NCBI GenBank assembly: GCA_002269645.1
Contig: NIVC01000169.1
Location: 588,097-652,096 of the forward strand
Reading direction: 5' to 3'
Source of the DNA: Macrostomum lignano
Taxonomy: Eukaryota
DNA: 64,000 nt
Shown: positions 1 through 64,000 of the stretch, one piece after another
Layout of the letters: each line of letters opens with the position of its first letter
Position numbering within the stretch: position 1 is the stretch's first letter
The notes under the pieces: generated by a model
Seen by the model: the letters and a program-made list of their open reading frames with translations, nothing else
What the model was told of the DNA's origin: nothing
Databases searched by the model: none
Program-made: the position numbers and the translations under genes

Positions 1-1243
1 GCGCCCGGCGATTGGCTGGTACGGCTTATGTTTGTTTTTCCTATGCTGATGTCTAAGCCCCCTTTTCTGCCTTTATCCCGCGCCCTCAACCCCCAGTTGC
101 TGGCTATTTATTCGGACCCCTTGAGACCCCATTCTCGTCGTCTTCGTGGCTCCCCGGTGATAGTGCCAGCGTTAATTGCGATACAAATACAATTAAAAGA
201 ATATCGATCAATACTACGAGTACCACTGCTCTGACGGCGCTGTGTCTTGTTGTACGACCGAAATCGCGGCTGGTAAGCCTTCCAATTTGCAAGTCATTTG
301 GGTCTGCATCTGTACTAGGCACCTTAGGGGATTAAGTGCGTCGTACGCCGGTCCCACCCAAGCAGCTCTGCGTCGTACGCGAGTCTGTAGGCTGTCGTGC
401 GTCGTACGCGTGTCAGTGGAGGACCGCAGCCGGGGTCAGTGCGCGAACCCGGGTCTGGAAAGGGGCACGAAAGTACCGAGCCCTTGAGCCCCATCACCAC
501 ACATTTAAAAAGAGACAACGGTCTCAAGCGTGAAAAATCTGCAAGAATTTTAGTTTACCATGGTTAGCTGGTGTCTCAAAGCACAAGCTGGTCCCTGCTG
601 ATTTACGTTTAAATCCAGTCGATGGTTTCAACGATAAACTACTAGTAGCAAGACGGTAAAACACATCAGCCAAATAGGATAAATTTTCATTTACACTACT
701 GAGTAAATCATTTTTGACCTTTTTTACTTTCAGAAAAATCATTTCAAACCACAGATGCTAAAATCTAGATAGGCCACTCAGCACATTTGCGTATAAGCTA
801 CTTTCAGTTGTGGTAATCAGAGGCATTTTAATGTCGTATTCTAAAGCCAAGGCTCATTTATTGGTTCTCACCCCCAGCTTAAACCCTCCAACCGCGTCTT
901 TCCACACTACCCCCGCCCCACCCCAATTTTTATTGCCTTTCTCGGAATTCCAGCCTAAAGCTGCCATGTACATTTCAGTGGCCAATGTACATTTGGCTGA
1001 ACCAATTAGCAAGTTGTTTACGCCTGCAAGCTTGGCCTTCTAAACTTATCAAAGTCATTTCAGCTGCCTTTACGAGCGTGTTTATAAAAAAGCTTATGTA
1101 TTCTTCTTTGCTACTGAACTGAAAGGCCCATTAGTTATTTTAGTATCTGTGTTTCAAACCAGCGCGTATGTTGTGTTCTAATTCACACGATGAGAAATCG
1201 ACAATTAAAGGCTTAACGAAAGGAAAATTTCGACAGATCTCAC

Positions 1244-4200
1244 CTCATTCATTGTGTCAGTTTGGCCTTTCTCGAATCTGCTTTTGTCCTCATCCCTCAG
1301 CTCGATGTCACACCTGCGACCGGCTTTGTCAAACAAAGACATGTAAATGGTAGAGTCGGTGCCCGCGAAATTCTTCTTGCCAGTCTTTGTTACAATTTGG
1401 TAAAGCGTTGTCTGGGTGTACACGGAGCCTGAAAGAGTAGAGTCAGGCAAGCGCACTTGTCCAGGTGTTGTCCACCTGCTTATCTCTCCTAGTCCAGGTG
1501 TTCTCCCACTCACCCACTCCATCGTGAACATCTTTGACAGTCCAAACCTCCCTCATTGGCGTCTCCTCATTAAGCCACTCGGAGACAGTAAAAAGCCATT
1601 TCTGACCAGTCTTGATGTCCTTCACTATCACCTGATCGACAAACCAGGTACGAGAACTTTCGCTCGATCTTAAAAATAAAAAAGTGAACAAGAGTTTGTT
1701 CCATATGCTTTCGTTACATATAAACTAGCAGTCAAGTGCCCAAGTACACAAATACTCAAGTACTCAAGTAACTCACGTACCCAAGTACTTAAGTAGTAAA
1801 GTACAAAAGTACTCACGTACCTAAGTACTCAAGTACTAAAGTACAAAAATACTCACGTACCCAAGTAATCAAGTACAAAAGTACAAAAGTACTTAAGTAC
1901 CTAAGTATTCAAGTACTAAAGTACAAAAGTACTCACGTACACAAGTAATCAAGTACAAAAGTACGAAAGTACTCACGTACCTAAGTATTCAAGTATTCAA
2001 GTACTTCAGTACTCACGCAAGTGTCAAGTTTAAAGCCTAACCTGTTCATCTTGTCCTTTTTATCGAACTTGTCCGACGATCGAGGATTGCGGGTGTCCAA
2101 TTCCAATCTGAAAATTTAACCGAAAAAATAAGTTAAAGGAATTGCTTTGAAAGACACCTAAAGTAAAGCTGAAGGATCATAAAGACACCGGAAGTATAAA
2201 GCCGATGGGTCATATATAAGACACCGGAAGTGTCTTTTTCTTACCTGATTCCCTTGAGATCGCCAAAGTCTTCGACGTACAATTCGAATACATCTTTGCT
2301 GCCGGGCTGAAAAATATTGCGGCCACCGTCACTACTGCCGCCCTCTTCGACAGGTCGCCGAAGTTCGTGACGACCTCGCGACCCTTTGGCGCCCATCAGG
2401 CTGATGTACACTCGACAGTCAGTGCCGGAAGTCGCCTTCCGGCCAGTGTAAGTCGTGACCAGAATGCCGCGCCCGGCTTGAGCCAAACTTTTAGCGCTGG
2501 TTGTAGGCGGGAGTCGAACCCGGTCCCTCCGACCAGATTTCAGCCAGTTGTTCACGTTGAAGTGGTACTCCATGCCCAGGCTGTAGTCTCTGACGCTCAC
2601 CTGCGGTTAATTAGGAGTTGGCAATGGGGCGCCTTGACAAACTAAATGCTTTAAAAACTCATATTTCACAAACTGCATATTTCACAAACTACACGATTCA
2701 CAAACTACACAATTCACAAGCTACACAATGCACAAACTACACAATTAACAAAGTGCATAGTTCACAAACTACACAATTCACAAACTGCATAGTTCACAAA
2801 CTACACAATTCACAAAATTTACCATTCACGAACTAAGAATTCACAAGCTAGACACTTCACAAAACAAACGCCTGAAATTATTGAAACTTTAAAATCAGAA
2901 ATATTCTACTAGTTTGTAAACCAGCTTCAAAAAACAATTTACTTACCGTCTCAATTAGCCAACGATATCGATGCTTCTTTGGCTTGACCTGATCTGCAGC
3001 TGGCAGTCTACTCGAAGCTGTAGCAGCCGCTGCCGTCGCTTCTTCAGGTGGCTCAATGGCAAGCGTCATGTCCGACAGGCGGCCGATCCGGGGCCCACGG
3101 ATGTGGAACACCTCCGTGCTGCCACTGTCGAAAAAGAATGCCAACGAGCCGAACTTTTTGGTGAGGCGGCTCCGGCTTAGAGTGTCATCTTCGCCGCGGA
3201 GGGTAATATAAACCTGAGGCAGAGGGGCGGTGGATGGGCAGAGAGGGGCGGCGATGGCTAGCGTACACTCGGCAGGGAAGGGTTAGAAAAGACACTGTAC
3301 AGTTGGAGACGAGATTTAAGACTGTACATTTGGAGACGAGATTTAAAAGACACTGTACATTTAGAGACGAGATTTAAAAGACAGTGTACATTTGGAGACG
3401 AGATTTAAAAGATACTGTACATTTAGAGACGAGATTCAAAAGATACTGTACATTTAGAGACTAGATCTAAAAAACAGACTGACTCACTGGAGCAGAGCAG
3501 GCAGCCTTAATATCCGTGCCAGTTTTCACCATGACCCTGTAGAGGCACTCTTTGCTCTCTGGTTTTGGCGGCGGCGGTTTCGGTGGCACGAACGGGGCCG
3601 GCGCTTCATAAGGAATTCGTTTCTTTCCGTGGATTTTCTTCTGCCGAATTAGGGTAACGTGATTGGACGTGCAGTGCCGAAAATTAGCTTTTCTTATCAT
3701 TCTTTTACCATAGCCCACAACTAGCTTGATGGGGCAGAGGAGTCACGCACCCCTGAAGCTTAAGGTGCCGCCACCTTGCAGTAGCGTCCTTGGTGCTAAA
3801 GCCCTTGGTGCTAAAGCCCCTGGTGCTACGAGTATTCTAACGTCCTGAAGCAGGCACATTCCTACTTTTTACCTGCCGTTAAAAAATGAAAAAACAATAA
3901 TGCAGAAATATGCTTTCTATCTTACCTCAGTTTTCATGATGTGTTTTTTATGCTGTTCCATTGTCGAGCAAAGATAACAGAATGGATTCTCTGAAAGGAA
4001 ATATTTGGAGTCAATTTTACTTCATTTGATTCAATATGGAAATATGAAATATGGTTGTAGATGTCATTCTTAACGATAGCTTTCGCCCCCTCTGTAGCTA
4101 CACCCCGTTAAATGAAAATAAAAAAGGCATGAAAATCCCCCAGTCACCCTCGTATCGGCGCGCCGGTAGGCCGTCCTCGTACTCGCCAGGCCTGGCCGGC

Positions 4201-4988
4201 GCGGTGAACAGGCGGCCGTTGCTGTCGGGCTCCATACGGGTGAACATCACCGCCAAGTTTCGCGGATCGGACGACTTGGCCAGCCGGTGGATTTCTCCGT
4301 CGGCTAAAATGTTTTATTTTGTTTTGAATGACACAAAATAAATATATTTTGATAATTGACACAAAAATTGAAAAAAATTATTATGTTTTGGCATAGCGAA
4401 TAATTTATAAAAAATTATAGATTACGAATTCATATGTATATCAATAATGTATTTGAGTCATCTTATCTGTCATTAGTAATATTTTCAATCTCAACCAAAA
4501 CAATAATTTAACTTTATGGAACATTAAACCATTATTGAAATTCATTTTGTATTGGACAGACTAAACTGTTATTTTTTAGAGCCAAAAATAAAAATTTAAT
4601 GTGAAGCTATATATCATCATTCACACCAGTTAAGTATAATTAATTAAGGATATGCAGAAACTTCTTATTTCTCCTAAGAAATAACCTTCTTTTGAGACAA
4701 ATTATAGATGATAACTAAATTTGTCAAGATGAGATTTAGGTTTATCAGTATTTGTGAAAGATTGAAAGCACCTGCAAATTCAATAAAAAATATACTACAT
4801 AGCAACAGGGGAGTTACCATTAGAAAGTACTCACTCTGAGATTGCTTAATAGTTTCGTCATATTCTTTCATCTTCTCAAGTTCGTCGACATGATCCTTCA
4901 GAAGGTCCAGATATAGCTGATTGTCTTTACAAAAATCCGTTAAATTATCTGAATATAACTGGACTTTACGCTGCCTACTAAGCTCCAT
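1244..4988 (-). CDS. Multi-exon PLAT/LH2-domain protein (LOXHD1/RP1-like architecture); 3' end not located
   Basis: Phase-consistent GT-AG exons: 4835-4988, 4148-4303, 3926-3990, (unresolved 3720-3870), 3488-~3718, 2947-3213, 2245-2600, 2042-2107, 1514-1668, 1244-1455. Three PLAT-like units: YRVMVKTG..A.VYITLRG...F..GSTEVF; VTTYTG...SGTDCRVYISLMG.KG...FQPGSKDVF; YQIVTKTG...AGTDSTIYMSLF...RFEKGQTD. The first two are followed by W(L/F)(I/V)(E/D).V.V strands. Confidence 0.8.
1750..2020. repeat. Intronic minisatellite (AAGTAC/AAGTACTCACGTAC units)
   Basis: Tandem degenerate repeats inside a PLAT-gene intron. Confidence 0.9.
2660..2860. repeat. Intronic minisatellite (CACAAACTACACAATT, ~16 bp)
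   Basis: Tandem repeat inside a PLAT-gene intron. Confidence 0.9.
3290..3470. repeat. Intronic minisatellite (GAGACGAGATTTAAAAGACACTGTACATTT, ~32 bp)
   Basis: About 6 tandem copies. Confidence 0.9.
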
Positions 4989-6329
4989 ACTGTGACAATG
5001 TTATTTTATAATTTTACAGAACTTAATAATTCATTTGACTATCAAATCGCGTACAGTGACAAATAGTGTAGGTAATAGCTACCGTAAAATTGGTGAATGT
5101 TTTAAAAGTTAAAACAGTGAATCAAACATTGATGTATTAGCAATGAACAAATACTTATCTGAATTAAATTTTTGTTCAAGTGAATTTCAGCTTTCAACAT
5201 GATTTGTTTAGTAAAAAATCTGTGATCAACCACAAGCAAATATATAACTGGTAACTTTTGTTAAAACTTATTTACCTGTCATGATTTTAGTGGCCCGGAC
5301 AACTCTTGATGAATGGATAGTCAAAACCTAGGAAAAATTGAATGAGTGTATATTTTATATATCAGAAGTAAGGACGTTTCTCGTCTACTAAAGTCTACCT
5401 AATAGATCGACCTAATCTTTATATTTTTACGTAGTTTTCCTTTCGGACTTCACAATATACATGTACACAGGTGCTGAAGTACAAAAGAACGCGACACAGA
5501 TAAAACTCCCATTCAGTGCTATGCGTAAAATCATCTTAGAAAATGGAAACAACTCGACTCATTGATTTTGAGAGCTCATTATATCATTCTGTTACCCATT
5601 TTTTACTAGTCATCAAGCTGAGAATGATAATATAGATTCATTTAAACCAATGAGATCACCTGTGCTATTTTTATGATTTATAGGCATGTGTTATACACTG
5701 TACATGTGCAATATTGTACGTAAATTTTTTATTATATAAACATAGAATTAGTATTTTCTATACGAAAAGCTTTATGACTATCAATATAGAGCTATAATAA
5801 AAAGTAAGTATATATAATATCAAAAGATAAACATTCATGGGTCTCTTGTATTAAAAGCAATTTTTGTGTTGAAAAAGAAAAGCCTTCTACTATCTCCGTA
5901 AATGCATTTATAGTCGTTTTCACGACAAACCTCAAAAAACAAACTACACGTACATAATGTATATGAATAGCATTAGGCATAGGCTATAAGACTCATGTAT
6001 ATTTATTAGATTCGCCATGTTTTGTCAGTCGGCCATTACGTAACTGCAAATAAATTTAAAACAACATTCTACAGTACATGTACATACATGAAAAATGTAT
6101 AAAAGTTTACACATCGATCAGTGCTTTCTCACTGAAATTGCCACCTGCTGCAAGTGTAAAAAAGTAAAACAAAATATAAAGAAAAATATAAAAAATAGAA
6201 ATTGGTACACAGTATAGGTAAAATTAGTGTAATAAAGGCTAGAAAAAAGTACACACAGTACTCCTCAATTTAAGTTCTGTATAAAAGCGCCTATGTACAT
6301 GCACATTGTATACAGAAGGTTCCAGAGCA

Positions 6330-7630
6330 TTAAGTCTTGGCCAGCTTCATCGGCCGGGGCACGTGACCGGCTGGCGGCTGTCTCGACTTCGGCCCCATCC
6401 GAGCGGGAACCATCGGCTGTGGCGGCGGCCGCGGCTTCGGTGGCGGCGGACGCGGCGGTGGCACCCGTTTCGGCTTCGCCTTGCCTTTCAGCTTGAACCT
6501 CAGCTCTGAAGATCGATGGGTTAATACAGAGGCAGCTGCAGTGGAGATTTCCTGATGCAGTATGACACTCGGTTGAGACTTAATTTATAACCTTTTGCAT
6601 ATTATTGGGGTATTATGAACCATTGTTATTGGGGTTGTAGCCAAGTGGTTTGATCGAGTGTCGGACTCACGACTGAAAGGTCGGCGGTTCGATTCTCGAC
6701 CCATTTGGAACAGTTTTAGCCCTTGAGCAAGACACTTAACTCAGCATAAATATTGCTCCAGTTCACCCAGCTGTAAAATGGGTGCCAGCATTAGCTGGGG
6801 TAATTAAGGGTGTGTGAGGGGACCCCCCCCCCAATCCTCCTTGGACTGAACAGCCGTACGCTGCCTTCAGATGCGCCGCGCAATAGCTGCGGCTGAGCTG
6901 TCGGTTGCACATCTGCCCGTTAGGACAGGTGTAAACAATTATTATTGGGGAAACAACAGGGTATTATTGGGTATCGGGGGAAACAACAGGGTATTATTGG
7001 GGTATCGGGGGGAAACAACAGGGTATTATTGGGGGTATCGAGGGAAACAGCAGGGTATTATTGGGGGTATCGAGGGAAACAGCAGGGTATTATTGGGGGT
7101 ATCGAGGGAAACAGCAGGGTATTATTGGGGGTATCGAGGGAAACAGCAGGGTATTATTGGGGGTATCGAGGGAAACAGCAGGGTATTATTGGGGGTATCG
7201 GGGGGAAACAGCAGGGTATTATTGGGGGTATCGAGAGAAACAGCAGGGTATTATTGGGGGTATCGGGGGGAAACAGCAGGGTATTATTGGGGGTATCGAG
7301 GGAAACAGCAGGGTATTATTGGGGGGTATCGAGGAAAACAGCAGGGTATTATTGGGGGGTATCGGGGAGAAACAGCAGGGTATTATTGGGGTATCGTGAG
7401 AAACAGCAGGGTATTATTGGGGGTAACAGGGTGAATTTTTCGAATCGATCTTTATAGCAAGCAAGGCAGAGCAGAAATGAGTTATTCAGTTAGAAAAATA
7501 TTTACAATCGGCACTCACTCGGTTTCGCAGTGACTTTCAGCAATCGCCTATGGCAAGCATCCGACTCTTCAGCGATGATTGACAGCAGGACAAGGCAGAA
7601 TAGCGGAAGAAGCTTTAATAGTAGACTCAT
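6330..7630 (-). CDS. Secreted cationic Pro/Lys/Arg-rich peptide, gene C (95 aa): MSLLLKLLPLFCLVLLSIIAEESDA-CHRRLLKVTAKPKLRFKLKGKAKPKRVPPPRPPPPKPRPPPQPMVPARMGPKSRQPPAGHVPRPMKLAKT
   Basis: Exon 1 is 7519-7630 (ATG, hydrophobic signal peptide, A|GTGAGT donor). Exon 2 is 6330-6505 (TTAAC...TCTTCAG acceptor, phase 1, TAA). An alternative acceptor near 6550 would give another frame. Confidence 0.65.
6631..6913 (+). mobile_element. tRNA-derived CORE-type SINE (full length)
   Basis: tRNA-like head with A box TAGCCAAGTGG and B box GGTTCGATTC. Central CCTTGAGCAAGACACTTAAC...CAGCTGTAAAATGGG resembles the CORE domain. A second near-identical copy lies at 29384-29578. Confidence 0.85.
6935..7430. repeat. 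Intronic minisatellite (GGGTATTATTGGGGGTATCGAGGGAAACAGCA, ~32 bp)
   Basis: About 15 tandem copies; source of the spurious ORFs at 6871-7457. Confidence 0.95.
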
Positions 7631-8269
7631 TGTGCCAATTAGTGATCTTTGATCTAGCTCGATCTTGTTCACAAGCATAAAATGTAGGAACCTTACTAGA
7701 TCTGTTTGCTGAAGCAGAAGAAATTTCTCAGCTTAAACCATAGACAGAAAAATTCTACAAAAAAAACTCGGATATTGCGTGCATTTCTACTAGCAAGTAG
7801 AGTAGTTAAAATTTACATCTTTTTTAACTTACCGTTGAAAAAAGTAGAAAATTAATCAATATTGCCAAATTGACATGAAGCCAATTGCATTAATAAAAAC
7901 TGACAAAAACCACATATTACAGACTCAAAGTGCCGCATCGGGTACTTTGTACTTTTGTTTACTTTTGCAAGCGTTACTGGGGTTCGCACACCATTGCTAC
8001 TTTTGTAGGGAAACTTAATGAAAAAAGCAGTTTACTACTTTGATACTTTAGAATAGGTTATATTCTCAATACAGTAGTATATCATGCATTTTAACTAACT
8101 TCGTCTTCTATCTTATTTGATATAGTAAAAAATTGAAACCTCAGCATTTACTGCCGGTTGGATATCAGAGGGTAGTGTCAGTCTGCTAGAGTGAGTAATT
8201 AACTTTGACAGTCTCTGATGATTGACAGGTCCACAGCACATTGGGTTGCCCCCTGATTGCTCAGCTGCA

Positions 8270-10680
8270 TTACGTTACAATGTGGAGACTGTCCTGAGCT
8301 GTAAGAGTTATTTTAGGTCAGTGAATAATGCGAAGTTCCAACAAAATGGTTGCCGTGCAGTCAGTGGGGTGTCAGTGAGGTGTCAGTGCAGTCAGTAGGG
8401 TGTCAGTGCAGTCAGTGGGGTGTCAGTGGGGTGTCAGTGAAGTCAGTAGGGTGTCAGTGCAGTCAGTGGGGTGTCAGTGAAGTCAGTAGGGTGTCAGTGC
8501 AGTCAGTGCAGTCAGTGGGGTGTCAGTGCAGTCAGTAGGGTGTCAGTGCAGTCAGTGCAGTCAGTGCAGTCAGTGAGGTGTCAGTGCAGTCAGTGCAGTC
8601 AGTAGGGTGTCAGTGCAGTCAGTGGGGTGTCAGTGCAGTCAGTAGGGTGTCAGTGCGGTCAGTAGGGTGTCAGTGCGGTCAGCAGCAGAAGCACTCACAG
8701 GTTTTAAATGCTTTTGAAGAAGCTTTGTTTGCATCATCACGGGCCTTCGAAGCTGTAATGATTTTATTTTCCGAGTTTTTACTTTTACGATGCAGTTTAG
8801 TATGCAATAAAGACAAACTGTATGCGATAGACTCTAATGAAAAAAAATTTACCATCTTTAAAAGTTTTCATTGCTTTGGCACTGCCCACATTCTGGAGGT
8901 TCTTCGCCTTTTGAGCTGAAATTTTGGTAGGCAAAGGTGAGCTGTGTTACCCGAGCAGTTTGTCAGGTAAGTGGTGTGTCAGGTGAGTGGTGTGTCAGGT
9001 GAGTGGTGTGTCAGGTGAGCGGTGTGTCAGGTGAGCGGTGTGTCAGGTGAGTGGTGTGTCAGGTGAGTGGTGTGTCAGGTGAGTGGTGTGTCAGGTGAGT
9101 GGTGTGTCAGGTGAGTGGTGTGTCAGGGGATTTGTGTGCCGGTTCTAGTTTTTGAGGAATCAAGTCTTGAAATCGCAAATAGCCCCAGCTGTCTCACTTT
9201 TTTTGAAGGCCTTGGCTTTAGCGGCGTTCTCAGCCAACCGGGCTTTGTGGGCTGCAGGAAAACAAAATTAAGGGTGTCGGTGCAATTAGTGAAGATGTCA
9301 GGCGGATTAAGTAGGGTGTCGCTAAAACTAGTTAGGATTTTGAACTAGAGTTAGACACGTTTTCTCAAGATATGCAAAAGAAATTACCTTTATTGAAATT
9401 TTTCATAACTTTATGGCTGCCCAAATTATTTGTACGAGGCGCTGAAAAATAAAAATACTGGTTCACTAAGTTTAAAGATAGCTTTGAAATATTGATAGAA
9501 GTAGAATGATTTTATGGTAGAAAAGCCAGTAGGGAGTGACACCCAGGACGCATTCAAATAACACAGTAATCAGTGGAGTGACACAGGAGTCAATGGAGTG
9601 ACACAGGAGTCAATGGAGTGACATAGTAATCAGTGGAGTGACACAGGAGTCAATGGAGTGACATAGTAATCAGTGGAGTGACACATGAATCAGTGGAGTG
9701 ACACAGGAGTCAATGGAGTGACATAGTAATCAGTGGAGTGACACAATAATCAGTGGAGTGACACAGGAGTCAGTGGAGTGACATAGTAATCAGTGGAGTG
9801 ACACATGAATCAGTGGAGTGACACAAGAGTCAGTGGAGTGACACAGGAGTCAATGGAGTGACATAGTAATCAGTGGAGTGACACATGAATCAGTGGAGTG
9901 ACACAGGAGTCAGTGGAGTGACACAGGAGTCAATGGAGTGACATAGTAATCAGTGGAGTGACACAATAATCAGTGGAGTGACACAGGAGTCAATGAAGTG
10001 ACACAGGAGTCAGTGGAGTGACACAGGAGTCAATGGAGTGACATAGTAATCAGTGGAGTGACACAATAATCAGTGGAGTGACACAGGAGTCAGTGGAGTG
10101 ACATAGTAATCAGTGGAGTGACACAACAATCAGTGGAGTGACACAGGAGTCAGTGGAGTGACATAGTAATCAGTGGAGTGACACATGAATCAGTGGAGTG
10201 ACACAAGAGTCAGTGGAGTGACACAGGAGTCAATGGAGTGACATAGTAATCAGTGGAGTGACACATGAATCAGTGGAGTGACACAGGAGTCAGTGGAGTG
10301 ACACAGGAGTCAATGGAGTGACATAGTAATCAGTGGAGTGACACAGGAGTCAGTACAGTGACACAGTAATCAGTGGAGTGACACAGGAGCCAGTGGCCGG
10401 GGTGACACAGGAGCCAGTGGCCGGGGTGACACAGGAGCCAGTGGCCGGGGTGACACAGGAGCCAGTGGAGTGACACAAGAGTCAGTAGAGTAACACAGGA
10501 GTCAGTGGAGTGACACAAGAGTCTGTGGAGTGACAGAGCAGTGTACTGAACCAGCAGCAACTTACCTTGCTTAAATCGCTTTAATCCTTTCGGGCAGGCA
10601 GACGTCAGAGTGGCATCTTCCATGAGCAGGATGAGCACAACAGTTGACAGTATAGAGATGCATCCTGTTTTGTGCAACAT
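8270..10680 (-). CDS. Secreted cationic Lys/Ala-rich peptide, gene B (~104 aa): MLHKTGCISILSTVVLILLMEDATLTSA-CPKGLKRFKQAHKARLAENAAKAKAFKKTQKAKNLQNVGSAKAMKTFKDASKARDDANKASSKAFKT(SQDSLHIVT)
   Basis: Exons 10566-10680, 9198-9251 (54 nt), 8853-8915 (63 nt), 8699-8752 (54 nt), tentative 8270-8298. All junctions are phase 1 with canonical GT/AG, and the internal exons are multiples of 3 with no stops. Confidence 0.75.
8355..8685. repeat. Intronic minisatellite (CAGTG/GTCAGTGGGGT units)
   Basis: Tandem repeat in a gene B intron. Confidence 0.9.
8965..9126. repeat. Intronic minisatellite (GTGTGTCAGGTGAGTG, 16 bp)
   Basis: About 10 copies in a gene B intron. Confidence 0.95.
9560..10540. repeat. Intronic minisatellite (CAGTGGAGTGACACAGGAGT, 20 bp)
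   Basis: About 48 copies with higher-order variants, in gene B intron 1. Confidence 0.95.
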
Positions 10681-11048
10681 TTTCGCAAGTCAACTTCAAC
10701 TATATTGAATTTCAACTGACCTTTCTGGTTTATCAAATTCGGTTTCTTGCGCAACAGATCGATAATATTTAAGAGTCGAAAGCGATTTAAAAAGTAATTC
10801 CGTACTTTCACCCTGCATATATTGCGAGCATGTGCTTGGACATAAAATAGAATACTAATAAATAAAGGTTTGCAGCTTCTGCAGCGGCTATTTGTCTATG
10901 TGTGAAAGTACGGCATTCTGAGCTTCTTGTGATGCTGGTGCTTGTCTATGGCTAGGACCAAAAAAATCGAGCTTCTGGCGATCCTGTTATGTTATTCATC
11001 CATGGTCAAAACCTAAAGTGCCATAGACAAAATCATGGTGGAGACTTT

Positions 11049-12652
11049 CGGTTAACAGTAGAAAGACCATGGGGGTGTATTTCAAATACACACATTTTTC
11101 TTTTGTCTGGATCTCCGAGAATATTCAACCAATTGCCATCAAAATCCAGAACACGGGCTAAAATTTTCCGCTCTATTCGACGAAGCAACTCTGAGAATCA
11201 CGAAAAATCGGCATCGTTGAGATATTCAACGATTCTCCTCGGGGTGTCCGGTGGCAAAAACCACCAACATTGGCAAATTTTTTCTGTTCACAAAATCTCA
11301 TCTTGAAACCACGTCGGCTCAGGAAGCTATGCATATTAGTCGTAAAGGCCTTTCTTCTCAGCATCCCAGGAACCAGGGTCCCCTTCATCACTGTCTGGAG
11401 CATCGGCGGCGACCGTCAGGACCTTCAAAAAAAGCATCCGATCGGCATCGCAGAGACGGCTGCGTTCCCAAAACTGAAATGGAAGAATCCTCTTCTGCAT
11501 TCAGCGTTCAGTCAGCAGACATAATCGGTGAATGAAATGGACGACGGCGACCCTCTAGGTTGACCTGTAGACATACAAGCGACCTTCGGGACCTTCAACG
11601 GAGTGCCACCATGCGGCCCCGACTAGCTGGCATCCCCAACATCGTGAATTTTCTGTCAAGGCACCAAACCAGGCATGTCTGCATGTTATACAGTGGTCCT
11701 GCACCATGTTCAGCATTCAGCTCTGTCTGGACGACCTCCGGCACCTTCAACGGAATGCCACCACGCGGCCCCGACTAGCTGGCATCCCCAACATCGTGAA
11801 TTTTCTGTCAAGGCACCAAACCAGGCATGTCTGCATATTACACAGTGGTCCTGCACCATGTTCAGCATTCAGCTCTGTCTGGACGACCTCCGGCACCTTC
11901 AACGGAATGCCACCACGCGACCCTGACGAGCGAACACTCCCAACATCGTAATCTGTAACTCTCCAATTTAACATGGTGGAAAAGCATTGTATAATATGCA
12001 AACATGCCTGGTTTGGTGCCTTGATAGAAAGAGCAGGATGTTGGCGTTGGCGGTGTCAGCTCATCGGGGCCGCGTGGTGGCACTCCGTTGAAGGTCCCGA
12101 AGGTCGCCTGTGTGTCTACAGGTCAGCCTAGAGGGTCGCCATCATCCATTTCATTCACCGATTATGTCTGCTGACTGAATGTTGCATGCAGAAGAGGATT
12201 CTTCCGTTTCAGTTTTGGAAACGCAGCCGTCTCTGCGATGCCGATCGGATGCTTTTGTTGAAGGTCCTGACGGTCGCCGCCGATGCTCCAGACGGTGATG
12301 AAGGGGACCCTGGTTCCTGGGATGCTGAGAAGAAAGGCCTCTCCGACAGATGGACCCAGATTATTGAGCCAATATAGATTCACCATAAAGGTTTATACAG
12401 TGTAGTGTTGGTTGTCCTTGCCACCAGTGTCTTCGACAAGAATCGTTGAATATCTCGACGATGCTGACGTCGGATGACTTTGAAAGTTAATTCGTTGGAA
12501 AGGGGGGGGAAATTTTGATCCAAATGGTGGACTTTTACGAAAATTGGTTATTCGGTTTGCGAGCTATGGTGAAATTGGTTGTGTGTATTTGTAATACACC
12601 CCCATGGTCTTTCCCCATGGGGAAAATAGCGTGGTCTTTCTACTGTTAACCG
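11049..12652. mobile_element. Foldback/long-TIR non-autonomous element (~1.6 kb)
   Basis: Starts CGGTTAACAGTAGAAAGACC and ends GGTCTTTCTACTGTTAACCG. Segment 11345-11630 is the reverse complement of 12050-12345 at high identity. Internal ~140-bp tandem duplication at 11590-11940. No clear TSD. Confidence 0.75.
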
Positions 12653-13299
12653 CATAGGTTTATTGCTTTAACTACTTTTAAAATTTTAAAATCTGGATTG
12701 GAAAGAATGCTAGAGAACTAACTAACTACCTAACTAAAGAGCTTTTTTGATGAGTTGCCCTTATATAATCCTCAGAGATATTTAACTCTTGTAAGAGGTA
12801 AGTACTTGAAGACTTGAATTACTTGAGGTAAACACGTATTGTTAAATCACATCACCAGAGGTAAACTACTTGCAGTAATATTATAAACAATAATTGAACT
12901 CGAAAATAAGAAGAAACAAAATCATTTTAAAGTTTGTAAGTGTTATCTGATTATACTCATCTGTGCAAAGTATATTTGTTATACAAAGAAAAAGCCTAAA
13001 AAGTTTAAAAAAAGTTTTCTATTGCTATGTAAATCTGTGAAAAAAACTTGGCTTATGTACACTGCACTGCATGTTTAACAAGGACCACAGATACAAGAAG
13101 AGCTATAGATATTCACTCGCAAAAAAGAGGTCGTCTACACGGTCCACTCTTTTCAGTAGATATTTGCGTTTGTGCCTAAAATAAATTGTCTTACCGACTC
13201 CAGACTGCCAGGCATAAGCGAGTAAGAGAAAAGGCTGATAAGACAGTTTGACTTTCCCCTTGCCCGCTTGCGGCCGACTTTGACCTCTTCTCCTTACTG

Positions 13300-13455
13300 C
13301 TCTCTCATTGGCTGAGCTAGATTGGGCCTGCCGTAGACTGAATTTCGTCCGTTTATCTTTGACCTCTCTCATTGGCTGAGCCAGATTGGGCCTGCCCTAG
13401 ACTGAATTTCGTCCGTTTATCTTTGACCTCTCTCATTGGCTGAGCCAGATGGGGC
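13300..13455. repeat. ~64-bp tandem repeat (x2.5) rich in ATTGG (CCAAT) boxes
   Basis: CTCTCTCATTGGCTGAGCCAGATTGGGCCTGCC...CTTTGAC repeated. Confidence 0.75.
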
Positions 13456-13924
13456 CCTCCCGCTGCTGCCCGCTCGAGTGTACATCGAGTTAAATGCTTG
13501 CTATTCATTCTTAACCCTATAAGCTTAATGAGGCCGCAAACCCAGAGGAAGGAAAAAAATTAAGCGCCACAATATATTTAAAAGACACTGCGCAAACAAA
13601 CTACTGACAAAGAGTAGACGCTCTACTTTTTTCACAAGTTTATTTGGGATTGATACAAGTATATCTAGTAATTCTAGCGTCTGTGATTATGACCAACTGC
13701 CTATTTGTATACACAATATTTCTGTAAAATTAATACTGTAACCCGCTTAATACTGTAGGTTTTTGCGACCAAATAAATATTTGAACTGCAGAAGGTCTGT
13801 TTATCTTAGCTGTGCTGTAGTGTACAACAACGTGGCGGTAGAAAGATACTATTCATTATTTGCTGACAAACTGTTGACGCAGTGAAAAGTAGCGAGTGAT
13901 GTCAGCTAGGACTCAGTTGATTCT

Positions 13925-16259
13925 CTAAGCGCCAACTGCAAGTTTTTACGGGGAAAATTTATTAGGTGAGAACGTGAATTTTCCTGATTTTCAGAACTAT
14001 TTTTACATTAGGTGTGTCAGGATTCAGGACTAGTTTCTAAAATGTGTCAGGACTAGTTACTCAAATGTGTCAGGACTAGTTTATAAAACTTGTCAGGACT
14101 AGTTTCTGAAATGTGTCAGGACTAGTTACTCAAATGTGTCAGGACTAGTTTATAAAACGTGTCAGGACTAGTTTATAAAACTTGTCAGGACTAGTTTCTG
14201 AAATGTGTCAGGACTAGTTACTCAAATGTGTCAGGACTAGTTTATAAAACTTGTCAGGACTAGTTTCTGAAATGTGTCAGGACTAGTTACTCAAATGTGT
14301 CAGGACTAGTTTATAAAACGTGTCAGGACTAGTTTATAAAACTTGTCAGGACTAGTTTCTGAAATGTGTCAGGACTAGTTACTCAAACGTGTCAGGACTA
14401 GTTTATAAAACTTGTCAGGACTAGTTTCTGAAATGTGTCAGGACTAGTTACTCAAACGTGTCAGGACTAGTTTATAAAACGTGTCAGGACTAGTTTATAA
14501 AACTTGTCAGGACTAGTTTCTGAAATGTGTCAGGACTAGTTACTCAAATGTGTCAGGACTAGTTTATAAAACTTGTCAGGACTAGTTACTCAAACGTGTC
14601 AGGACTAGTTTATAAAACGTGTCAGGACTAGTTTATAAAACTTGTCAGGACTAGTTTCTGAAATGTGTCAGGACTAGTTACTCAAATGTGTCAGGACTAG
14701 TTTATAAAACTTGTCAGGACTAGTTTCTGAAATGTGTCAGGACTAGTTACTCAAATGTGTCAGGACTAGTTTATAAAACGTGTCAGGACTAGTTTCTGAA
14801 ATGTGTCAGGACTAGTTACTCAAACGTGTCAGGACTAGTTTATAAAACGTGTCAGGACTAGTTTATAAAACGTGTCAGGACTAGTTTCTGAAATGTGTCA
14901 GGACTAGTTTATAAAACGTGTCAGGACTAGTTTCTGAAATGTGTCAGGACTAGTTACTCAAACGTGTCAGGACTAGTTTATAAAACGTGTCAGGACTAGT
15001 TTATAAAACGTGTCAGGACTAGTTTCTGAAATGTGTCAGGACTAGTTTATAAAACGTGTCAGGACTAGTTTATAAAACGTGTCAGGACTAGTTTATAAAA
15101 CGTCAGGACTAGTTTATAAAACGTGTCAGGACTAGTTTATAAAATGTGTCAACTCATCACAATTTTCTAATCGAGCCCACTTACCTTTAACGGAGCCAGC
15201 AGAAGGAACTGGAATTATGATGATGTTTGGGATTAATTAATTAATAAATTGTTGGGATAGCATGCATTTCGGAATGCAGTAAGTTAAAATTCACTCATAA
15301 GTCACTCACCCCCAGAGCTGAGAATTTTTGCGCTAGGAGCCTTTTGGGTTCTCCCTGAGGCCTTTGCCGCGGCTCTTCCAAACTTGGATTGGTGCAGTTT
15401 TGTCATCTCGGATTTTTCGACTGAAGAAATAATTATGAGCATTGAGGGGCTTTGAGATAGAATCTGAGATAATCTACGAAAATATTTCAAAAAGTGGGTG
15501 TCAGATAGATTGGGTGTCAGACAGATTAAGTGTCAGATAGATTGGGTGTCAGATAGATTGGGTGTCAGACAGATTGGGTGTCAGACAAATTAAGTGTCAG
15601 ATAGATTGGATGTCAGACAGATTGGGTGTCAGACAGATTACATGTATATATCAGAATGTTGGCTCAATGTTGGAAATTTTAGCTCATTGTAATACGTGAA
15701 GGATCATAACAGTGAAAACATGAGTATAATGATAAAATTGATATACTTACAATTTTTAAATTTTCTAAAAGCCTTGTTACCCTTCAGGACGCTTCTTTTG
15801 TAAACTGAAAAAATTGTAAGAGGATAATTTTTTTAGTATAGCATTGAAAAGAAATTTGAAGGCGCTGTGTACAGTACATGTAGGTGTCTTTCCGGTGGGT
15901 CTCGGAAGACATTGAGGTGTCTGTGGCGTGTCTCGGAAGACATTGACGTGTCTGTGGTGTGTCTCGGAAGACATTGACGTGTCTATTTGAGGTGTCTCAG
16001 AAGACATTTAGGTGTCTTTGTGGGGTGTCTCAGAAAACATTTTTAGGTGTCTATGTGGGGTGTCTTAGAAGAAATTGAGGTGTCTGTGTGGGGGTGTCTC
16101 AGAGTATTATTGAAAGGCAAAGCAACGCCACAGGTGAGATAACTTACGATTTTTGACGCCTCTCAGAGCCGCCCTGCAGGCGGAGCCGTTCTCTGTCCAG
16201 CACAGAAGCAGAAACAGGCAAACGAGTAGCAGCAGTTTCGAAAAAACGCATAACGACAT
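13925..16259 (-). CDS. Secreted cationic peptide, gene A (~85 aa): MSLCVFSKLLLLVCLFLLLCWTENGSA-CRAALRGVKNLEKSEMTKLHQSKFGRAAAKASGRTQKAPSAKILSSGVPSAGSVK(VGA)
   Basis: Exons 16148-16259 (C|GTAAGT), 15310-15420 (G|GTGAGT), 24-nt micro-exon 15185-15208 (G|GTAAGT), tentative last exon 13925-13935. All junctions are phase 1. Confidence 0.7.
14010..15150. repeat. Intronic minisatellite (GTGTCAGGACTAGTTTATAAAAC, ~23 bp)
   Basis: About 48 copies in a gene A intron. Confidence 0.95.
15495..15640. repeat. Intronic minisatellite (GGGTGTCAGATAGATT, 17 bp)
   Basis: About 8 copies in gene A intron 1. Confidence 0.9.
15880..16100. repeat. Intronic minisatellite (GTGTCTCGGAAGACATTGAGGTGTCTGTG-like)
   Basis: Degenerate tandem copies in gene A intron 1. 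Confidence 0.85.
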
Positions 16260-17106
16260 TTTTGGGCTTGAAGCCGCGACCTTAAACACTGACTTCAGCA
16301 CTTCAGCACTTCACTTTTCAACTTGCCATAATCCGTTATTTTTTCTATATTCAGAATAAATCTTTTTCAAAGGGCCGCGAGCTGGGCCATAGACGAAAAA
16401 GTAAAACAATTGAGCGTTGAAATCTTGGAAGTGTTCGATGCGCGTCACAAAACATAGGCAAGCGGCGTGCATTTTAATAAAAGTACATCATTATATTTTT
16501 AACAACAAAACTAACATAGACTGAAATAGTTCAATAAAAGCGGAAATAGCTATTAGAAACTTATAATATTCGAGCACCTGAGTTTGAAAAAAGACGATAT
16601 GTATTGAAAAATACTTTGTAAGCCAGGGCAGCTGCTGCAAAAAATGACACAAAAGCGACTGCTTTCCAAAGCCGATATGTATAGAAAATTACTACTTCAA
16701 GGAAGGAAGCTGCAAAATTTAGAAATAAACAAATATATAAAATACTATAGAACACCGCCTAAGAAGCCGTGCACACGTGTATTTAAGACAAATACACCGA
16801 AAGTATGTAATTACTATAAAAGTACATTTTACAGAATAGCACATTTATTGTAAAAGTACACTCCAAGAAAGTTAGCACAATACGGGACATTTTGTAGAAA
16901 AGTACATACATTATAGAAAAGTACACTTTCACTAAAGGTACATTTCGTAAAATAGTGCATTTTATAGAAAAGTACATTTCTTTGAAAAGTTAAATGTATA
17001 TAAAAGTACATTTATTCAAAATTAAACCTAACGTAAAAGTACATTTCGTAAAAAAGTTTTTTTAAAAGTACACTTTAAAAAAAGTACATTTCGTAAAAAG
17101 TTAAAT

Positions 17107-17785
17107 TTAGCCAGCGCCAGACAGCGCAGCGGGCAGCAGTTTGGCGCCATTGATTCCGTGAACGGACACTCGACCCGGACGCACCATGAGGCCGTGCTGC
17201 TGCTGACAGGTGAAGTACCTCTTGCCGAGGACTCGGCCGTCGTTTCGACCCAGCGGTTTTCGTAGTTCAACGCCCAGCCAAACACCGTCGGCAAAGTGCA
17301 CCCGGCCGATGAAGCGGACGGTGCCCATCAGGTTGCCGCAGAGCACCTGAAGAGATAGATTAGCAATCCATTTTATTTTATTAGCATCTGAGCGATAGAT
17401 TAGCAATCCATTCTACTCTATTAGGTTAAGAGATATAGACTAGGAATCTATTTTATTTTATTATATTTGGAGCGATAGATTAACAATCCATTATATCTTA
17501 TTAGGTTCGGAGATATAGATTAGCAATCCATTCTATTTTGTTAGGTTCGGAGCGATAGATTAGCAATCCATTATATCTTATTAGGTTCGGAGATATAGAT
17601 TAGCAATCCATTCTATTTTGTTAGGTTCGGAGCGATAGATTAGCAATCCATTATATCTTATTAGGTTCGGAGATAGATTAGCAATCCAATTACACATTCA
17701 TGCATTACATACTGCAGTCACCATACCTGTAATCCTTCGCGCAGAACAAGTGTTGCTTGTTGTTGTTGCTGCTGCTGTTGCTGCT

Positions 17786-17816
<31 letters not shown>

Positions 17817-20800
17817 TTGAGTGGCCGTGGCCTCTGCCTGCCTACCGGCGCACCTGTGCAGCCTGGCGGCAGACGCGAACACTCCGTGACCCTGCGGACA
17901 GTGGAAGTACCTTCGCCCCTCCACGGATCCGTCATTTCTGCCCACCGCGTTGTCCAGCTCCACCCCGTACCAAACTCCCGGGGCGAAGTGGCACTCGCCA
18001 ACGAACCGGACGGTGCCTCGACGTTGGCCGGCTACGATCACTCGGTCGCCGAGGGCGAAACTGTGCCGGGTTCGAACCCGGGCCTCCACGCCGCTGACGT
18101 CGATTGCGCCGCGATGGACCCGGGTGAAGCCGGACACGCGGCTCATGGGGACCAGTACCTGGCCGGGTTGGACACGGGGTCGGACACTTAATTCCTGGAC
18201 TCTTGATTCCTGATAACTAATTCTCGGACACCATTCCTGAACACTTCATTCCCGGACTCTCCTTTCCTGGACACTTCATTCTTAGGCACTCCATTTTTAA
18301 ACACTTCATTCCCGGACACTCCATTCCCGGACACTTCATTCCCAGACACTTCATTCCCGGACTCTCCATTCCTTCGGACATTTAATTCCCAGACACTTCA
18401 TTCCCGGACTCTCCATTCCTTCGGACATTTAATTCCCGGACACTTCATTCCCGGACACTTCATTCCTGGACACTTCATTCCCGGACCCTCCATTCCTCCG
18501 GACACTTCATTCCTGGAAATTTAATTCCCGGACTCTCCATTCCTCCGGACACTTCATTCCTGGAAATTTAATTCCCGGACTCTCCATTCCTCCGGACACT
18601 TCATTCCTGGAAATTTAATTCCTGGACATTTAATTCCCGGATACTTCATTCCCAGACACTTCATTCCCGGACTCTCCATTCCTCCGGACACTTCATTCCT
18701 GGAAATTTAATTCCCGGACATTTAATTCCCGGTTACTTCATTCCCGGACACTTCATTCACGGAAATTTATTTCCCGGACATTTAATTCCCGGACCCTCCA
18801 TTCCTCCGTTCACTTCATTCCCAGACACTTCATTCCCGGACTCTCCATTCCTCCGGACAATTCATTCCTGGAAATTTAATTCCCGGACATTTAATTCCCG
18901 GACACTTCATTCCCGGACACTTCATTCCCGGACACTTCATTCCTAGACACTTTATCTTCAGACCCTCCATTCCCGGACACTCACCCCCCGGCCAGCCGGA
19001 CACTGGAAGTATCTGACTCCGGACACGCAACCGTCGTGTCGGCCAGCCTGCGGCGTCTCGAGTTCAACTCCGGCCCAGACGCCTGGCGCGAATTCCACGG
19101 GGCCCCAGTAGCGGAGGGTGCCGGGCCGGGACCCAGCAACCAGGACTCGGTCGCCCAAGTTGGAAGGCGGCTGATCTGCTTGCTGCTGCGGTTTCTGCTG
19201 CGGCTGCCGCTGTGACTGCTGCTTCTGCTTCTGCAGTGCAGCTGCCTGATGTGTGATCAGAAGCGATAATTAGGATGATTCTTAGGGGATAATTGGGAAG
19301 ATTCTTAGGAAATAATTAGGAAGATTCTTAGGGGATAATTAGGAAGATTCTTAGACGATGAGTAGGGAGACTCTTAGAGGATAATTGGGGGTAGAATCTT
19401 AGGGGATAACAAGGGGATAACTAGAGAGATTCTTATACATCCAACTAAACGTGCTTCCCAGTGAAAGAAGAGGAGTGAAAGGCAAAGGCAAGGGAAGTCC
19501 AACCTCTTCAAACGCTGACGAAGCCACCGAAGCGGTTGATGAAGCGGACGACAGCGGAGCTGCAGCCGCGGCAGCCGGCACCGAAGCGGTGGACGAAGCG
19601 GACAGCCGAGGCGGTCGCTCAGGCCGACTGCCAGCCAGTAAAGTGAGCAGTCTCGATCGGATCTCTCGATTCTCAGCCGAAGAGTTTGAGTTGAACAAAC
19701 CAGAGGTCAGTTGAGGCAGGCAGTCGACGGGACGCCGGAGCAGCTCGTCTGTGGCTGCCAGAGCTGCCTGACCTGCGCTGGAGACCAGCAGGCGGGCGCT
19801 GCCTTCGCTCAGGTGTGCAGCGGCCAGGTGCAGCGGGGTGGCGTCTTCGAACTCGGTGCATCTGATTGTGAAAGAGGGCATGAATTGTTAAAGAGTCGGT
19901 TCTGAGTTCGAACTCTATTATGACCGTTTACTATGAGTTTGTTTGTACTTTAGTCTATGACCGGTTTCTATGAGTATGTTTGTACTTTAGTCTATGACCG
20001 GTTTCAATGAGCGTTTGTACTTTAGTCTATGACCGGTTTCTATGAGTATGTTTGTACTTTAGTCTATGACCGGTTTCTATGAGCGTTTGTACTTTAGTCT
20101 ATGACCGGTTTTTATGAGCATGTTTGTACTTTAGTCTATGACCGGTTTCTATGAGCGTTTGTACTTTAGTCTATGACCGGTTTCTGAGTTTGTACTTTAC
20201 TTTTCTGAGTTTGCACTTTAGTCTATGACCGGTTTCTATGAGTATGTTTGTACTTTAGTCTATGACCGGTTTCTGAGTTTGTACTTTAGTCTATGACCGG
20301 TTTCTATGAGTGCGTTTGTACTTTAGTCTATGACCGGTTTCTATGAGTGCGTTTGTACTTTAGTCTATGACCGGTTTCTATGAGTGCGTTTGTACTTTAG
20401 TCTATGACCGGTTTCTATGAGTGCGTTTGTACTTTAGTCTATGACCGGTTTCTATGAGTACGTTTGTACTTTAGTCTATGACCGGTTCTATGAGCATGTT
20501 TGTACTTTAGTCTATGACCGGTTTCTGAGTTTGTACTTTAGTCTATGACCGGTTTCTATGAGTGCGTTTGTACTTTAGTCTATGACCGGTTTCTATGAGT
20601 ATGTTTGTACTTTAGTCTATGACCGGTTTCTATGAGTATGTTTGTACTTTAGTCTATGACCGGTTTACTATGAGTTTGATTGTACTTAGTCTATGAAAGG
20701 TTTCTATGAGTTTGTTTGTACTTTAGTCTATGGCTGGTTTTTGAGTTTGTACTTTAGTCTATGGCTGGTTTCTGAGTTTGTACTTTAGTCTATGGCTGGT

Positions 20801-21659
20801 TTCTGAGATTGTACTTTAGTCTATGGAGGTTGCCAAAGTGACCCCCACTAACCTAGCCAATGGATCAGCCCCGGCCTCTAGCAGAACTTCCACCGCCTCT
20901 TGACAGTTGAACATTGTCGCCAGGTGCAACGGGGTTACGTCTGTCCACCGACTGCGCGCCTCAGGCTGAGCCCCAGCCAAGAGAAGTCCGCGCATGGCGT
21001 TGGCCGCCGCGGAGGGACTCGCCAACGCACCGCATTTTGCCGCAAAGTGAAGCTGAGCAAAGTCGGTAACCTTGATGCGGTGGCAATACAGGAAGTCAGT
21101 CTTCCTTTAAGGCGGCCGAACTATTTATAGATTTTGTTGCCAGGGGTGATTTCAGTGGGTGCCAGGGGATTTCAGTGGGGTGTCAGGGGGTTTCAGTGGG
21201 GTGTCAGGGGGTTTCAGTGGGGTGTCAGGAGGTTTCATTGGGTGTCAGGGAATTTCAGTGGGTGTCAGGGTAGTAAGAAAATACACAGGGGTATCAGTTA
21301 GAAAAATTGAAAGACAAGAATGTCAACAAGAAAGCCAGTAAAAGTACACGCTTTTTAACACAGACAAAAGTACTAAAGAGTAATATATAAACAATATCAA
21401 ATCATCGACTCACTTGATCACGATCGTTTGGTCCAACGCCTAGCTCAGCCAGACGGTCAACTATCTCAGGCAGCAGCTGCTGGGCAGGTCGGGTCCATTG
21501 GCGAATCAGGGCGAATAGCTGATTAGGAGTTGCCACCTCCAGCTGCTGGGAGCAGCCTGAGCACTGCAGATCGAATAGCTCCGCTCCAAGGGACTGGCAT
21601 CTTGAGCAGAGGGGTGCCAGAACACTCTCATAGATTTGGAACTCCTGGGAATGAGGCAT
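17107..21659 (-). CDS. CLIP3/CLIP4: CAP-Gly domain-containing linker protein 3/4-like (ankyrin repeats + three CAP-Gly domains)
   Basis: Exons 21414-21659, 20853-21070, 19504-19861, 18985-19245, 17727-18158, 17107-17346, all phase-consistent. N-terminal LFALIRQW...GPNDRD and RSRWTDVTPLH match the CLIP3/4 ankyrin region. There are three GVWxGVEL...G(R/K)(N/H)DG...RYF.C CAP-Gly motifs and a C-terminal RP.RV...GINGAKL. Confidence 0.92.
17355..17690. repeat. Intronic minisatellite (GATAGATTAGCAATCCA..., ~47 bp)
   Basis: Tandem copies filling the last CLIP intron. Confidence 0.9.
17752..17820 (-). repeat. Coding CAG/CAA microsatellite (polyQ ~22) between CAP-Gly 2 and 3
   Basis: In-frame Q tract in exon 17727-18158. 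Confidence 0.9.
18190..18980. repeat. Intronic minisatellite (TTCCCGGACACTTCA units)
   Basis: Fills the CLIP intron 18159-18984. Confidence 0.95.
19265..19400. repeat. Intronic minisatellite (GGATAATTAGGAAGATTCTTAG)
   Basis: About 5 copies. Confidence 0.85.
19915..20822. repeat. Intronic minisatellite (TTTGTACTTTAGTCTATGACCGGTTTCTATGAG.., ~38 bp)
   Basis: About 24 copies in CLIP intron 2. Confidence 0.95.
21140..21280. repeat. Intronic minisatellite (TTTCAGTGGGGTGTCAGGGGG)
   Basis: About 6 copies in CLIP intron 1. Confidence 0.85.
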
Positions 21660-22971
21660 GCAATGAAAAAATGATCGTGAATAATGGTATTATGAAAAAG
21701 AAATATCACAATCAATGAATCTTTATGAGAATGAAAAATGTGGAAAACATTTATCTAAATCTTATCAAAACTAGAATTGAAATTAAAGCTAGACTTTAAT
21801 TAAGTAGAATAGTTAAGATAGCTTTTAGCTTTATTATAAATTATAGACCCTGATTTACACATTTATTAGGATTTAGGCCTATAAATTAACACTTTTTTGT
21901 TTATCTATGAATAATATTCAGAATGTAGAATGTTTGCATGAATAAAGTACCTACATAAATAGAGTAACAAATAAAATAAATAAATAGTATTTTTTATTGC
22001 ATAAATATTTATGTACTGACTTATTAGTTAAATAAAAATATTTATAACATCATTATTATGCTGTAAGTATAATCTAGTCTTAGACATAGCTATAGGCAGA
22101 GGCTTAAACATAGCTTATTTAATCAATAAATATTAATATTAATATGAGCTAAATATAATTATTTTCAATAATTTCAGTTTTATCATTATTCTAATAAATG
22201 CCTAAATGGATCCGATACTGCCAAGTGCAAGCAATGGGATTTTGAAAATGAATTCCTACAAGCAGCAACTGAGTAATACTAATATGGTGATAGGATAGTT
22301 AGGCTGTAGCAGTCGGGAGTAGACATTTCTCTATTTTTTTCTCTAGACATTTCTCGACATTTCTCTATTTTTTCGTTTTATTTGTCTTCATATTACAAAA
22401 ATCACTAAACACTAGGCATTGGAGTCAGTAGATTGATTAGAAAACAAACAAAAATCACTATTGTGTCTAAGCAGCTATTCGTTAAGCCAAAAACTAAAAA
22501 AAAACCATGCGTACGAAAAAATTTATTTCATGACTAATTAGTTAAAAATAGAAGTAACAACAACAAAGAAGAATAGTAAAATTATTTTTTAAATAGATAA
22601 AAAAATAATGTGAAGCTTTTTTAATAATACTAACATACACGTTGTCTTTTAGCAAATTTTAAGCATTTGTTCTACAGCACATTTGATTTACTGCTTTATT
22701 TATTTACAAACTTTCTTGCCAAAGTATTGTACTGCAGCTTATATGTAGTATTCGACAACGATAAATTTTATTGTTCCTCTATTCGTCCGAAAAAGTTCAG
22801 TTTTGACAATAATTTAAGAGTATTTGCTATCTGCAAAATCATGGCTTTTATTAACTGTTTTTATTCAAGGCAAAAATTATAACCTTAACGCTCTACAACT
22901 TTTTTGTATTTGAAAACTTTGCCTACTGATAGTAGAAATATAAACATTTTCTTCTATTTTGTGTTGCACTG

Positions 22972-23048
22972 CTAGATTTCTAGAAATTTCTTGAATCAAT
23001 TAAATGAAACACAATTTCGAGAAGTTTCCGTCGGACAGTCTATATAAA
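22972..23048 (+). promoter_or_regulatory. Heat-shock promoter of HSP20 copy 1: HSEs plus TATA box
   Basis: TTCTAGAAATTTCTTGAA (inverted nGAAn array, 22978-22995), TTCGAGAAGTTTCC (~23016), TATATAAA at 23041. Confidence 0.8.
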
Positions 23049-23163
23049 CAAGACAGGCTGCTTCTTGAACAGACAAGCTCCTAAATCAAGAAAGCGAGAG
23101 AAAAACACAAGCAAAAGCAAAGCAAGCAAACCTAACAAACCAGCAGACATTGTACAAGCGACA

Positions 23164-23961
23164 ATGTCGCTCTGGATCTCCCCCACGAACGTGTTCACGC
23201 CGTTCTCGCACGCGCTGCCGCTTGTGACAGCCATGAGCGAGCTGGACGACTGGCTGACGCCTGAGTACGACCCACTGGCGCATCTGTGGTGTCACCGAGG
23301 TCCGAAGCGACTGCGCCACTGGTCCCGGACTGTCGACCTTCGCGGCTTCTCGCCCAAGGACGTGTCGGTGAAGCGAGAGGACCGAAAGGTGCGCGTCGTG
23401 GCTCGACTCGAGAACGGCGACGACGTGACGGAGGTGAAGCGGACGGTGGACCTGCCGGAGGAGGTGGACGCTGAGAAGCTGAGCAGCGGCTTCACCCAGG
23501 ACGGCATGCTGGTTCTGAAGGCGCCGTTCAAGGAGCAGCAGCGGCAGCAGCGGCAGGGTGACTCGGTGTGGGACGAGCTGCGCGTCCTGCTGCGAGGCGA
23601 CTTGCAGTCCGGCCAGCTGGTGGAGGCCGACGACGGCACCAAGCGGTTCAAGGCGGAGCTGTCGGTGCGCGAGTTCAAGCCGGACGAGATTCGCATCAAG
23701 CAGCAGGGCGACCGCGTCCGAGTCGAGGCTGAGCACAAGGACGAGTCGAACGGGCAGCGGATCCACAAGCGGCTGGAGAGAGAGTTCCAGCTGCCCGCCG
23801 GCACCAAGCTGGATCAGGTGGCCAGCAAGCTCAGCCAGGACGGCCGGCTGTGCATCGAGGCGCCGTTCGAGGCTCTGCCAGCCAAGCAGCCAACGCAGAT
23901 CAAGGACGTTCCCATGGAGATTGAGAACGCCGATGATCAGAGCAGGGCGATGGGCTGCTAA
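23164..23961 (+). CDS. Small heat-shock protein with two alpha-crystallin domains (p40/major-egg-antigen type), intronless; copy 1
   Basis: Two ACD motifs: VDLRGFSPKDVSVK...LSSGFTQDGMLVLKAP and LSVREFKPDEIRIK...VASKLSQDGRLCIEAP. Probable start ATG at 23164. Confidence 0.93.
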   Translation: MSLWISPTNVFTPFSHALPLVTAMSELDDWLTPEYDPLAHLWCHRGPKRLRHWSRTVDLRGFSPKDVSVKREDRKVRVVARLENGDDVTEVKRTVDLPEEVDAEKLSSGFTQDGMLVLKAPFKEQQRQQRQGDSVWDELRVLLRGDLQSGQLVEADDGTKRFKAELSVREFKPDEIRIKQQGDRVRVEAEHKDESNGQRIHKRLEREFQLPAGTKLDQVASKLSQDGRLCIEAPFEALPAKQPTQIKDVPMEIENADDQSRAMGC

Positions 23962-24429
23962 GAATTGCTCCAAGAATTGTTTTGTTTGTTTTCAAGATTG
24001 GTTAAACTTTTGACACGGTTTCTTGTACATCATTCACTTTCAGGCAGTACTAATTGTTAGCTCTTTAGGCCTGAGTACACTTAATGCGGCTTACTCAAGT
24101 TAAGCGTACAACTCATTAATTATAGTTTACACGAATTGACATTCGTTTATCTTTTGACTTTTTCATCATTTAAACAATTTTTTGAACTTTTTTAACTAGG
24201 AAAAAAGTGGTAGCACACATCCTCTTTCTGCATGCTACATGCTGTAATTTTACGTTAGGGAAAACACCATTACAATAGAAAAGGTGATTGAGCAAAACTT
24301 TGTCACATAGAACAAACATAGACATAGTCAAACGATGGAGCAATAGGCTTGTACTTTTACCATAGATAATGTGTCGGAAAAGTTTTTTATCTGAAGGGCC
24401 AGATATAGACTTTAGCGCATAGCTTTGGG

Positions 24430-24645
24430 CCGGAGAGAGGAGAGAAAAAAGAGAATGAATAGAGGAGAAAAGAGAAGATAGAAGAGAGAGGACAGATGAG
24501 AGAGAAGAATGGAGAGGAGAGCAGAGATGGGAGATGAGGAGAAAGTGGAGAGAAGGAGAGAGAGAGAGGAGAGAATAGCAAAAGAGATCGAGTTGAGATT
24601 AGAGGAGAGGAGAAAATCATAGAGAGTTGAGAAGAGACAAAGAGC
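24430..24645. repeat. Polypurine (GA-rich) low-complexity tract
   Basis: Direct composition. Confidence 0.9.
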
Positions 24646-25439
24646 GGGCGGATTGTGCAGTTGTGAGCAGTAGCCATCATAGGAAGAGACTACTGTTGTG
24701 AGCCCCGTCCTCCGGAGCGACGCCTACAGCTGAACCCTGTTGGGAAGCTGCGACCCCCAGGTCCCCAGTTAGAGCTCCCGTCCCGCGCCCTGGGGAGAAG
24801 CAGGAAAAAGGTCAGAAAAGAACTCACGAGCTTCCGTGCAAAACCGATGCAGTTCGCAATTGTGATGGTAGACAAGAAGTTTGTCTGTCTATGGCGAATC
24901 TGACATATTGAACTTAATGTTTCAATCTCTATGGCGAATCTAATATATTGATCTGAATACTTCAGTGTCTTTTTTGGCCATTGTTTAACTATGCAACATA
25001 CTAGACAATCTATCATTTGCTGAGATGCTGATGCTCAAGGAGGAGTTGCTGAGATGCCAAGCGTCAAGTGGGCATGGGCTTTTATGCGGAGGCTCAAAGG
25101 GGAAGTTGAGGATACTCATATCTTAGAGTTTTTGCTTTAAATATCTTTCCTTTACAGAAGCTAACAATATAGTGATCGTCAGGGACTACTCAAACATCGG
25201 GACGGGAAACTAGGCAAATCATGGCGAAGTTTTTACGAGGCTGGTTAAATCTATGGCCGCGCCAATGCAGCAGTAGCTATTTCAATATTTCAATAAATCT
25301 TCAATAAATTTTATATTTTAATATACACAGACGGGAAAATGAACAGATGCGAAAAAATATGTAACAGATTTAAGCATTGAATAGTCGGGAATACTCAGTA
25401 GATGTGAACTTGTCTGTTCTGCAATGTCACGCACTTCTA

Positions 25440-25677
25440 AGTTTTTTTGTCTTTCTCTCTTGAACGGTGACGGATGATGGAGCCAGCTTCGATGATCTCC
25501 GGACAAGTCCCTTAAAGAATGTGCTTGTTGCTCTTCGTTCGACAGGGCCTTTTTCCATCGCTCTCGCTCAACAGAGTCCTTCGGAAACAGATGGACTTTC
25601 GTAGCCAATCGTTCGGACTCGTAATTTGACTTGCAGCCAACAACGCTGCCCTTTCTTGGCATTGATGCCAACAACAC
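25440..25677 (-). mobile_element. THAP zinc-finger-like relic (transposon-associated)
   Basis: MPRKGSVVGCKSNY...HLFPKDSVERERWKKAL fits the THAP pattern (C2CH start, FP, W); the first Cys is mutated to Gly. Confidence 0.6.
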
Positions 25678-26204
25678 AAGCAGAAAAATCGAGCTTGTCC
25701 TACGCGTCTGCCAGAAACTCTGCTGAAACTGCTATAAAATAATGGTAGATTAAGTCTATGGTTTCAGAATTAAATAATGATCAGCAGTCACTCGTGACTG
25801 TGACCATTATCCAAGTCTGAAACCATAGAAATAATCGCATTATCATATAGACTAGCGTTTACGGTTGATCATTATGTAACGCCATTAAGCCACGCCATTA
25901 AGTAACGCTGCAGTGTCTTCGTGCCATAGATATTGGCTCGGCAGTGAGCAGGGTCAAGGGAGCGCAGCTCCCTTGCGGGGGTGTGGGGGCAGAGCCCCAC
26001 TAATCGGACCATAGACAATTTTTTAGAACACAGTTCTCTAAAAGAAAAGCTCGACCATGAAGTCTGTTAGGAAGTTAAGAACTAGAAGCAAGAAGCGAGA
26101 GAAATCGAATTAAAAATGCCTCTTATCAACTGGAAAAATCTACCGGTCGACAGTTTAGACGGCATCTCGTCTACTGAACTAGATTTCTGAGTGAACTGAG
26201 CGCC

Positions 26205-26920
26205 GTGAACCACAGTTCCGATGAAATTCTTGGAGATTTTATCGACTACCTGTCTAAAATCGAGACGGCTGATGAGGCTGCTGCGGTTTCTAGTGTCGAG
26301 CTTCCAGAACTATCTGATTTACCCAGTGCGATGGATGTTGCCGAACTGGAATCACTGCCGAGCACTACACGAGAACACATGTTTCTGTATGGCAAAATGT
26401 TTGTGGAGTTTTTAAAGAAGCATGGTGCTGTGGATGTGAGCGTGATCAGTGACAGTCGCTTGGCCGAATTTTTAAGGTTCTTTTACTTCTGTCCAAAAAA
26501 ATCTGACGGCAGTTGCTATTCGCCAGCTTGCTTGCCAGTTTGCTTTGCTATATCCTCGATCTGTTTCCTGTTAAAGTTCTTGTTGCTTAAATTAATAAAA
26601 ACAGTGAATTTCTCGCTCATAATCTTTGGCAATTTATCGTGATAAAATGCATTAAAAAATGATAGTCTATCTGATAATGCAAGCATCCCTGCTAGACTGC
26701 AGTGGAAATAACGGTATCACAAGCTTCAAATAATATAACCATAAGTATTGCTCAATACAAATAAGCCAGCCAGCCTCGTCAGCTGCTAACAAACCAGCCT
26801 CGTAAAAACTTCGCCATGATTTGCCTAGTTTCCCGTCCCGATGTTTGAGTAGTCCCTGGTGATCGTTCAAGACTTTTTGCATGCAAAGCTTCTTTGACAA
26901 AAAATTTTCTTTCATTGTTG
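26205..26920. mobile_element. Crypton-like (tyrosine recombinase / DUF3504-associated) transposon relic, rearranged
   Basis: Plus strand PSTTREHM...FVEFL...RLAEFLRFFYF..KKSDGSCYSPACL resembles the N-terminal region of Crypton/KCTD1/ZMYM-type proteins. Adjacent minus-strand NDHQGLLKHR may be a further piece. Confidence 0.5.
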
Positions 26921-29063
26921 CCTAGGGGGGAGCGAAGATTGCTAGTACCAAGTCTAAGTTGAAGTTCTGTCACGGGTCTGCCATATAAAACGCTTCCATA
27001 GAGAAGCATGGAAGCGTGTTTTAAGCAGTAGCCAGCGACTTGTCAAACAATGAAGTCGATTTTCCATCAGCTGGGGCTCAGCAGCTCTCCACCGTGGCAC
27101 AACAATAGTTGTAGTGACTTAAAACAGAAACATTCTGAATAGAAAATGTGAGAAAGCAGGGTTAAAAAGCTTTTGCCAAACTGAGAGGATGCAGAATCTC
27201 AATAGAAGGATTTTTTTCTGAGACGCATAGTTTCAAACTTGGCTTTGTTTTTCTTTGTCATGGCTAAATATTCGCGTTTTTCTTAAGACAGACAGGTAGG
27301 CAATCAATATGCGCAAAGGTTGCCATGACTACGGCGAAGAGTGAAAGTGGGAAATGGTAGGAGTGCTAGGAGTGACTGTGAAACACACAAATATTCTCTA
27401 CGTTAAAGAACGTTCCGTGGTAGCTAAAGATATGGCCCCAGATTTTTTTGACCTACATGTATTATTGCTCATAAACTGCCTATCAGAAAACTCCATTTAT
27501 GACGTCATGCATTTTTACACGCTAAAGTCCAACAAAACTTTAACTTCGGCTCTTCTCATGTGTTAAAGTATCTGAAATATTCTGCTTTTAGCCGATGCAT
27601 TTGTGATATAGAAGGCCACATTTCGTTGTAGAATGGCTGTTTTAGTTTACAGATATGAATCGATTACTTGAGCACATCTCTCCGGCGTGAATAGTAAATG
27701 AATAGGAAATGAACACGTAAGGACATCGATGCAGTCGTTTTGGTACCGGAGATGGACTATTGTGTTTGTCAGGATCCGCAAACATTGTCACCCTTAGTGA
27801 AAAAAGAAATCTTGTCGATACCCCCATGGGGGCCCCATTCCTGATGCGAGATAAATCGCGTTTGAAGATGAAGTCAGAACTACATGCTGGAAGAAACGGA
27901 TCAATAATGAAGCCTATAGAATCCGTTTGCTCAAGCTTTTTGCGATTGTTCAGTGGAAGCTTCAGATGATCAGATTGCCTCACCGCCGCCGGATATCAAT
28001 CGCAATGTCACTGATGTCTCATGGACAGCTAAAGCACAAAGATGCCACAATCGAGAATCGTTCAAATTTCGTTTGAGGTTTAATCACAAGTTTATCAAGC
28101 GCTTACACAAGCAAGCAGAAGCTTAGTGTAGGCGCTATCGCTTTCAATTGTATTTTTGTTTACTTTTTTCTCAACGAACGTGCGATTGAATATGATAGAC
28201 ACAAAGTTGTAAATATGAACTAAATAAGACAGCTCGATTTCAATTTACCAGTTGTAATGCTCTGATAACTTCCAAACCATGATTTGAGGGTGTCCTAGAA
28301 ATGGTAAAAGTATAAGATATTCTATGGGTTTGAGGTCGGCATGTGATTAAATCCCGAGAGCCGAATATCTTATTTAAACTACTTTAATTTTGCGGGATGT
28401 ATTCAGATAAATCCCGGAGCTATACATGTATGTCTATGGTTGAAGTTGGGGATGGGGGTGTGGGGGCGAATCCCCCACATTCTTACCATAGACAAAATTT
28501 CATTAAGAAATTTCTCGAGCCACGAAGGAAGAGAAGAGAGAAGCTCGCTTATTTAGGTACATACAATAATCCTTGCAATATGTCCGGGAAAGTGATCGAT
28601 TAAATCCCAGAGCGCAAAATAAAATCTATGTCAATAACCTGCCTGAAAGTGAGCTCTAAAGTGGTTGAAATTGCTTTTTAAAGTTAAACAGTTTCTGAAT
28701 CAGCTTCTTTTGTTGACAGAGACATAAAAAAATGTAGTATTTTTATCCCATAACTTTTGAAGGAATTAACATCTTGAACCTACTGTAACATATTGCTTTC
28801 TATTAAGTGGTGCAGGTTACATTGAATTCTACAAGCTAGGACACTCCTTGCAGCTCCTTTGTAGCTGTTGGGCGTTAAACTATATTGAAATATATTTGAA
28901 ACAAAGGGGGCGCAGAGAAGAGATAAAAATAGGGGGGACAGCAAGAATTAGTGTTTCTATGAGTTAGATTTTCACAGAAGTTGACTTTAAATTTCTGTTC
29001 CGGTGGGTTCTGTTTTAAACAATCGTCTTTAACTATTGTAAGTGTTTTGTTTGATTTTTAGCA

Positions 29064-32000
29064 TCACCCATTAAAAGTGCAGCTAGTCTCATCCGTGTCT
29101 GTGCTAGCTCTGGACGGGCTGGGGGTGTAGCCCACGGCGCAAGAGCACAGCCGGTTCCTGGTGCGCTTCTTCCTTTTCCAGAGGACAACGCAGTTGCTTT
29201 TGTACCAATCGGACCAGTTGCTCCACGAGTTCCAGCTGCACCAGCCCATGAATCTGGCATCAGACTGGGAGGCCTCCGTGGACGGCGTGGCGACAGAGCT
29301 GGTGATGCAACTGCAGGTCCGATCTCTGGACCTCTGTTGGTTCACATTGCAGCCTGCAATGTTTAATATTGATGAGGTTGTAACCCTGGAGTCCTTGAGC
29401 AAGACACGTAACTCTGCATTGCTTCAGTTCACCCAGCTGTAAAATGGGTGCCAGCATTAGCTGGGGTAACTGAGGGTGTGTGTGGCGACCCCCCCCCCCC
29501 CAGTCCTTGGACTGAACAGCCGTACGCAGCTTTCAGATGCGCCGCGCAATAGCTGCGGCTGAGCTGTCGGTTGCACATCACAACTTTTTAGCTGGGTCTA
29601 CTACGTGTAGAATTCGTTCTCAAGCTCACCTGAGGTCCAGGTGCTCCAGTCCTGCCACGCGCACCAGCCCATGTATCTGGAGTCAGTTTGAGAAGCCTCA
29701 GTGGACGGCGTGGCGACGGCAGTGGTGACGCAGCTGCAGCTCCTCACCCTGGTTCGCTGCTGGTTCGAGTTGCAGCCTGGAGAAAGGTGCATGGTAGCAG
29801 TTTGAGCACTTCACTGGGGCTTGATGACTGGCACTATATTCAGTAAACATGAATGCACTTTTTAAGTTATACTGGCAAATACTTCAACAAAGCTCGAGTT
29901 GCTATGAAAGCAGTTCATCTTCCCTCATGTTCTCTTGAGCCTCATGAGCTGTTAAACCTGAACTCTGTAGCAAACATGTGGGTCTAAATTCAATGAGATT
30001 TAAAAATGCTTCACAAAAGTTTCATAATTTTTTTTGAAAGGATGTGCTACAGATGTCCGTTTGAAGCAATATGGAATAATTGACACTTTCTACAAGTCTC
30101 AAACAATTGAGAACAATAAAATGGAACCCAGAAAGCAGTTAATGTTCTTAAAAGATGGTTTAAGAAGTTCAACAAGTGTTATTTGTAAATACCAATACAA
30201 GTTCAAAAAATGACAGGTCTTTGAGGACTTCATTCTCAAGCTCACCTGTAGTCCAGGTGCTCCAGTCCTGCCACGCGCACCAGCCCATGTATCTGGAGTC
30301 AGTTTGAGAAGCCTCAGTGGACGGCGTGGCGACGGCGGTGGTGACGCAGCTGCAGCTTCTCACCCTGGTGCGCTGCTGGTTCGAGTTGCAGCCTGGAGAA
30401 ATGTTTTTGAGCACTGGTGAGCATTATCTGCATGGTACATACCTAAGAAGTCATCCACACCCGGTGAAACTGAAGTGCCATCGTTTACTTTTTTAGCCAA
30501 AAGCAAGTCTGTTGTGAGCACAAACTCTAAATAAGGGCCTCCTGACTCCTGAATCTACATGTAATTTATCGATATTTATACAATAGACAATGCTTATAAT
30601 GTGCCTTCTTGTCTTGGGCGAGGGCTACTTTAAGAGCCAGAGAAAGCCAGCCACTTCAGTCTAGCACTGACAATATTTGCCAAACTCACTTCAAAGCAAG
30701 GAATTTGTCGCTAGGCTCACCTGTAGTCCAGGTGCTCCAGTCCTGCCACTCGCACCAGCCCATGAACCTGGCGGCAGTCTGAGAAGCCTCAGTTGATGGA
30801 GTCGCTACCGGAGCGATGGGGCAGCTGCAGTTCCTCTCCCTGGTGCGTTGCTGGTTTGAGTTGCAACCTGGAATGTTGCGCATGTTTTCAGCGAAGTTCT
30901 TTTTTCGGGAGCTCACTAGCGAAGTGTTTGGTCACAGAGAGCTCACTACCGAAGTGTTTGGTCACAGAGAGCTCACTACCGAAGTGTTTGGTCACAGAGA
31001 GCTCACTATCGAAGTGTTTGCTCCCAGAGAGCTCACTAGCGAAGTGTTTGGTCACAGAGAGCTCACTACCGAAGTGTTTGGTCACAGAGAGCTCACTACC
31101 GAAGTGTTTGGTCACAGAGAGCTCACTAGCGAAGTGTTTGGTCACAGAGAGCTCACTACCGAAGTGTTTGGTCACAGAGAGCTCACTACCGAAGTGTTTG
31201 GTCACAGAGAGCTCACTACCGAAGTGTTTGGTCACAGAGAGCTCACTACCGAAGTGTTTGGTCACAGAGAGCTCACTACCGAAGTGTTTGGTCACAGAGA
31301 GCTCACTACCGAAGTGTTTGGTCACAGAGAGCTCACTACTGAAGTGTTAGCTCACAGAGAGCTCACTACCAAAGTGTTTGGTCACAGAGAGCTCACTAGC
31401 AAAGTGTTTAATCACAGAGAGCTCACTAGCGAAGTGTTTGGTCACAGAGAGCTCACTACCGAAGTGTTTGGTCACAGAGAGCTCACTACCGAAGTGTTTG
31501 GTCACAGAGAGCTCACTACCGAAGTGTTTGGTCACAGAGAGCTCACTACCGAAGTGTTTGGTCACAGAGAGCTCACTACCGAAGTGTTTGGTCACAGAGA
31601 GCTCACTACCGAAGTGTTTGGTCACAGAGAGCTCACTACCGAAGTGTTTGGTCACAGAGAGCTCACTACCGAAGTGTTTGGTCACAGAGAGCTCACTACC
31701 GAAGTGTTTGGTCACAGAGAGCTCACTAGCAAAGTGTTTGGTCATAGAGAGCTCACTACCGAAGTGTTTGGTCACAGAGAGCTCACTACCGAAGTGTTTG
31801 GTCACAGAGAGCTCACTACCGAAGTGTTTGGTCACAGAGAGCTCACTAGCGAAGTGTTTGGTCACAGAGAGCTCACTAGCGAAGTGTTTGGTCACAGAGA
31901 GCTCACTACCGAAGTGTTTGGTCACAGAGAGCTCACTACCGAAGTGTTTGGTCACAGAGAGCTCACTACCGAAGTGTTTGGTCACAGAGAGCTCACTAGC

Positions 32001-34295
32001 GAAGTGTTTGGTCACAGAGAGCTCACTACCGAAGTGTTTGGTCACAGAGAGCTCACTACTGAAGTGTTTGGTCACAGAGAGCTCACTACCGAAGTGTTTG
32101 GTCACAGAGAGCTCACTACTGAAGTGTTAGCTCACAGAGAGCTCACTACCAAAGTGTTTGGTCACAGAGAGCTCACTAGCAAAGTGTTTGGTCACAGAGA
32201 GCTCACTAGCGAAGTGTTTGGTCACAGAGAGCTCACTACCGAAGTGTTTGGTCACAGAGAGCTCACTAGCAAAGTGTTTGGTCACAGAGAGCTCACTAGC
32301 GAAGTGTTTGGTCACAGAGAGCTCACTACCGAAGTGTTTGGTCACAGAGAGCTCACTACCGAAGTGTTTGGTCACAGAGAGCTCACTACCGAAGTGTTTG
32401 GTCACAGAGAGCTCACTACCGAAGTGTTTGGTCACAGAGAGCTCACTACCGAAGTGTTTGGTCACAGAGAGCTCACTACCGAAGTGTTTGGTCACAGAGA
32501 GCTCACTACCGAAGTGTTTGGTCACAGAGAGCTCACTACTGAAGTGTTAGCTCACAGAGAGCTCACTACCAAAGTGTTTGGTCACAGAGAGCTCACTACC
32601 GAAGTGTTTGGTCACAGAGAGCTCACTAGCGAAGTGTTTGGTCACAGAGAGCTCACTACCGAAGTGTTTGGTCACAGAGAGCTCACTACCGAAGTGTTTG
32701 GTCACAGAGAGCTCACTACTGAAGTGTTTGGTCACAGAGAGCTCACTACCGAAGTGTTTGGTCACAGAGAGCTCACTACCGAAGTGTTTGGTCACAGAGA
32801 GCTCACTACCGAAGTGTTTGGTCACAGAGAGCTCACTACTGAAGTGTTAGCTCACAGAGAGATCACTACCAAAGTGTTTGGTCACAGAGAGCTCACTAGC
32901 AAAGTGTTTGGTCACAGAGAGCTCACTAGCGAAGTGTTTGGTCACAGAGAGCTCACTACCGAAGTGTTTGGTCACAGAGAGCTCACTACCGAAGTGTTTG
33001 GTCACAGAGAGCTCACTACCGAAGTGTTTGGTCACAGAGAGCTCACTACCGAAGTGTTTGGTCACAGAGAGCTCACTAGCGAAGTGTTTGGTCACAGAGA
33101 GCTCACTACCGAAGTGTTTGGTCACAGAGAGCTCACTACCGAAGTGTTTGGTCACAGAGAGCTCACTACCGAAGTGTTTGGTCACAGAGAGCTCACTAGC
33201 GAAGTGTTTGGTCACAGAGAGCTCACTACCGAACTGTTTGGTCACAGATGTTCAAAACGGTTCTGAAGCCTCACCTGAGCTCCAGGTCGCCCAGTCCTCC
33301 CAGGCGCACCAGCCGATGAAGCGCTGCTCGTTCTGCGAGTCGCCTCCGTCGGCTGTGCGGTCCTCGCAGTGGGCCCCAGCGGCAGGAGCCTGCGGACTCG
33401 GGCATCGGCAGCTTCGACCGCGGAGGCGTTGAGCGGCGTGGCAGGCGGCGCTCCAGGAGGTCCACGAGCTCCAGGGACACCAGCCGCCGCTCACTGCGGA
33501 CCGGAGATTCACAGATTGAGCTCGATAATCAAGTCATCCATCCATCGAATCAATAATCAAGTCATCAAGCCATAAAAACAGTAATCAAGTCATGCAGCCA
33601 TCGAATCAATAATCAAGTCATGAAGCCATAAAATCAATAATCAAGTCATGAAGCCATAGAATCAATAATCAAGTCCTCAGCCATAGAATCAATAATCAAG
33701 TCATCAAGCCATAGAATCAATAATCAAGTCATCAAGCCATAGAATCAATAATCAAGTCATCAAGCCATAGAATCAATAATCAAGTCATCAAGCCATAGAA
33801 TCAATAATCAAGTCATCAAGCCATAGAATCAATAATCAAGTCATCATGCCATAGAATCAATAATCAAGTCATCAAGCCATAGAATCAATAATCAAGTCAT
33901 GCAGCCAGAGAGTTTTTCGTAGATTTTGAGAGCTCTTATTCGAGCTCGGACCGCTGCTTACCTCGACGCCTGTTGCTCAGCGCCAGCACCCGACACCCCG
34001 CCGGCATCGCGGAGGCGTCGGCCGTGTCGCCGAGAAGCCGGCAGTCTCCGGCGGACTCGTCGCGAGGGCACCAGGCGACCCCGACGCAGCTGCGGGACGC
34101 GGCCTCGCACTCGGACGCGCACTCGATGTCCGAGCGGGCGGCCACCAGCGCGGCCGGCTGTCCGGACTCCGCGGCCTTGCCGCTGTCCCAGTGCGCCTGG
34201 CCCGGTGAGTACAGGTACTGATCGGGCTCGCTGCAGGCACTTGGCGCCGCCAGCTGCAGCAGCAGTGCGGCCGTGGCAACCGTTGCTAGGGTCAT
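29064..34295 (-). CDS. Secreted PAN/apple-domain + thrombospondin-type-1-like repeat protein, copy 1 (427 aa)
   Basis: Exons 33962-34295, 33275-33493, 30721-30867, 30246-30392, 29630-29776, 29064-29353, all phase 1. Signal peptide MTLATVATAALLLQLAAPSA, PAN-like SDIECASECEAASRSCVGVAWC...CRLL, then WCxWxxWSxW...RxRxRxC repeats. Confidence 0.85.
29384..29578 (+). mobile_element. 5'-truncated copy of the CORE-type SINE, in the last intron of PAN-TSR copy 1
   Basis: Near-identical to 6720-6913; lacks the tRNA head. Confidence 0.85.
30900..33250. repeat. Intronic 30-bp minisatellite (GTCACAGAGAGCTCACTACCGAAGTGTTTG), ~78 copies
   Basis: Explains the 816-aa ELTTEVFGHR ORF; lies between GT/AG-bounded exons. 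Confidence 0.97.
33520..33905. repeat. Intronic 28-bp minisatellite (AATCAATAATCAAGTCATCAAGCCATAG)
   Basis: About 14 copies; homologous array at 38130-38705. Confidence 0.95.
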
Positions 34296-34629
34296 TGCTA
34301 ACTCTGTTCAGTGTAAAAGCTGTTCTCATGTGTTTGCAGAATTTTTTCCCGGCTGCATGTGAAATCGGCAGCCTTTAAGTAAAGCGAGGGGAGGTGCTGA
34401 ATCCTCCCTAGGCTTGGGTTCCTCAGTCTCCAGCCAGTCAGGAAAGGGATGCTTGGCGAATGGCAAGGATGGCTTGGCTGGGCCGATCATTAAAAGCAGA
34501 GACTGCCTGGAATGAAGGAAATAGCCCAAGTTTCCCTGAATCGTGGGAATAAAGGGGGGCTGCAGTCTTGGCGGAAAATCGTTTGGATTCAACTTTTCTT
34601 TTCTTTGTATGAATGACGGCATGAAATAA

Positions 34630-35355
34630 GTGAGGGAGATGAAGAAGAGAGAAAAGGAGATGAAGGAGAGAGGAAAGGAGATGAGGGAGATAGGAAGGGA
34701 GATGAGGGAGAGAGGAAGGGAGATGAGAGAGAGAGTAAGGGAGATGAGGGAGAGAGGGAGATGAGGGAGAGAGGAAGGGAGATGAGGGAGAGAGGGAGAT
34801 GAGGGAGAGAGGAAGGGAGATGAGGGAGAGAGGGAGATGAGGGAGAGAGGAAGGGAGATGAGGGAGAGAGGGAGATGAAGGAGAGAGGAAGGGAGATGAG
34901 GGAGAGAGGGAGGGAGATGAAGGAGAAGGGAAGGTACGAGCTCGCAGATCAGGGAGATAGGGAGATGAGAGAGAGAGGAAGGGAGATGAGGGAGAGAGGG
35001 AGTTGAGGGAGAGAGAAAGGGAGATGAGGGACAGAGGGAGATGGGGGAGAGAGGAAGGGAGATGAGGGAGAGAGGGAGATGAGGGAGAGAGGGAGATGAG
35101 GGAGAGAGGGAGATGAGGGAGAGAGGAAGGGAGATGAGGGAGAGAGGGAGATGAGGGAGAGAGGGAGATGAGGGAGAGAGGAAGGGAGATGAGGGAGAGA
35201 GGGAGATGAGGGAGAGAGGAAGGGAGATGAGGGAGAGAGCGAGATGAGGGAGAGAGGGAGATGAGGGAGAGATGAAGGGAGATGAAGGAGAAGGGAAGTT
35301 ACGAGCTCGTAGATCAGGGAGAGAGGGAGATGAGGGAGAGAGGGAGATGAGGGAG
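34630..35355. repeat. Polypurine GAGGGAGAGAGGGAGAT repeat tract in the spacer of the inverted gene pair
   Basis: About 720 bp almost entirely G/A on the + strand. Confidence 0.95.
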
Positions 35356-36131
35356 GTGTTTCGACAATACAACGTGATGTCATTCACGGCATGACTCATT
35401 TAAAAGTTTTGTTCTCAATCTAATTTGAGCGATGTCCATCGTGCACGCATCATATCGAGTGAGACCTACGCGTCTCCACTCTCCAGCTTAAGAGAGGTAG
35501 CGTCAACTTGTTAGACAGTTTCAAGTTTTGCTCGCAGAAAAAACTTCCTTTTCATCCTTGTTTGCTTTAATTAGCATCAAAAAAGTTCGCAACAATTGTG
35601 TAGCTCTCAGATGCCTTTAAAATTGTTCGTTTCTAAGAAAACTGTTGAGCCTACTCAAAATGTCGCCTTCTGCATCTGCCAAAAAGTAATTGTTCAACAG
35701 CGAAAAAGGATTGCCTTTTGTCCGCATTGATTCACGACACACATGTGTAAGACGAGTTGTTTGTCTTGTCTCCTATTTTCGAGTGTCAGCCATCTGATGT
35801 TGCTGTCCTCAACCGTCAAGGACACGTACCCAGCGTCAGGTCAACACACAGAATGTCGCCCTCTGCTTGCCGGACGACATCGAGGCTGTCATACAGCGTA
35901 CGGAAAATGTGGTAAAACAGCGTGTTCATAAATTATCTGGAGTAAAATAGTAAAGTACTCGTCAATACTGTTAAGAATAAACTGCCAGGTTCTAATGTGC
36001 ATTGACTGGATTAAAAATGGTTTCGGGAAAGCTCTATAGCATGCTCGTCCAATATTGGACACACTGTTCTCAGTCACTCGCGGGGGCACACCAATACAGT
36101 TACAGCCCCCCAAACAGTTCGTGACTAGATC

Positions 36132-36881
36132 CTACTCGGCAGCCTTTTGGATCGCCTTGGGGACGTCCTTGATCTTCGGTGGCTGCCTGGTTGGCAGAGC
36201 CTCGAACGGCGCCTCGATGCACAGCCGGCCGTCCTGACTCAGCTTGCTGGCCACCTGATCCAGCTTGGTGCCGGCGGGCAGCTGGAACTCTCTCTCCAGC
36301 CGCTTGTGGATCCGCTGCCCGTTCGACTCGTCCTTGTGCTCAGCCTCGACTCGGACGCGGTCGCCCTGCTGCTTGATGCGAATCTCGTCCGGCTTGAACC
36401 GCTTGGTGCCGTCGTCGGCCTCCACCAGCTGGCCGGACTGCAGGTCGCCTCGCAGCAGGCCGCGCAGCTCGTCCCACACCGAGTCACCCTGCCGCTGCTG
36501 CAGCTGCTGCTCCTTGAACGGCGCCTTCAGCACCAGCATGCCGTCCTGGGTGAAGCCGCTGCTCAGCTTCTCAGCGTCCACCTCCTCGGGCAGGTCCACC
36601 GTCCGCTTCACCTCCGTCACGTCGTCGCCGTTCTCGAGTCGAGCCACGACGCGCACCTTTCGGTCCTCTCGCTTCACCGACACGTCCTTGGGCGAGAAGC
36701 CGCGAAGGTCGACAGTCCGGGACCAGTGGCGCGGTCGCTTCGGACCTCGGTGACACCACAGGTGCACCAGCGGGTCGTACTCAGGCGTCAGCCAGTCGTC
36801 CAGCTCGCTCATGGCTGTCACAAGCGGCAGCGCGTGCGAGAACGGCGTGAACACGTTCGTGGGGGAGATCCAGAGCGACAT
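36132..36881 (-). CDS. Small heat-shock protein copy 2 (two ACDs), with a 9-aa in-frame deletion and a different C-terminus
   Basis: Near-identical to 23164-23961 but lacks AELSVREFK; ends ...KDVPKAIQKAAE*. Confidence 0.85.
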   Translation of the reverse strand: MSLWISPTNVFTPFSHALPLVTAMSELDDWLTPEYDPLVHLWCHRGPKRPRHWSRTVDLRGFSPKDVSVKREDRKVRVVARLENGDDVTEVKRTVDLPEEVDAEKLSSGFTQDGMLVLKAPFKEQQLQQRQGDSVWDELRGLLRGDLQSGQLVEADDGTKRFKPDEIRIKQQGDRVRVEAEHKDESNGQRIHKRLEREFQLPAGTKLDQVASKLSQDGRLCIEAPFEALPTRQPPKIKDVPKAIQKAAE

Positions 36882-37736
36882 TGTCGCTTGTAGAATGTCG
36901 GTTTGGTAGGTTTGCAAGGGAGAATTTTATCAGTACAACACAAAAAATAGGGAAAAATGTTGATATTTCTACTATCAGTAAGCTAAACGAACTTGTCTGA
37001 ATTTTTTTAATACTGAACTATATTCAAATGTTCAATGAACGTTATGTCTAACGTTCTAGAATACCGTTGAATTGCTTACGACAGATCATAAACACTTTTC
37101 TGGAGAAATTGACTTGTAGTTTCGATCCAAGTAGGTTGTTGCCTACTTCTGAAATCACACATCAATGGAAGGATATACAGACAAACCATTTTGGATGCAC
37201 AAGAATTTCCCACAGGAAGTTTTACCGCCGAGGTTTTCTTGCAGGGTTTTTACAGTCGGAATTTCAAGTCAAATCCAGTCTATAGACAGTGCTGGACTAG
37301 ATTAGAACTTGCCTTGACTAGACATAAACTAGACTAGATTACAAATCCGATTGGAATTGACTTGGCACACCTGCCATATTTCCCACTTGATGATTGGTGG
37401 TTGCTATCCAAGAAAACAATGGTCACCCACTTCAATGCAGGACACTTGAATACTTGAAATCGTATTAAAGACGCGATGTCGCAGTTTCTGAAGTGTCTTG
37501 TAGCCAATCAATCAAAAGTCTATCTGTCAAATTTTTCATTTTACAAGCTGGTGAAAACCCTAACTGTCAGTGGATAAATGACCTCACCTCTCAATCATGG
37601 CGGGTAAAGAGAGAACTCAATGAATAGAAATTAAGAATTCAAGTTTGCAACCTCCATTTCCTACTATAAAAATGGGAAATAGAAAACCAGATATTTATCT
37701 GAAAATCTTATACAATCGGCTAAGTTAAAGTTAGCA

Positions 37737-40700
37737 ATGACCCTAGCAACGGTTGCCACGGCCGCACTGCTGCTGCAGCTGACGGCGCCAGGCGCCTGCA
37801 GCGAGCCCGATCAGTACCTGTACTCACCGGGCCAGGCGCACTGGGACAGCGGCAAAGCCGCAGAGTCCGGACAGCCGGCCGCGCTTGTGGCCGCCCGCTC
37901 GGACATCGAGTGCGCGTCCAAATGCGAGGCCGCATCTCGCAGCTGCGTCGGGGTCGCCTGGTGCCCTCGCGACGAGTCCGCCGGAGACTGCCGGCTTCTC
38001 GGCGACACGGCCGACGCCTCCGCGATGCCGTCGGGGTGTCGGGTGCTGGCGCTGAGCAACAGGCGTCGAGGTAAGCAGCGGTCCGAGCTTCAGGAAGAGC
38101 TCTCAGAATCTACAATGAGTTCTTTGGCTGCATGACTTGATTATTTAATCTATGGCTTGATGACTTGATATTAATTATTCGGCTTGATGGCTTGATTATT
38201 GATTCTATGGATGGATGACTTGATTATCGATTCTATTGCTTGATGACTTACTTATTGATTCTATGGCTTGATGACTTGATTATCGATTCTATTGCTTGAT
38301 GACTTGATTATTGATTCTATGGCTTGATGACTTGATTATCGATTCTATTGCTTGATGACTTGATTATTGATTCTATGGCTTGATGACTTGATTATTGATT
38401 CTATGGCTTGATGACTTGATTATTTTTCTATGGCTTTATGACTTGATTATTGATTCTATGGCTTGATGACTTGATTATTGATTCTATGGCTTGATGACTT
38501 GATTATTTTTCTATGGCTTGATGACTTGATTATCAATTCTTTGGCTTGATGACTTGATTATCGATTCTATGGCTTGATGACTTGATTATCGATTCTATGG
38601 CTTGATGACTTACTTATTGATTCTATGGCTTGATGACTTGATTATTGATTCTATGGCTTGATGACTTGATTATCAATTCTTTGGCTTGATGACTTGATTA
38701 TTGAGCTCAATCTGTGAATCTCCGGTCCGCAGTGAGCGGCGGCTGGTGTCCCTGGAGCTCGTGGACCTCCTGGAGCGCCGATTGCCACGCCGCTCAACGC
38801 CTCCGCGGTCGAAGCTGCCGATGCCCGAGTCCGCAGGCTCCTGCCGCCGGGGCCAACTGCGAGGACGGCACAGCCGACGGAGGCGACTCGCAGAACGAGC
38901 AGCGCTTCATCGGCTGGTGCGCCTGGGAGGACTGGGCGACCTGGAGCTCAGGTGAGGCTTCAGAACCGTTTTGAGCATCTACTGTGAACAAACACTTCGG
39001 TAGTGAGCTCTCTGTGACCAAACACTTCGGTAGTGAGCTCTCTGTGACCAAACACTTCGGTAGTGAGCTCTCTGTGACCAAACACTTCGGTAGTGAGCTC
39101 TCTGTGACCAAACACTTCGGTAGTGAGCTCTCTGTGACCAAACACTTCGCTAGTGAGCTCTCTGTGACCAAACACTTCGCTAGTGAGCTCTCTGTGACCA
39201 AACACTTCGCTAGTGAGCTCTCTGTGACCAAACACTTCGCTAGTGAGCTCTCTGTGAGCAAACACTTCGGTAGTGAGCTCTCTGTGACCAAACACTTCGC
39301 TAGTGAGCTCCCGAAAAAAGAACTTCGCTGAAAACATGCGCAATATTCCAGGTTGCAACTCGAACAAGCAACGCACCAGGGAGAGGAACTGCAGCTGCCC
39401 CATCGCTCCGGTAGCGACTCCGTCAACTGAGGCTTTGCAGACTGCCGCCAGGTTCATGGGCTGGTGCGAGTGGCAGGACTGGAGCACCTGGACTACAGGT
39501 GAGCCTAGCGACAAATTCCTTGCATGCTTTGAAGTGTGTTTGGCAAATATTGTCAGTGCTAAACTGAAGTGGCTGGCTTTCTCTGGCTCTTAAAGGTAGC
39601 CCTCGCCCAAGACAAGAAGGCACATTATAAGCATTGTCTATTGTATAAATATCGATAAATTACATGTAGATTCAGGAGTCAGGAGGCCCTTATTTAGAGT
39701 TTGTGCTCACAACAGACTTGCTTTTGGCTAAAAAAGTAAACGATGGCACTTCAGTTTCACCGAGTGTGGATGACTTCTTAGGTATGTACCATGCAGATAA
39801 TGCTCACCAGTGCTCAAAAACATTTCTCCAGGCTGCAACTCGAACCAGCAGCGCACCAGGGTGAGGAGCTGCAGCTGCGTGACCATTGCAGTCGCCACGC
39901 CGTCCACTGAGGCTTCTCAAACTGACTCCAGATACATGGGCTGGTGCGCGTGGCAGGGCTGGAGCACCTGGACTACAGGTGAGCTTGAGGATTGTTTGCG
40001 TAAAATGCCACAGTCAATCAGGGTTCGTTGTGTTTTCATTCGAATATCTTTTATTATTCACTGGGACGGGGGTTGAGCAACCTGCTAGAATTTTACTAAA
40101 TTGCTCTGAAGTACGAAGTAACAGAAAATTAAAAATTAAAAAACGACTGGGTCTCGAATAAGGCCTTTGGTTTGATTTTGCGTTCGTTTACATTAATTTG
40201 GAGCTTGTACACGAAAATTTCGGTGTTGTGCAATTCATACTCATGAAGGCCAATTTTGAAGGCACAGGGAGTGTACATACCTGCTGCCTGCGACGATTAG
40301 AAAGCCAGGGTCGCGCTGCGCACCATGTGTGAAGGTGTGCAGGAGTGCAGTACCTGCGTACAGTATTGCGCGCTTTTATGCATGTTCTCAGGAGTCAGGA
40401 GAACTTGCACAGCGCTGGTTGAGATGACGATGACACTAGAGGCGTTGCTCTAGCGTGCCCACAGCTCAATTATGAATATTATTATATTACCTTAGGTAGT
40501 TGTTTAAAAATTTTGAAACAATTGAAATGCCACACATTCCAGGCTGCAACTCGAACCAGCAGCGCACCAGGGTGAGGAGCTGCAGCTGCGTCACCACCGC
40601 CGTCGCCACGCCGTCCACTGAGGCTTCTCAAACTGACACCAGATACATGGGCTGGTGCGCGTGGCAGGGCTGGAGCACCTGGACTACAGGTGAGCTTGAG

Positions 40701-41612
40701 GATTGTGTACCTCTACCACTCTCAGTCAGGGTTTGTTTTGACTTCTTGCAAATTGGCTCAAATCCGTATCTGTTAAAGCTTCTGGATTATAAAATTAATG
40801 GTTTCACGTAGCTCATGTAATCCGATCACTGGACGTTAATACTGTCGCAGTGATGAGTTGAATTTTTCAAATTCTACAGCCAGAAGGTAATGCTGGATTG
40901 CAAATAGATTTTTCGAGGCCAAGCGACCTGCTTAAATTTTTGTTTAAATTTAGGTTGCAACAAATTGAGGACAAAATTTTGCTAAACCAAGTCAGTGAGA
41001 TGATCAAATGCCACACATTCCAGGCTGCAACTCGAACCAGCGGCGCATCAGGACAAGGAGCTGCAGCTGCGTCACCACTGCCGTCGCTACGCCGTCCACT
41101 GAGGCTTCTGAAACGGACACTAGATACATGGGTTGGTGCCAATAGCAGGACTGGAGCACCTGGACTACAGGTGAGCTTGAGAAGTAATAGAACTAATAGA
41201 ACTCAAACATATGGAGCCTCCGATTTTTTTTGACCATGTGCATTGATAATCCCAGTATGATAAATCATGATTGCTGTATCGTAGTGTTTTGAGTATCGAG
41301 TACTCATAATTGTCATTTTAAGGCTGCAACGTGATTCAGCGGCGAACGAGGGGTCGAACCTGCGGCTGCATCACCGGCCCTGTCACTTCGCCGTCTACTG
41401 AAACTTCTCAAACTAGCACTAGATTCATGGGCTGGTGCCCCTGGGACTCGTGGAGCAGCTGGTCTGGCTGGTACAAAAGCAACTGTGTCATCCTGTGGAA
41501 AAGAAAGAAGCGCACTCGAACCCGAAGCTGTAGCTGCACAGTGAGCTACACGTCAAGTCCGTCCACTTCGAACCTTGAGACCGACGAAACTCGCTGCAAT
41601 TTTAAAGGATAG
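37737..41612 (+). CDS. Secreted PAN/apple + TSR-like protein, copy 2 (one extra cassette exon carrying a nonsense codon)
   Basis: Exons 37737-38070, 38733-38951, 39352-39498, 39832-39978, 40543-40689, 41024-41170 (TAG at 41143-41145), 41323-41612. Confidence 0.85.
38130..38705. repeat. Intronic 28-bp minisatellite (reverse complement of the 33520-33905 array)
   Basis: About 20 copies. Confidence 0.95.
38984..39310. repeat. Intronic 30-bp minisatellite (reverse complement of the 30900-33250 array), ~11 copies
   Basis: Same unit, far fewer copies. Confidence 0.95.
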
Positions 41613-42399
41613 TCATTATTTTGTACAATGGGTCGAATCATCTTGAACGAAGACAAAGCGAACATCTGAACGACCGGCTTTCAAGGACTTATTGAATACC
41701 CTTTTCCTAACTTTTAGAACTCCTGCTAAAAGTACGTCTCTCTCCCAGAATATTCGCCGTTAATTTGTCGAATTTATTTTATTCAGACCGATAGGTGCAG
41801 CCGTGTCACCGATCTATCTTTGTGTTACTGACGGCAAATTAACATTACAACTTTTTTGTTTTACATACAACTTTTAGATTATTAATATTAAATAATTAAA
41901 ACAAAAGCAAGGCATCAACAAATTAAATTTTTAATCGCCTTAAAATCATTTTTTTCTGAATTATGAACAACAGAAATGACACGCAAGCAAACGGTTTTTA
42001 ACTAAGTACTTTTCGTCCAACCCCAGTAAAACTATTCAAATAAGATTATAGAAGATTATACATGCCTTTCGAGATATTTATAAAAATAGCTCCTGAAAAA
42101 GCTTAATCTCATATAAAACTTAGACAAATAAGTTTTACGGGATATTATATAATAAATCTTACCAAATAAAATATCAAAGAATGCAAATATTGAACCGGAA
42201 AATATTAGTATTTAAAAAAAAGTTATAAAATAAACGTCTACACACTTCCAATTTCCAAGTTCAACTGGAGAACAACACTTAGCTACCATAGACAACACAC
42301 AATAAAACAGAGACAAGCATAGAAACTTATAGCGTATTTACTATATTATAAGTATTGTAGCGTATTTCTATAATTTTCTATAACATGCTTAAATATTCG

Positions 42400-42600
42400 T
42401 ATTCTAGAAAGTTCTCCAACTAAACAACGCGCGTACACGGTATAAGATAGCGTACAGTACAATACTTGTATTCTAGAAACTTCGCGTAAAACACTCACTT
42501 GCTATATTTGGTATTTCGAACTCCCGCGCACCCTTTCTAGAAACTACTTCTCGAACTTTCCGGATTCCGGAATGCTCTATTAACACGAATATAAATATAC
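42400..42600 (+). promoter_or_regulatory. Cluster of heat-shock-element-like motifs followed by a TATA box
   Basis: TTCTAGAAAGTTC (42402), TTCTAGAAACTTC (42471), TTCTAGAA..TTCTCGAACTTTCC (42534-42560), TATAAATA (~42590), then an A-rich leader. Confidence 0.55.
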
Positions 42601-44157
42601 AGCACCCCAACACGCAATTATTCAACTCTCCTCCTTTTCCACACGGAAAACAATCAAAGCAAAACCAAAGTAAACGAACCACCGCGTTTTACGTCTCGAT
42701 TATTTTCGTGATCCTTACAAACTCCCTGACACTGTTTTAACAAAGTATGCATACATCATGAACTTTAACTTAACATTTCGTTCATAAAGTTATCGTCAGC
42801 GTAATACCCCAATTAATTGTTGATGGTGACATTATAGTCCTTAGTTGTAATTAAGTTGTCCTTTTGGACGTTTTCTAATCAAAATTGCACTCCCTTATTT
42901 GGACATCAGATCGTTCGATCGTAGCATCGCATTTGGGTACACATTTACATGTAGGCCCACATCTAAGACATCTAAGTGTGTTTTTTGCCAATAGTCCGGA
43001 TGGGAAGTCGGCCTTCACCTTACGAGTAGCTGAGTCGGTAGAATCAAAGTAGACAACATTTTTTGGCTTAACTCTTGTGTAACTAACTAGCCAACTTAAC
43101 TGATTTAGTCTTTTGAAACAGGTAAACGGTATAACAAGCAACATTTCTATTCTCTCAACTCGATTGACAGTTGCACTCTGATCTATTGTCATAGCGCATG
43201 TGTTTCTTTCTTTCTCTAAGGACAAAATTTTATCTATTTGGATATTACAATATTAACTTTTATTTATGAAGTCAATATGAATCATCTTCTTCAAATCGTT
43301 AGGTAAAGTACTTTATCATTTGCAGTAAGGTTTATATAAAATTCAAAACTTTATCTGAGATTTCCAGTTAAAATTTATCAAAGTTCCAACTACACTTTAC
43401 AGCACTTTTCTACAAATTTTTACAAAACTCGGTGGGTGCTACAAGGGTACCATCTAGATATGTGCAGTTCTATCCATGAGCTGAGGAACCAAGTTGATGC
43501 AGACGTCGTCCAACTCAGCAATTCTACCCTTAAGCCTTGACATCTACCCTTAAGCAATTCCCCCGTAAGCATTGACATCTCAGAAATTCCCCATTCAGCA
43601 TTGACATCTCCGCAATCCCCCGAAGACTTGACATCTCCGCAATCCCCCAAGCGCGCGGATACCTATGCAGTCATACGCACAGGCACACACTCACACAGGA
43701 GTGTACAGCGCCACTAACTTTATTTTCCGTTAGGCATGTACACTTACTTCACTATGCTTTGGAGGTTGGCCATCAAGGGCGTTAATTCCACGAGCAGAGC
43801 CAAGCCGAGATCCCAATTTAGCCCAAATTGATGTGACTGCACTTGGAATCGAGTCTGGGCCACTGGTACATGTACATCAGAGCGCAGCGCTAGACCACTA
43901 GACCCCAACATATCTATATAGTATCTGCATGTCGATTCTTCAGGTGACAATCTGAGATACTGTCGCAACAACTTACTGAACTCCCTTGAGCTTTCAATCA
44001 AACAAATTTACAACTGAATACAACTCAGAGTCTAATTTCTATGGGTAGAAGCGTCGACGCAGTAAGTAAAGTTTAGAAAGCTACACTTGCATGAATACGC
44101 TTTAAGGCTACTGGTAAAATTTGAAATTAAAACATTCGTCACAGCATCCGGAGCATC

Positions 44158-45196
44158 ATGGGCAGCACAATCTCGCACTTCTATTTCGTTCGTTCAGTCC
44201 TGCACTTCATCGGCCACGTTCGTCGCGTGGTGTTCCTCAGGCCCACCCTGCCGCAGGTAGTCGTATCCGAGCTGGTCTACCAGACCCACCTGGACCGCGA
44301 TCGCGTCCATCACATGTTTCGCGTGTTCATCTCCTTGGCCCAGGCGAACGGTCGAGTGACGCCGGAAATTCTATCGGAGAGTCTGCCCGGTTGGTCGACT
44401 AATCCGCTGAAGTCCTACCTGAAACGGGCGATTTTCAACGGCTCTGAGGCGGTCACGTTTCCCGAGTTGGTGAAACGAGTCGCCCTGTTTTGTCCCGAAA
44501 GCCGCTTCAGTCCCGTGGTTAGCGAACTGACCCAGGAGGAAGATGCCAGCTTCTTTGAGGGTGCCGCTAGTAAGAATGAGAGGTAAGTAGGTGAGTGACA
44601 GTGAGATAATGGGTGCAGTTAATTTGTTAGTTTGCGACATGAGTGAGTACATGGGTGATTGTGTATGAATAAGTTTTTGAGTAAGGGAAATGATGAGTGA
44701 TTGAGTTGTCCTGTAATGAGTGAATGACTATAGGAGCTACATGTATTCGTACTTCACAACCATGAGGACCAACCCCCAAGGCGCAGAGTGTTACATGCCT
44801 GCATGACAATTACGCCCGTAGAAAGTTGTAAAACGATGTGAAATATCCTCACCCAGATTCCAAAGGAAGAGGCTGCTGATGCTGTTTGACCTGGCCAATC
44901 AGCGCAGGAACGGGCAAATCTCCTGCTCCGAGTTGGGCCGCCTAATTCGCTGCCTACTCAAGACTACAATCCCGGACGACACTCCGATGATAATTCCGCA
45001 AAAGGTGATCACGGAAATTGCTCAAGTTGTCATTATTAGTGTACACGAGAGAAACGAGGCCCATTGCTGGGCTGTATGCCGCTCCAAGCAGCGAGAAGCG
45101 CTCCTGGCCGAGGAGGAGGCGGTTCAAGGCTCCCATCGGATGGTCATCACTCGGGAGATGTTTCTGAGCGAGCTGAGTAGACAAGATTTCGCTTAA
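44158..45196 (+). CDS. Calcineurin-B/CIB/NCS-like EF-hand protein with degenerate EF loops and an N-myristoylation motif (254 aa)
   Basis: Exons 44158-44582 and 44857-45196 (phase 2). MGSTIS start. LLMLFDLANQRRNGQISCSEL occupies an EF-hand position, and ITREMF is C-terminal EF-like. Confidence 0.75.
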
Positions 45197-45640
45197 CATA
45201 CTACTATAGATAAGGCAGATTAATACTTTAGTAGTATCATAGTCGAAGCGTCAAATCTGCACTTTTGGTGTTTCATGAACGATTGAAGTTTAAAAATTCT
45301 AACTAACTAATCAATCATTTTGACACATTGAAGCCTATCATTAACAATTTGCTATCCCCTGTTAAATTAGTACTGTTCTCCCCTGGGAAATGTGCGAATT
45401 TGTTCTGTACAGCGCAATCCGCCGTCCGCTGGCAAATATGTAATTTTACATTGCACCGACATTCAGCCAACGGGACCGGCGTTGCTGCCGTTCGGATTGC
45501 TGTACTGCACTACATTTTCGGGTGTACCTCCCGGTTGTAAAAGTTCTCTCTGTTTGGGAACTCCCGTCCAAGCCGTAAAAGTTTCATGTATTTTAGACTT
45601 TATGCAGTACATACAGTAGATGTATGTGGCATGATTCAAG

Positions 45641-46575
45641 TGAAGTAGACGCCGTTAGCTTCCCAGTTTAGGCCCTTAAGTTCACCTTAAGTCTCGAGCC
45701 TCTTCTGTGGGAAGTCTTCTTAGCTCTTAGTAGCGTAGGTAGTGCTGCCACCAGTTCCTTCAGGTCTCGGCCTTCGGTGAGGTGAGCTTCCCGTCGGAAC
45801 GAAATAAAGAAGTCAACGAACTCAGCACCGTGTGCAGATTTGCAGCTCAACGTGCAGGGCGTCTCGTCAGCAGATCCTGCCGGGCTTGGTGAGTGGATGG
45901 GAGGGCTGTGTTAGCCTCTCGTAGGCTCGGGGTTGGCTTTAGATGGGTCTCAGTCAGGCCAATAGCAGAGAACTCAATGTACGCAGACAGAGAACGGGCG
46001 TTCAATCTCAGACAAGGGCTCACACAGGATCTTGGAAGACGAAACTCGCACGAAAGACTATGTCTCGGAAAACCAGTTGACGGAAACAAGGGGGAGAGGG
46101 GTCCTATTTATAGCAGCGCTCACCAGACCTCGTGACTTGTTCTATTTTTAGAATTGACGTCACTTGAGGTCTCCGGGCAGAGTGCACCAGGCTGTGACTC
46201 AGTATCTATTTTTAGAAAGATGAGTCGACCACTCCTCTCCTTAGAGAAGGGAAGGGCCTTAGGCACGTGATTCTCCCGGTAAGCAGGACCAGCGCGAGTG
46301 CAGTAAACATGTTTACTACACTTTAGGACTCCAAGAAGCAAGACCTGTCATGTGACTTGCTCAACCAAACAAGGACAGCCCACAGCAGAGGAGCTGAAGG
46401 CCGAGAACAATAAAGGCACAGGAAACGAACAGAAGGGAGAGAAGGGGCAGCAAACAGGCAGCCAAAAGGGAAGCGGGAAGCTGACCAGCGGCAGACAGCA
46501 ACCCAGGGCAAGAACAAGGGTGAGGGGACTGCTGACAAAGGGGGACGCCTTACACTAAACTAGCGGCTCACTACA
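45641..46575 (-). mobile_element. Probable solo LTR (935 bp)
   Basis: TG...CA termini, 4-bp direct repeat CAAG on both flanks (45637-45640, 46576-46579), internal TATAAATA on the minus strand (~46105-46112), no coding capacity. Confidence 0.5.
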
Positions 46576-48128
46576 CAAGTAAGAGAGAGTATTACTTATT
46601 GGCGCAAAATGTGCAAATGTCGACATTTTCCAAAAGTAAAACTGTACATATTGACTAATTCACATCTACGCATATGCATTTCACTGTGTGCACGACACGA
46701 GCGTAAAGACGACCGTGAACAATTCGATTAATTCAGCACCCGTCACTACAGAGACGGTGTATGTACAGTCAAATTATTGTCGCCCCTAGCTATTTGAGTT
46801 CATTCAAAGTATACATGTAAATTACCGGGCTGAGGGCAAAAAGCTAAGGGCGCCTGGGATATAATAAGCTTATCATTCCAGTGGGTAAGCCACGGTTGAA
46901 TCAACCGGATGGCACTGTTGAGGCCATTGATCGTTGCTTCTCATCGAAGAATTACCCGTTACATGTACGTGTTGTTCCGTGAAACAACGTTGGGCCAGCG
47001 ATGGGTCTCGATGGTTGAACTACATGCAAATCGACGCTCTTAAGGCTCTTATAATAATCGGGAGTCCCAGCTCTTTATATGCATCAGTCTCTCGGCTGCT
47101 ATTTAATTAGGGTATATTAGGGTATATTTTGATCACCGAAACAAATACAGTACATTTAGTATCTGTGGGGAGGACTCAGTCTTAGTCTTAGTGGTTCTCC
47201 GCTTGTGGAGCTAGTTCTACAAAGCATGCACCGCGTAAAATTAAATTATCGGGTCGAGTAAAGAAACTACTTTCTTAATTTTATAAAATGTGTTAACAAC
47301 GTAAAGCGAAAACACTATAAATTTTGCTTATTAAAAGCCTAGTTTTGTTCTACTGTTGTTCTACTGGTTTCTTGGAATACGCCAAATTTTACACGCGCAG
47401 TGGATCAGGTCATGTATAATGTACTGTACTGAGTACTGGGCGACTGGCCAATGGTTCAATGCCAAGGGGACTTGACAAAACGTAGTTCTTAGACCTTTTT
47501 CAGTTTCCTGCAAACTCATTTATTTACTCACTGAACTTAAAAGTTACCAGGTCCAATTGACTCCTATCTACATGTCATACAACGTCGACAGTCGACATAA
47601 CATAACTATATTTAGCTCTAACACTAAGAAACATCAGATAACTTTATTCGATTTTCGAATTCTGCTGTGCCAAAAAGAACTTAAAGAACTGGGACAAATA
47701 AACCATAAAGTTCAACTTAATTTCCTCGTATGTAACTGTGTAGACCTCGACACATTCATAGATATATTATATTATACAATAATATAGGCCCTAGGGCTAG
47801 GGCCTCAGTCGACAGTCTAAGGCTATAGCAGTAAGCAGTTATGTAGGTACTTATGTAGGCCTATGACTGTGTCTTAGGCCTATGTAGAAGTATTTTTTCA
47901 TGTAGGCCTAGTTTATGTAGTCTGTAGATATTTGATATTTGATAATGATAGGCCTAGGCCTACAGGCTAGGCCCCTACATTTTCATTTTTTGTCATTTTG
48001 CAATTTTTTCAACAAATCATTTTTGTCATTTTTGTCACAGAAAAATATCTATCTTGCCTTTGTTTTTATTGTAGGCCTATGGTTATGGATTAGGTTGTGG
48101 GCAATGTAGGATGATAATTACAAACTAT

Positions 48129-48240
48129 GGCTATCCTGTAGTTTCGCACGTTAAATTATTTTACGGAATTATTTCGCCCTCTATTCAAGGGTGGTGGGGG
48201 GTGGGGGTAATAATTTAACGTGCGAAACTACAGGATAGCC
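48129..48240. mobile_element. 112-bp MITE with 32-bp perfect TIRs and 8-bp TSD (Merlin-like)
   Basis: TIR GGCTATCCTGTAGTTTCGCACGTTAAATTATT; TSD CAAACTAT at 48121-48128 and 48241-48248. Confidence 0.9.
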
Positions 48241-48417
48241 CAAACTATGTGAAGTGAATGTGAGTTTGCTATACTATATTGCTACATGTATGTTTTTAAT
48301 TAAATACTTTTTTGTTTTAAAACATGATACTTATAGTTATAGAAAGTTAAAATACTAATACAAATAAATTAGAAAACAACTTTTAATATACTAAATTATA
48401 GGCCCCCTATCCACGGT

Positions 48418-48684
48418 CCCTATTGCAGCCAAGGTCTGAACCGCGCCGGACGCCCCCCTTTCCCGCGCCAGACATCTACCCGTACTGCGCCAGGGCCAGT
48501 CCCCAGGATCAGTGATTTGGTTCAATTAGTCAGTCAATGGCTCGCCGCGCGCCGCGTGCCGCCGCCACACGTCACGCCACCGCGCGCCGCCGCCACGCAC
48601 CGCGCCGCCGCCGCGTGCCACGCCGCCGCCAGGCCAATCCGCGCCGGACGCCGTCCACGAAAATGGCCATTGGCTGCAATAGGG
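48418..48684. mobile_element. 267-bp GC-rich MITE with 15-bp TIRs and 8-bp TSD
   Basis: TIR CCCTATTGCAGCCAA / TTGGCTGCAATAGGG; TSD TCCACGGT at 48410-48417 and 48685-48692. Confidence 0.85.
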
Positions 48685-51017
48685 TCCACGGTTCAGATCG
48701 TGTAGTAGTGTACACCAGAACAAGAATCCTATCTCAGCTAAATGTATGCCAGTGTATGCCAAAAACAAAAAAATTCCCTAATATGTATGCCAAAAATTCC
48801 TCCTAAAAAGTCATTTGGTTTTCACGAGTAGAGTTTTCTAAGAAAGGCTTTCGTACAAAAATTCTTTCAAATATTACAAATATTTTCATTTTAAACAAAC
48901 TTAAATTAAACCTACCAAAAAAAGAATGCAAAATTTACATTCTTAGCAATAATTTACACAAGTTTTATTCATTGTTAATTTTAAAAAAGCTAAAAGTTTA
49001 TCACTCACTTTCTAGACTATATAAATTTTCCTTCATTTTATGTAAAAACTAAAAAGGGTTAATTAAAATTACAATTTTTATACACAGCATGAATTTATTC
49101 ACCAAAATTGGTATGCCAAAAATTTCTTGAGCTCAAAGTGGTATGCCAAAGTGGTACGCCAAAATAGCCAAACTTTTCAATGGTACGCCAGAAAATTCCT
49201 GTTTACATGTAATAACCTTCCTGAGTATGGCCCCCTATCTATTACACAAGGGAAAAAGAATTTAAAACATGAGTTAAAGCAAAAAATGCTAAAGAAATGC
49301 TTATCTATTAGGCCTATAGTCTTATATTTTAGGCCTATTATAGACTTTTTAGGCTTAGTTAGCCTACAAAGGTTTTGGAAATTCTAGCTATATTAATTTT
49401 TTTATTAATAGAGATTGGTGATAAAGGTTACCCTATTGAAATAAGTTTCAAAAACCTGCAGACATGCAACACAGGTGCCAAAATTATGTCCTCAAAAGCG
49501 CGACGCAATACCAAATTTTGTTGACTAGGGGGCAGCGACACGCAACACAACACCAATGTCCGTTGACCAAATGACCGGGGGGGACACCACAGCAGCCACA
49601 TTGCAATTGACAATTCCCATTCTGCCATTCATTCCCAACACTGAGACCATAAGGCAAGGGACAAGAGTATTCCTTTCAATTTTGCGAAAAAAGAAATGAA
49701 ATTTAAAAATAATAAACAGTAAAATAACAAAGGTACAACACTTAGAAAAATAGTGCATGCATTGTAACTAACAAATAACATTTCTAAAAATTATATTTGA
49801 AGTATTAGTTACTTTATCATCAAAATAAAAAAGAACAATTCAAGAACTAGTTATTATCAAACATGTTTGAAACATTTAAATACTGAGAAACAACTGTGAA
49901 CATATTATAATGAAACATAGTTTGCGAGGTTTTGGCTACAGATCCAGGCCGCAAGGTGACACATGATGATGCCAGCCACCAAGTTGCCATACTGTCACGT
50001 CGCACAACGCGATGGTTTCCACAGTGTTGTGCCACGTGACATACCACTTGACACCACTGTTGCGCAACATGACACCAAGAGAATCCAAAAATGCGACAGA
50101 CAGTCGTCCGCCTTTTGTCAACTTTTCCAATAGGGAAAGGTTAAAAAGTGATATATTAAGCATAGTAATTTGTTAAGTAAATTAAATTTGTATCAAAAAT
50201 ATTAAGTCTAGTAGAAAAACTTAGTTTTTTTACAAAAATGATCATAGCACCTAATAGACAAAATGCATTATAAGAATGTTTAAAGATATGAAAAGTTTTA
50301 TAAGTTTTTTATGTCTTGACCAATTTTTGAAAGGTGTCTTTACTCATGCTAATAAGATCCATCAAATAGAATAAAAATACTAAAAAAGCTTTTATCATTG
50401 CACTAGAACCCATAATGTAAGATATAATTATAAGTTTCAACTTTTTTAAACTAATAAGACTTAATAATGATTTATATAATGGCAATAGTTATTTTATCAT
50501 TTACTAGAATATGATAATGAAGTAGAGCAATTGCTCATTACCAGGTCCTATTTATTTATTTTGCAAAAATAGCCAAGACTATTCATCTTGACTTTAGTTC
50601 CTATCAACCTATCCTGTACACCTATTGTACACATAGCTTTATAGCTGACAAAATGCATTCATTTCTACTTTCTCAACCATAAAGTCAAAGGCTATAAATT
50701 GCTTCCAATGATTCTTTCAAGCCTTGAAGTCATAGTTATTGTGTGGCCATAGTTATGTCTACATTTCTTGCCTAAAAAACCTCCATATCTATCCATCTGT
50801 CCAAAGAATCCATAGCCCAACTCTACCATTAATATTTCTTCAACATCAATTTCAAATCAAGAAGTCATTTTATTCGAGAGTCTAGAGAGTCTGTAAAACA
50901 GGATTTAGATGTTTAAATGCGAGGATTGTGTAAAAGTAGTATAGTAGGAAAGTAGCATTATTTTAGTCCAGTATGACAAAAAAACAGTTCCAAATTTCAT
51001 GCCTAAGCTGTATAGCA

Positions 51018-54000
51018 ATGTCCACTGATCCATTCGGCGTTGACTTTGCCGAACTGACTGGCGCCTACGGCGGTAGCTCGGCTGAACCCGGTGGCACCTC
51101 TGCCACCGCCAGTGCGCCATCGAAACGCCGACGTCTGGACTCTGAGGAAGCTGGCGCCGCGTCAGCAGATTTGAGCAGAGCCGAACGCTTGCTGCAGCAG
51201 TTCACCGCATCGACTGCTGCTGTCAAGTCGGAGCAGTCGGCTGTCAGTCAGAATGCTGCTGAAGTCTCCGCTGCGGTAGGTAGCGAAGATCCAGCAGCCA
51301 ACGATGATGGTGAAGAGCAGCCGCAGGTGGTGGTGCACAAAATCCAGACTCAATCGGTCGACTGCACCCACGAAGTGGTGGTTCCGCCTGGCATTGAGTA
51401 CGACCCGGCTAAACGGCCCGCGGAGTCAAAAACTCCAGCCAAGACTTATAAATTCAAATTGGACTCATTTCAACGCGAGGCCATCACTTGCATTGAGCTG
51501 GGCCAATCTGTGCTGGTGTCGGCGCATACTTCGGCGGGAAAAACGGTGAGGGGTGTTTTGTTGAAATCTGTAATTTCCTCCTTCTAAAATCTGGAGATTT
51601 ACTAGAATGCGGACATTCTCTTATTGAATTCGGGGATTCCCTTCTCCAACCACGGGATTCCTTCTAGAATCTGGGGATTCCCTTCTAGAACCCTGGGATT
51701 ACCTTCTAGAACCCCGGGATTCCCTTCTAGAACCCTGGGATTACCTTCTAGAACCCCGGGATTACCTTCTAGACATCCGCGAATTCCCCTTTAGAACCCG
51801 GGAATTCCATTCTAGAATCAGGGGATTCCTTTCTAGAACCCCAAGATTCCCTTCTAGAATCCAGGAATTTCCTTCTAGAAACCAAGGATTCCCTTCTAAA
51901 ACTTAGGAATTCCCTTATAGAATCCGGGGATTCCCTTCCAGAACTCAGGGATTCCTTTTTAGAATCCCCTTTTTGGATCCAGGGATTCCCTTCTAGAACC
52001 CGGAATTCCTTTAAATCCGGAGACTCCCTTCAGGAAATCCAGGGATTCCCTTCCAAGAATCCGGGGATGCCCTCCTAGAATTCGGGGATTCCTTTCTAGA
52101 ATTATGGTATTCCCTTCTGGAAATCCAGTGATGCCATAGAATTCTGGGATTCCTTTCTCTGATCCAGAAATTCTCCAATAGAATCTGAGGTTTCCCGTCT
52201 GGAAATCCGGAGATTCCCTTCTGGAATCCATGGATTTGTCATGATTCATGAAACCCCCCAATAAATTCCCCTCAAGAGGCTCTCTGACACTGAAATCTCC
52301 CTGGCACTATTAACCCAATCGCAGGTCGTGGCCGAATACGCCATAGCGCTCAGCCTTCGCGAGCGCCAGCGCGTGATCTACACCACCCCCATCAAAGCGC
52401 TTAGCAACCAGAAGTATCGAGAATTCTTTGACGAATTTCACGACGTTGGCCTGATGACTGGCGATGTGACTATTAATCCCAACGCTTCATGCCTCATCAT
52501 GACTACGGAGATTCTGCGCTCCATGCTTTACAGAGGCTCAGAGGTTATGCGCGAAGTTGGCTGGGTTGTGTTCGACGAGATTCACTACATGCGCGACTCC
52601 GAGAGGGGTGTGGTAAGTAGGCTGGGGTGTTCTTGGCACCTGAGCAGACAAGGTTTACTCACTCTAGTATCTGAGCAGACAACTTTACTTACTCTAGTAC
52701 CAGAGATAGCTTTACTTAGTCTAGTACCTGAACAGACAGGTTTACTCACTCTAGTATCTGAGGCTGAGCAGACAAGGTTTACTCACTCTAGTATCTGAGT
52801 AGACAAAGTTTACTCACTCTAGTATCTGAGCAGACAAGGTTTACTCACTCTAGTATCTGAGCAGACAGGTTTACTCACTCTAGTATCTGAGTAGACAAAG
52901 TTTACTCACTCTAGTATCTGAGCAGACAAGGTTTACTCACTCTAGTATCTGAGCAGACAGGTTTACTCACTCTAGTATCTGAGTAGACAAAGTTTACTCA
53001 CTCTAGTATCTGAGTAGACAAAGTTTACTCACTCTAGTATCTGAGCAGACAAGGTTTACTCACTCTAGTATCTGAGTAGACAAAGTTTACTCACTCTAGT
53101 ATCTGAGCAGACAAGGTTTACTCACTCTAGTATCTGAGGCTGAGCAGACAAGGTTTACTCACTCTAGTATCTGAGTAGACAAAGTTTACTCACTCTAGTA
53201 TCTGAGCAGACAAGGTTTACTCACTCTAGTACCTGAGCAGACAGCTTTACTTACTCTAGTATCTGAGCAGACAAGGTTTACCAATAAGTCCCGCTCACTC
53301 GAATACCTGACGCTGCCATTCTAAGAATCGCCCACCGACCCCCCACTGCGCAGGTGTGGGAGGAGACCATCATTCTGCTCCCAGACGCAGTTCACCACGT
53401 GTTTCTATCCGCCACCATCCCTAACGCTCGCCAATTTGCCGAATGGGTTTGCGCCCTGCACCGTCAGCCGTGTCACGTGGTTTACACTGACTACAGGCCG
53501 ACCCGCTGCAGCACTACATGTTCCCCTGCGGCGGCGATGGCCTCCATCTGGTTGTGGATCAGGAGGGCAATTTTCGTGAAGAGAATTTCGGCCAGGTGAT
53601 GGCGTCATTAGCCAAGGCAGGAGGGAATTCCCAGTCCGATATGGCCAATCGCGGTCGTAGGGGCGGATTTAAAAGTGCAGAGACTCACTGCATGACTATA
53701 GTTAAGGTGAGAGTGCTTTGTGTACTTTTAAATATTTCTCAGTACTTTTTACACGCTTTTATTATAAAGTACTTTGTGTACTCTATACTCGAGTGATTTT
53801 ACAGCTTGTAAGCGCTTATTATTTGTGTAAATTGTGGAATGTACTTTTATTTCCGCTAACCTACTGGTATTTTTACTATTTGTATATTAATCTTTCACAT
53901 AGTTTTGCATGCATTCCCTGTGATTAACCCAGGTGATCATGGAGCGCAGCCTGGAGCCGGTCATTGTTTTCAGCTTCTCCAAGAAAGAATGCGAGATCTA

Positions 54001-57000
54001 CGCCCTGCAGATGGCCAAGCTGGATTTTAACACGGCTCAGGAGAAGGCCTTGGTTGAGGAGGTGTTTAATAACGCCACAGGCGGCCTGTCTGAGGAAGAT
54101 CGCAAGCTGCCGCAGGTGGAGTCTGTGCTGCCTCTGCTCAGAAAGGGCATCGGCATTCACCACGGCGGCCTGCTGCCTCTGCTCAAGGAGACTATCGAGA
54201 TTCTGTTTCACGAGGGCCTCATCAAATGCCTGTTTGCCACAGAGACATTCGCTATGGGGCTGAATATGCCGGCTAGGACTGTGCTGTTCACCTCGGCTAG
54301 GAAGTTCGATGGTGGGTGTTGGATTGATTTGTGTCTGCTGTGTCTGTTCTGTGTGTATATCTGTGTCTGTCTGTATCTACCGGTGTGTAATCCTGTGTCT
54401 GTTCTCTGTCTGCCGTGTCTGTTCTATGTCTGTTCTGTGTGTCTTCTTGTGTCTGTTCTGTCTGTTCTGTGCCTGTTCTGTGTGTCTTCTTGTGTCTGTC
54501 CCGTGTGTCTTCTTGTGTCTGTCCCGTGTGTCTTCCTGTGTCTGTCCCGTGTGTCTTCTTGTGTCTGTCCCGTGTGTCTTCCTGTGTCTGTCCCGTGTGT
54601 CTTCTTGTGTCTGTCCCGTGTGTCTTCCTGTGTCTGTCCCGTGTGTCTTCTTGTGTCTGTCCCGTGTGTCTTCCTGTGTCTGTCCCGTGTGTCTTGTGTC
54701 TGTCCCGTGTGTCTTCCTGTGTCTTCCTGTTTCTGTTCTTTGTCTGTTCTGTGTGCCTTTTTGTGTCTTCTTGTGTCTGTCCCGTGTGTCTTCTTGTGTC
54801 TGTCCCGTGTGTCTTCTTGTGTCTGTCCCGTGTGTCTTCCTGTGTCTGTCCCGTGTGTCTTATTGTGTCTGTCCCGTGTGTCTTCTTGTGTCTGTCCCGT
54901 GTGTCTTCTTGTGTCTGTCCCGTGTGTCTTCTTGTGTCTGTCCCGTGTGTCTTCTTGTGTCTGTCCCGTGTGTCTTCTTGTGTCTGTCCCGTGTGTCTTC
55001 TTGTGTCTGTCCCGTGTGTCTTCTTGTGTCTGTCCCGTGTGTCTTCTTGTGTCTGTCCCGTGTGTCTTCTTGTGTCTGTCCCGTGTGTCTTCTTGTGTCT
55101 GTCCCGTGTGTCTTCTTGTGTCTGTCCCGTGTGTCTTCCTGTGTCTGTCCCGTGTGTCTTCTTGTGTCTGTCCCGTGTGTCTTCCTGTGTCTGCTCTGTG
55201 TGTCTTCCTGTGTCTTCCTGTTTCTGTTCTTTGTCTGTTCTGTGTGCCTTTTTGTGTCTTCTTGTGTCTGTCCCGTGTGTCTTCTTGTGTCTGTCCCGTG
55301 TGTCTTCTTGTGTCTGTCCCGTGTGTCTTCCTGTGTCTGCTCTGTGTGTCTTCCTGTGTCTGTTCTGTGTGTCTGTCTGTTCTGTGTGTCTGTCTGTCTC
55401 CTCAATCGCAGCCATTGCCAGATATCATCTTGGCATTACTCTCCTGTCTGCCAGCTAGCCTACAATCCCACTCTTCTCTCTCCCCGTCAGGCAAGAACTA
55501 TCGCTGGATCAGCAGCGGCGAGTACATCCAGATGTCCGGCCGCGCCGGGCGCCGCGGTCTTGACGATCAGGGCACCGTCATTCTCATGGTGGACGAGACC
55601 ATGGGCCACGCCACGGCCAAGAACATCATCAAGGGCAGCCCGGACCCGCTGAACTCGGCATTCCACCTCACCTACAATATGATTCTGAACCTGCTGAGAG
55701 TGGAGGACATCAATCCGGAGTACATGCTGGAGCGGAGTTTTCACCAGTTTCAAAACTACGCCAGCATTCCGCAGCTGCTGCAGAGGATTCGCGAACTCCG
55801 CTCTGGCATCGCAGAGTGTCGAGTTGAGGACGAGGAGGGCGTCGCATCTTATCAGCAGATCCGGCAGCACCTGAAATCCCTCAATGAGCAGATGTGGGCG
55901 GTTATTAGGCAGCCAAAGTACATACTGGCCTTTCTACAGGTATATAAGTATTCTGCTCCAACCATCCTATCCTCTATCAATCTATTCTATCCTATCCATT
56001 CTATCCTATCCATTCTATCCTATCCATTCTATCCTATCCATTCTATCATATCCATTCTATCCTATCCATTCTATCCTATCCATTCTATCCTATCCATTCT
56101 ATCCTCTATCAATCTATTCTATCCTCCATCTATTCTATCTATCCATTATATCCTCTCAATCCATTCTATCCTATCCATTCTATACAATCCAATCAATCCT
56201 ATCAATCCATTCTATCCTATCCATTCTATCCTCTATCAATCTATTCTATCCTATCCATTCTATCCTCTATCAATCTATTCTATCCTCCATCTATTCTATC
56301 TATCCATTATATCCTCTCAATCCATTCTATCCTATCCATTCTATCCAATCCAATCAATCCTATCAATCCATTCTATCCTATCCATTCTATCCTATCCATT
56401 CTATCCTATCCATTCTATCCTATCCATTCTATCCTCTATCAGTCTATTCTATCCTCCATCTATTCTATCTATCCATTATATCCTCTCAATCCATTCTATC
56501 CTATCCATTCTATACAATCCAATCAATCCTATCAATCCATTCTATCCTATCCATTCTATCCTCTATCAATCTATTCTATCCTATCCATTCTATCCTCTAT
56601 CAATCTATTCTATCCTCCATCTATTCTATCTATCCATTATATCCTCTCAATCCATTCTATCCTATCCATTCTATCCAATCCAATCAATCCTATCAATCCA
56701 TTCTATCCTATCCATTCTATCCTATCCATTCTATCCTATCCATTCTATCCTATCCATTCTATCCTCTATCAGTCTATTCTATCCTCCATCTATTCTATCT
56801 ATCCATTATATCCTCTCAATCCATTCTATCCTATCCATTCTATACAATCCAATCAATCCTATCAATCCATTCTATCCTATCCATTCTATCCTCTATCAAT
56901 CTATTCTATCCTATCCATTCTATCCAATCCATTCTATCCAATCCATTCTATCCAATCCATTCTATCCAATCCATTCTATCCTATCCATTCTATCCTATCC

Positions 57001-60000
57001 GTTCTATCTTATCCATTCTGCTTTATCTATTCTATCCTATCAATCTATTCTATCCTATCCATTCTGCTCTATCCATTCTTTCCTATCAATCCATTCTATC
57101 CTATCCATTTTATCCTTTCTATCTTATCCATTCTGCTCTTTCCATTCTATCCTATCAATCTATTCTATCCTATCCATTTTATCCTATCAATTCTATCCTT
57201 TCCATTCTATCAATCCATTCTATCCTCATTCTTTCCTACCCATTCTAATCTTATCCCCATGTTATCCATGTTATCCCCAAATGTTATCCCCACTAATTTA
57301 CACAGTTCGCTGACAAATTATACTACTCAGCTATTCAATTCTAAGTAGCAATCTAAGCGCATATTTCGCAACAAACTTTGCGCAGGAAGGTCGCTTAGTC
57401 CAGGTGCGCACTGATCAGCACGACTTCGGCTGGGGCGTGGTTGTGGGCGTCAGCAAGAAGCAGCACGACAATCGGGTGCTCAATCCTGAGCCCTACTACG
57501 TTGTTGACGCGCTGCTGCGCGTGGCGCCAAACTCGGCGCGCGAGAAACACGTTTCGCTAATTCGGCCGGCGCCTGAGGGAGAGCCCTGCGATTTTGAGGT
57601 ATTTTTTGGCAAAGTTTTATTTTCAGTAGCAGTTTTGGGCACCAAAAAATTGCCTTTTTGCTCGCCTGGAAAATCGCCCCTGACTTACCTGTAGAATAAC
57701 CCCTGACTCACCTGACGAATCGCCCCTTCACTCACCTAAAAAATCTTCCCTGACTCACCTAAAGAATCGCCCCTGACTCACTTTAAGAGGCCTGACTCAC
57801 CTAAAGAATTTCCCCTGACTCATCTGGAGAATCGCCCTTAACTCACCTGAAGTATTACCCCTGACTCACCTGAAGAATCGCCCATGACTCGCCTAAAGAA
57901 TCACCCCTGACTCACCTAAAGAATCGCCCCTGACTCACCTTAAGAGGCCGGACTCACCTAAAGAATCTCCCCTGACTCACCTGAAGAATCGCCCCTAACT
58001 CACCTGAAGTATTACCCCTGACTCACCTGAAGAATCGCCCCTAACTCACCTGAAGTATTACCCCTGACTCACCTGAAGAATCGCCCATGACTCGCCTAAA
58101 GAATCACCCCTGACTCACCTAAAGAATCGCCCCTGACTCACCTTAAGAGGCCAGACTCACCTGAAGAATCGCCCCTGACTCACCTGAAGAATCGCCCCTG
58201 ACTCACCTGAAGAATCGCCCCTGACTCACCTGAAGAATCGCCCCTGACTCACCTAAAGAATCGCCCCTGACTCACCTGAAGAATCTCCCCTGACTCACCT
58301 GAAGAATCGCCCCTAACTCACCTGAAGTATCACCCCTGACTCACCTGAAGAATCGCCCATGACTCGCTTGAAGAATCGGCTCTGACTCGCCTGAAGAATC
58401 TCCCCTGACTCACCTGAAGAATCGCCCCTGACTCACCTGAAGAATCGTCCCTGACTCACCTGAAGAATCGCCCCTGACTCACATAAAGAATCGCCCCTGA
58501 CTCACCTGAAGAATCGCCCCTGACTCACCTGAAGAATCGCCCCTCACTCACCTGAAGAATCGCCCCTGACTCACCTGAAGAATCGCCCCTGACTCACCTG
58601 AAGAATCGCCCCTGACTCACCTGAAGTATCACCCCTGACTCACCTGAAGAATCGTCCCTGACTCACCTAAAGAATCGGCCCTGACTCGCCTGAAGAATCT
58701 CCCCTGACTCACCTGAAGAATCGCCCCTGACTCACCTGAAGAATCGTCCCTGACTCACCTGAAGAATCGCCCCTGACTCACCTAAAGAATCGCCCCTGAC
58801 TCACCTGAAGAATCGCCCCTGACTCACCTGAAGAATCGCCCCTCACTCACCTGAAGAATCGCCCCTGACTCACCTGAAGAATCGCCCCTGACTCACCTGA
58901 AGAATCGCCCCTCACTCACCTGAAGAATCGCCCCTGACTCACCTGAAGAATCGCCCCTGACTCACCTGAAGAATCGCCCCTGACTCACCTGATGAATCGC
59001 CCCTGACTCACCTGAAGAATCGCTCCTGACTCACCTGAAGAATCGCCCTTGACCCACCTGACTTGACGTCACCCTCCCCCGCAGGTGGTCCCCATCAAGC
59101 TGGAGCTGCTTTACGGTATCAGCGCAGTCCGCCTTCACGTGCCCACCGACCTCCGACTCGAAGTGAACCGCCGCGCCGTCCTGCAGTCAGTTGGCGCCGT
59201 CTTCCAGCACTTCAAGACCGGCCCGCCTCCGCTGGACCCGTTGAAAGATATGAAAATTCGCGAGGAGAAATTCGCCGATCTGGTTGCTAAGCGAGACGCC
59301 TTCAACGAGCGTTTAGAAAATCACTGGCTAGCAGACAGTGACCGGCTGCCGAAACTGCTGGAGCAGCTGGAGGCCAAGTCGGCTCTGCAGGCTCAGCTGA
59401 CTGAGGCTCAGTCTGAGCTGGCCCAGCGCCGGGCCCTGCTGCAGTTGGAGGAGCTGAAGTGTCGCAAACGGGTGCTCAGGCGGCTAGGATTCGCCACACA
59501 GTCGGACATTATCGAGCTGAAAGGTCGAGTAGCCTGCGAGATCGATTCCGCTGATGAGCTGGTGCTCACCGAGTTGCTGTTCAGTGGAGCTCTTAACGAT
59601 TTGACTGCTCAGCAGGTGAGACTTATAACAGCATTTTGAGCACCCTTTCGGTACTCTTTGGAGTGCGAGTACACCCTGCACCCTGTTCACCGCAATTTCA
59701 TGTGCTCTGTACACCCTTCACTTTGTACTCTTTGAAAAATGTATATTACCAAGCAGTATGTGTACCTGGGTCATATACACCCTGTGTCATGTGACTCATG
59801 TACACCCAATATCATGTGCACCTAAAATCATGTGCACCTAAAATCATGTGGACCAAGAATCATGTGCACCCAAAATCATGTACACCCAGAATCATGTACA
59901 CTCAGAATCATGTGCACCCAAAATCATGTACGCCCAGAATCATGTGCACCCAAAATCATGTACACCCAAAATCATGTACACCCAGAATAATGTGCACCCA

Positions 60001-60851
60001 AAATCATGTACACCCAGAATCATGTGCACCCAAAATCATGTACACCCAGAATCATGTACACCCAGAATCATGTGCACCCAAAATCATGTACACCCAAAAT
60101 CATGTGCACCCAAAATCATGTGCACTCAGAATCATGTGCACCCAGAATCATGTGCACCCAAAATCATGTACACCCAGAATCATGTACACCCAGAATCATG
60201 TGCACCCAAAATCATGTACACCCAAAATCATGTGCACCCAAAATCATGTGCACTCAGAATCATGTGCACCCAGAATCATGTGCACCCAAAATCATGTACA
60301 CCCAGAATCATGTACACCCAGAATCATGTACACCCAGAATCATGTGCACACAGAATCATGTGCACCCAGAATCATGTGCACCCAGAATCATGTGCACCCA
60401 GAATCATGTGCACCCTACAAACTCTCAACCGCAGGTCGCAGCCCTGCTATCCTGCTTCATCTTCGAGGAGAAGGCCTCAGAGCTGCCGGACCTGTCAGAG
60501 GAGCTTGCCGTGCCGCTGCGAGCTCTGCAGGACACGGCCAGGCGGGTGGCTCGAGTGTCTACCGAGTGCAAGGTGCCGCTAGACGAGGAGGCCTACTGCG
60601 AGTCGTTCAAGCCGCACATGATGGACATTGTGGCCGCCTGGAGTTCCGGCGCTTCGTTTGCCAAGATCTGTTCAAAAACTGACATATTCGAGGGCTCAAT
60701 AATTCGATGCATGCGTCGGCTGGAGGAGCTGCTCAGGCAGATGTGCAACGCTGCCAAAGCCATCGGCAATGCTGAGTTGGAGAATAAATTCGCGGAAGCA
60801 ATCGTGTCAATTAAAAGGGACATTGTGTTTGCGGCCAGCTTGTATCTCTGA
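51018..60851 (+). CDS. MTREX: Exosome RNA helicase MTR4 (SKIV2L2), 8 exons, ~1050 aa; 1-nt frameshift in exon 3
   Basis: Exons 51018-51545, 52325-52612, 53354-53706, 53933-54311, 55491-55939, 57386-57598, 59085-59615, 60435-60851. Motifs [64 protein letters not shown] arch, DSHCT end [13 protein letters not shown]. Confidence 0.97.
51600..52250. repeat. MTR4 intron 1 minisatellite (TTCCCTTCTAGAATCCGGGGA, ~22 bp)
   Basis: Degenerate tandem array. Confidence 0.9.
52640..53280. repeat. MTR4 intron 2 minisatellite (GAGCAGACAAGGTTTACTCACTCTAGTATCT, 31 bp)
   Basis: About 20 copies. Confidence 0.95.
54320..55400. repeat. MTR4 intron 4 minisatellite (TGTGTCTGTCCCGTGTGTCTTCT)
   Basis: Source of the Cys/Val-rich spurious ORFs. 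Confidence 0.95.
55965..57260. repeat. MTR4 intron 5 CTATCCATT-type repeat with higher-order units
   Basis: Pyrimidine-rich tandem array. Confidence 0.95.
57680..59065. repeat. MTR4 intron 6 22-bp minisatellite (TGACTCACCTGAAGAATCGCCCC)
   Basis: About 60 copies. Confidence 0.97.
59790..60415. repeat. MTR4 intron 7 ~19-bp minisatellite (AATCATGTGCACCCAG/AA)
   Basis: About 32 copies. Confidence 0.95.
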
Positions 60852-60939
60852 GTGCAAGCTGATATGGACCGCATTATTTCATTAAATGTTTCTAAGAATA
60901 ACATTTATCCTATTCCGTTCTCAATGATGTAATCACAGT

Positions 60940-61430
60940 CCCGTCTGTTTCTAAGAATTCGTTCCGGTCTCTTTCTAAGAATCACGATCCAACCAATTTC
61001 TAAGAATCGCAATCCCAACCAATTTCTAAGAATTGCAATCCAACCAATTTCTAAGAATCGGAATCCAACCAATTTCTAAGAATTGGAATCCAACCAATTT
61101 CTAAGAATCGCAATCCAACCAATTTCTAAGAATCGCAATCCAACCAATTTCTAAGAATCACAATCCAACCAATTTCTAAGAATCGCAATCCAACCAATTT
61201 CTAAGAATCACAATTCAATCCATTTCTAAGAATCACAATCCAACCAATTTCTAAGAATCGGAATCCAACCAATTTCTAAGAATCACAATCCAACCAATTT
61301 CTAAAAATCGGAATCCAACCAATTTCTAAGAATCACAATCCAACCAATTTCTAAGAATCGCAATCCAACCATAGAATCGCAATCCAATCCATTTCTAAGA
61401 ATCGCAGTTCAAACAGTTTCTTAGAATTGC
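60940..61430. repeat. 25-bp minisatellite just 3' of the MTR4 stop (CCAACCAATTTCTAAGAATCGCAAT)
   Basis: About 18 copies. Confidence 0.95.
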
Positions 61431-61862
61431 AATAATTCAAATACTAAAATTATTTCTAAGAATCAAAATCGATCCCATTTCTAGGAATGAGAACTCAACC
61501 CGGTTCTAGGAATGGAAATCCCACAGATATTTGTTATCAAACGCGTGCTTCTGTCATAAAAATATGAAATTCTATGTGTAACAATTATTAACTTTAAATT
61601 ACAATTCAAACCCTTTCTGTTAATTATTCGGTAATTCTGTAAGGATGGCTAGGCATTTTAATTTGCTTTGCATTTTTTGGCCCCAACTTGATGTTGCTGA
61701 AAAGAAGTTAAACTAGCATAAATCTGCCGACAGTGTGTTGACTTTGTGTAGAAATATAAAACAACTGTTATTGTAGACGCCATTATTGGTTATTTAAAAA
61801 GGCAGCTGCCGATACAGCGTCTTATTATGCATCTTTAATAACTTTCAAAATATGCAGCTGTG

Positions 61863-62270
61863 TACGAGGGGCGTCCGGAAAGTAGTGTTACTATTACTCG
61901 GTGTGGACGTATGGAAAGTTGCACTTGCATGAGTTTGGTGTCATTTGAAAGTGGCAAGTCTCTTCTTTAAAATGATACCAATTGCAAGATTTGAACATGT
62001 GCTTCAAGAGATATGGATAATTAAGTAAAGAAAGGTCGGTCATAGACTGACACAAGCAAAATTACAAGCGAACAACGTTAAAATCACTCATCGTTTGGCA
62101 GAGTTGTCTTCTCAACGTAGTCACCACCAGACATGACGCACTTCTCCCATCGGTCTCGCATCTTGTCGATGGCGTCTGTGTACAGAGTTCTCGGAATCTG
62201 GTGCAGCAGGACTGTTATGGACTCAGCACAGCAACTGCAGTCTTAGTTTTCAGAGGCAGCCCCTCTCATT
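61863..62270 (-). mobile_element. Mariner (Tc1/mariner) element 3' remnant
   Basis: TA+CGAGGGGCGTCCGGAAAGT mariner-type TIR start. Minus-strand peptide LLHQIPRTLYTDAIDKMRDRWEKCVMSGGDYVEK matches the mariner transposase C-terminal RWxKC...GxYVE motif. Confidence 0.85.
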
Positions 62271-62739
62271 TGCTGCATCGAATTTGGCCATAGACAGTAT
62301 ATGCATGCAAGAAAAATCGATAAAAGTTCAAGCTGAATGCTATTTTTAGCCTAAATTTTAGCTTGTGTCAGTCTATGACCGACCTTTCTTTATTTAATTA
62401 TCCATATCACTTGAAGCACGTATTCAAATCTCTTGCAATTGGTGTCATTTTAAAGAAGAGACATGCCACTTTCAAATGACACCAAACATTCAAAGTCTTC
62501 TCTATGCAAAAAGAGATAAGCAGAATAACAATATGCATAATAGAAGTTGCTGACAATGTAGTGCATCTGTGCATTTTACAGCACTGAAAAGCTTTTTGCA
62601 AGAGAGAGTTGAGACGAGATTATAAAGTTGGATAGATATGATGGGTTTCGACCTTCCGGACCCTTGTGGGGAAGCCTTCGGGCCTCGGGTCTAAGAAATA
62701 AATCAATTAGAGTCCTGGCCCCCCACTCCTGTCAGATGG

Positions 62740-63790
62740 TCAGCCCCATGGTAGCTTGATCGTGTGGCGAGCAGTCTGGGTCATATAGCTAAGAGAGGGA
62801 CAGCGAGAGACAAGCAGGGAGAATTTTGAAAGTAGAAATTAGCTAATCCGCAGATTAACTAACCCGCTGCCACCAGCCCGTGCGCCCTGGCTCACCACAC
62901 CGGGACTCTCGAAATCGGGCTTCCGACTAGAAGGGGCTTTGCACTTACCTGCCAACTAGTAGTGTCTTTTTGCTGTCAATCTCGAAGTCATAGCCGATGA
63001 TAAGGGACACTGCTGGGACTAGATCGCATTGGCCATGCAGGTACAGAGGGGACTTGTGCAGGGGATTCCTGCAGTGGCGAGTCTATGGGGTAGCTACATG
63101 TACTATTACATTGCTAAATACGAAGAATTGTACTTTTGGCCTTCAACGCGCCAACTAGCCTCTCGTAGCGCTGATGATAGGCTAACTCGAACTTCAGAGA
63201 CCGCATGATTCATTACCCGAGCCGCTTGGCCACCCTAGAGTGCACAGAGTACATCTCTGGCGCCGATTTTGCACTATTGGCAATTTTGCTCATTGATTTG
63301 ATAGATTGATCGACTGAGAACTACCTTGCCATTGGTCCACTGTGACCGGCGCCTACTAGCTTAGCTACTCATCTGAGCCATCGGCGAACAAAGAAATAAA
63401 ACCGATAAAAATAACTGTCAGATTTAACCTTCTCCTTAAATCACTTCACACCTCAGATTGAATTGGAGTTTCAGACTACTAGCAATATTATTAAGTGATT
63501 TCTGCCTCAGCAACAGCACTACTGAACAAAATGAGCAAAAGTGTGCGCCTAATTCAGCTACTGAAACAGGGGACAGACAAGGGACCAACCAATCAAGCAA
63601 GTCCAGATAGCCTCTCACCCAACCAATCAGAAACTCAACAGCCGGAGACCAGGAAATCCACAGTGACCGAATCGGCTTGATGCTTCGCAGCTGTAGACTC
63701 GGGATGATGCTGTCACAGTCTTCGCTGATAACTAGCAGGTGATGCTCTTAACTTTGATGTTCGCTGCTGATGACCGGGGGATTCGTCCAT
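62740..63790 (-). CDS. Tentative small multi-exon gene of unknown product, convergent with MTR4
   Basis: Phase-consistent chain 63619-~63745, 63134-63234, 62949-63068, 62740-62788 giving ...LLVISEDCDSIIPSLQ...LIGW|GGQAARVM...VEGQK|NPLHKSPLYLHGQCDLVPAVSLIIGYDFEIDSKKTLLVG|SYMTQ...WG*. Upstream CCAAT (~63975) and TATTTAAA (~63925). The start codon frame is unresolved. Confidence 0.4.
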
Positions 63791-64000
63791 GATGATGATG
63801 GGGGGAAGTCGCAATCCGGGGATCAAGAAACGACGGTCGCGCTCCGGGAACCAGAAGTTGCGCGCTGGGCCCGAGCCAAAGTAAGTAGAAGTTGCGTCCG
63901 AGCGGGCCAAAAACTCCGGTTTAAATAGCCGCCAACTGGACCGCAGTTTGTTATAACGGAACACGTCGATTCTGATTGGCTGAGCCGTTTTCTTAAAATA

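What the first reader, a model, noticed from the sequence alone, without database searches (positions are those of the whole stretch)
6330..16259. Hidden tandem cluster of three secreted, Cys-initiated, highly cationic peptide genes (candidate new host-defence or secretory peptide family)
Seen in sequence: three co-oriented genes split into short exons, so the ORF track largely misses them. Each exon 1 (112, 115 and 112 nt) encodes a 25-28 aa hydrophobic signal ending (S/D)A, then a single Cys and a basic stretch (SA-CRAALRGVK, SA-CPKGLKRFK, DA-CHRRLLKVT), and ends at a phase-1 donor. The predicted mature peptides are 58-76 aa with roughly +10, +15 and +21 net charge. Established: signal peptide plus cationic amphipathic or Pro/Arg-rich mature region is the layout of antimicrobial peptides. 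Inference: this is a rapidly diverging paralog family (antimicrobial, adhesive/mucus or seminal peptides) in which only the signal exon architecture and the +1 Cys are conserved. The lone N-terminal Cys could mediate dimerisation or acylation.
Basis: partly seen in the sequence, partly recalled or inferred. Interest (0 to 1): 0.85.

Follow-up and report, generated by a model that had tools for sequence, protein, structure and literature searches.

The report
Three small secreted cationic flatworm genes
Three neighbouring genes of the flatworm Macrostomum lignano, one already in GenBank as a hypothetical protein and two unannotated, encode small, very basic proteins that are probably secreted; they have no relatives elsewhere and their function is untested.

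Summary
The window is Macrostomum lignano contig NIVC01000169.1. On the minus strand between 16259 and 6330 lie three co-oriented genes. Their first exons are 112, 115 and 112 nt. Each encodes a signal-peptide-like stretch, then one Cys and a basic stretch, and ends at a phase-1 GT donor. A generic filter for such first exons finds exactly these three in 64 kb.

The middle gene, spliced by hand, is 100% identical to GenBank PAA62608.1 (BOX15_Mlig016063g1, 122 aa). That annotation is transcript-based. Two UniProt models reuse my exon boundaries: an exon-skipping isoform, and a chimera ending in gene 3's last exon. Genes 1 and 3 are in no protein database searched.

Gene 2 consists of four duplicated ~18-residue Lys/Ala modules, each on a symmetric phase-1 exon, and is predicted helical. 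Gene 3 is 29% proline.

There are no homologues outside M. lignano, no Pfam family and no PDB relative. The UniRef label "60S ribosomal protein L29" is unsupported.

"Secreted polycation family" is supported. "Antimicrobial" is untested, and gene 2 is poorly amphipathic. This is an orphan family of moderate interest.

The parts
16148..16259 (-). g1 exon 1 (112 nt): ATG, signal-peptide-like 27 aa, Cys28, RAALRGVKN, phase-1 GTAAGT donor
   Evidence: intact in homeologous copy L001 with one A27T change
15751..15804 (-). g1 exon 2 (54 nt, phase 1-1): LYKRSVLKGNKAFRKFKN, the most amphipathic module; contains an XBBXBX motif (FRKFKN)
15310..15420 (-). g1 exon 3 (111 nt, phase 1-1)
   Evidence: third genomic copy L003 has 5 nt changes (3 replacement, 2 silent) with the frame kept
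15185..15208 (-). g1 exon 4 (24 nt, phase 1-1)
   Evidence: splice sites conserved in L001 and L003
13925..13935 (-). g1 terminal coding exon (VGA-stop). This is the least certain junction, because the 1.25-kb intron before it contains repeated cryptic acceptors. AATAAA lies at 13644-13639.
   Evidence: my reading
10566..10680 (-). g2 exon 1 (115 nt): signal-peptide-like 28 aa, Cys29, PKGLKRFKQ (XBBXBX motif LKRFKQ)
9388..9441 (-). g2 exon 2 (54 nt module, phase 1-1)
9198..9251 (-). g2 exon 3 (54 nt module, phase 1-1); also used in UniProt models P0003 and P0004
8853..8915 (-). g2 exon 4 (63 nt module, phase 1-1)
8699..8752 (-). g2 exon 5 (54 nt module, phase 1-1)
8270..8298 (-). g2 terminal coding exon (SQDSLHIVT-stop). 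No AATAAA within 650 nt downstream; the first ATTAAA lies inside g3 exon 1.
7519..7630 (-). g3 exon 1 (112 nt): signal-peptide-like 25 aa, Cys26, HRRLLKVTAKP, phase-1 GTGAGT donor
   Evidence: identical in L001 and L003
6330..6505 (-). g3 exon 2 (176 nt): Lys-rich start, then a Pro/Arg/Lys-rich tail, then stop. It is also the terminal exon of UniProt model A0A1I8I613. AATAAA lies at 6007-6002.
13936..15184 (-). g1 intron 4, mostly a 23-bp tandem array (14024-15151). It is given as an example: about 68% of all g1-g3 intron bases are tandem arrays.
   Evidence: with exon coordinates

Best explanation
This is a lineage-restricted tandem cluster of three real protein-coding genes of Macrostomum lignano. 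Each gene makes a small pre-protein. A cleavable N-terminal signal peptide sends it into the secretory pathway. Cleavage after (S/D)A would leave a mature polypeptide that starts with its only cysteine and is extremely basic (pI 10.7-12, net charge +17 to +21).

The coding parts are built from short symmetric phase-1 exons. In g2, four of these are duplicates of one ~18-residue Lys/Ala module, about five helical turns each, and together they are predicted to form long helices. g3 instead carries a proline-rich, non-helical Lys/Arg tail. Because every intron is in phase 1, exons can be skipped or joined across genes without breaking the frame, and such models are on record.

Inferred mechanism: the proteins act outside the cell as soluble polycations. 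They would bind polyanionic targets electrostatically, such as microbial envelopes, glycocalyx or mucus glycans, or the contents of secretory granules. They probably act as disulfide-linked dimers through the unpaired N-terminal Cys. A protective or antimicrobial surface role is the single most likely function, but it is only a plurality guess (about 0.3). They are not ribosomal protein L29.

Shown: gene structures, the transcript-derived status of g2, composition, module duplication, and absence of homologues. Inferred: secretion, cleavage site, dimerisation, targets.
For: - Identity of the window and exact match of spliced g2 to PAA62608.1/PAA88972.1.
- The GenBank annotation derives from RNA-seq and transcriptome models plus TransDecoder (PMC5730564).
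- Canonical GT-AG sites and uniform phase 1.
- Only three such first exons in 64 kb.
- The open reading frames of g3 and g2, and of g1 where covered, are intact in two other genomic copies.
- UniProt models P0003 (e1+e3+e6) and P0004 (g2 e1+e3 + g3 e2) reuse my exon boundaries.
- Hydrophobic cores of 13-15 residues, small residues at -3/-1, one Cys, and charge and pI values.
- g2 modules are similar beyond composition (shuffle p<=0.0015, z 4.3-6.5).
- AlphaFold2 single-sequence models: g2 helices 45-83 and 87-121 with local pLDDT up to ~90; the g3 tail has no secondary structure.
- XBBXBX heparin-binding-type motifs lie at or near the N-terminus of g2 and in g1.
- No Pfam, PDB or database relatives.
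Against: - There is no transcript or protein evidence for g1, or for g3 exon 1.
- The exact sequences of g1, g3 and ten guessed isoforms are absent from the 15-billion-protein collection.
- The homeologous copies are too similar (exons 0.9% vs flanks ~1% divergent) to show purifying selection.
- Pairwise similarity of g3 to g1 and g2 is not significant.
- SignalP could not be run.
- g2 is hydrophilic with a low hydrophobic moment, which does not fit a membrane-active peptide.
- No expression site is known. Gene id Mlig016063 was not found in the full text of the library or in the supplements of seven M. lignano papers.
Confidence: 0.6

Rival explanations
1. The cluster is one complex locus rather than three genes. 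The three signal-peptide exons are alternative first exons or promoters. The phase-1 cassettes and the terminal exons (g2 exon 6, g3 exon 2, g1 exon 5) are mixed by exon skipping and read-through splicing. On this reading, 'gene 3' is partly an alternative 3' end of g2.
For: - UniProt A0A1I8I613 (P0004) joins g2 exons 1 and 3 to g3 exon 2 in frame. A0A1I8GNM7 (P0003) skips g2 exons 2, 4 and 5.
- All introns are in phase 1.
- g2 has no AATAAA before g3 begins.
- M. lignano is known to make multi-gene precursor transcripts (PMC5730564).
Against: - Each unit has its own ATG and signal exon and its own stop. g1 and g3 have AATAAA about 300 nt after the stop.
- The transcript-based GenBank model ends g2 at its own exon 6.
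- P0003 and P0004 may be ab initio predictions from the older ML2 assembly. Their provenance could not be checked because the paper is not held.
- Other guessed chimeras are not on record.
Confidence: 0.15
2. The proteins are secreted polycations, but their role is reproductive or adhesive/structural rather than host defence. Candidates are seminal-fluid or prostate products, cement or adhesive gland cohesive components, or counter-ions that condense mucus or rhabdite granules.
For: - Flatworm temporary adhesives rely on secreted Lys/Arg-rich proteins whose positive charge is functionally essential (PMC9229212).
- Planarians have a taxon-restricted family of Lys-rich signal-peptide proteins (PROG-1-like) in differentiating epidermis (PMC5750089).
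- The rapid divergence of the paralogues is typical of reproductive proteins.
- g2 is not amphipathic.
Against: - The known adhesive proteins are giant multidomain proteins, not 8-10 kDa peptides.
- The sequences and ids were not found in the held supplements of the seminal-fluid in situ hybridisation screen or of the RNA-seq study of three Macrostomum species, PMC7336406. That is weak evidence, because those papers mostly use other transcript names.
Confidence: 0.3
3. g1 and/or g3 are not functional protein-coding genes. They would be decaying duplicates of g2's first exon followed by fortuitously open sequence, or non-coding transcripts.
For: - Neither is annotated in a transcript-based annotation.
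- No database protein matches either.
- The replacement:silent ratio is 3:2 in the one divergent exon seen.
- There is no significant similarity of g3 to the others.
Against: - Five of five (g1) and two of two (g3) exons keep strong splice sites and one frame.
- The frames are intact in all genomic copies examined.
- g3 exon 2 is used in a deposited model.
- A 95-aa ORF falls under TransDecoder's usual 100-aa floor (my knowledge), and a 103-aa low-complexity ORF is borderline. This explains the omission without invoking pseudogenes.
- Poly(A) signals lie at plausible distances.
Confidence: 0.12
4. They are prohormone or neuropeptide precursors that are cut at basic sites into short signalling peptides.
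For: - A signal peptide is followed by a basic-residue-rich precursor.
- There are two dibasic sites per protein, and a ...SKFGR site in g1 that could give an amidated end (and my reading).
Against: - Only two dibasic sites occur per protein, and they do not flank repeated conserved peptides.
- The repeated unit of g2 is a helix module without flanking cleavage sites or Gly amidation donors.
- There is no resemblance to flatworm FLP/NPF motifs (my knowledge).
Confidence: 0.05
5. g2 is a divergent 60S ribosomal protein L29, as UniRef names it.
For: All deposited copies carry the UniRef label, and the composition is Lys/Ala-rich.
Against: - There is no hit to Pfam Ribosomal_L29e even at E<=10.
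- No eL29 chain appears among PDB hits at E<=10, although ribosome structures abound there.
- An N-terminal signal peptide is incompatible with a cytosolic ribosomal protein.
Confidence: 0.02

Closest known systems
Taxon-restricted secreted cationic peptide families of invertebrates (e.g. Hydra arminins; clustered nlp/cnc genes of C. elegans) - from my knowledge
   Same: They are orphan genes found as tandem paralogues. Each has a signal peptide followed by a highly cationic mature region, diverges rapidly, and has no recognisable domain.
   Different: No sequence relationship is detectable. Arminins have an anionic pro-region and a ~30-aa active peptide. Here the whole 70-94-aa chain is basic, starts with a Cys, and is built from phase-1 exon modules. 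Activity is untested.
Proline/arginine-rich antimicrobial peptides (PR-39, Bac5/Bac7, apidaecin type) - from my knowledge
   Same: The g3 mature part is 29% Pro and 30% Lys+Arg, with PRP/PPRP-type runs and no predicted secondary structure.
   Different: g3 has no cathelin or other known pro-domain, no sequence similarity to any PDB chain, is Lys-rich rather than Arg-rich, is 70 aa long, and has an N-terminal Cys. The resemblance is compositional only.
Planarian PROG-1-like lysine-rich proteins (PMC5750089)
   Same: Both are flatworm-restricted, have a signal peptide, are Lys-rich (10-19% in PROG; 17-21% here), lack a conserved domain, and diverge quickly between paralogues.
   Different: PROG-1 homologues share several conserved Cys and Asp positions. 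These proteins have a single Cys and almost no Asp. No hit to any planarian protein was found in a 1.84-billion-protein search. The expression site here is unknown.
Lys/Arg-rich flatworm adhesive/cohesive proteins (Mlig-ap1 GRK repeats, Tmed-ap2/ap3; PMC9229212)
   Same: They are secreted proteins of the same animal group, function through positive charge, and have a repetitive modular build.
   Different: Those are proteins of 3,700-14,800 aa with known domains. These are 8-10 kDa with none.
60S ribosomal protein L29 (eL29), the UniRef label
   Same: Only the small size and Lys/Ala richness.
   Different: There is no Pfam, PDB or BLASTP similarity, and a signal peptide is present.

Membership tests
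eL29 / Ribosomal_L29e (PF01779) | Match to the conserved N-terminal L29e domain | tested here: not met
   No PF01779 hit at E<=10 for any of the three proteins. No eL29 chain among PDB hits at E<=10. No BLASTP alignment to human RPL29, recalled from memory.
eL29 / Ribosomal_L29e (PF01779) | Cytosolic protein without a signal peptide | tested here: not met
   The N-terminal hydrophobic core has KD(11)=3.0, followed by a -3/-1 small-residue site.
Linear cationic alpha-helical antimicrobial peptides (cecropin/moricin-like) | Secretory signal peptide and net positive charge | tested here: met
   Rule-based signal peptides; net charge +17, +19 and +21. SignalP was not available.
Linear cationic alpha-helical antimicrobial peptides (cecropin/moricin-like) | Amphipathic helix with a clear hydrophobic face (high hydrophobic moment, roughly 40-50% hydrophobic residues) | tested here: inconclusive
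   g1 exon 2 has muH 0.58 (126 of 5000 shuffles reach it). The g2 modules have muH 0.03-0.42, and only 18-22% of residues are strongly hydrophobic. Helices are predicted for g2.
Linear cationic alpha-helical antimicrobial peptides (cecropin/moricin-like) | Microbicidal activity of the mature peptide | not testable with these tools
   Needs synthesis and MIC assays.
Proline-rich antimicrobial peptides | Pro >=25% with interspersed basic residues (PRP-type motifs) | tested here: met
   The g3 mature part has 20 Pro in 70 aa (29%) and 21 Lys+Arg, with runs such as PPPRPPPPKPRPPP and VPRP. This is compositional only.
Proline-rich antimicrobial peptides | Homology to a known precursor family (e.g. 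a cathelin pro-domain) or to known PrAMP sequences | tested here: not met
   No Pfam domain. The only PDB hit is Cas11a at E=0.19. No hit in the 5.8-billion-protein search.
Planarian PROG-1-like lysine-rich proteins | Several conserved Cys and Asp positions shared by family members | tested here: not met
   There is one Cys per mature protein, and 0-5 acidic residues (D+E) per mature protein. The family description comes from PMC5750089. No direct alignment was made because no PROG sequence was in hand.
Hedgehog/Spitz-type N-terminally acylated secreted proteins (analogy for the +1 Cys) | Cys as the first residue after signal-peptide cleavage, followed by basic residues | tested here: inconclusive
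   The -3/-1 rule places cleavage before the Cys in all three. Alternatives exist: after S27 in g2, A20 in g3 and C28 in g1 (my reading). Basic stretches follow.
Hedgehog/Spitz-type N-terminally acylated secreted proteins (analogy for the +1 Cys) | Acylation by an HHAT-type acyltransferase | not testable with these tools
   Needs mass spectrometry of the native protein.
Neuropeptide/prohormone precursors | Repeated or conserved peptides flanked by dibasic cleavage sites, often with a Gly amidation donor | tested here: not met
   There are two dibasic sites per protein, and they do not flank the repeated modules.

The most novel reading that the evidence does not exclude
The cluster is a combinatorial peptide locus. 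It would comprise three signal-peptide/Cys first exons, a pool of symmetric phase-1 cassette exons, and alternative terminal exons. Exon skipping and inter-genic splicing, as in the deposited models P0003 and P0004, would mix these into a repertoire of secreted polycationic peptides of different length and tail chemistry (helical Lys/Ala or Pro/Arg-rich). This would be the first antimicrobial-type effector family described in a free-living flatworm, possibly dimerised or lipidated through the N-terminal Cys.
Probability: 0.1. Interest if true: 0.6.

Novelty: new member of a known kind. Interest (0 to 1): 0.35.

Why it matters
M. lignano is a transgenic flatworm model, yet I found no antimicrobial or small cationic effector family described for it. 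The locus shows that its transcript-based annotation misses open reading frames near 100 aa (g1 is 103 aa, g3 is 95 aa). It also shows that one member carries a misleading "ribosomal protein L29" label in UniRef. If expression and activity were confirmed, the cluster would give a compact case of gene birth and diversification through phase-1 exon modules. The model organism allows it to be knocked down or tagged. Without such data it remains one of many orphan secreted-protein loci in this genome.

Tried and rejected
- **Selection test.** I compared exons with flanks in the two other genomic copies (L001, L003). The copies are 97-100% identical in exons and introns alike, so the test has no power.
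- **Database searches.** g1 and g3 against 5.8 billion proteins gave nothing. g2 by phmmer against 1.84 billion representatives gave only its own isoform model. Exact look-up of g1, g3, an allelic g1 and nine guessed isoforms or chimeras found none on record.
- **Family and structure libraries.** Pfam gave only sub-threshold noise: Uteroglobin, NOP5NT and PRIMA1. PDB sequence searches gave noise: Sen34, Cas11a and RFC1.
- **RPL29 label.** Rejected.
- **Expression data.** Gene id Mlig016063 is absent from the full text of the library and from the held supplements of seven M. lignano papers.
- **Provenance of the older UniProt models.** The 2015 genome paper is not held.
- **DNA alignment of the three promoters and first exons.** No convincing conservation.
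- **More paralogues or cassette exons in the window.** None found.
- **tRNA and Rfam scans.** Nothing.
- **Shared GTGTCAG core of the intronic tandem arrays as a cluster-specific feature.** Rejected as cluster-specific, because the same core occurs in an intron of the neighbouring Ank/CAP-Gly gene.

Full report
**Origin of the window.** The hand-spliced middle gene retrieved a single 100%-identical, 100%-coverage protein, [quoted passage not shown]. Its encoding contigs are in assembly GCA_002269645.1. Locus L002 (NIVC01000169.1) is 100% identical to window 1-20000, so the window is that contig. L001 (NIVC01001916.1) and L003 (NIVC01001895.1) are two further genomic copies of the same region, as expected for this hidden polyploid (PMC5730564).

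**The observation.** All three genes lie on the minus strand.
- Exon 1 of g1 is 16259-16148, of g2 10680-10566, and of g3 7630-7519. The lengths are 112, 115 and 112 nt.
- Following the strongest acceptors and donors gives complete frames. g1 has five coding exons and 103 aa. g2 has six and 122 aa. g3 has two and 95 aa. Every intron is GT-AG and in phase 1.
- A generic filter for signal-peptide-like first exons with a phase-1 GTRAG donor returns exactly these three in the whole window, both strands. A scan for further symmetric Lys/Arg-rich cassette exons finds only the ones already used.

The anatomy is therefore real and not a chance pattern. Two corrections are needed. The mature lengths are 76, 94 and 70 aa with net charge +17, +19 and +21. 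And g2 is not hidden from public annotation.

**Independent support.**
- The GenBank annotation of this assembly was made from genome-guided and de novo transcript assemblies. Gene ends were set by trans-splicing and poly(A) reads, and coding potential was judged by TransDecoder (PMC5730564). The exact agreement of my g2 with PAA62608.1/PAA88972.1 means all five g2 junctions have RNA-derived support.
- A full HMMER scan of 1.84 billion representative proteins with g2 found one further entry. P0003 (UniProt A0A1I8GNM7, 65 aa) equals g2 exons 1+3+6. Its cluster mate P0004 (A0A1I8I613, 114 aa) equals g2 exons 1+3 followed by g3 exon 2.
- Both models reuse my exon boundaries, including the acceptor at 6505. 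They show that exon skipping and cross-gene joining stay in frame because all introns share phase 1. Their provenance is probably the older ML2 gene set (my knowledge), but this could not be checked.
- g1 and g3 as such are in no database, and no gene is called there in the record.
- A 95-aa ORF is below TransDecoder's usual 100-aa floor and a 103-aa one is borderline (my knowledge). That is a sufficient reason for the omission.
- Their frames and splice sites are intact in the other genomic copies. Those copies are too similar overall (exons 7/803 differences, flanks about 1%) to test for selection.
- g1 and g3 have AATAAA 281 and 323 nt after their stops. g2 has none before g3 starts, which fits occasional read-through into g3.

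**The proteins.**
- Each begins with a charged n-region, a 13-15-residue hydrophobic core (maximal Kyte-Doolittle 11-residue mean 3.0-3.6) and a polar c-region. The c-region ends G-S-A, T-S-A or S-D-A, directly before the only Cys.
- This fits the -3/-1 rule for signal peptidase, and the core is too short for a membrane anchor. This is inference, because SignalP was unavailable.
- The mature parts have pI 10.7-12.
- The four internal exons of g2 (54, 54, 63 and 54 nt) encode mutually similar modules of the type A-x-K-A-R-...-K-A-F-K-K. Their similarity exceeds composition (z 4.3-6.5, shuffle p<=0.0015), so they arose by exon duplication.
- AlphaFold2 without an alignment predicts two long helices, residues 45-83 and 87-121. 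Local pLDDT reaches about 90, but pTM is only 0.26.
- The g3 tail is 29% Pro and is predicted without secondary structure.
- g1 and g2 align weakly over signal peptide plus exon 2 (E=0.004). g3 aligns with neither. Paralogy of g3 therefore rests on position, orientation, first-exon length and phase, and the Cys.

**What it is not.**
- There is no Pfam family, no solved-structure relative, no transposon signature and no Rfam or tRNA feature.
- The UniRef name "60S ribosomal protein L29" has no support. A signal peptide is also present.

**Mechanism.**
- Shown: small, probably secreted polycations with one unpaired Cys at the predicted N-terminus, Cardin-Weintraub-type XBBXBX motifs (LKRFKQ in g2, FRKFKN in g1), a helical Lys/Ala body or a Pro-rich tail, and a modular exon build.
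- Inferred: they bind polyanionic surfaces electrostatically, probably as disulfide dimers.
- The antimicrobial reading is plausible for g1, whose exon 2 has a hydrophobic moment of 0.58, in the top 2.5% of shuffles. It is also plausible for g3, whose composition resembles proline-rich antimicrobial peptides.
- It is weak for g2, which is hydrophilic and nearly non-amphipathic (module moments 0.03-0.42).
- Flatworm biology offers equally good alternatives. Positive charge is the working principle of flatworm adhesive and cohesive proteins (PMC9229212). Planarians have a taxon-restricted family of Lys-rich signal-peptide proteins in differentiating epidermis (PMC5750089). Neither family is related in sequence or architecture.
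- No expression data could be found. The gene id is absent from the searchable literature and from the supplements of seven papers. No antimicrobial peptide family of Macrostomum turned up.

**Verdict.** It is a genuine, lineage-restricted tandem family of small secretory polycations, with one member already deposited as a hypothetical protein and two unannotated. Host defence is one of several untested roles. Novelty is modest: a new member of the known kind "orphan secreted cationic peptide genes". Interest is 0.35.

Noticed in passing
window 8355-8682, 8961-9138, 14024-15151, 15495-15639, 21148-21270: Five different tandem arrays (periods 16-23 bp) in introns of g1, g2 and the neighbouring Ank/CAP-Gly gene share the core GTGTCAG. 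It is always on the + strand, so the sense strand of these minus-strand genes carries CTGACAC, which contains a branch-point-like CTGAC. There are 87 copies against 8.3 expected. About 68% of g1-g3 intron sequence is tandem array.
   Followed up: partly
window 11160-12515: A foldback/inverted-repeat element lies between g1 and g2. Its arms are 11304-11640 and 12046-12382 (337 nt, 90% complementary), with an internal 152-bp tandem duplication. It is probably a non-autonomous transposon.
   Followed up: partly
window 6640-6720 (g3 intron): A stretch resembles a tRNA-derived SINE head (…GGTTCGATTCTCGACC…). ARAGORN and Rfam report nothing.
   Followed up: partly
window 23146-34303 vs 36388-39992: A large inverted segmental duplication (94-98% identity) carries two HSP20/alpha-crystallin genes (23065-23961 +, 36132-36917 -). 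It also carries paired small Cys-rich signal-peptide ORFs (33936-34295 -, 37737-38135 +) and 28- and 30-bp tandem arrays in opposite orientation. The 30-bp array is 2.3 kb in one arm and 0.34 kb in the other.
   Followed up: partly
window 8270-7630: g2 has no AATAAA between its stop and the start of g3. The first ATTAAA lies inside g3 exon 1. This fits the deposited g2-g3 chimeric model A0A1I8I613.
   Followed up: partly
window 50973-60851 (+): An MTR4/SKIV2L2-like RNA helicase gene (DEAD, MTR4 beta-barrel and DSHCT domains) has introns almost entirely filled by long tandem arrays. These create spurious ORFs of up to 1126 aa.
   Followed up: partly
window 1205-2600 (-), 17107-21660 (-): The flanking genes are a PLAT/LH2-repeat gene downstream and an ankyrin + CAP-Gly gene upstream, the latter with a poly-Gln tract at about 17750-17820. 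The same order is seen in the homeologous loci L001 and L003.
   Followed up: yes
window 29064-29402, 39303-39593, 40500-40811, 41331-41612: Several short ORFs contain WSxW / CSC-type motifs reminiscent of thrombospondin type-1 repeats. They are probably exons of an unexamined gene or genes. The one ORF scanned (41331-41612) had no Pfam hit at E<=0.001.
   Followed up: no

Follow-up and report, generated by a model that had tools for sequence, protein, structure and literature searches.

Two divergent genes, found within a 64,000-nt stretch of Macrostomum lignano DNA (contig NIVC01000169.1; hereafter the window), encode predicted 427-aa proteins built from tandem, Trp- and Cys-rich repeats. 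The most probable explanation, to which we give a likelihood of roughly three in four, is that the pair consists of old paralogues from a macrostomid-type flatworm, oriented divergently around a small heat-shock gene, that specify secreted proteins made of rewired TSRs and that have undergone concerted evolution.

Gene structure and the fourth cassette of copy 2

The outer ends of the gene pair lie exactly at positions 29064 and 41612. In each gene a signal-peptide exon is followed by a 219-nt exon, a series of 147-nt cassette exons and a terminal exon, and the gene models of both copies have consensus splice sites and uniform phase. A search with the regular expression AG|G.TGCAA...|GTRAG recovered seven 147-nt cassette exons, all of phase 1-1. 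The features of the two genes and of the spacer between them are as follows.

34295-33962, 33493-33275, three cassettes, 29353-29064 (TGA), minus strand: copy 1 gene model, with predicted splice junctions
33962..34295, minus strand: copy 1 exon 1, with ATG, signal-like segment and seven-Cys N-terminal domain (aa 1-111, phase 1 end, GGTAAG donor)
33275..33493, minus strand: copy 1 exon 2 (219 nt, phase 1-1), encoding repeat R1 and the Trp ladder of R2
30721..30867, minus strand: copy 1 cassette 1 (147 nt, phase 1-1)
30246..30392, minus strand: copy 1 cassette 2 (by regular expression)
29630..29776, minus strand: copy 1 cassette 3 (by regular expression)
29064..29353, minus strand: copy 1 terminal exon, encoding the end of R5 and R6, stop TGA
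34632..35355: GA-rich tandem array in the intergenic spacer
36132..36881, minus strand: two-domain small heat-shock protein ORF (PF00011) between the two genes, not a family member
37737-38070, 38733-38951, cassettes, 41323-41612 (TAG), plus strand: copy 2 gene model, with predicted splice junctions
37737..38070, plus strand: copy 2 exon 1, with ATG, signal-like segment and N-terminal domain
38733..38951, plus strand: copy 2 exon 2 (219 nt, phase 1-1)
39352..39498, plus strand: copy 2 cassette 1 (by regular expression)
39832..39978, plus strand: copy 2 cassette 2 (by regular expression)
40543..40689, plus strand: copy 2 cassette 3 (by regular expression)
41024..41170, plus strand: copy 2 cassette 4 (by regular expression), splice sites intact, in-frame TAG at 41143-41145
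41323..41612, plus strand: copy 2 terminal exon, stop TAG

These coordinates are the same as those of the first-pass annotation, and the 49-aa peptide quoted there is the translation of copy 1 cassette 2. The description of the locus as a head-to-head pair holds for the divergent orientation but not for adjacency, as the small heat-shock ORF and the GA-rich array intervene and the two start codons are 3441 nt apart. A TATAAA sequence is present at -72 of copy 2. The small heat-shock ORF has a 94% identical paralogue at 23126-23921 (plus strand) and is 60% identical to M. lignano BOX15_Mlig005128g1, the latter match counting for a macrostomid-type source. No TSR-like exons were found within 10 kb of three M. 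lignano small heat-shock homologue loci, and scanning the window for Rfam families and tRNAs gave no hits. The Mtr4 C-terminal domain, used as a check on the organism, gave only matches at about 70% to eukaryotic fragments.

The predicted products (copy 2 without cassette 4) each include three intact cassettes and consist of 8% Cys and 7% Trp. The Cys total, 33, is odd, so that at least one Cys is unexplained. A single N-terminal hydrophobic segment (maximum at aa 1-17), with no further hydrophobic stretch in the protein, is consistent with the proposal that the proteins are secreted. It precedes a domain of about 90 aa with seven Cys (C-x36-C-x3-C-x6-C-x5-C-x8-C-x16-C) that had been annotated as PAN/apple. 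Pfam scans of the full-length proteins gave no match to PAN_1 or PAN_4, and the domain alone matched only PAN_1, below threshold (E 0.041; 14.2 bits against a cut-off of 21.4; profile positions 15-58 of 76). A phmmer search of the domain against PDB returned no PAN chain. The AlphaFold model of the domain, of low confidence (pLDDT 51), places a helix on CASEC and three strands after it, which is compatible with the PAN core of a CxxxC-bearing helix and strands without being diagnostic of it, and Foldseek with this model found nothing at E <= 0.001, only noise. BLASTP against a plasminogen PAN sequence matched 7 residues (E 0.1). The N-terminal domain may be PAN-like, but the PAN/apple assignment itself gains no backing beyond the one sub-threshold match.

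Exon boundaries are offset from the repeats by half a repeat, each cassette supplying strands B and C to one repeat and strand A to the repeat that follows, in agreement with the earlier description of 147-nt, phase 1-1 exons that carry the second half of one repeat and the Trp ladder of the following one. With this offset, length and phase, any number of cassettes stays in frame and the cysteine register is kept. The cassettes had been counted as three in copy 1 and four in copy 2. A fourth is physically present, but it carries an in-frame TAG, so the intact count is three in both genes. The stop replaces an invariant Trp (GWCQ, stop, QDW) as part of a cluster of four substitutions (GCGTGG to CAATAG); a frameshift was considered and rejected, the exon length being equal and the stop an in-frame TAG. 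Cassette 4 is also the most diverged, differing from the other cassettes at 16-19 nt, while those differ by 3-7 nt. It is most likely a disabled relic.

This raises the alternative that copy 2 as a whole has recently died, with cassette 4 spliced in, the TAG causing truncation at 371 aa or mRNA decay, and copy 1 alone being functional. The acceptor (cacattccag) and donor (gtgagcttgag) of cassette 4 are the same as those of its intact neighbour, inclusion would make copy 2 a null allele, the stop sits at an invariant Trp, and a four-substitution cluster is not a simple base-calling error. We regard a dead copy 2 as possible but doubtful, since the TAG is its only lesion, every Cys and Trp is conserved relative to copy 1, the terminal exon 3' of the stop has long been under purifying selection (dN/dS 0.12, dS 1.57), and skipping of cassette 4 gives exactly the 427-aa architecture of copy 1.

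A functional difference in length, three cassettes against four, with repeat number tuned by exon duplication as originally proposed, is improbable. The symmetric phase 1-1 exons would permit any copy number and the fourth cassette does exist in copy 2, but it is the very exon that has diverged most and acquired a stop, the intact counts are equal, and both genes specify 427 aa.

Repeat anatomy and relationship to TSRs

Each protein contains six TSR-derived repeats (R1-R6) of about 49 aa. The motif WxxWxxWxxW is found in all 12 intact repeats, and R6 has five Trp. At the DNA level, the four-Trp codon pattern (TGG N6 TGG N6 TGG N6 TGG) was found 14 times in the window, where 0.01 occurrences were expected, and all 14 fall within this locus in the coding orientation of the gene concerned. 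The invariant columns over 11 aligned repeats are G, W, C, W, W, W, R, R, R, C, C and P, and the arginines among them (R25, R27 and R29, the Arg strand) have the canonical spacing from C2 and C3. In the hhalign alignment to canonical TSRs, the fourth Trp occupies the C1 column. Of the canonical Cys, cassette repeats keep only the C2 and C3 columns, while R1, the most canonical TSR of the array and the sole repeat with C4, keeps C2, C3 and C4. R6 is longer and is the sole repeat with a C-terminal Cys, possibly C6-like; otherwise C5 and C6 are absent. In place of the strand that bears C4-C6 there is a strand or linker rich in Val, Thr, Ser and Pro.

The four-Trp ladder, the Cys within it and the Ser/Thr-rich tail reported in the first-pass annotation are therefore all present. 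The tail was thought to stand in place of the third disulfide, but the replacement is more extensive and involves the whole C4/C5/C6 strand, that is, the partners of all three canonical disulfides. Nor is the ladder Cys a unique feature, as in the TSRs of ten other matched proteins it covaries with the Cys located two residues C-terminal to C3 (C3+2): the two co-occur in 23 of 839 TSR units, the exceptions numbering just 1+1.

TSRs are defined by six conserved Cys forming three disulfides (PMC9198472), of which the cassettes keep two Cys and R1 three. None of the Pfam TSR models PF00090, PF19028, PF19030 and PF22195 reaches its gathering score on either protein, PF00090 giving 15.6 against a cut-off of 21.6 (R1 only) and PF22195 24.3-24.9 against 27. 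The POFUT2 O-fucosylation consensus, CxxS/TCxxG, has no match in either protein. There are 19 WxxW sequons per protein, the C-mannosylation sequon being WxxW/C (PMC8433626, PMC10154233). With hhalign against 222 canonical TSRs, R1 scored 97.4% (E 1e-11) and the cassettes 94.3% (E 1e-7), and R1 also matched thrombospondin-1 in PDB (E 1.2e-10). Single-sequence AlphaFold2 modelling of the mature protein gave three strands per repeat at low confidence (pLDDT 38.6). Judged from these alignments, the repeats are derived from TSRs and are non-canonical.

Convergence, in which an unrelated Trp-rich, Cys-rich repeat came to resemble a TSR, would account for the failure to reach any Pfam TSR threshold, the loss of four of the six canonical Cys and the absent O-fucose site. 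We consider it very unlikely, because the R1 alignment spans 42 columns, up to C4, the match to the solved thrombospondin-1 structure is significant, alignment of the cassettes to R1 is in register, with the invariant W, R and C columns in common, and the phmmer matches that were inspected are all multi-TSR proteins, bar one junk repeat.

These matches came from an exhaustive phmmer search of 1.84 billion representative proteins, which found no orthologue, and specifically no broadly conserved one with canonical TSR1 repeats and the same exons; this agrees with the earlier view of a lineage-restricted family. There were 133 matches, and those inspected were (with the exception mentioned) ordinary multi-TSR proteins that matched via R1, none covering the N-terminal domain or the terminal exon. 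The best were a Mytilus galloprovincialis SCO-spondin-like protein (XP_076085385.1), Nematostella vectensis SCO-spondin and a coadhesin/hemicentin-like protein of Stylophora. A word-indexed homology search with the full protein and an exact look-up of five candidate products gave no match, indicating that the source species' own proteins are not in that collection. A literature search found no description of this protein family.

Canonical TSR arrays resemble the present ones in their Trp ladder, Arg strand, C2/C3 positions, tandem arrangement and secretion, and R1 follows them through C4. They differ in having six Cys, a length of about 55-60 aa and the O-fucose site CxxS/TCxxG, whereas the repeats described here are 49 aa, place a Trp on C1, lack C4-C6 and the O-fucose site, and have the additional pair of ladder Cys and C3+2 Cys. 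An 8-Cys TSR subtype (for example P0121, the P0113 fish protein cluster and P0058) has the same additional pair but keeps all six canonical Cys as well, unlike every repeat here. The closest subtype found is that of M. lignano BOX15_Mlig009063 (UniProt A0A267E2T2; P0029/P0272), a membrane-anchored protein that has eight short TSRs as well as fibronectin type II domains. Its repeats recur every 46-47 aa and have four Cys each, with the WCxW ladder Cys and a CxC motif that follows the Arg strand. It scores 97.2% to R1 and 94.9% to the cassettes (hhalign) and aligns in register across five repeats (phmmer). On the other hand, C4 is kept and C2 missing, only two Trp, together with a Tyr, form its ladder, the domains on either side are different, there is a transmembrane tail, and the gene is mostly one 2-kb exon without cassette exons. 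At E 9e-9, it does not qualify as an orthologue.

Properdin (complement factor P) is of similar size and likewise consists of a small N-terminal domain, six TSRs and little else. The model of its C-terminal TSR, PF22195, is alone among Pfam models in approaching its threshold here (24.9 against 27). Properdin is heavily C-mannosylated. It occurs in vertebrates, its TSRs are canonical with six Cys each, and no orthology is implied. Another secreted Macrostomum protein that contains TSRs is Mlig-ap2, a giant temporary-adhesion protein with vWD, TIL and LDL-receptor domains, 46 long repeats and TSRs only at the C-terminus (PMC6410801). A Pfam scan of the two proteins detected no vWD/TIL/LDL-receptor or C-type lectin/EGF domains of the Mlig-ap1/ap2 type. 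The family is a lineage-restricted variant of a well-known adhesion module and not a new kind of system.

Evolution of the inverted pair

The two genes share a homogenised inverted tract, and their first two introns carry minisatellites:

30232..34303: left arm of the tract, beginning 8 nt 5' of the ATG and reaching slightly past cassette 2
37729..39992: right arm of the tract
33525..33911: 28-bp minisatellite in copy 1 intron 1, 13.9 copies
30909..33248: 30-bp minisatellite in copy 1 intron 2, 78 copies, 96% matches
38120..38704: 28-bp minisatellite in copy 2 intron 1, 21 copies
38972..39310: 30-bp minisatellite in copy 2 intron 2, 11 copies

The arms are 94-98% identical, introns included. 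Across the 5' two-thirds of the genes dS is 0.07-0.11 and introns are 97% identical, while between the terminal exons 27% of nucleotide positions are different (dS 1.57, dN 0.19, dN/dS 0.12), and the introns past cassette 2 and the 5' and 3' flanks are unalignable between the copies. Yet cassettes 2 and 3, whether compared within a gene or between the genes, are separated by no more than 3-7 nt. Near-identical 5' parts joined to old terminal exons indicate old paralogues with gene conversion. From these comparisons, the 5' two-thirds and the cassettes evolve in concert, evidently via conversion between the inverted copies, and the 3' ends appear anciently diverged and under purifying selection. 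That the inverted, 94-98% identical arms are merely an assembly artefact (a fold-back or collapsed haplotypes) is exceedingly unlikely, given the saturated terminal exons, the unalignable introns and flanks, the minisatellite copy numbers of 78 against 11 and a unique, asymmetric 3.4-kb spacer that contains another gene.

A coding role for the 30-bp array, as (SVTKHFGSEL)n, was considered and rejected: a stop separates the array from exon 2, stops recur in the gene's frame, and the array sits between good splice sites.

Proposed disulfide arrangement, function and significance

Each repeat keeps the sequence elements of a Trp-Arg ladder, strand A having WxxWxxWxxW and strand B RxRxR. The covariation described above suggests pairing of the ladder Cys, which follows the first Trp, with the C3+2 Cys. 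The C2 that remains in repeat n would then most likely bond with C3 of repeat n+1, a pairing deduced purely from Cys bookkeeping. We tentatively suggest, as one possibility, that the array is a covalently chained rod in which the end-cap disulfides C2-C6 (of repeat n) and C3-C4 (of repeat n+1) have merged into C2(n)-C3(n+1). A C4 found only in R1 and a C-terminal Cys found only in R6 are what such a chain requires. If this is true, each cassette would contribute one half of each of four disulfides, and the gain or loss of a cassette would leave no unpaired Cys. We know of no description of such a TSR disulfide topology, or of such modularity between exons and disulfides.

By analogy with TSR modules elsewhere, the products would function as glycan- or matrix-binding secreted glycoproteins; they may be extended extracellular proteins, C-mannosylated and O-glycosylated, that bind glycans or matrix via the basic TSR face. 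The adhesive or recognition role put forward in the first-pass annotation is likewise putative.

If the preferred reading of two rewired-TSR paralogues is correct, the TSR scaffold tolerates the loss of four of its six cysteines, with a Trp-Arg ladder that is one rung longer and with the leftover cysteines redeployed, possibly between domains, which would be useful for studies of TSR folding, C-mannosylation and repeat-protein design. The locus would also be a clean, small case of concerted evolution, conversion being limited to the 5' arms and individual cassettes, and the conversion tracts adjoining 3' ends that have diverged to saturation. Flatworm biology would gain a candidate family of secreted glycoproteins.

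Gene models of the divergent pair

Two predicted protein-coding genes lie on opposite strands at 29064–41612 and are transcribed divergently (copy 1, minus strand; copy 2, plus strand). A search with the pattern AG|G.TGCAA...|GTRAG returned seven exons of exactly 147 nt (cassettes), each encoding strands B and C of one TSR-derived repeat and strand A of the next.

30721–30867, 30246–30392, 29630–29776, minus: copy 1 cassettes
39352–39498, 39832–39978, 40543–40689, 41024–41170, plus: copy 2 cassettes
34295–33962 / 33493–33275 / three cassettes / 29353–29064, minus: predicted copy 1 gene
37737–38070 / 38733–38951 / cassettes / 41323–41612, plus: predicted copy 2 gene
34632–35355: GA-rich array in the spacer between the genes
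36132–36881 or 36151–36915, minus: small heat-shock ORF in the spacer, intact-looking and intronless, encoding two alpha-crystallin domains
23126–23921, plus: its intronless paralogue, two alpha-crystallin domains, 94% identical
30909–33248: 30-bp minisatellite, intron 2 of copy 1, 78 copies
38972–39310: 30-bp minisatellite, intron 2 of copy 2, 11 copies

In these predicted models the internal exons are phase 1-1 throughout and the junctions are uniformly AG/GT. The limits given in the first-pass annotation, 29064 and 41612, are the final bases of the two stop codons, and the 49-residue peptide it quoted is encoded by cassette 2 of copy 1. The codon pattern for a ladder of four Trp (WxxWxxWxxW) was observed 14 times against 0.01 expected, always within the locus and in the sense orientation of the gene concerned (14/14), a signal far above chance. 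Cassette 4 of copy 2 (41024–41170) has a normal length and splice sites, and four clustered substitutions (GCGTGG to CAATAG) change an invariant Trp codon to TAG at 41143–41145, giving the translation ...YMGWCQ*QDWSTWTT. With this exon omitted, both genes encode 427 residues of identical architecture, and the contrast of three versus four cassettes originally drawn between them dissolves, since the extra cassette is dead.

The two genes do not adjoin: 3441 nt separate their start codons, and the small heat-shock ORF of the spacer has its own start codon 855 nt from the copy 2 ATG. Compared with its paralogue, this ORF lacks eight residues (AELSVREF) and differs at the C-terminus; it has just two relatives among 5.8 billion proteins, a Macrostomum lignano protein at 60% identity and a sequence from a sequencing run at 68%, which indicates that the window derives from a macrostomid-like flatworm. 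A 28-bp minisatellite fills part of intron 1 in both copies. The 30-mer of intron 2 does not code for protein in the frame of the gene, and an 816-aa antisense ORF (30816–33266, plus strand) that arises from the long array of copy 1 is almost certainly a repeat by-product.

Other features of the window are as follows.

1208–2606, minus: PLAT/LH2 domain exons, at the left window edge
11339–11710 and 11970–12347: inverted repeat of ~375 nt, 90% identical, overlapping a 152-bp tandem repeat
17721–21106, minus: exons with two CAP-Gly domains (E 7e-27, 2e-22) and ankyrin repeats
18181–18981: 15-bp tandem array between these exons
25321–25731, minus: weak THAP-like ORF (22 bits, below cut-off)
50973–60851, plus: exons of an Mtr4/SKIV2L2-type RNA helicase (DSHCT domain, PF08148)
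54.3–55.4 kb, 55.96–57.26 kb: minisatellites in the helicase gene
57.66–59.06 kb: 23-mer minisatellite in the same gene, 61 copies
59.8–60.4 kb: 16-mer minisatellite in the same gene, 39 copies

The CAP-Gly/ankyrin exons look like a CLIP-related gene, and the inverted repeat could be a transposon end or foldback element. The introns of the helicase gene are almost wholly minisatellites. Across the window TRF reported 50 rows scoring at least 200 (overlapping rows counted), and minisatellites thus seem to be characteristic of introns throughout this genome.

Concerted evolution of genes and cassettes

The two copies are 94–98% identical over a tract that starts 8 nt before the ATG and ends ~14 nt beyond cassette 2, introns included (325 of 333 positions match in intron 3), and they could not be aligned further upstream or from intron 4 onwards. 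By the Nei-Gojobori method, dS is 0.07–0.11 in the 5' part and 1.57 in the terminal exon (dN 0.19, dN/dS 0.12), values which indicate that the copies are old paralogues, both apparently maintained by purifying selection. The 5' two-thirds of both genes has been recently homogenised, for which gene conversion between the inverted arms is the simplest explanation; an assembly artefact is ruled out by the saturated 3' divergence and the asymmetric unique spacer. A dN/dS this low argues against the rapid change that characterises many reproductive proteins.

Cassettes 2 and 3 differ by 3–7 nt in all comparisons within and between the genes, and the introns around them have at most 17–18 nt in common, at the exon edges. 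Near-identical exons within unlike introns indicate that the cassettes also evolve in concert, an exchange that cassette 4 of copy 2, with 16–19 nt differences, has left.

The homogenised tract begins just 8 nt upstream of both start codons (34303/37729), at a common GTTAGCAATG. The promoters are unrelated, with TATAAA in copy 2 only, at -72. Since trans-splicing is known in Macrostomum, the AG that immediately precedes the ATG might act as an acceptor site for a spliced leader.

Protein architecture and relatives

As the only strongly hydrophobic stretch is aa 1–17, the products of both genes should be secreted. The mature chain (8.1% Cys, 6.9% Trp) comprises an N-terminal domain of ~90 residues that contains seven Cys and then six repeats, R1–R6. 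R1 (aa 111–167) matched solved thrombospondin-1 TSRs (E 1.2e-10) and, in hhalign, a profile of 222 canonical TSRs (97.4% probability over 42 columns, as far as canonical C4); the cassette-type repeats R2–R5 matched the same profile over strands A and B only (94.3%, E 1e-7). Trp 1–3 map to the canonical ladder and the fourth Trp to canonical C1, the Cys past the ladder is C2, and the Cys past RxRxR is C3. Beyond C3 the cassette repeats do not align to TSRs, the C4–C6 part being replaced by VTTAVATPSTEASQTDS. Invariant columns over 11 aligned repeats are G, W, C, W, W, W, R, R, R, C, C and P. The description of the repeats as non-canonical TSRs is correct: they match TSRs by hhalign, and R1 also in the PDB, yet fall below all Pfam TSR cut-offs (PF00090, 15.6 vs 21.6; PF22195, 24.9 vs 27), and among 1.84 billion representative proteins no conserved orthologue was found in which they score as canonical TSR1. 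The proteins have no POFUT2 site and 19 WxxW C-mannosylation sequons each (predicted sites; sequon as defined in PMC8433626 and PMC10154233).

The first-pass annotation also assigned the N-terminal domain to PAN. Scanned alone, this domain gave PAN_1 as the sole Pfam family, below cut-off (E 0.041, 14.2 bits vs 21.4), and PAN_1 did not match when the full-length proteins were scanned. Its Cys spacing and a predicted helix followed by three strands (low-confidence model) are compatible with PAN. A PDB sequence search returned no PAN chain, Foldseek with the low-confidence model gave no match, and BLASTP against an approximate plasminogen PAN sequence matched seven residues; PAN is therefore a possibility and the label unproven. 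The gene pair itself is real, and the first-pass molecular reading of it was largely right.

An exhaustive search of 1.84 billion representative proteins gave 133 matches, the best being SCO-spondin-like, coadhesin or hemicentin-like proteins of mussels, sea anemones and corals. In none of the 133 does the match extend to the N-terminal domain or the terminal exon, and these representatives accordingly include no recorded orthologue; the gene pair represents a lineage-restricted form of a very well-known module. Repeats of the closest subtype occur in M. lignano BOX15_Mlig009063 (hhalign 97.2% to R1, 94.9% to cassettes), which combines fibronectin type II domains with eight 46-aa TSRs and a membrane anchor. 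Its TSRs share the WC...CxC pair with the present repeats, but keep C4 and lack C2. A single exon makes up most of the BOX15_Mlig009063 gene, and the cassette organisation is therefore specific to the copy 1/copy 2 family. In that gene (NIVC01002830.1, 3001–6260) the internal repeats have four Cys, and C5/C6-like Cys are regained in the last two repeats only, which echo the special terminal repeat of the window's proteins. Mlig-ap2, a known Macrostomum glue protein, also contains TSRs, but its architecture is wholly unlike that of copies 1 and 2.

In TSR arrays elsewhere, the basic ladder face binds sulfated glycans, matrix or cell-surface proteins. Given this and the predicted signal peptide, dense C-mannosylation sequons and Ser/Thr/Pro-rich segments, the products are most likely secreted, heavily glycosylated, extended binding or matrix proteins.

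Probable cysteine pairing within repeats and possible pairing between them

The Cys after the first Trp (ladder Cys) and the Cys two residues past C3 co-occur in 23 of 839 distinct TSR units taken from phmmer matches, in 10 proteins, with one exception in each direction, which makes a disulfide between them very probable. Some of these TSRs also keep all six canonical Cys. The ladder Cys, present in TSR units of 10 other proteins, is not a peculiarity of this family.

The leftover C2 and C3 of each cassette repeat lie at opposite ends of strand B. Normally C3 pairs with C4 and C2 with C6. C4 is retained in R1 alone, where no repeat precedes, and an extra C-terminal Cys, at the C6 position, occurs in R6 alone, where none follows. 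This bookkeeping suggests that C2 of each repeat may bond to C3 of the next, a scheme which by counting pairs 26 of 26 Cys in the repeat region; the count in the N-terminal domain is odd (seven), and both AlphaFold models are of low confidence. Each 147-nt exon would then supply one half of each of four disulfides, and, if this inter-repeat model is true, the modularity of the cassette would extend from reading frame to cysteine pairing.
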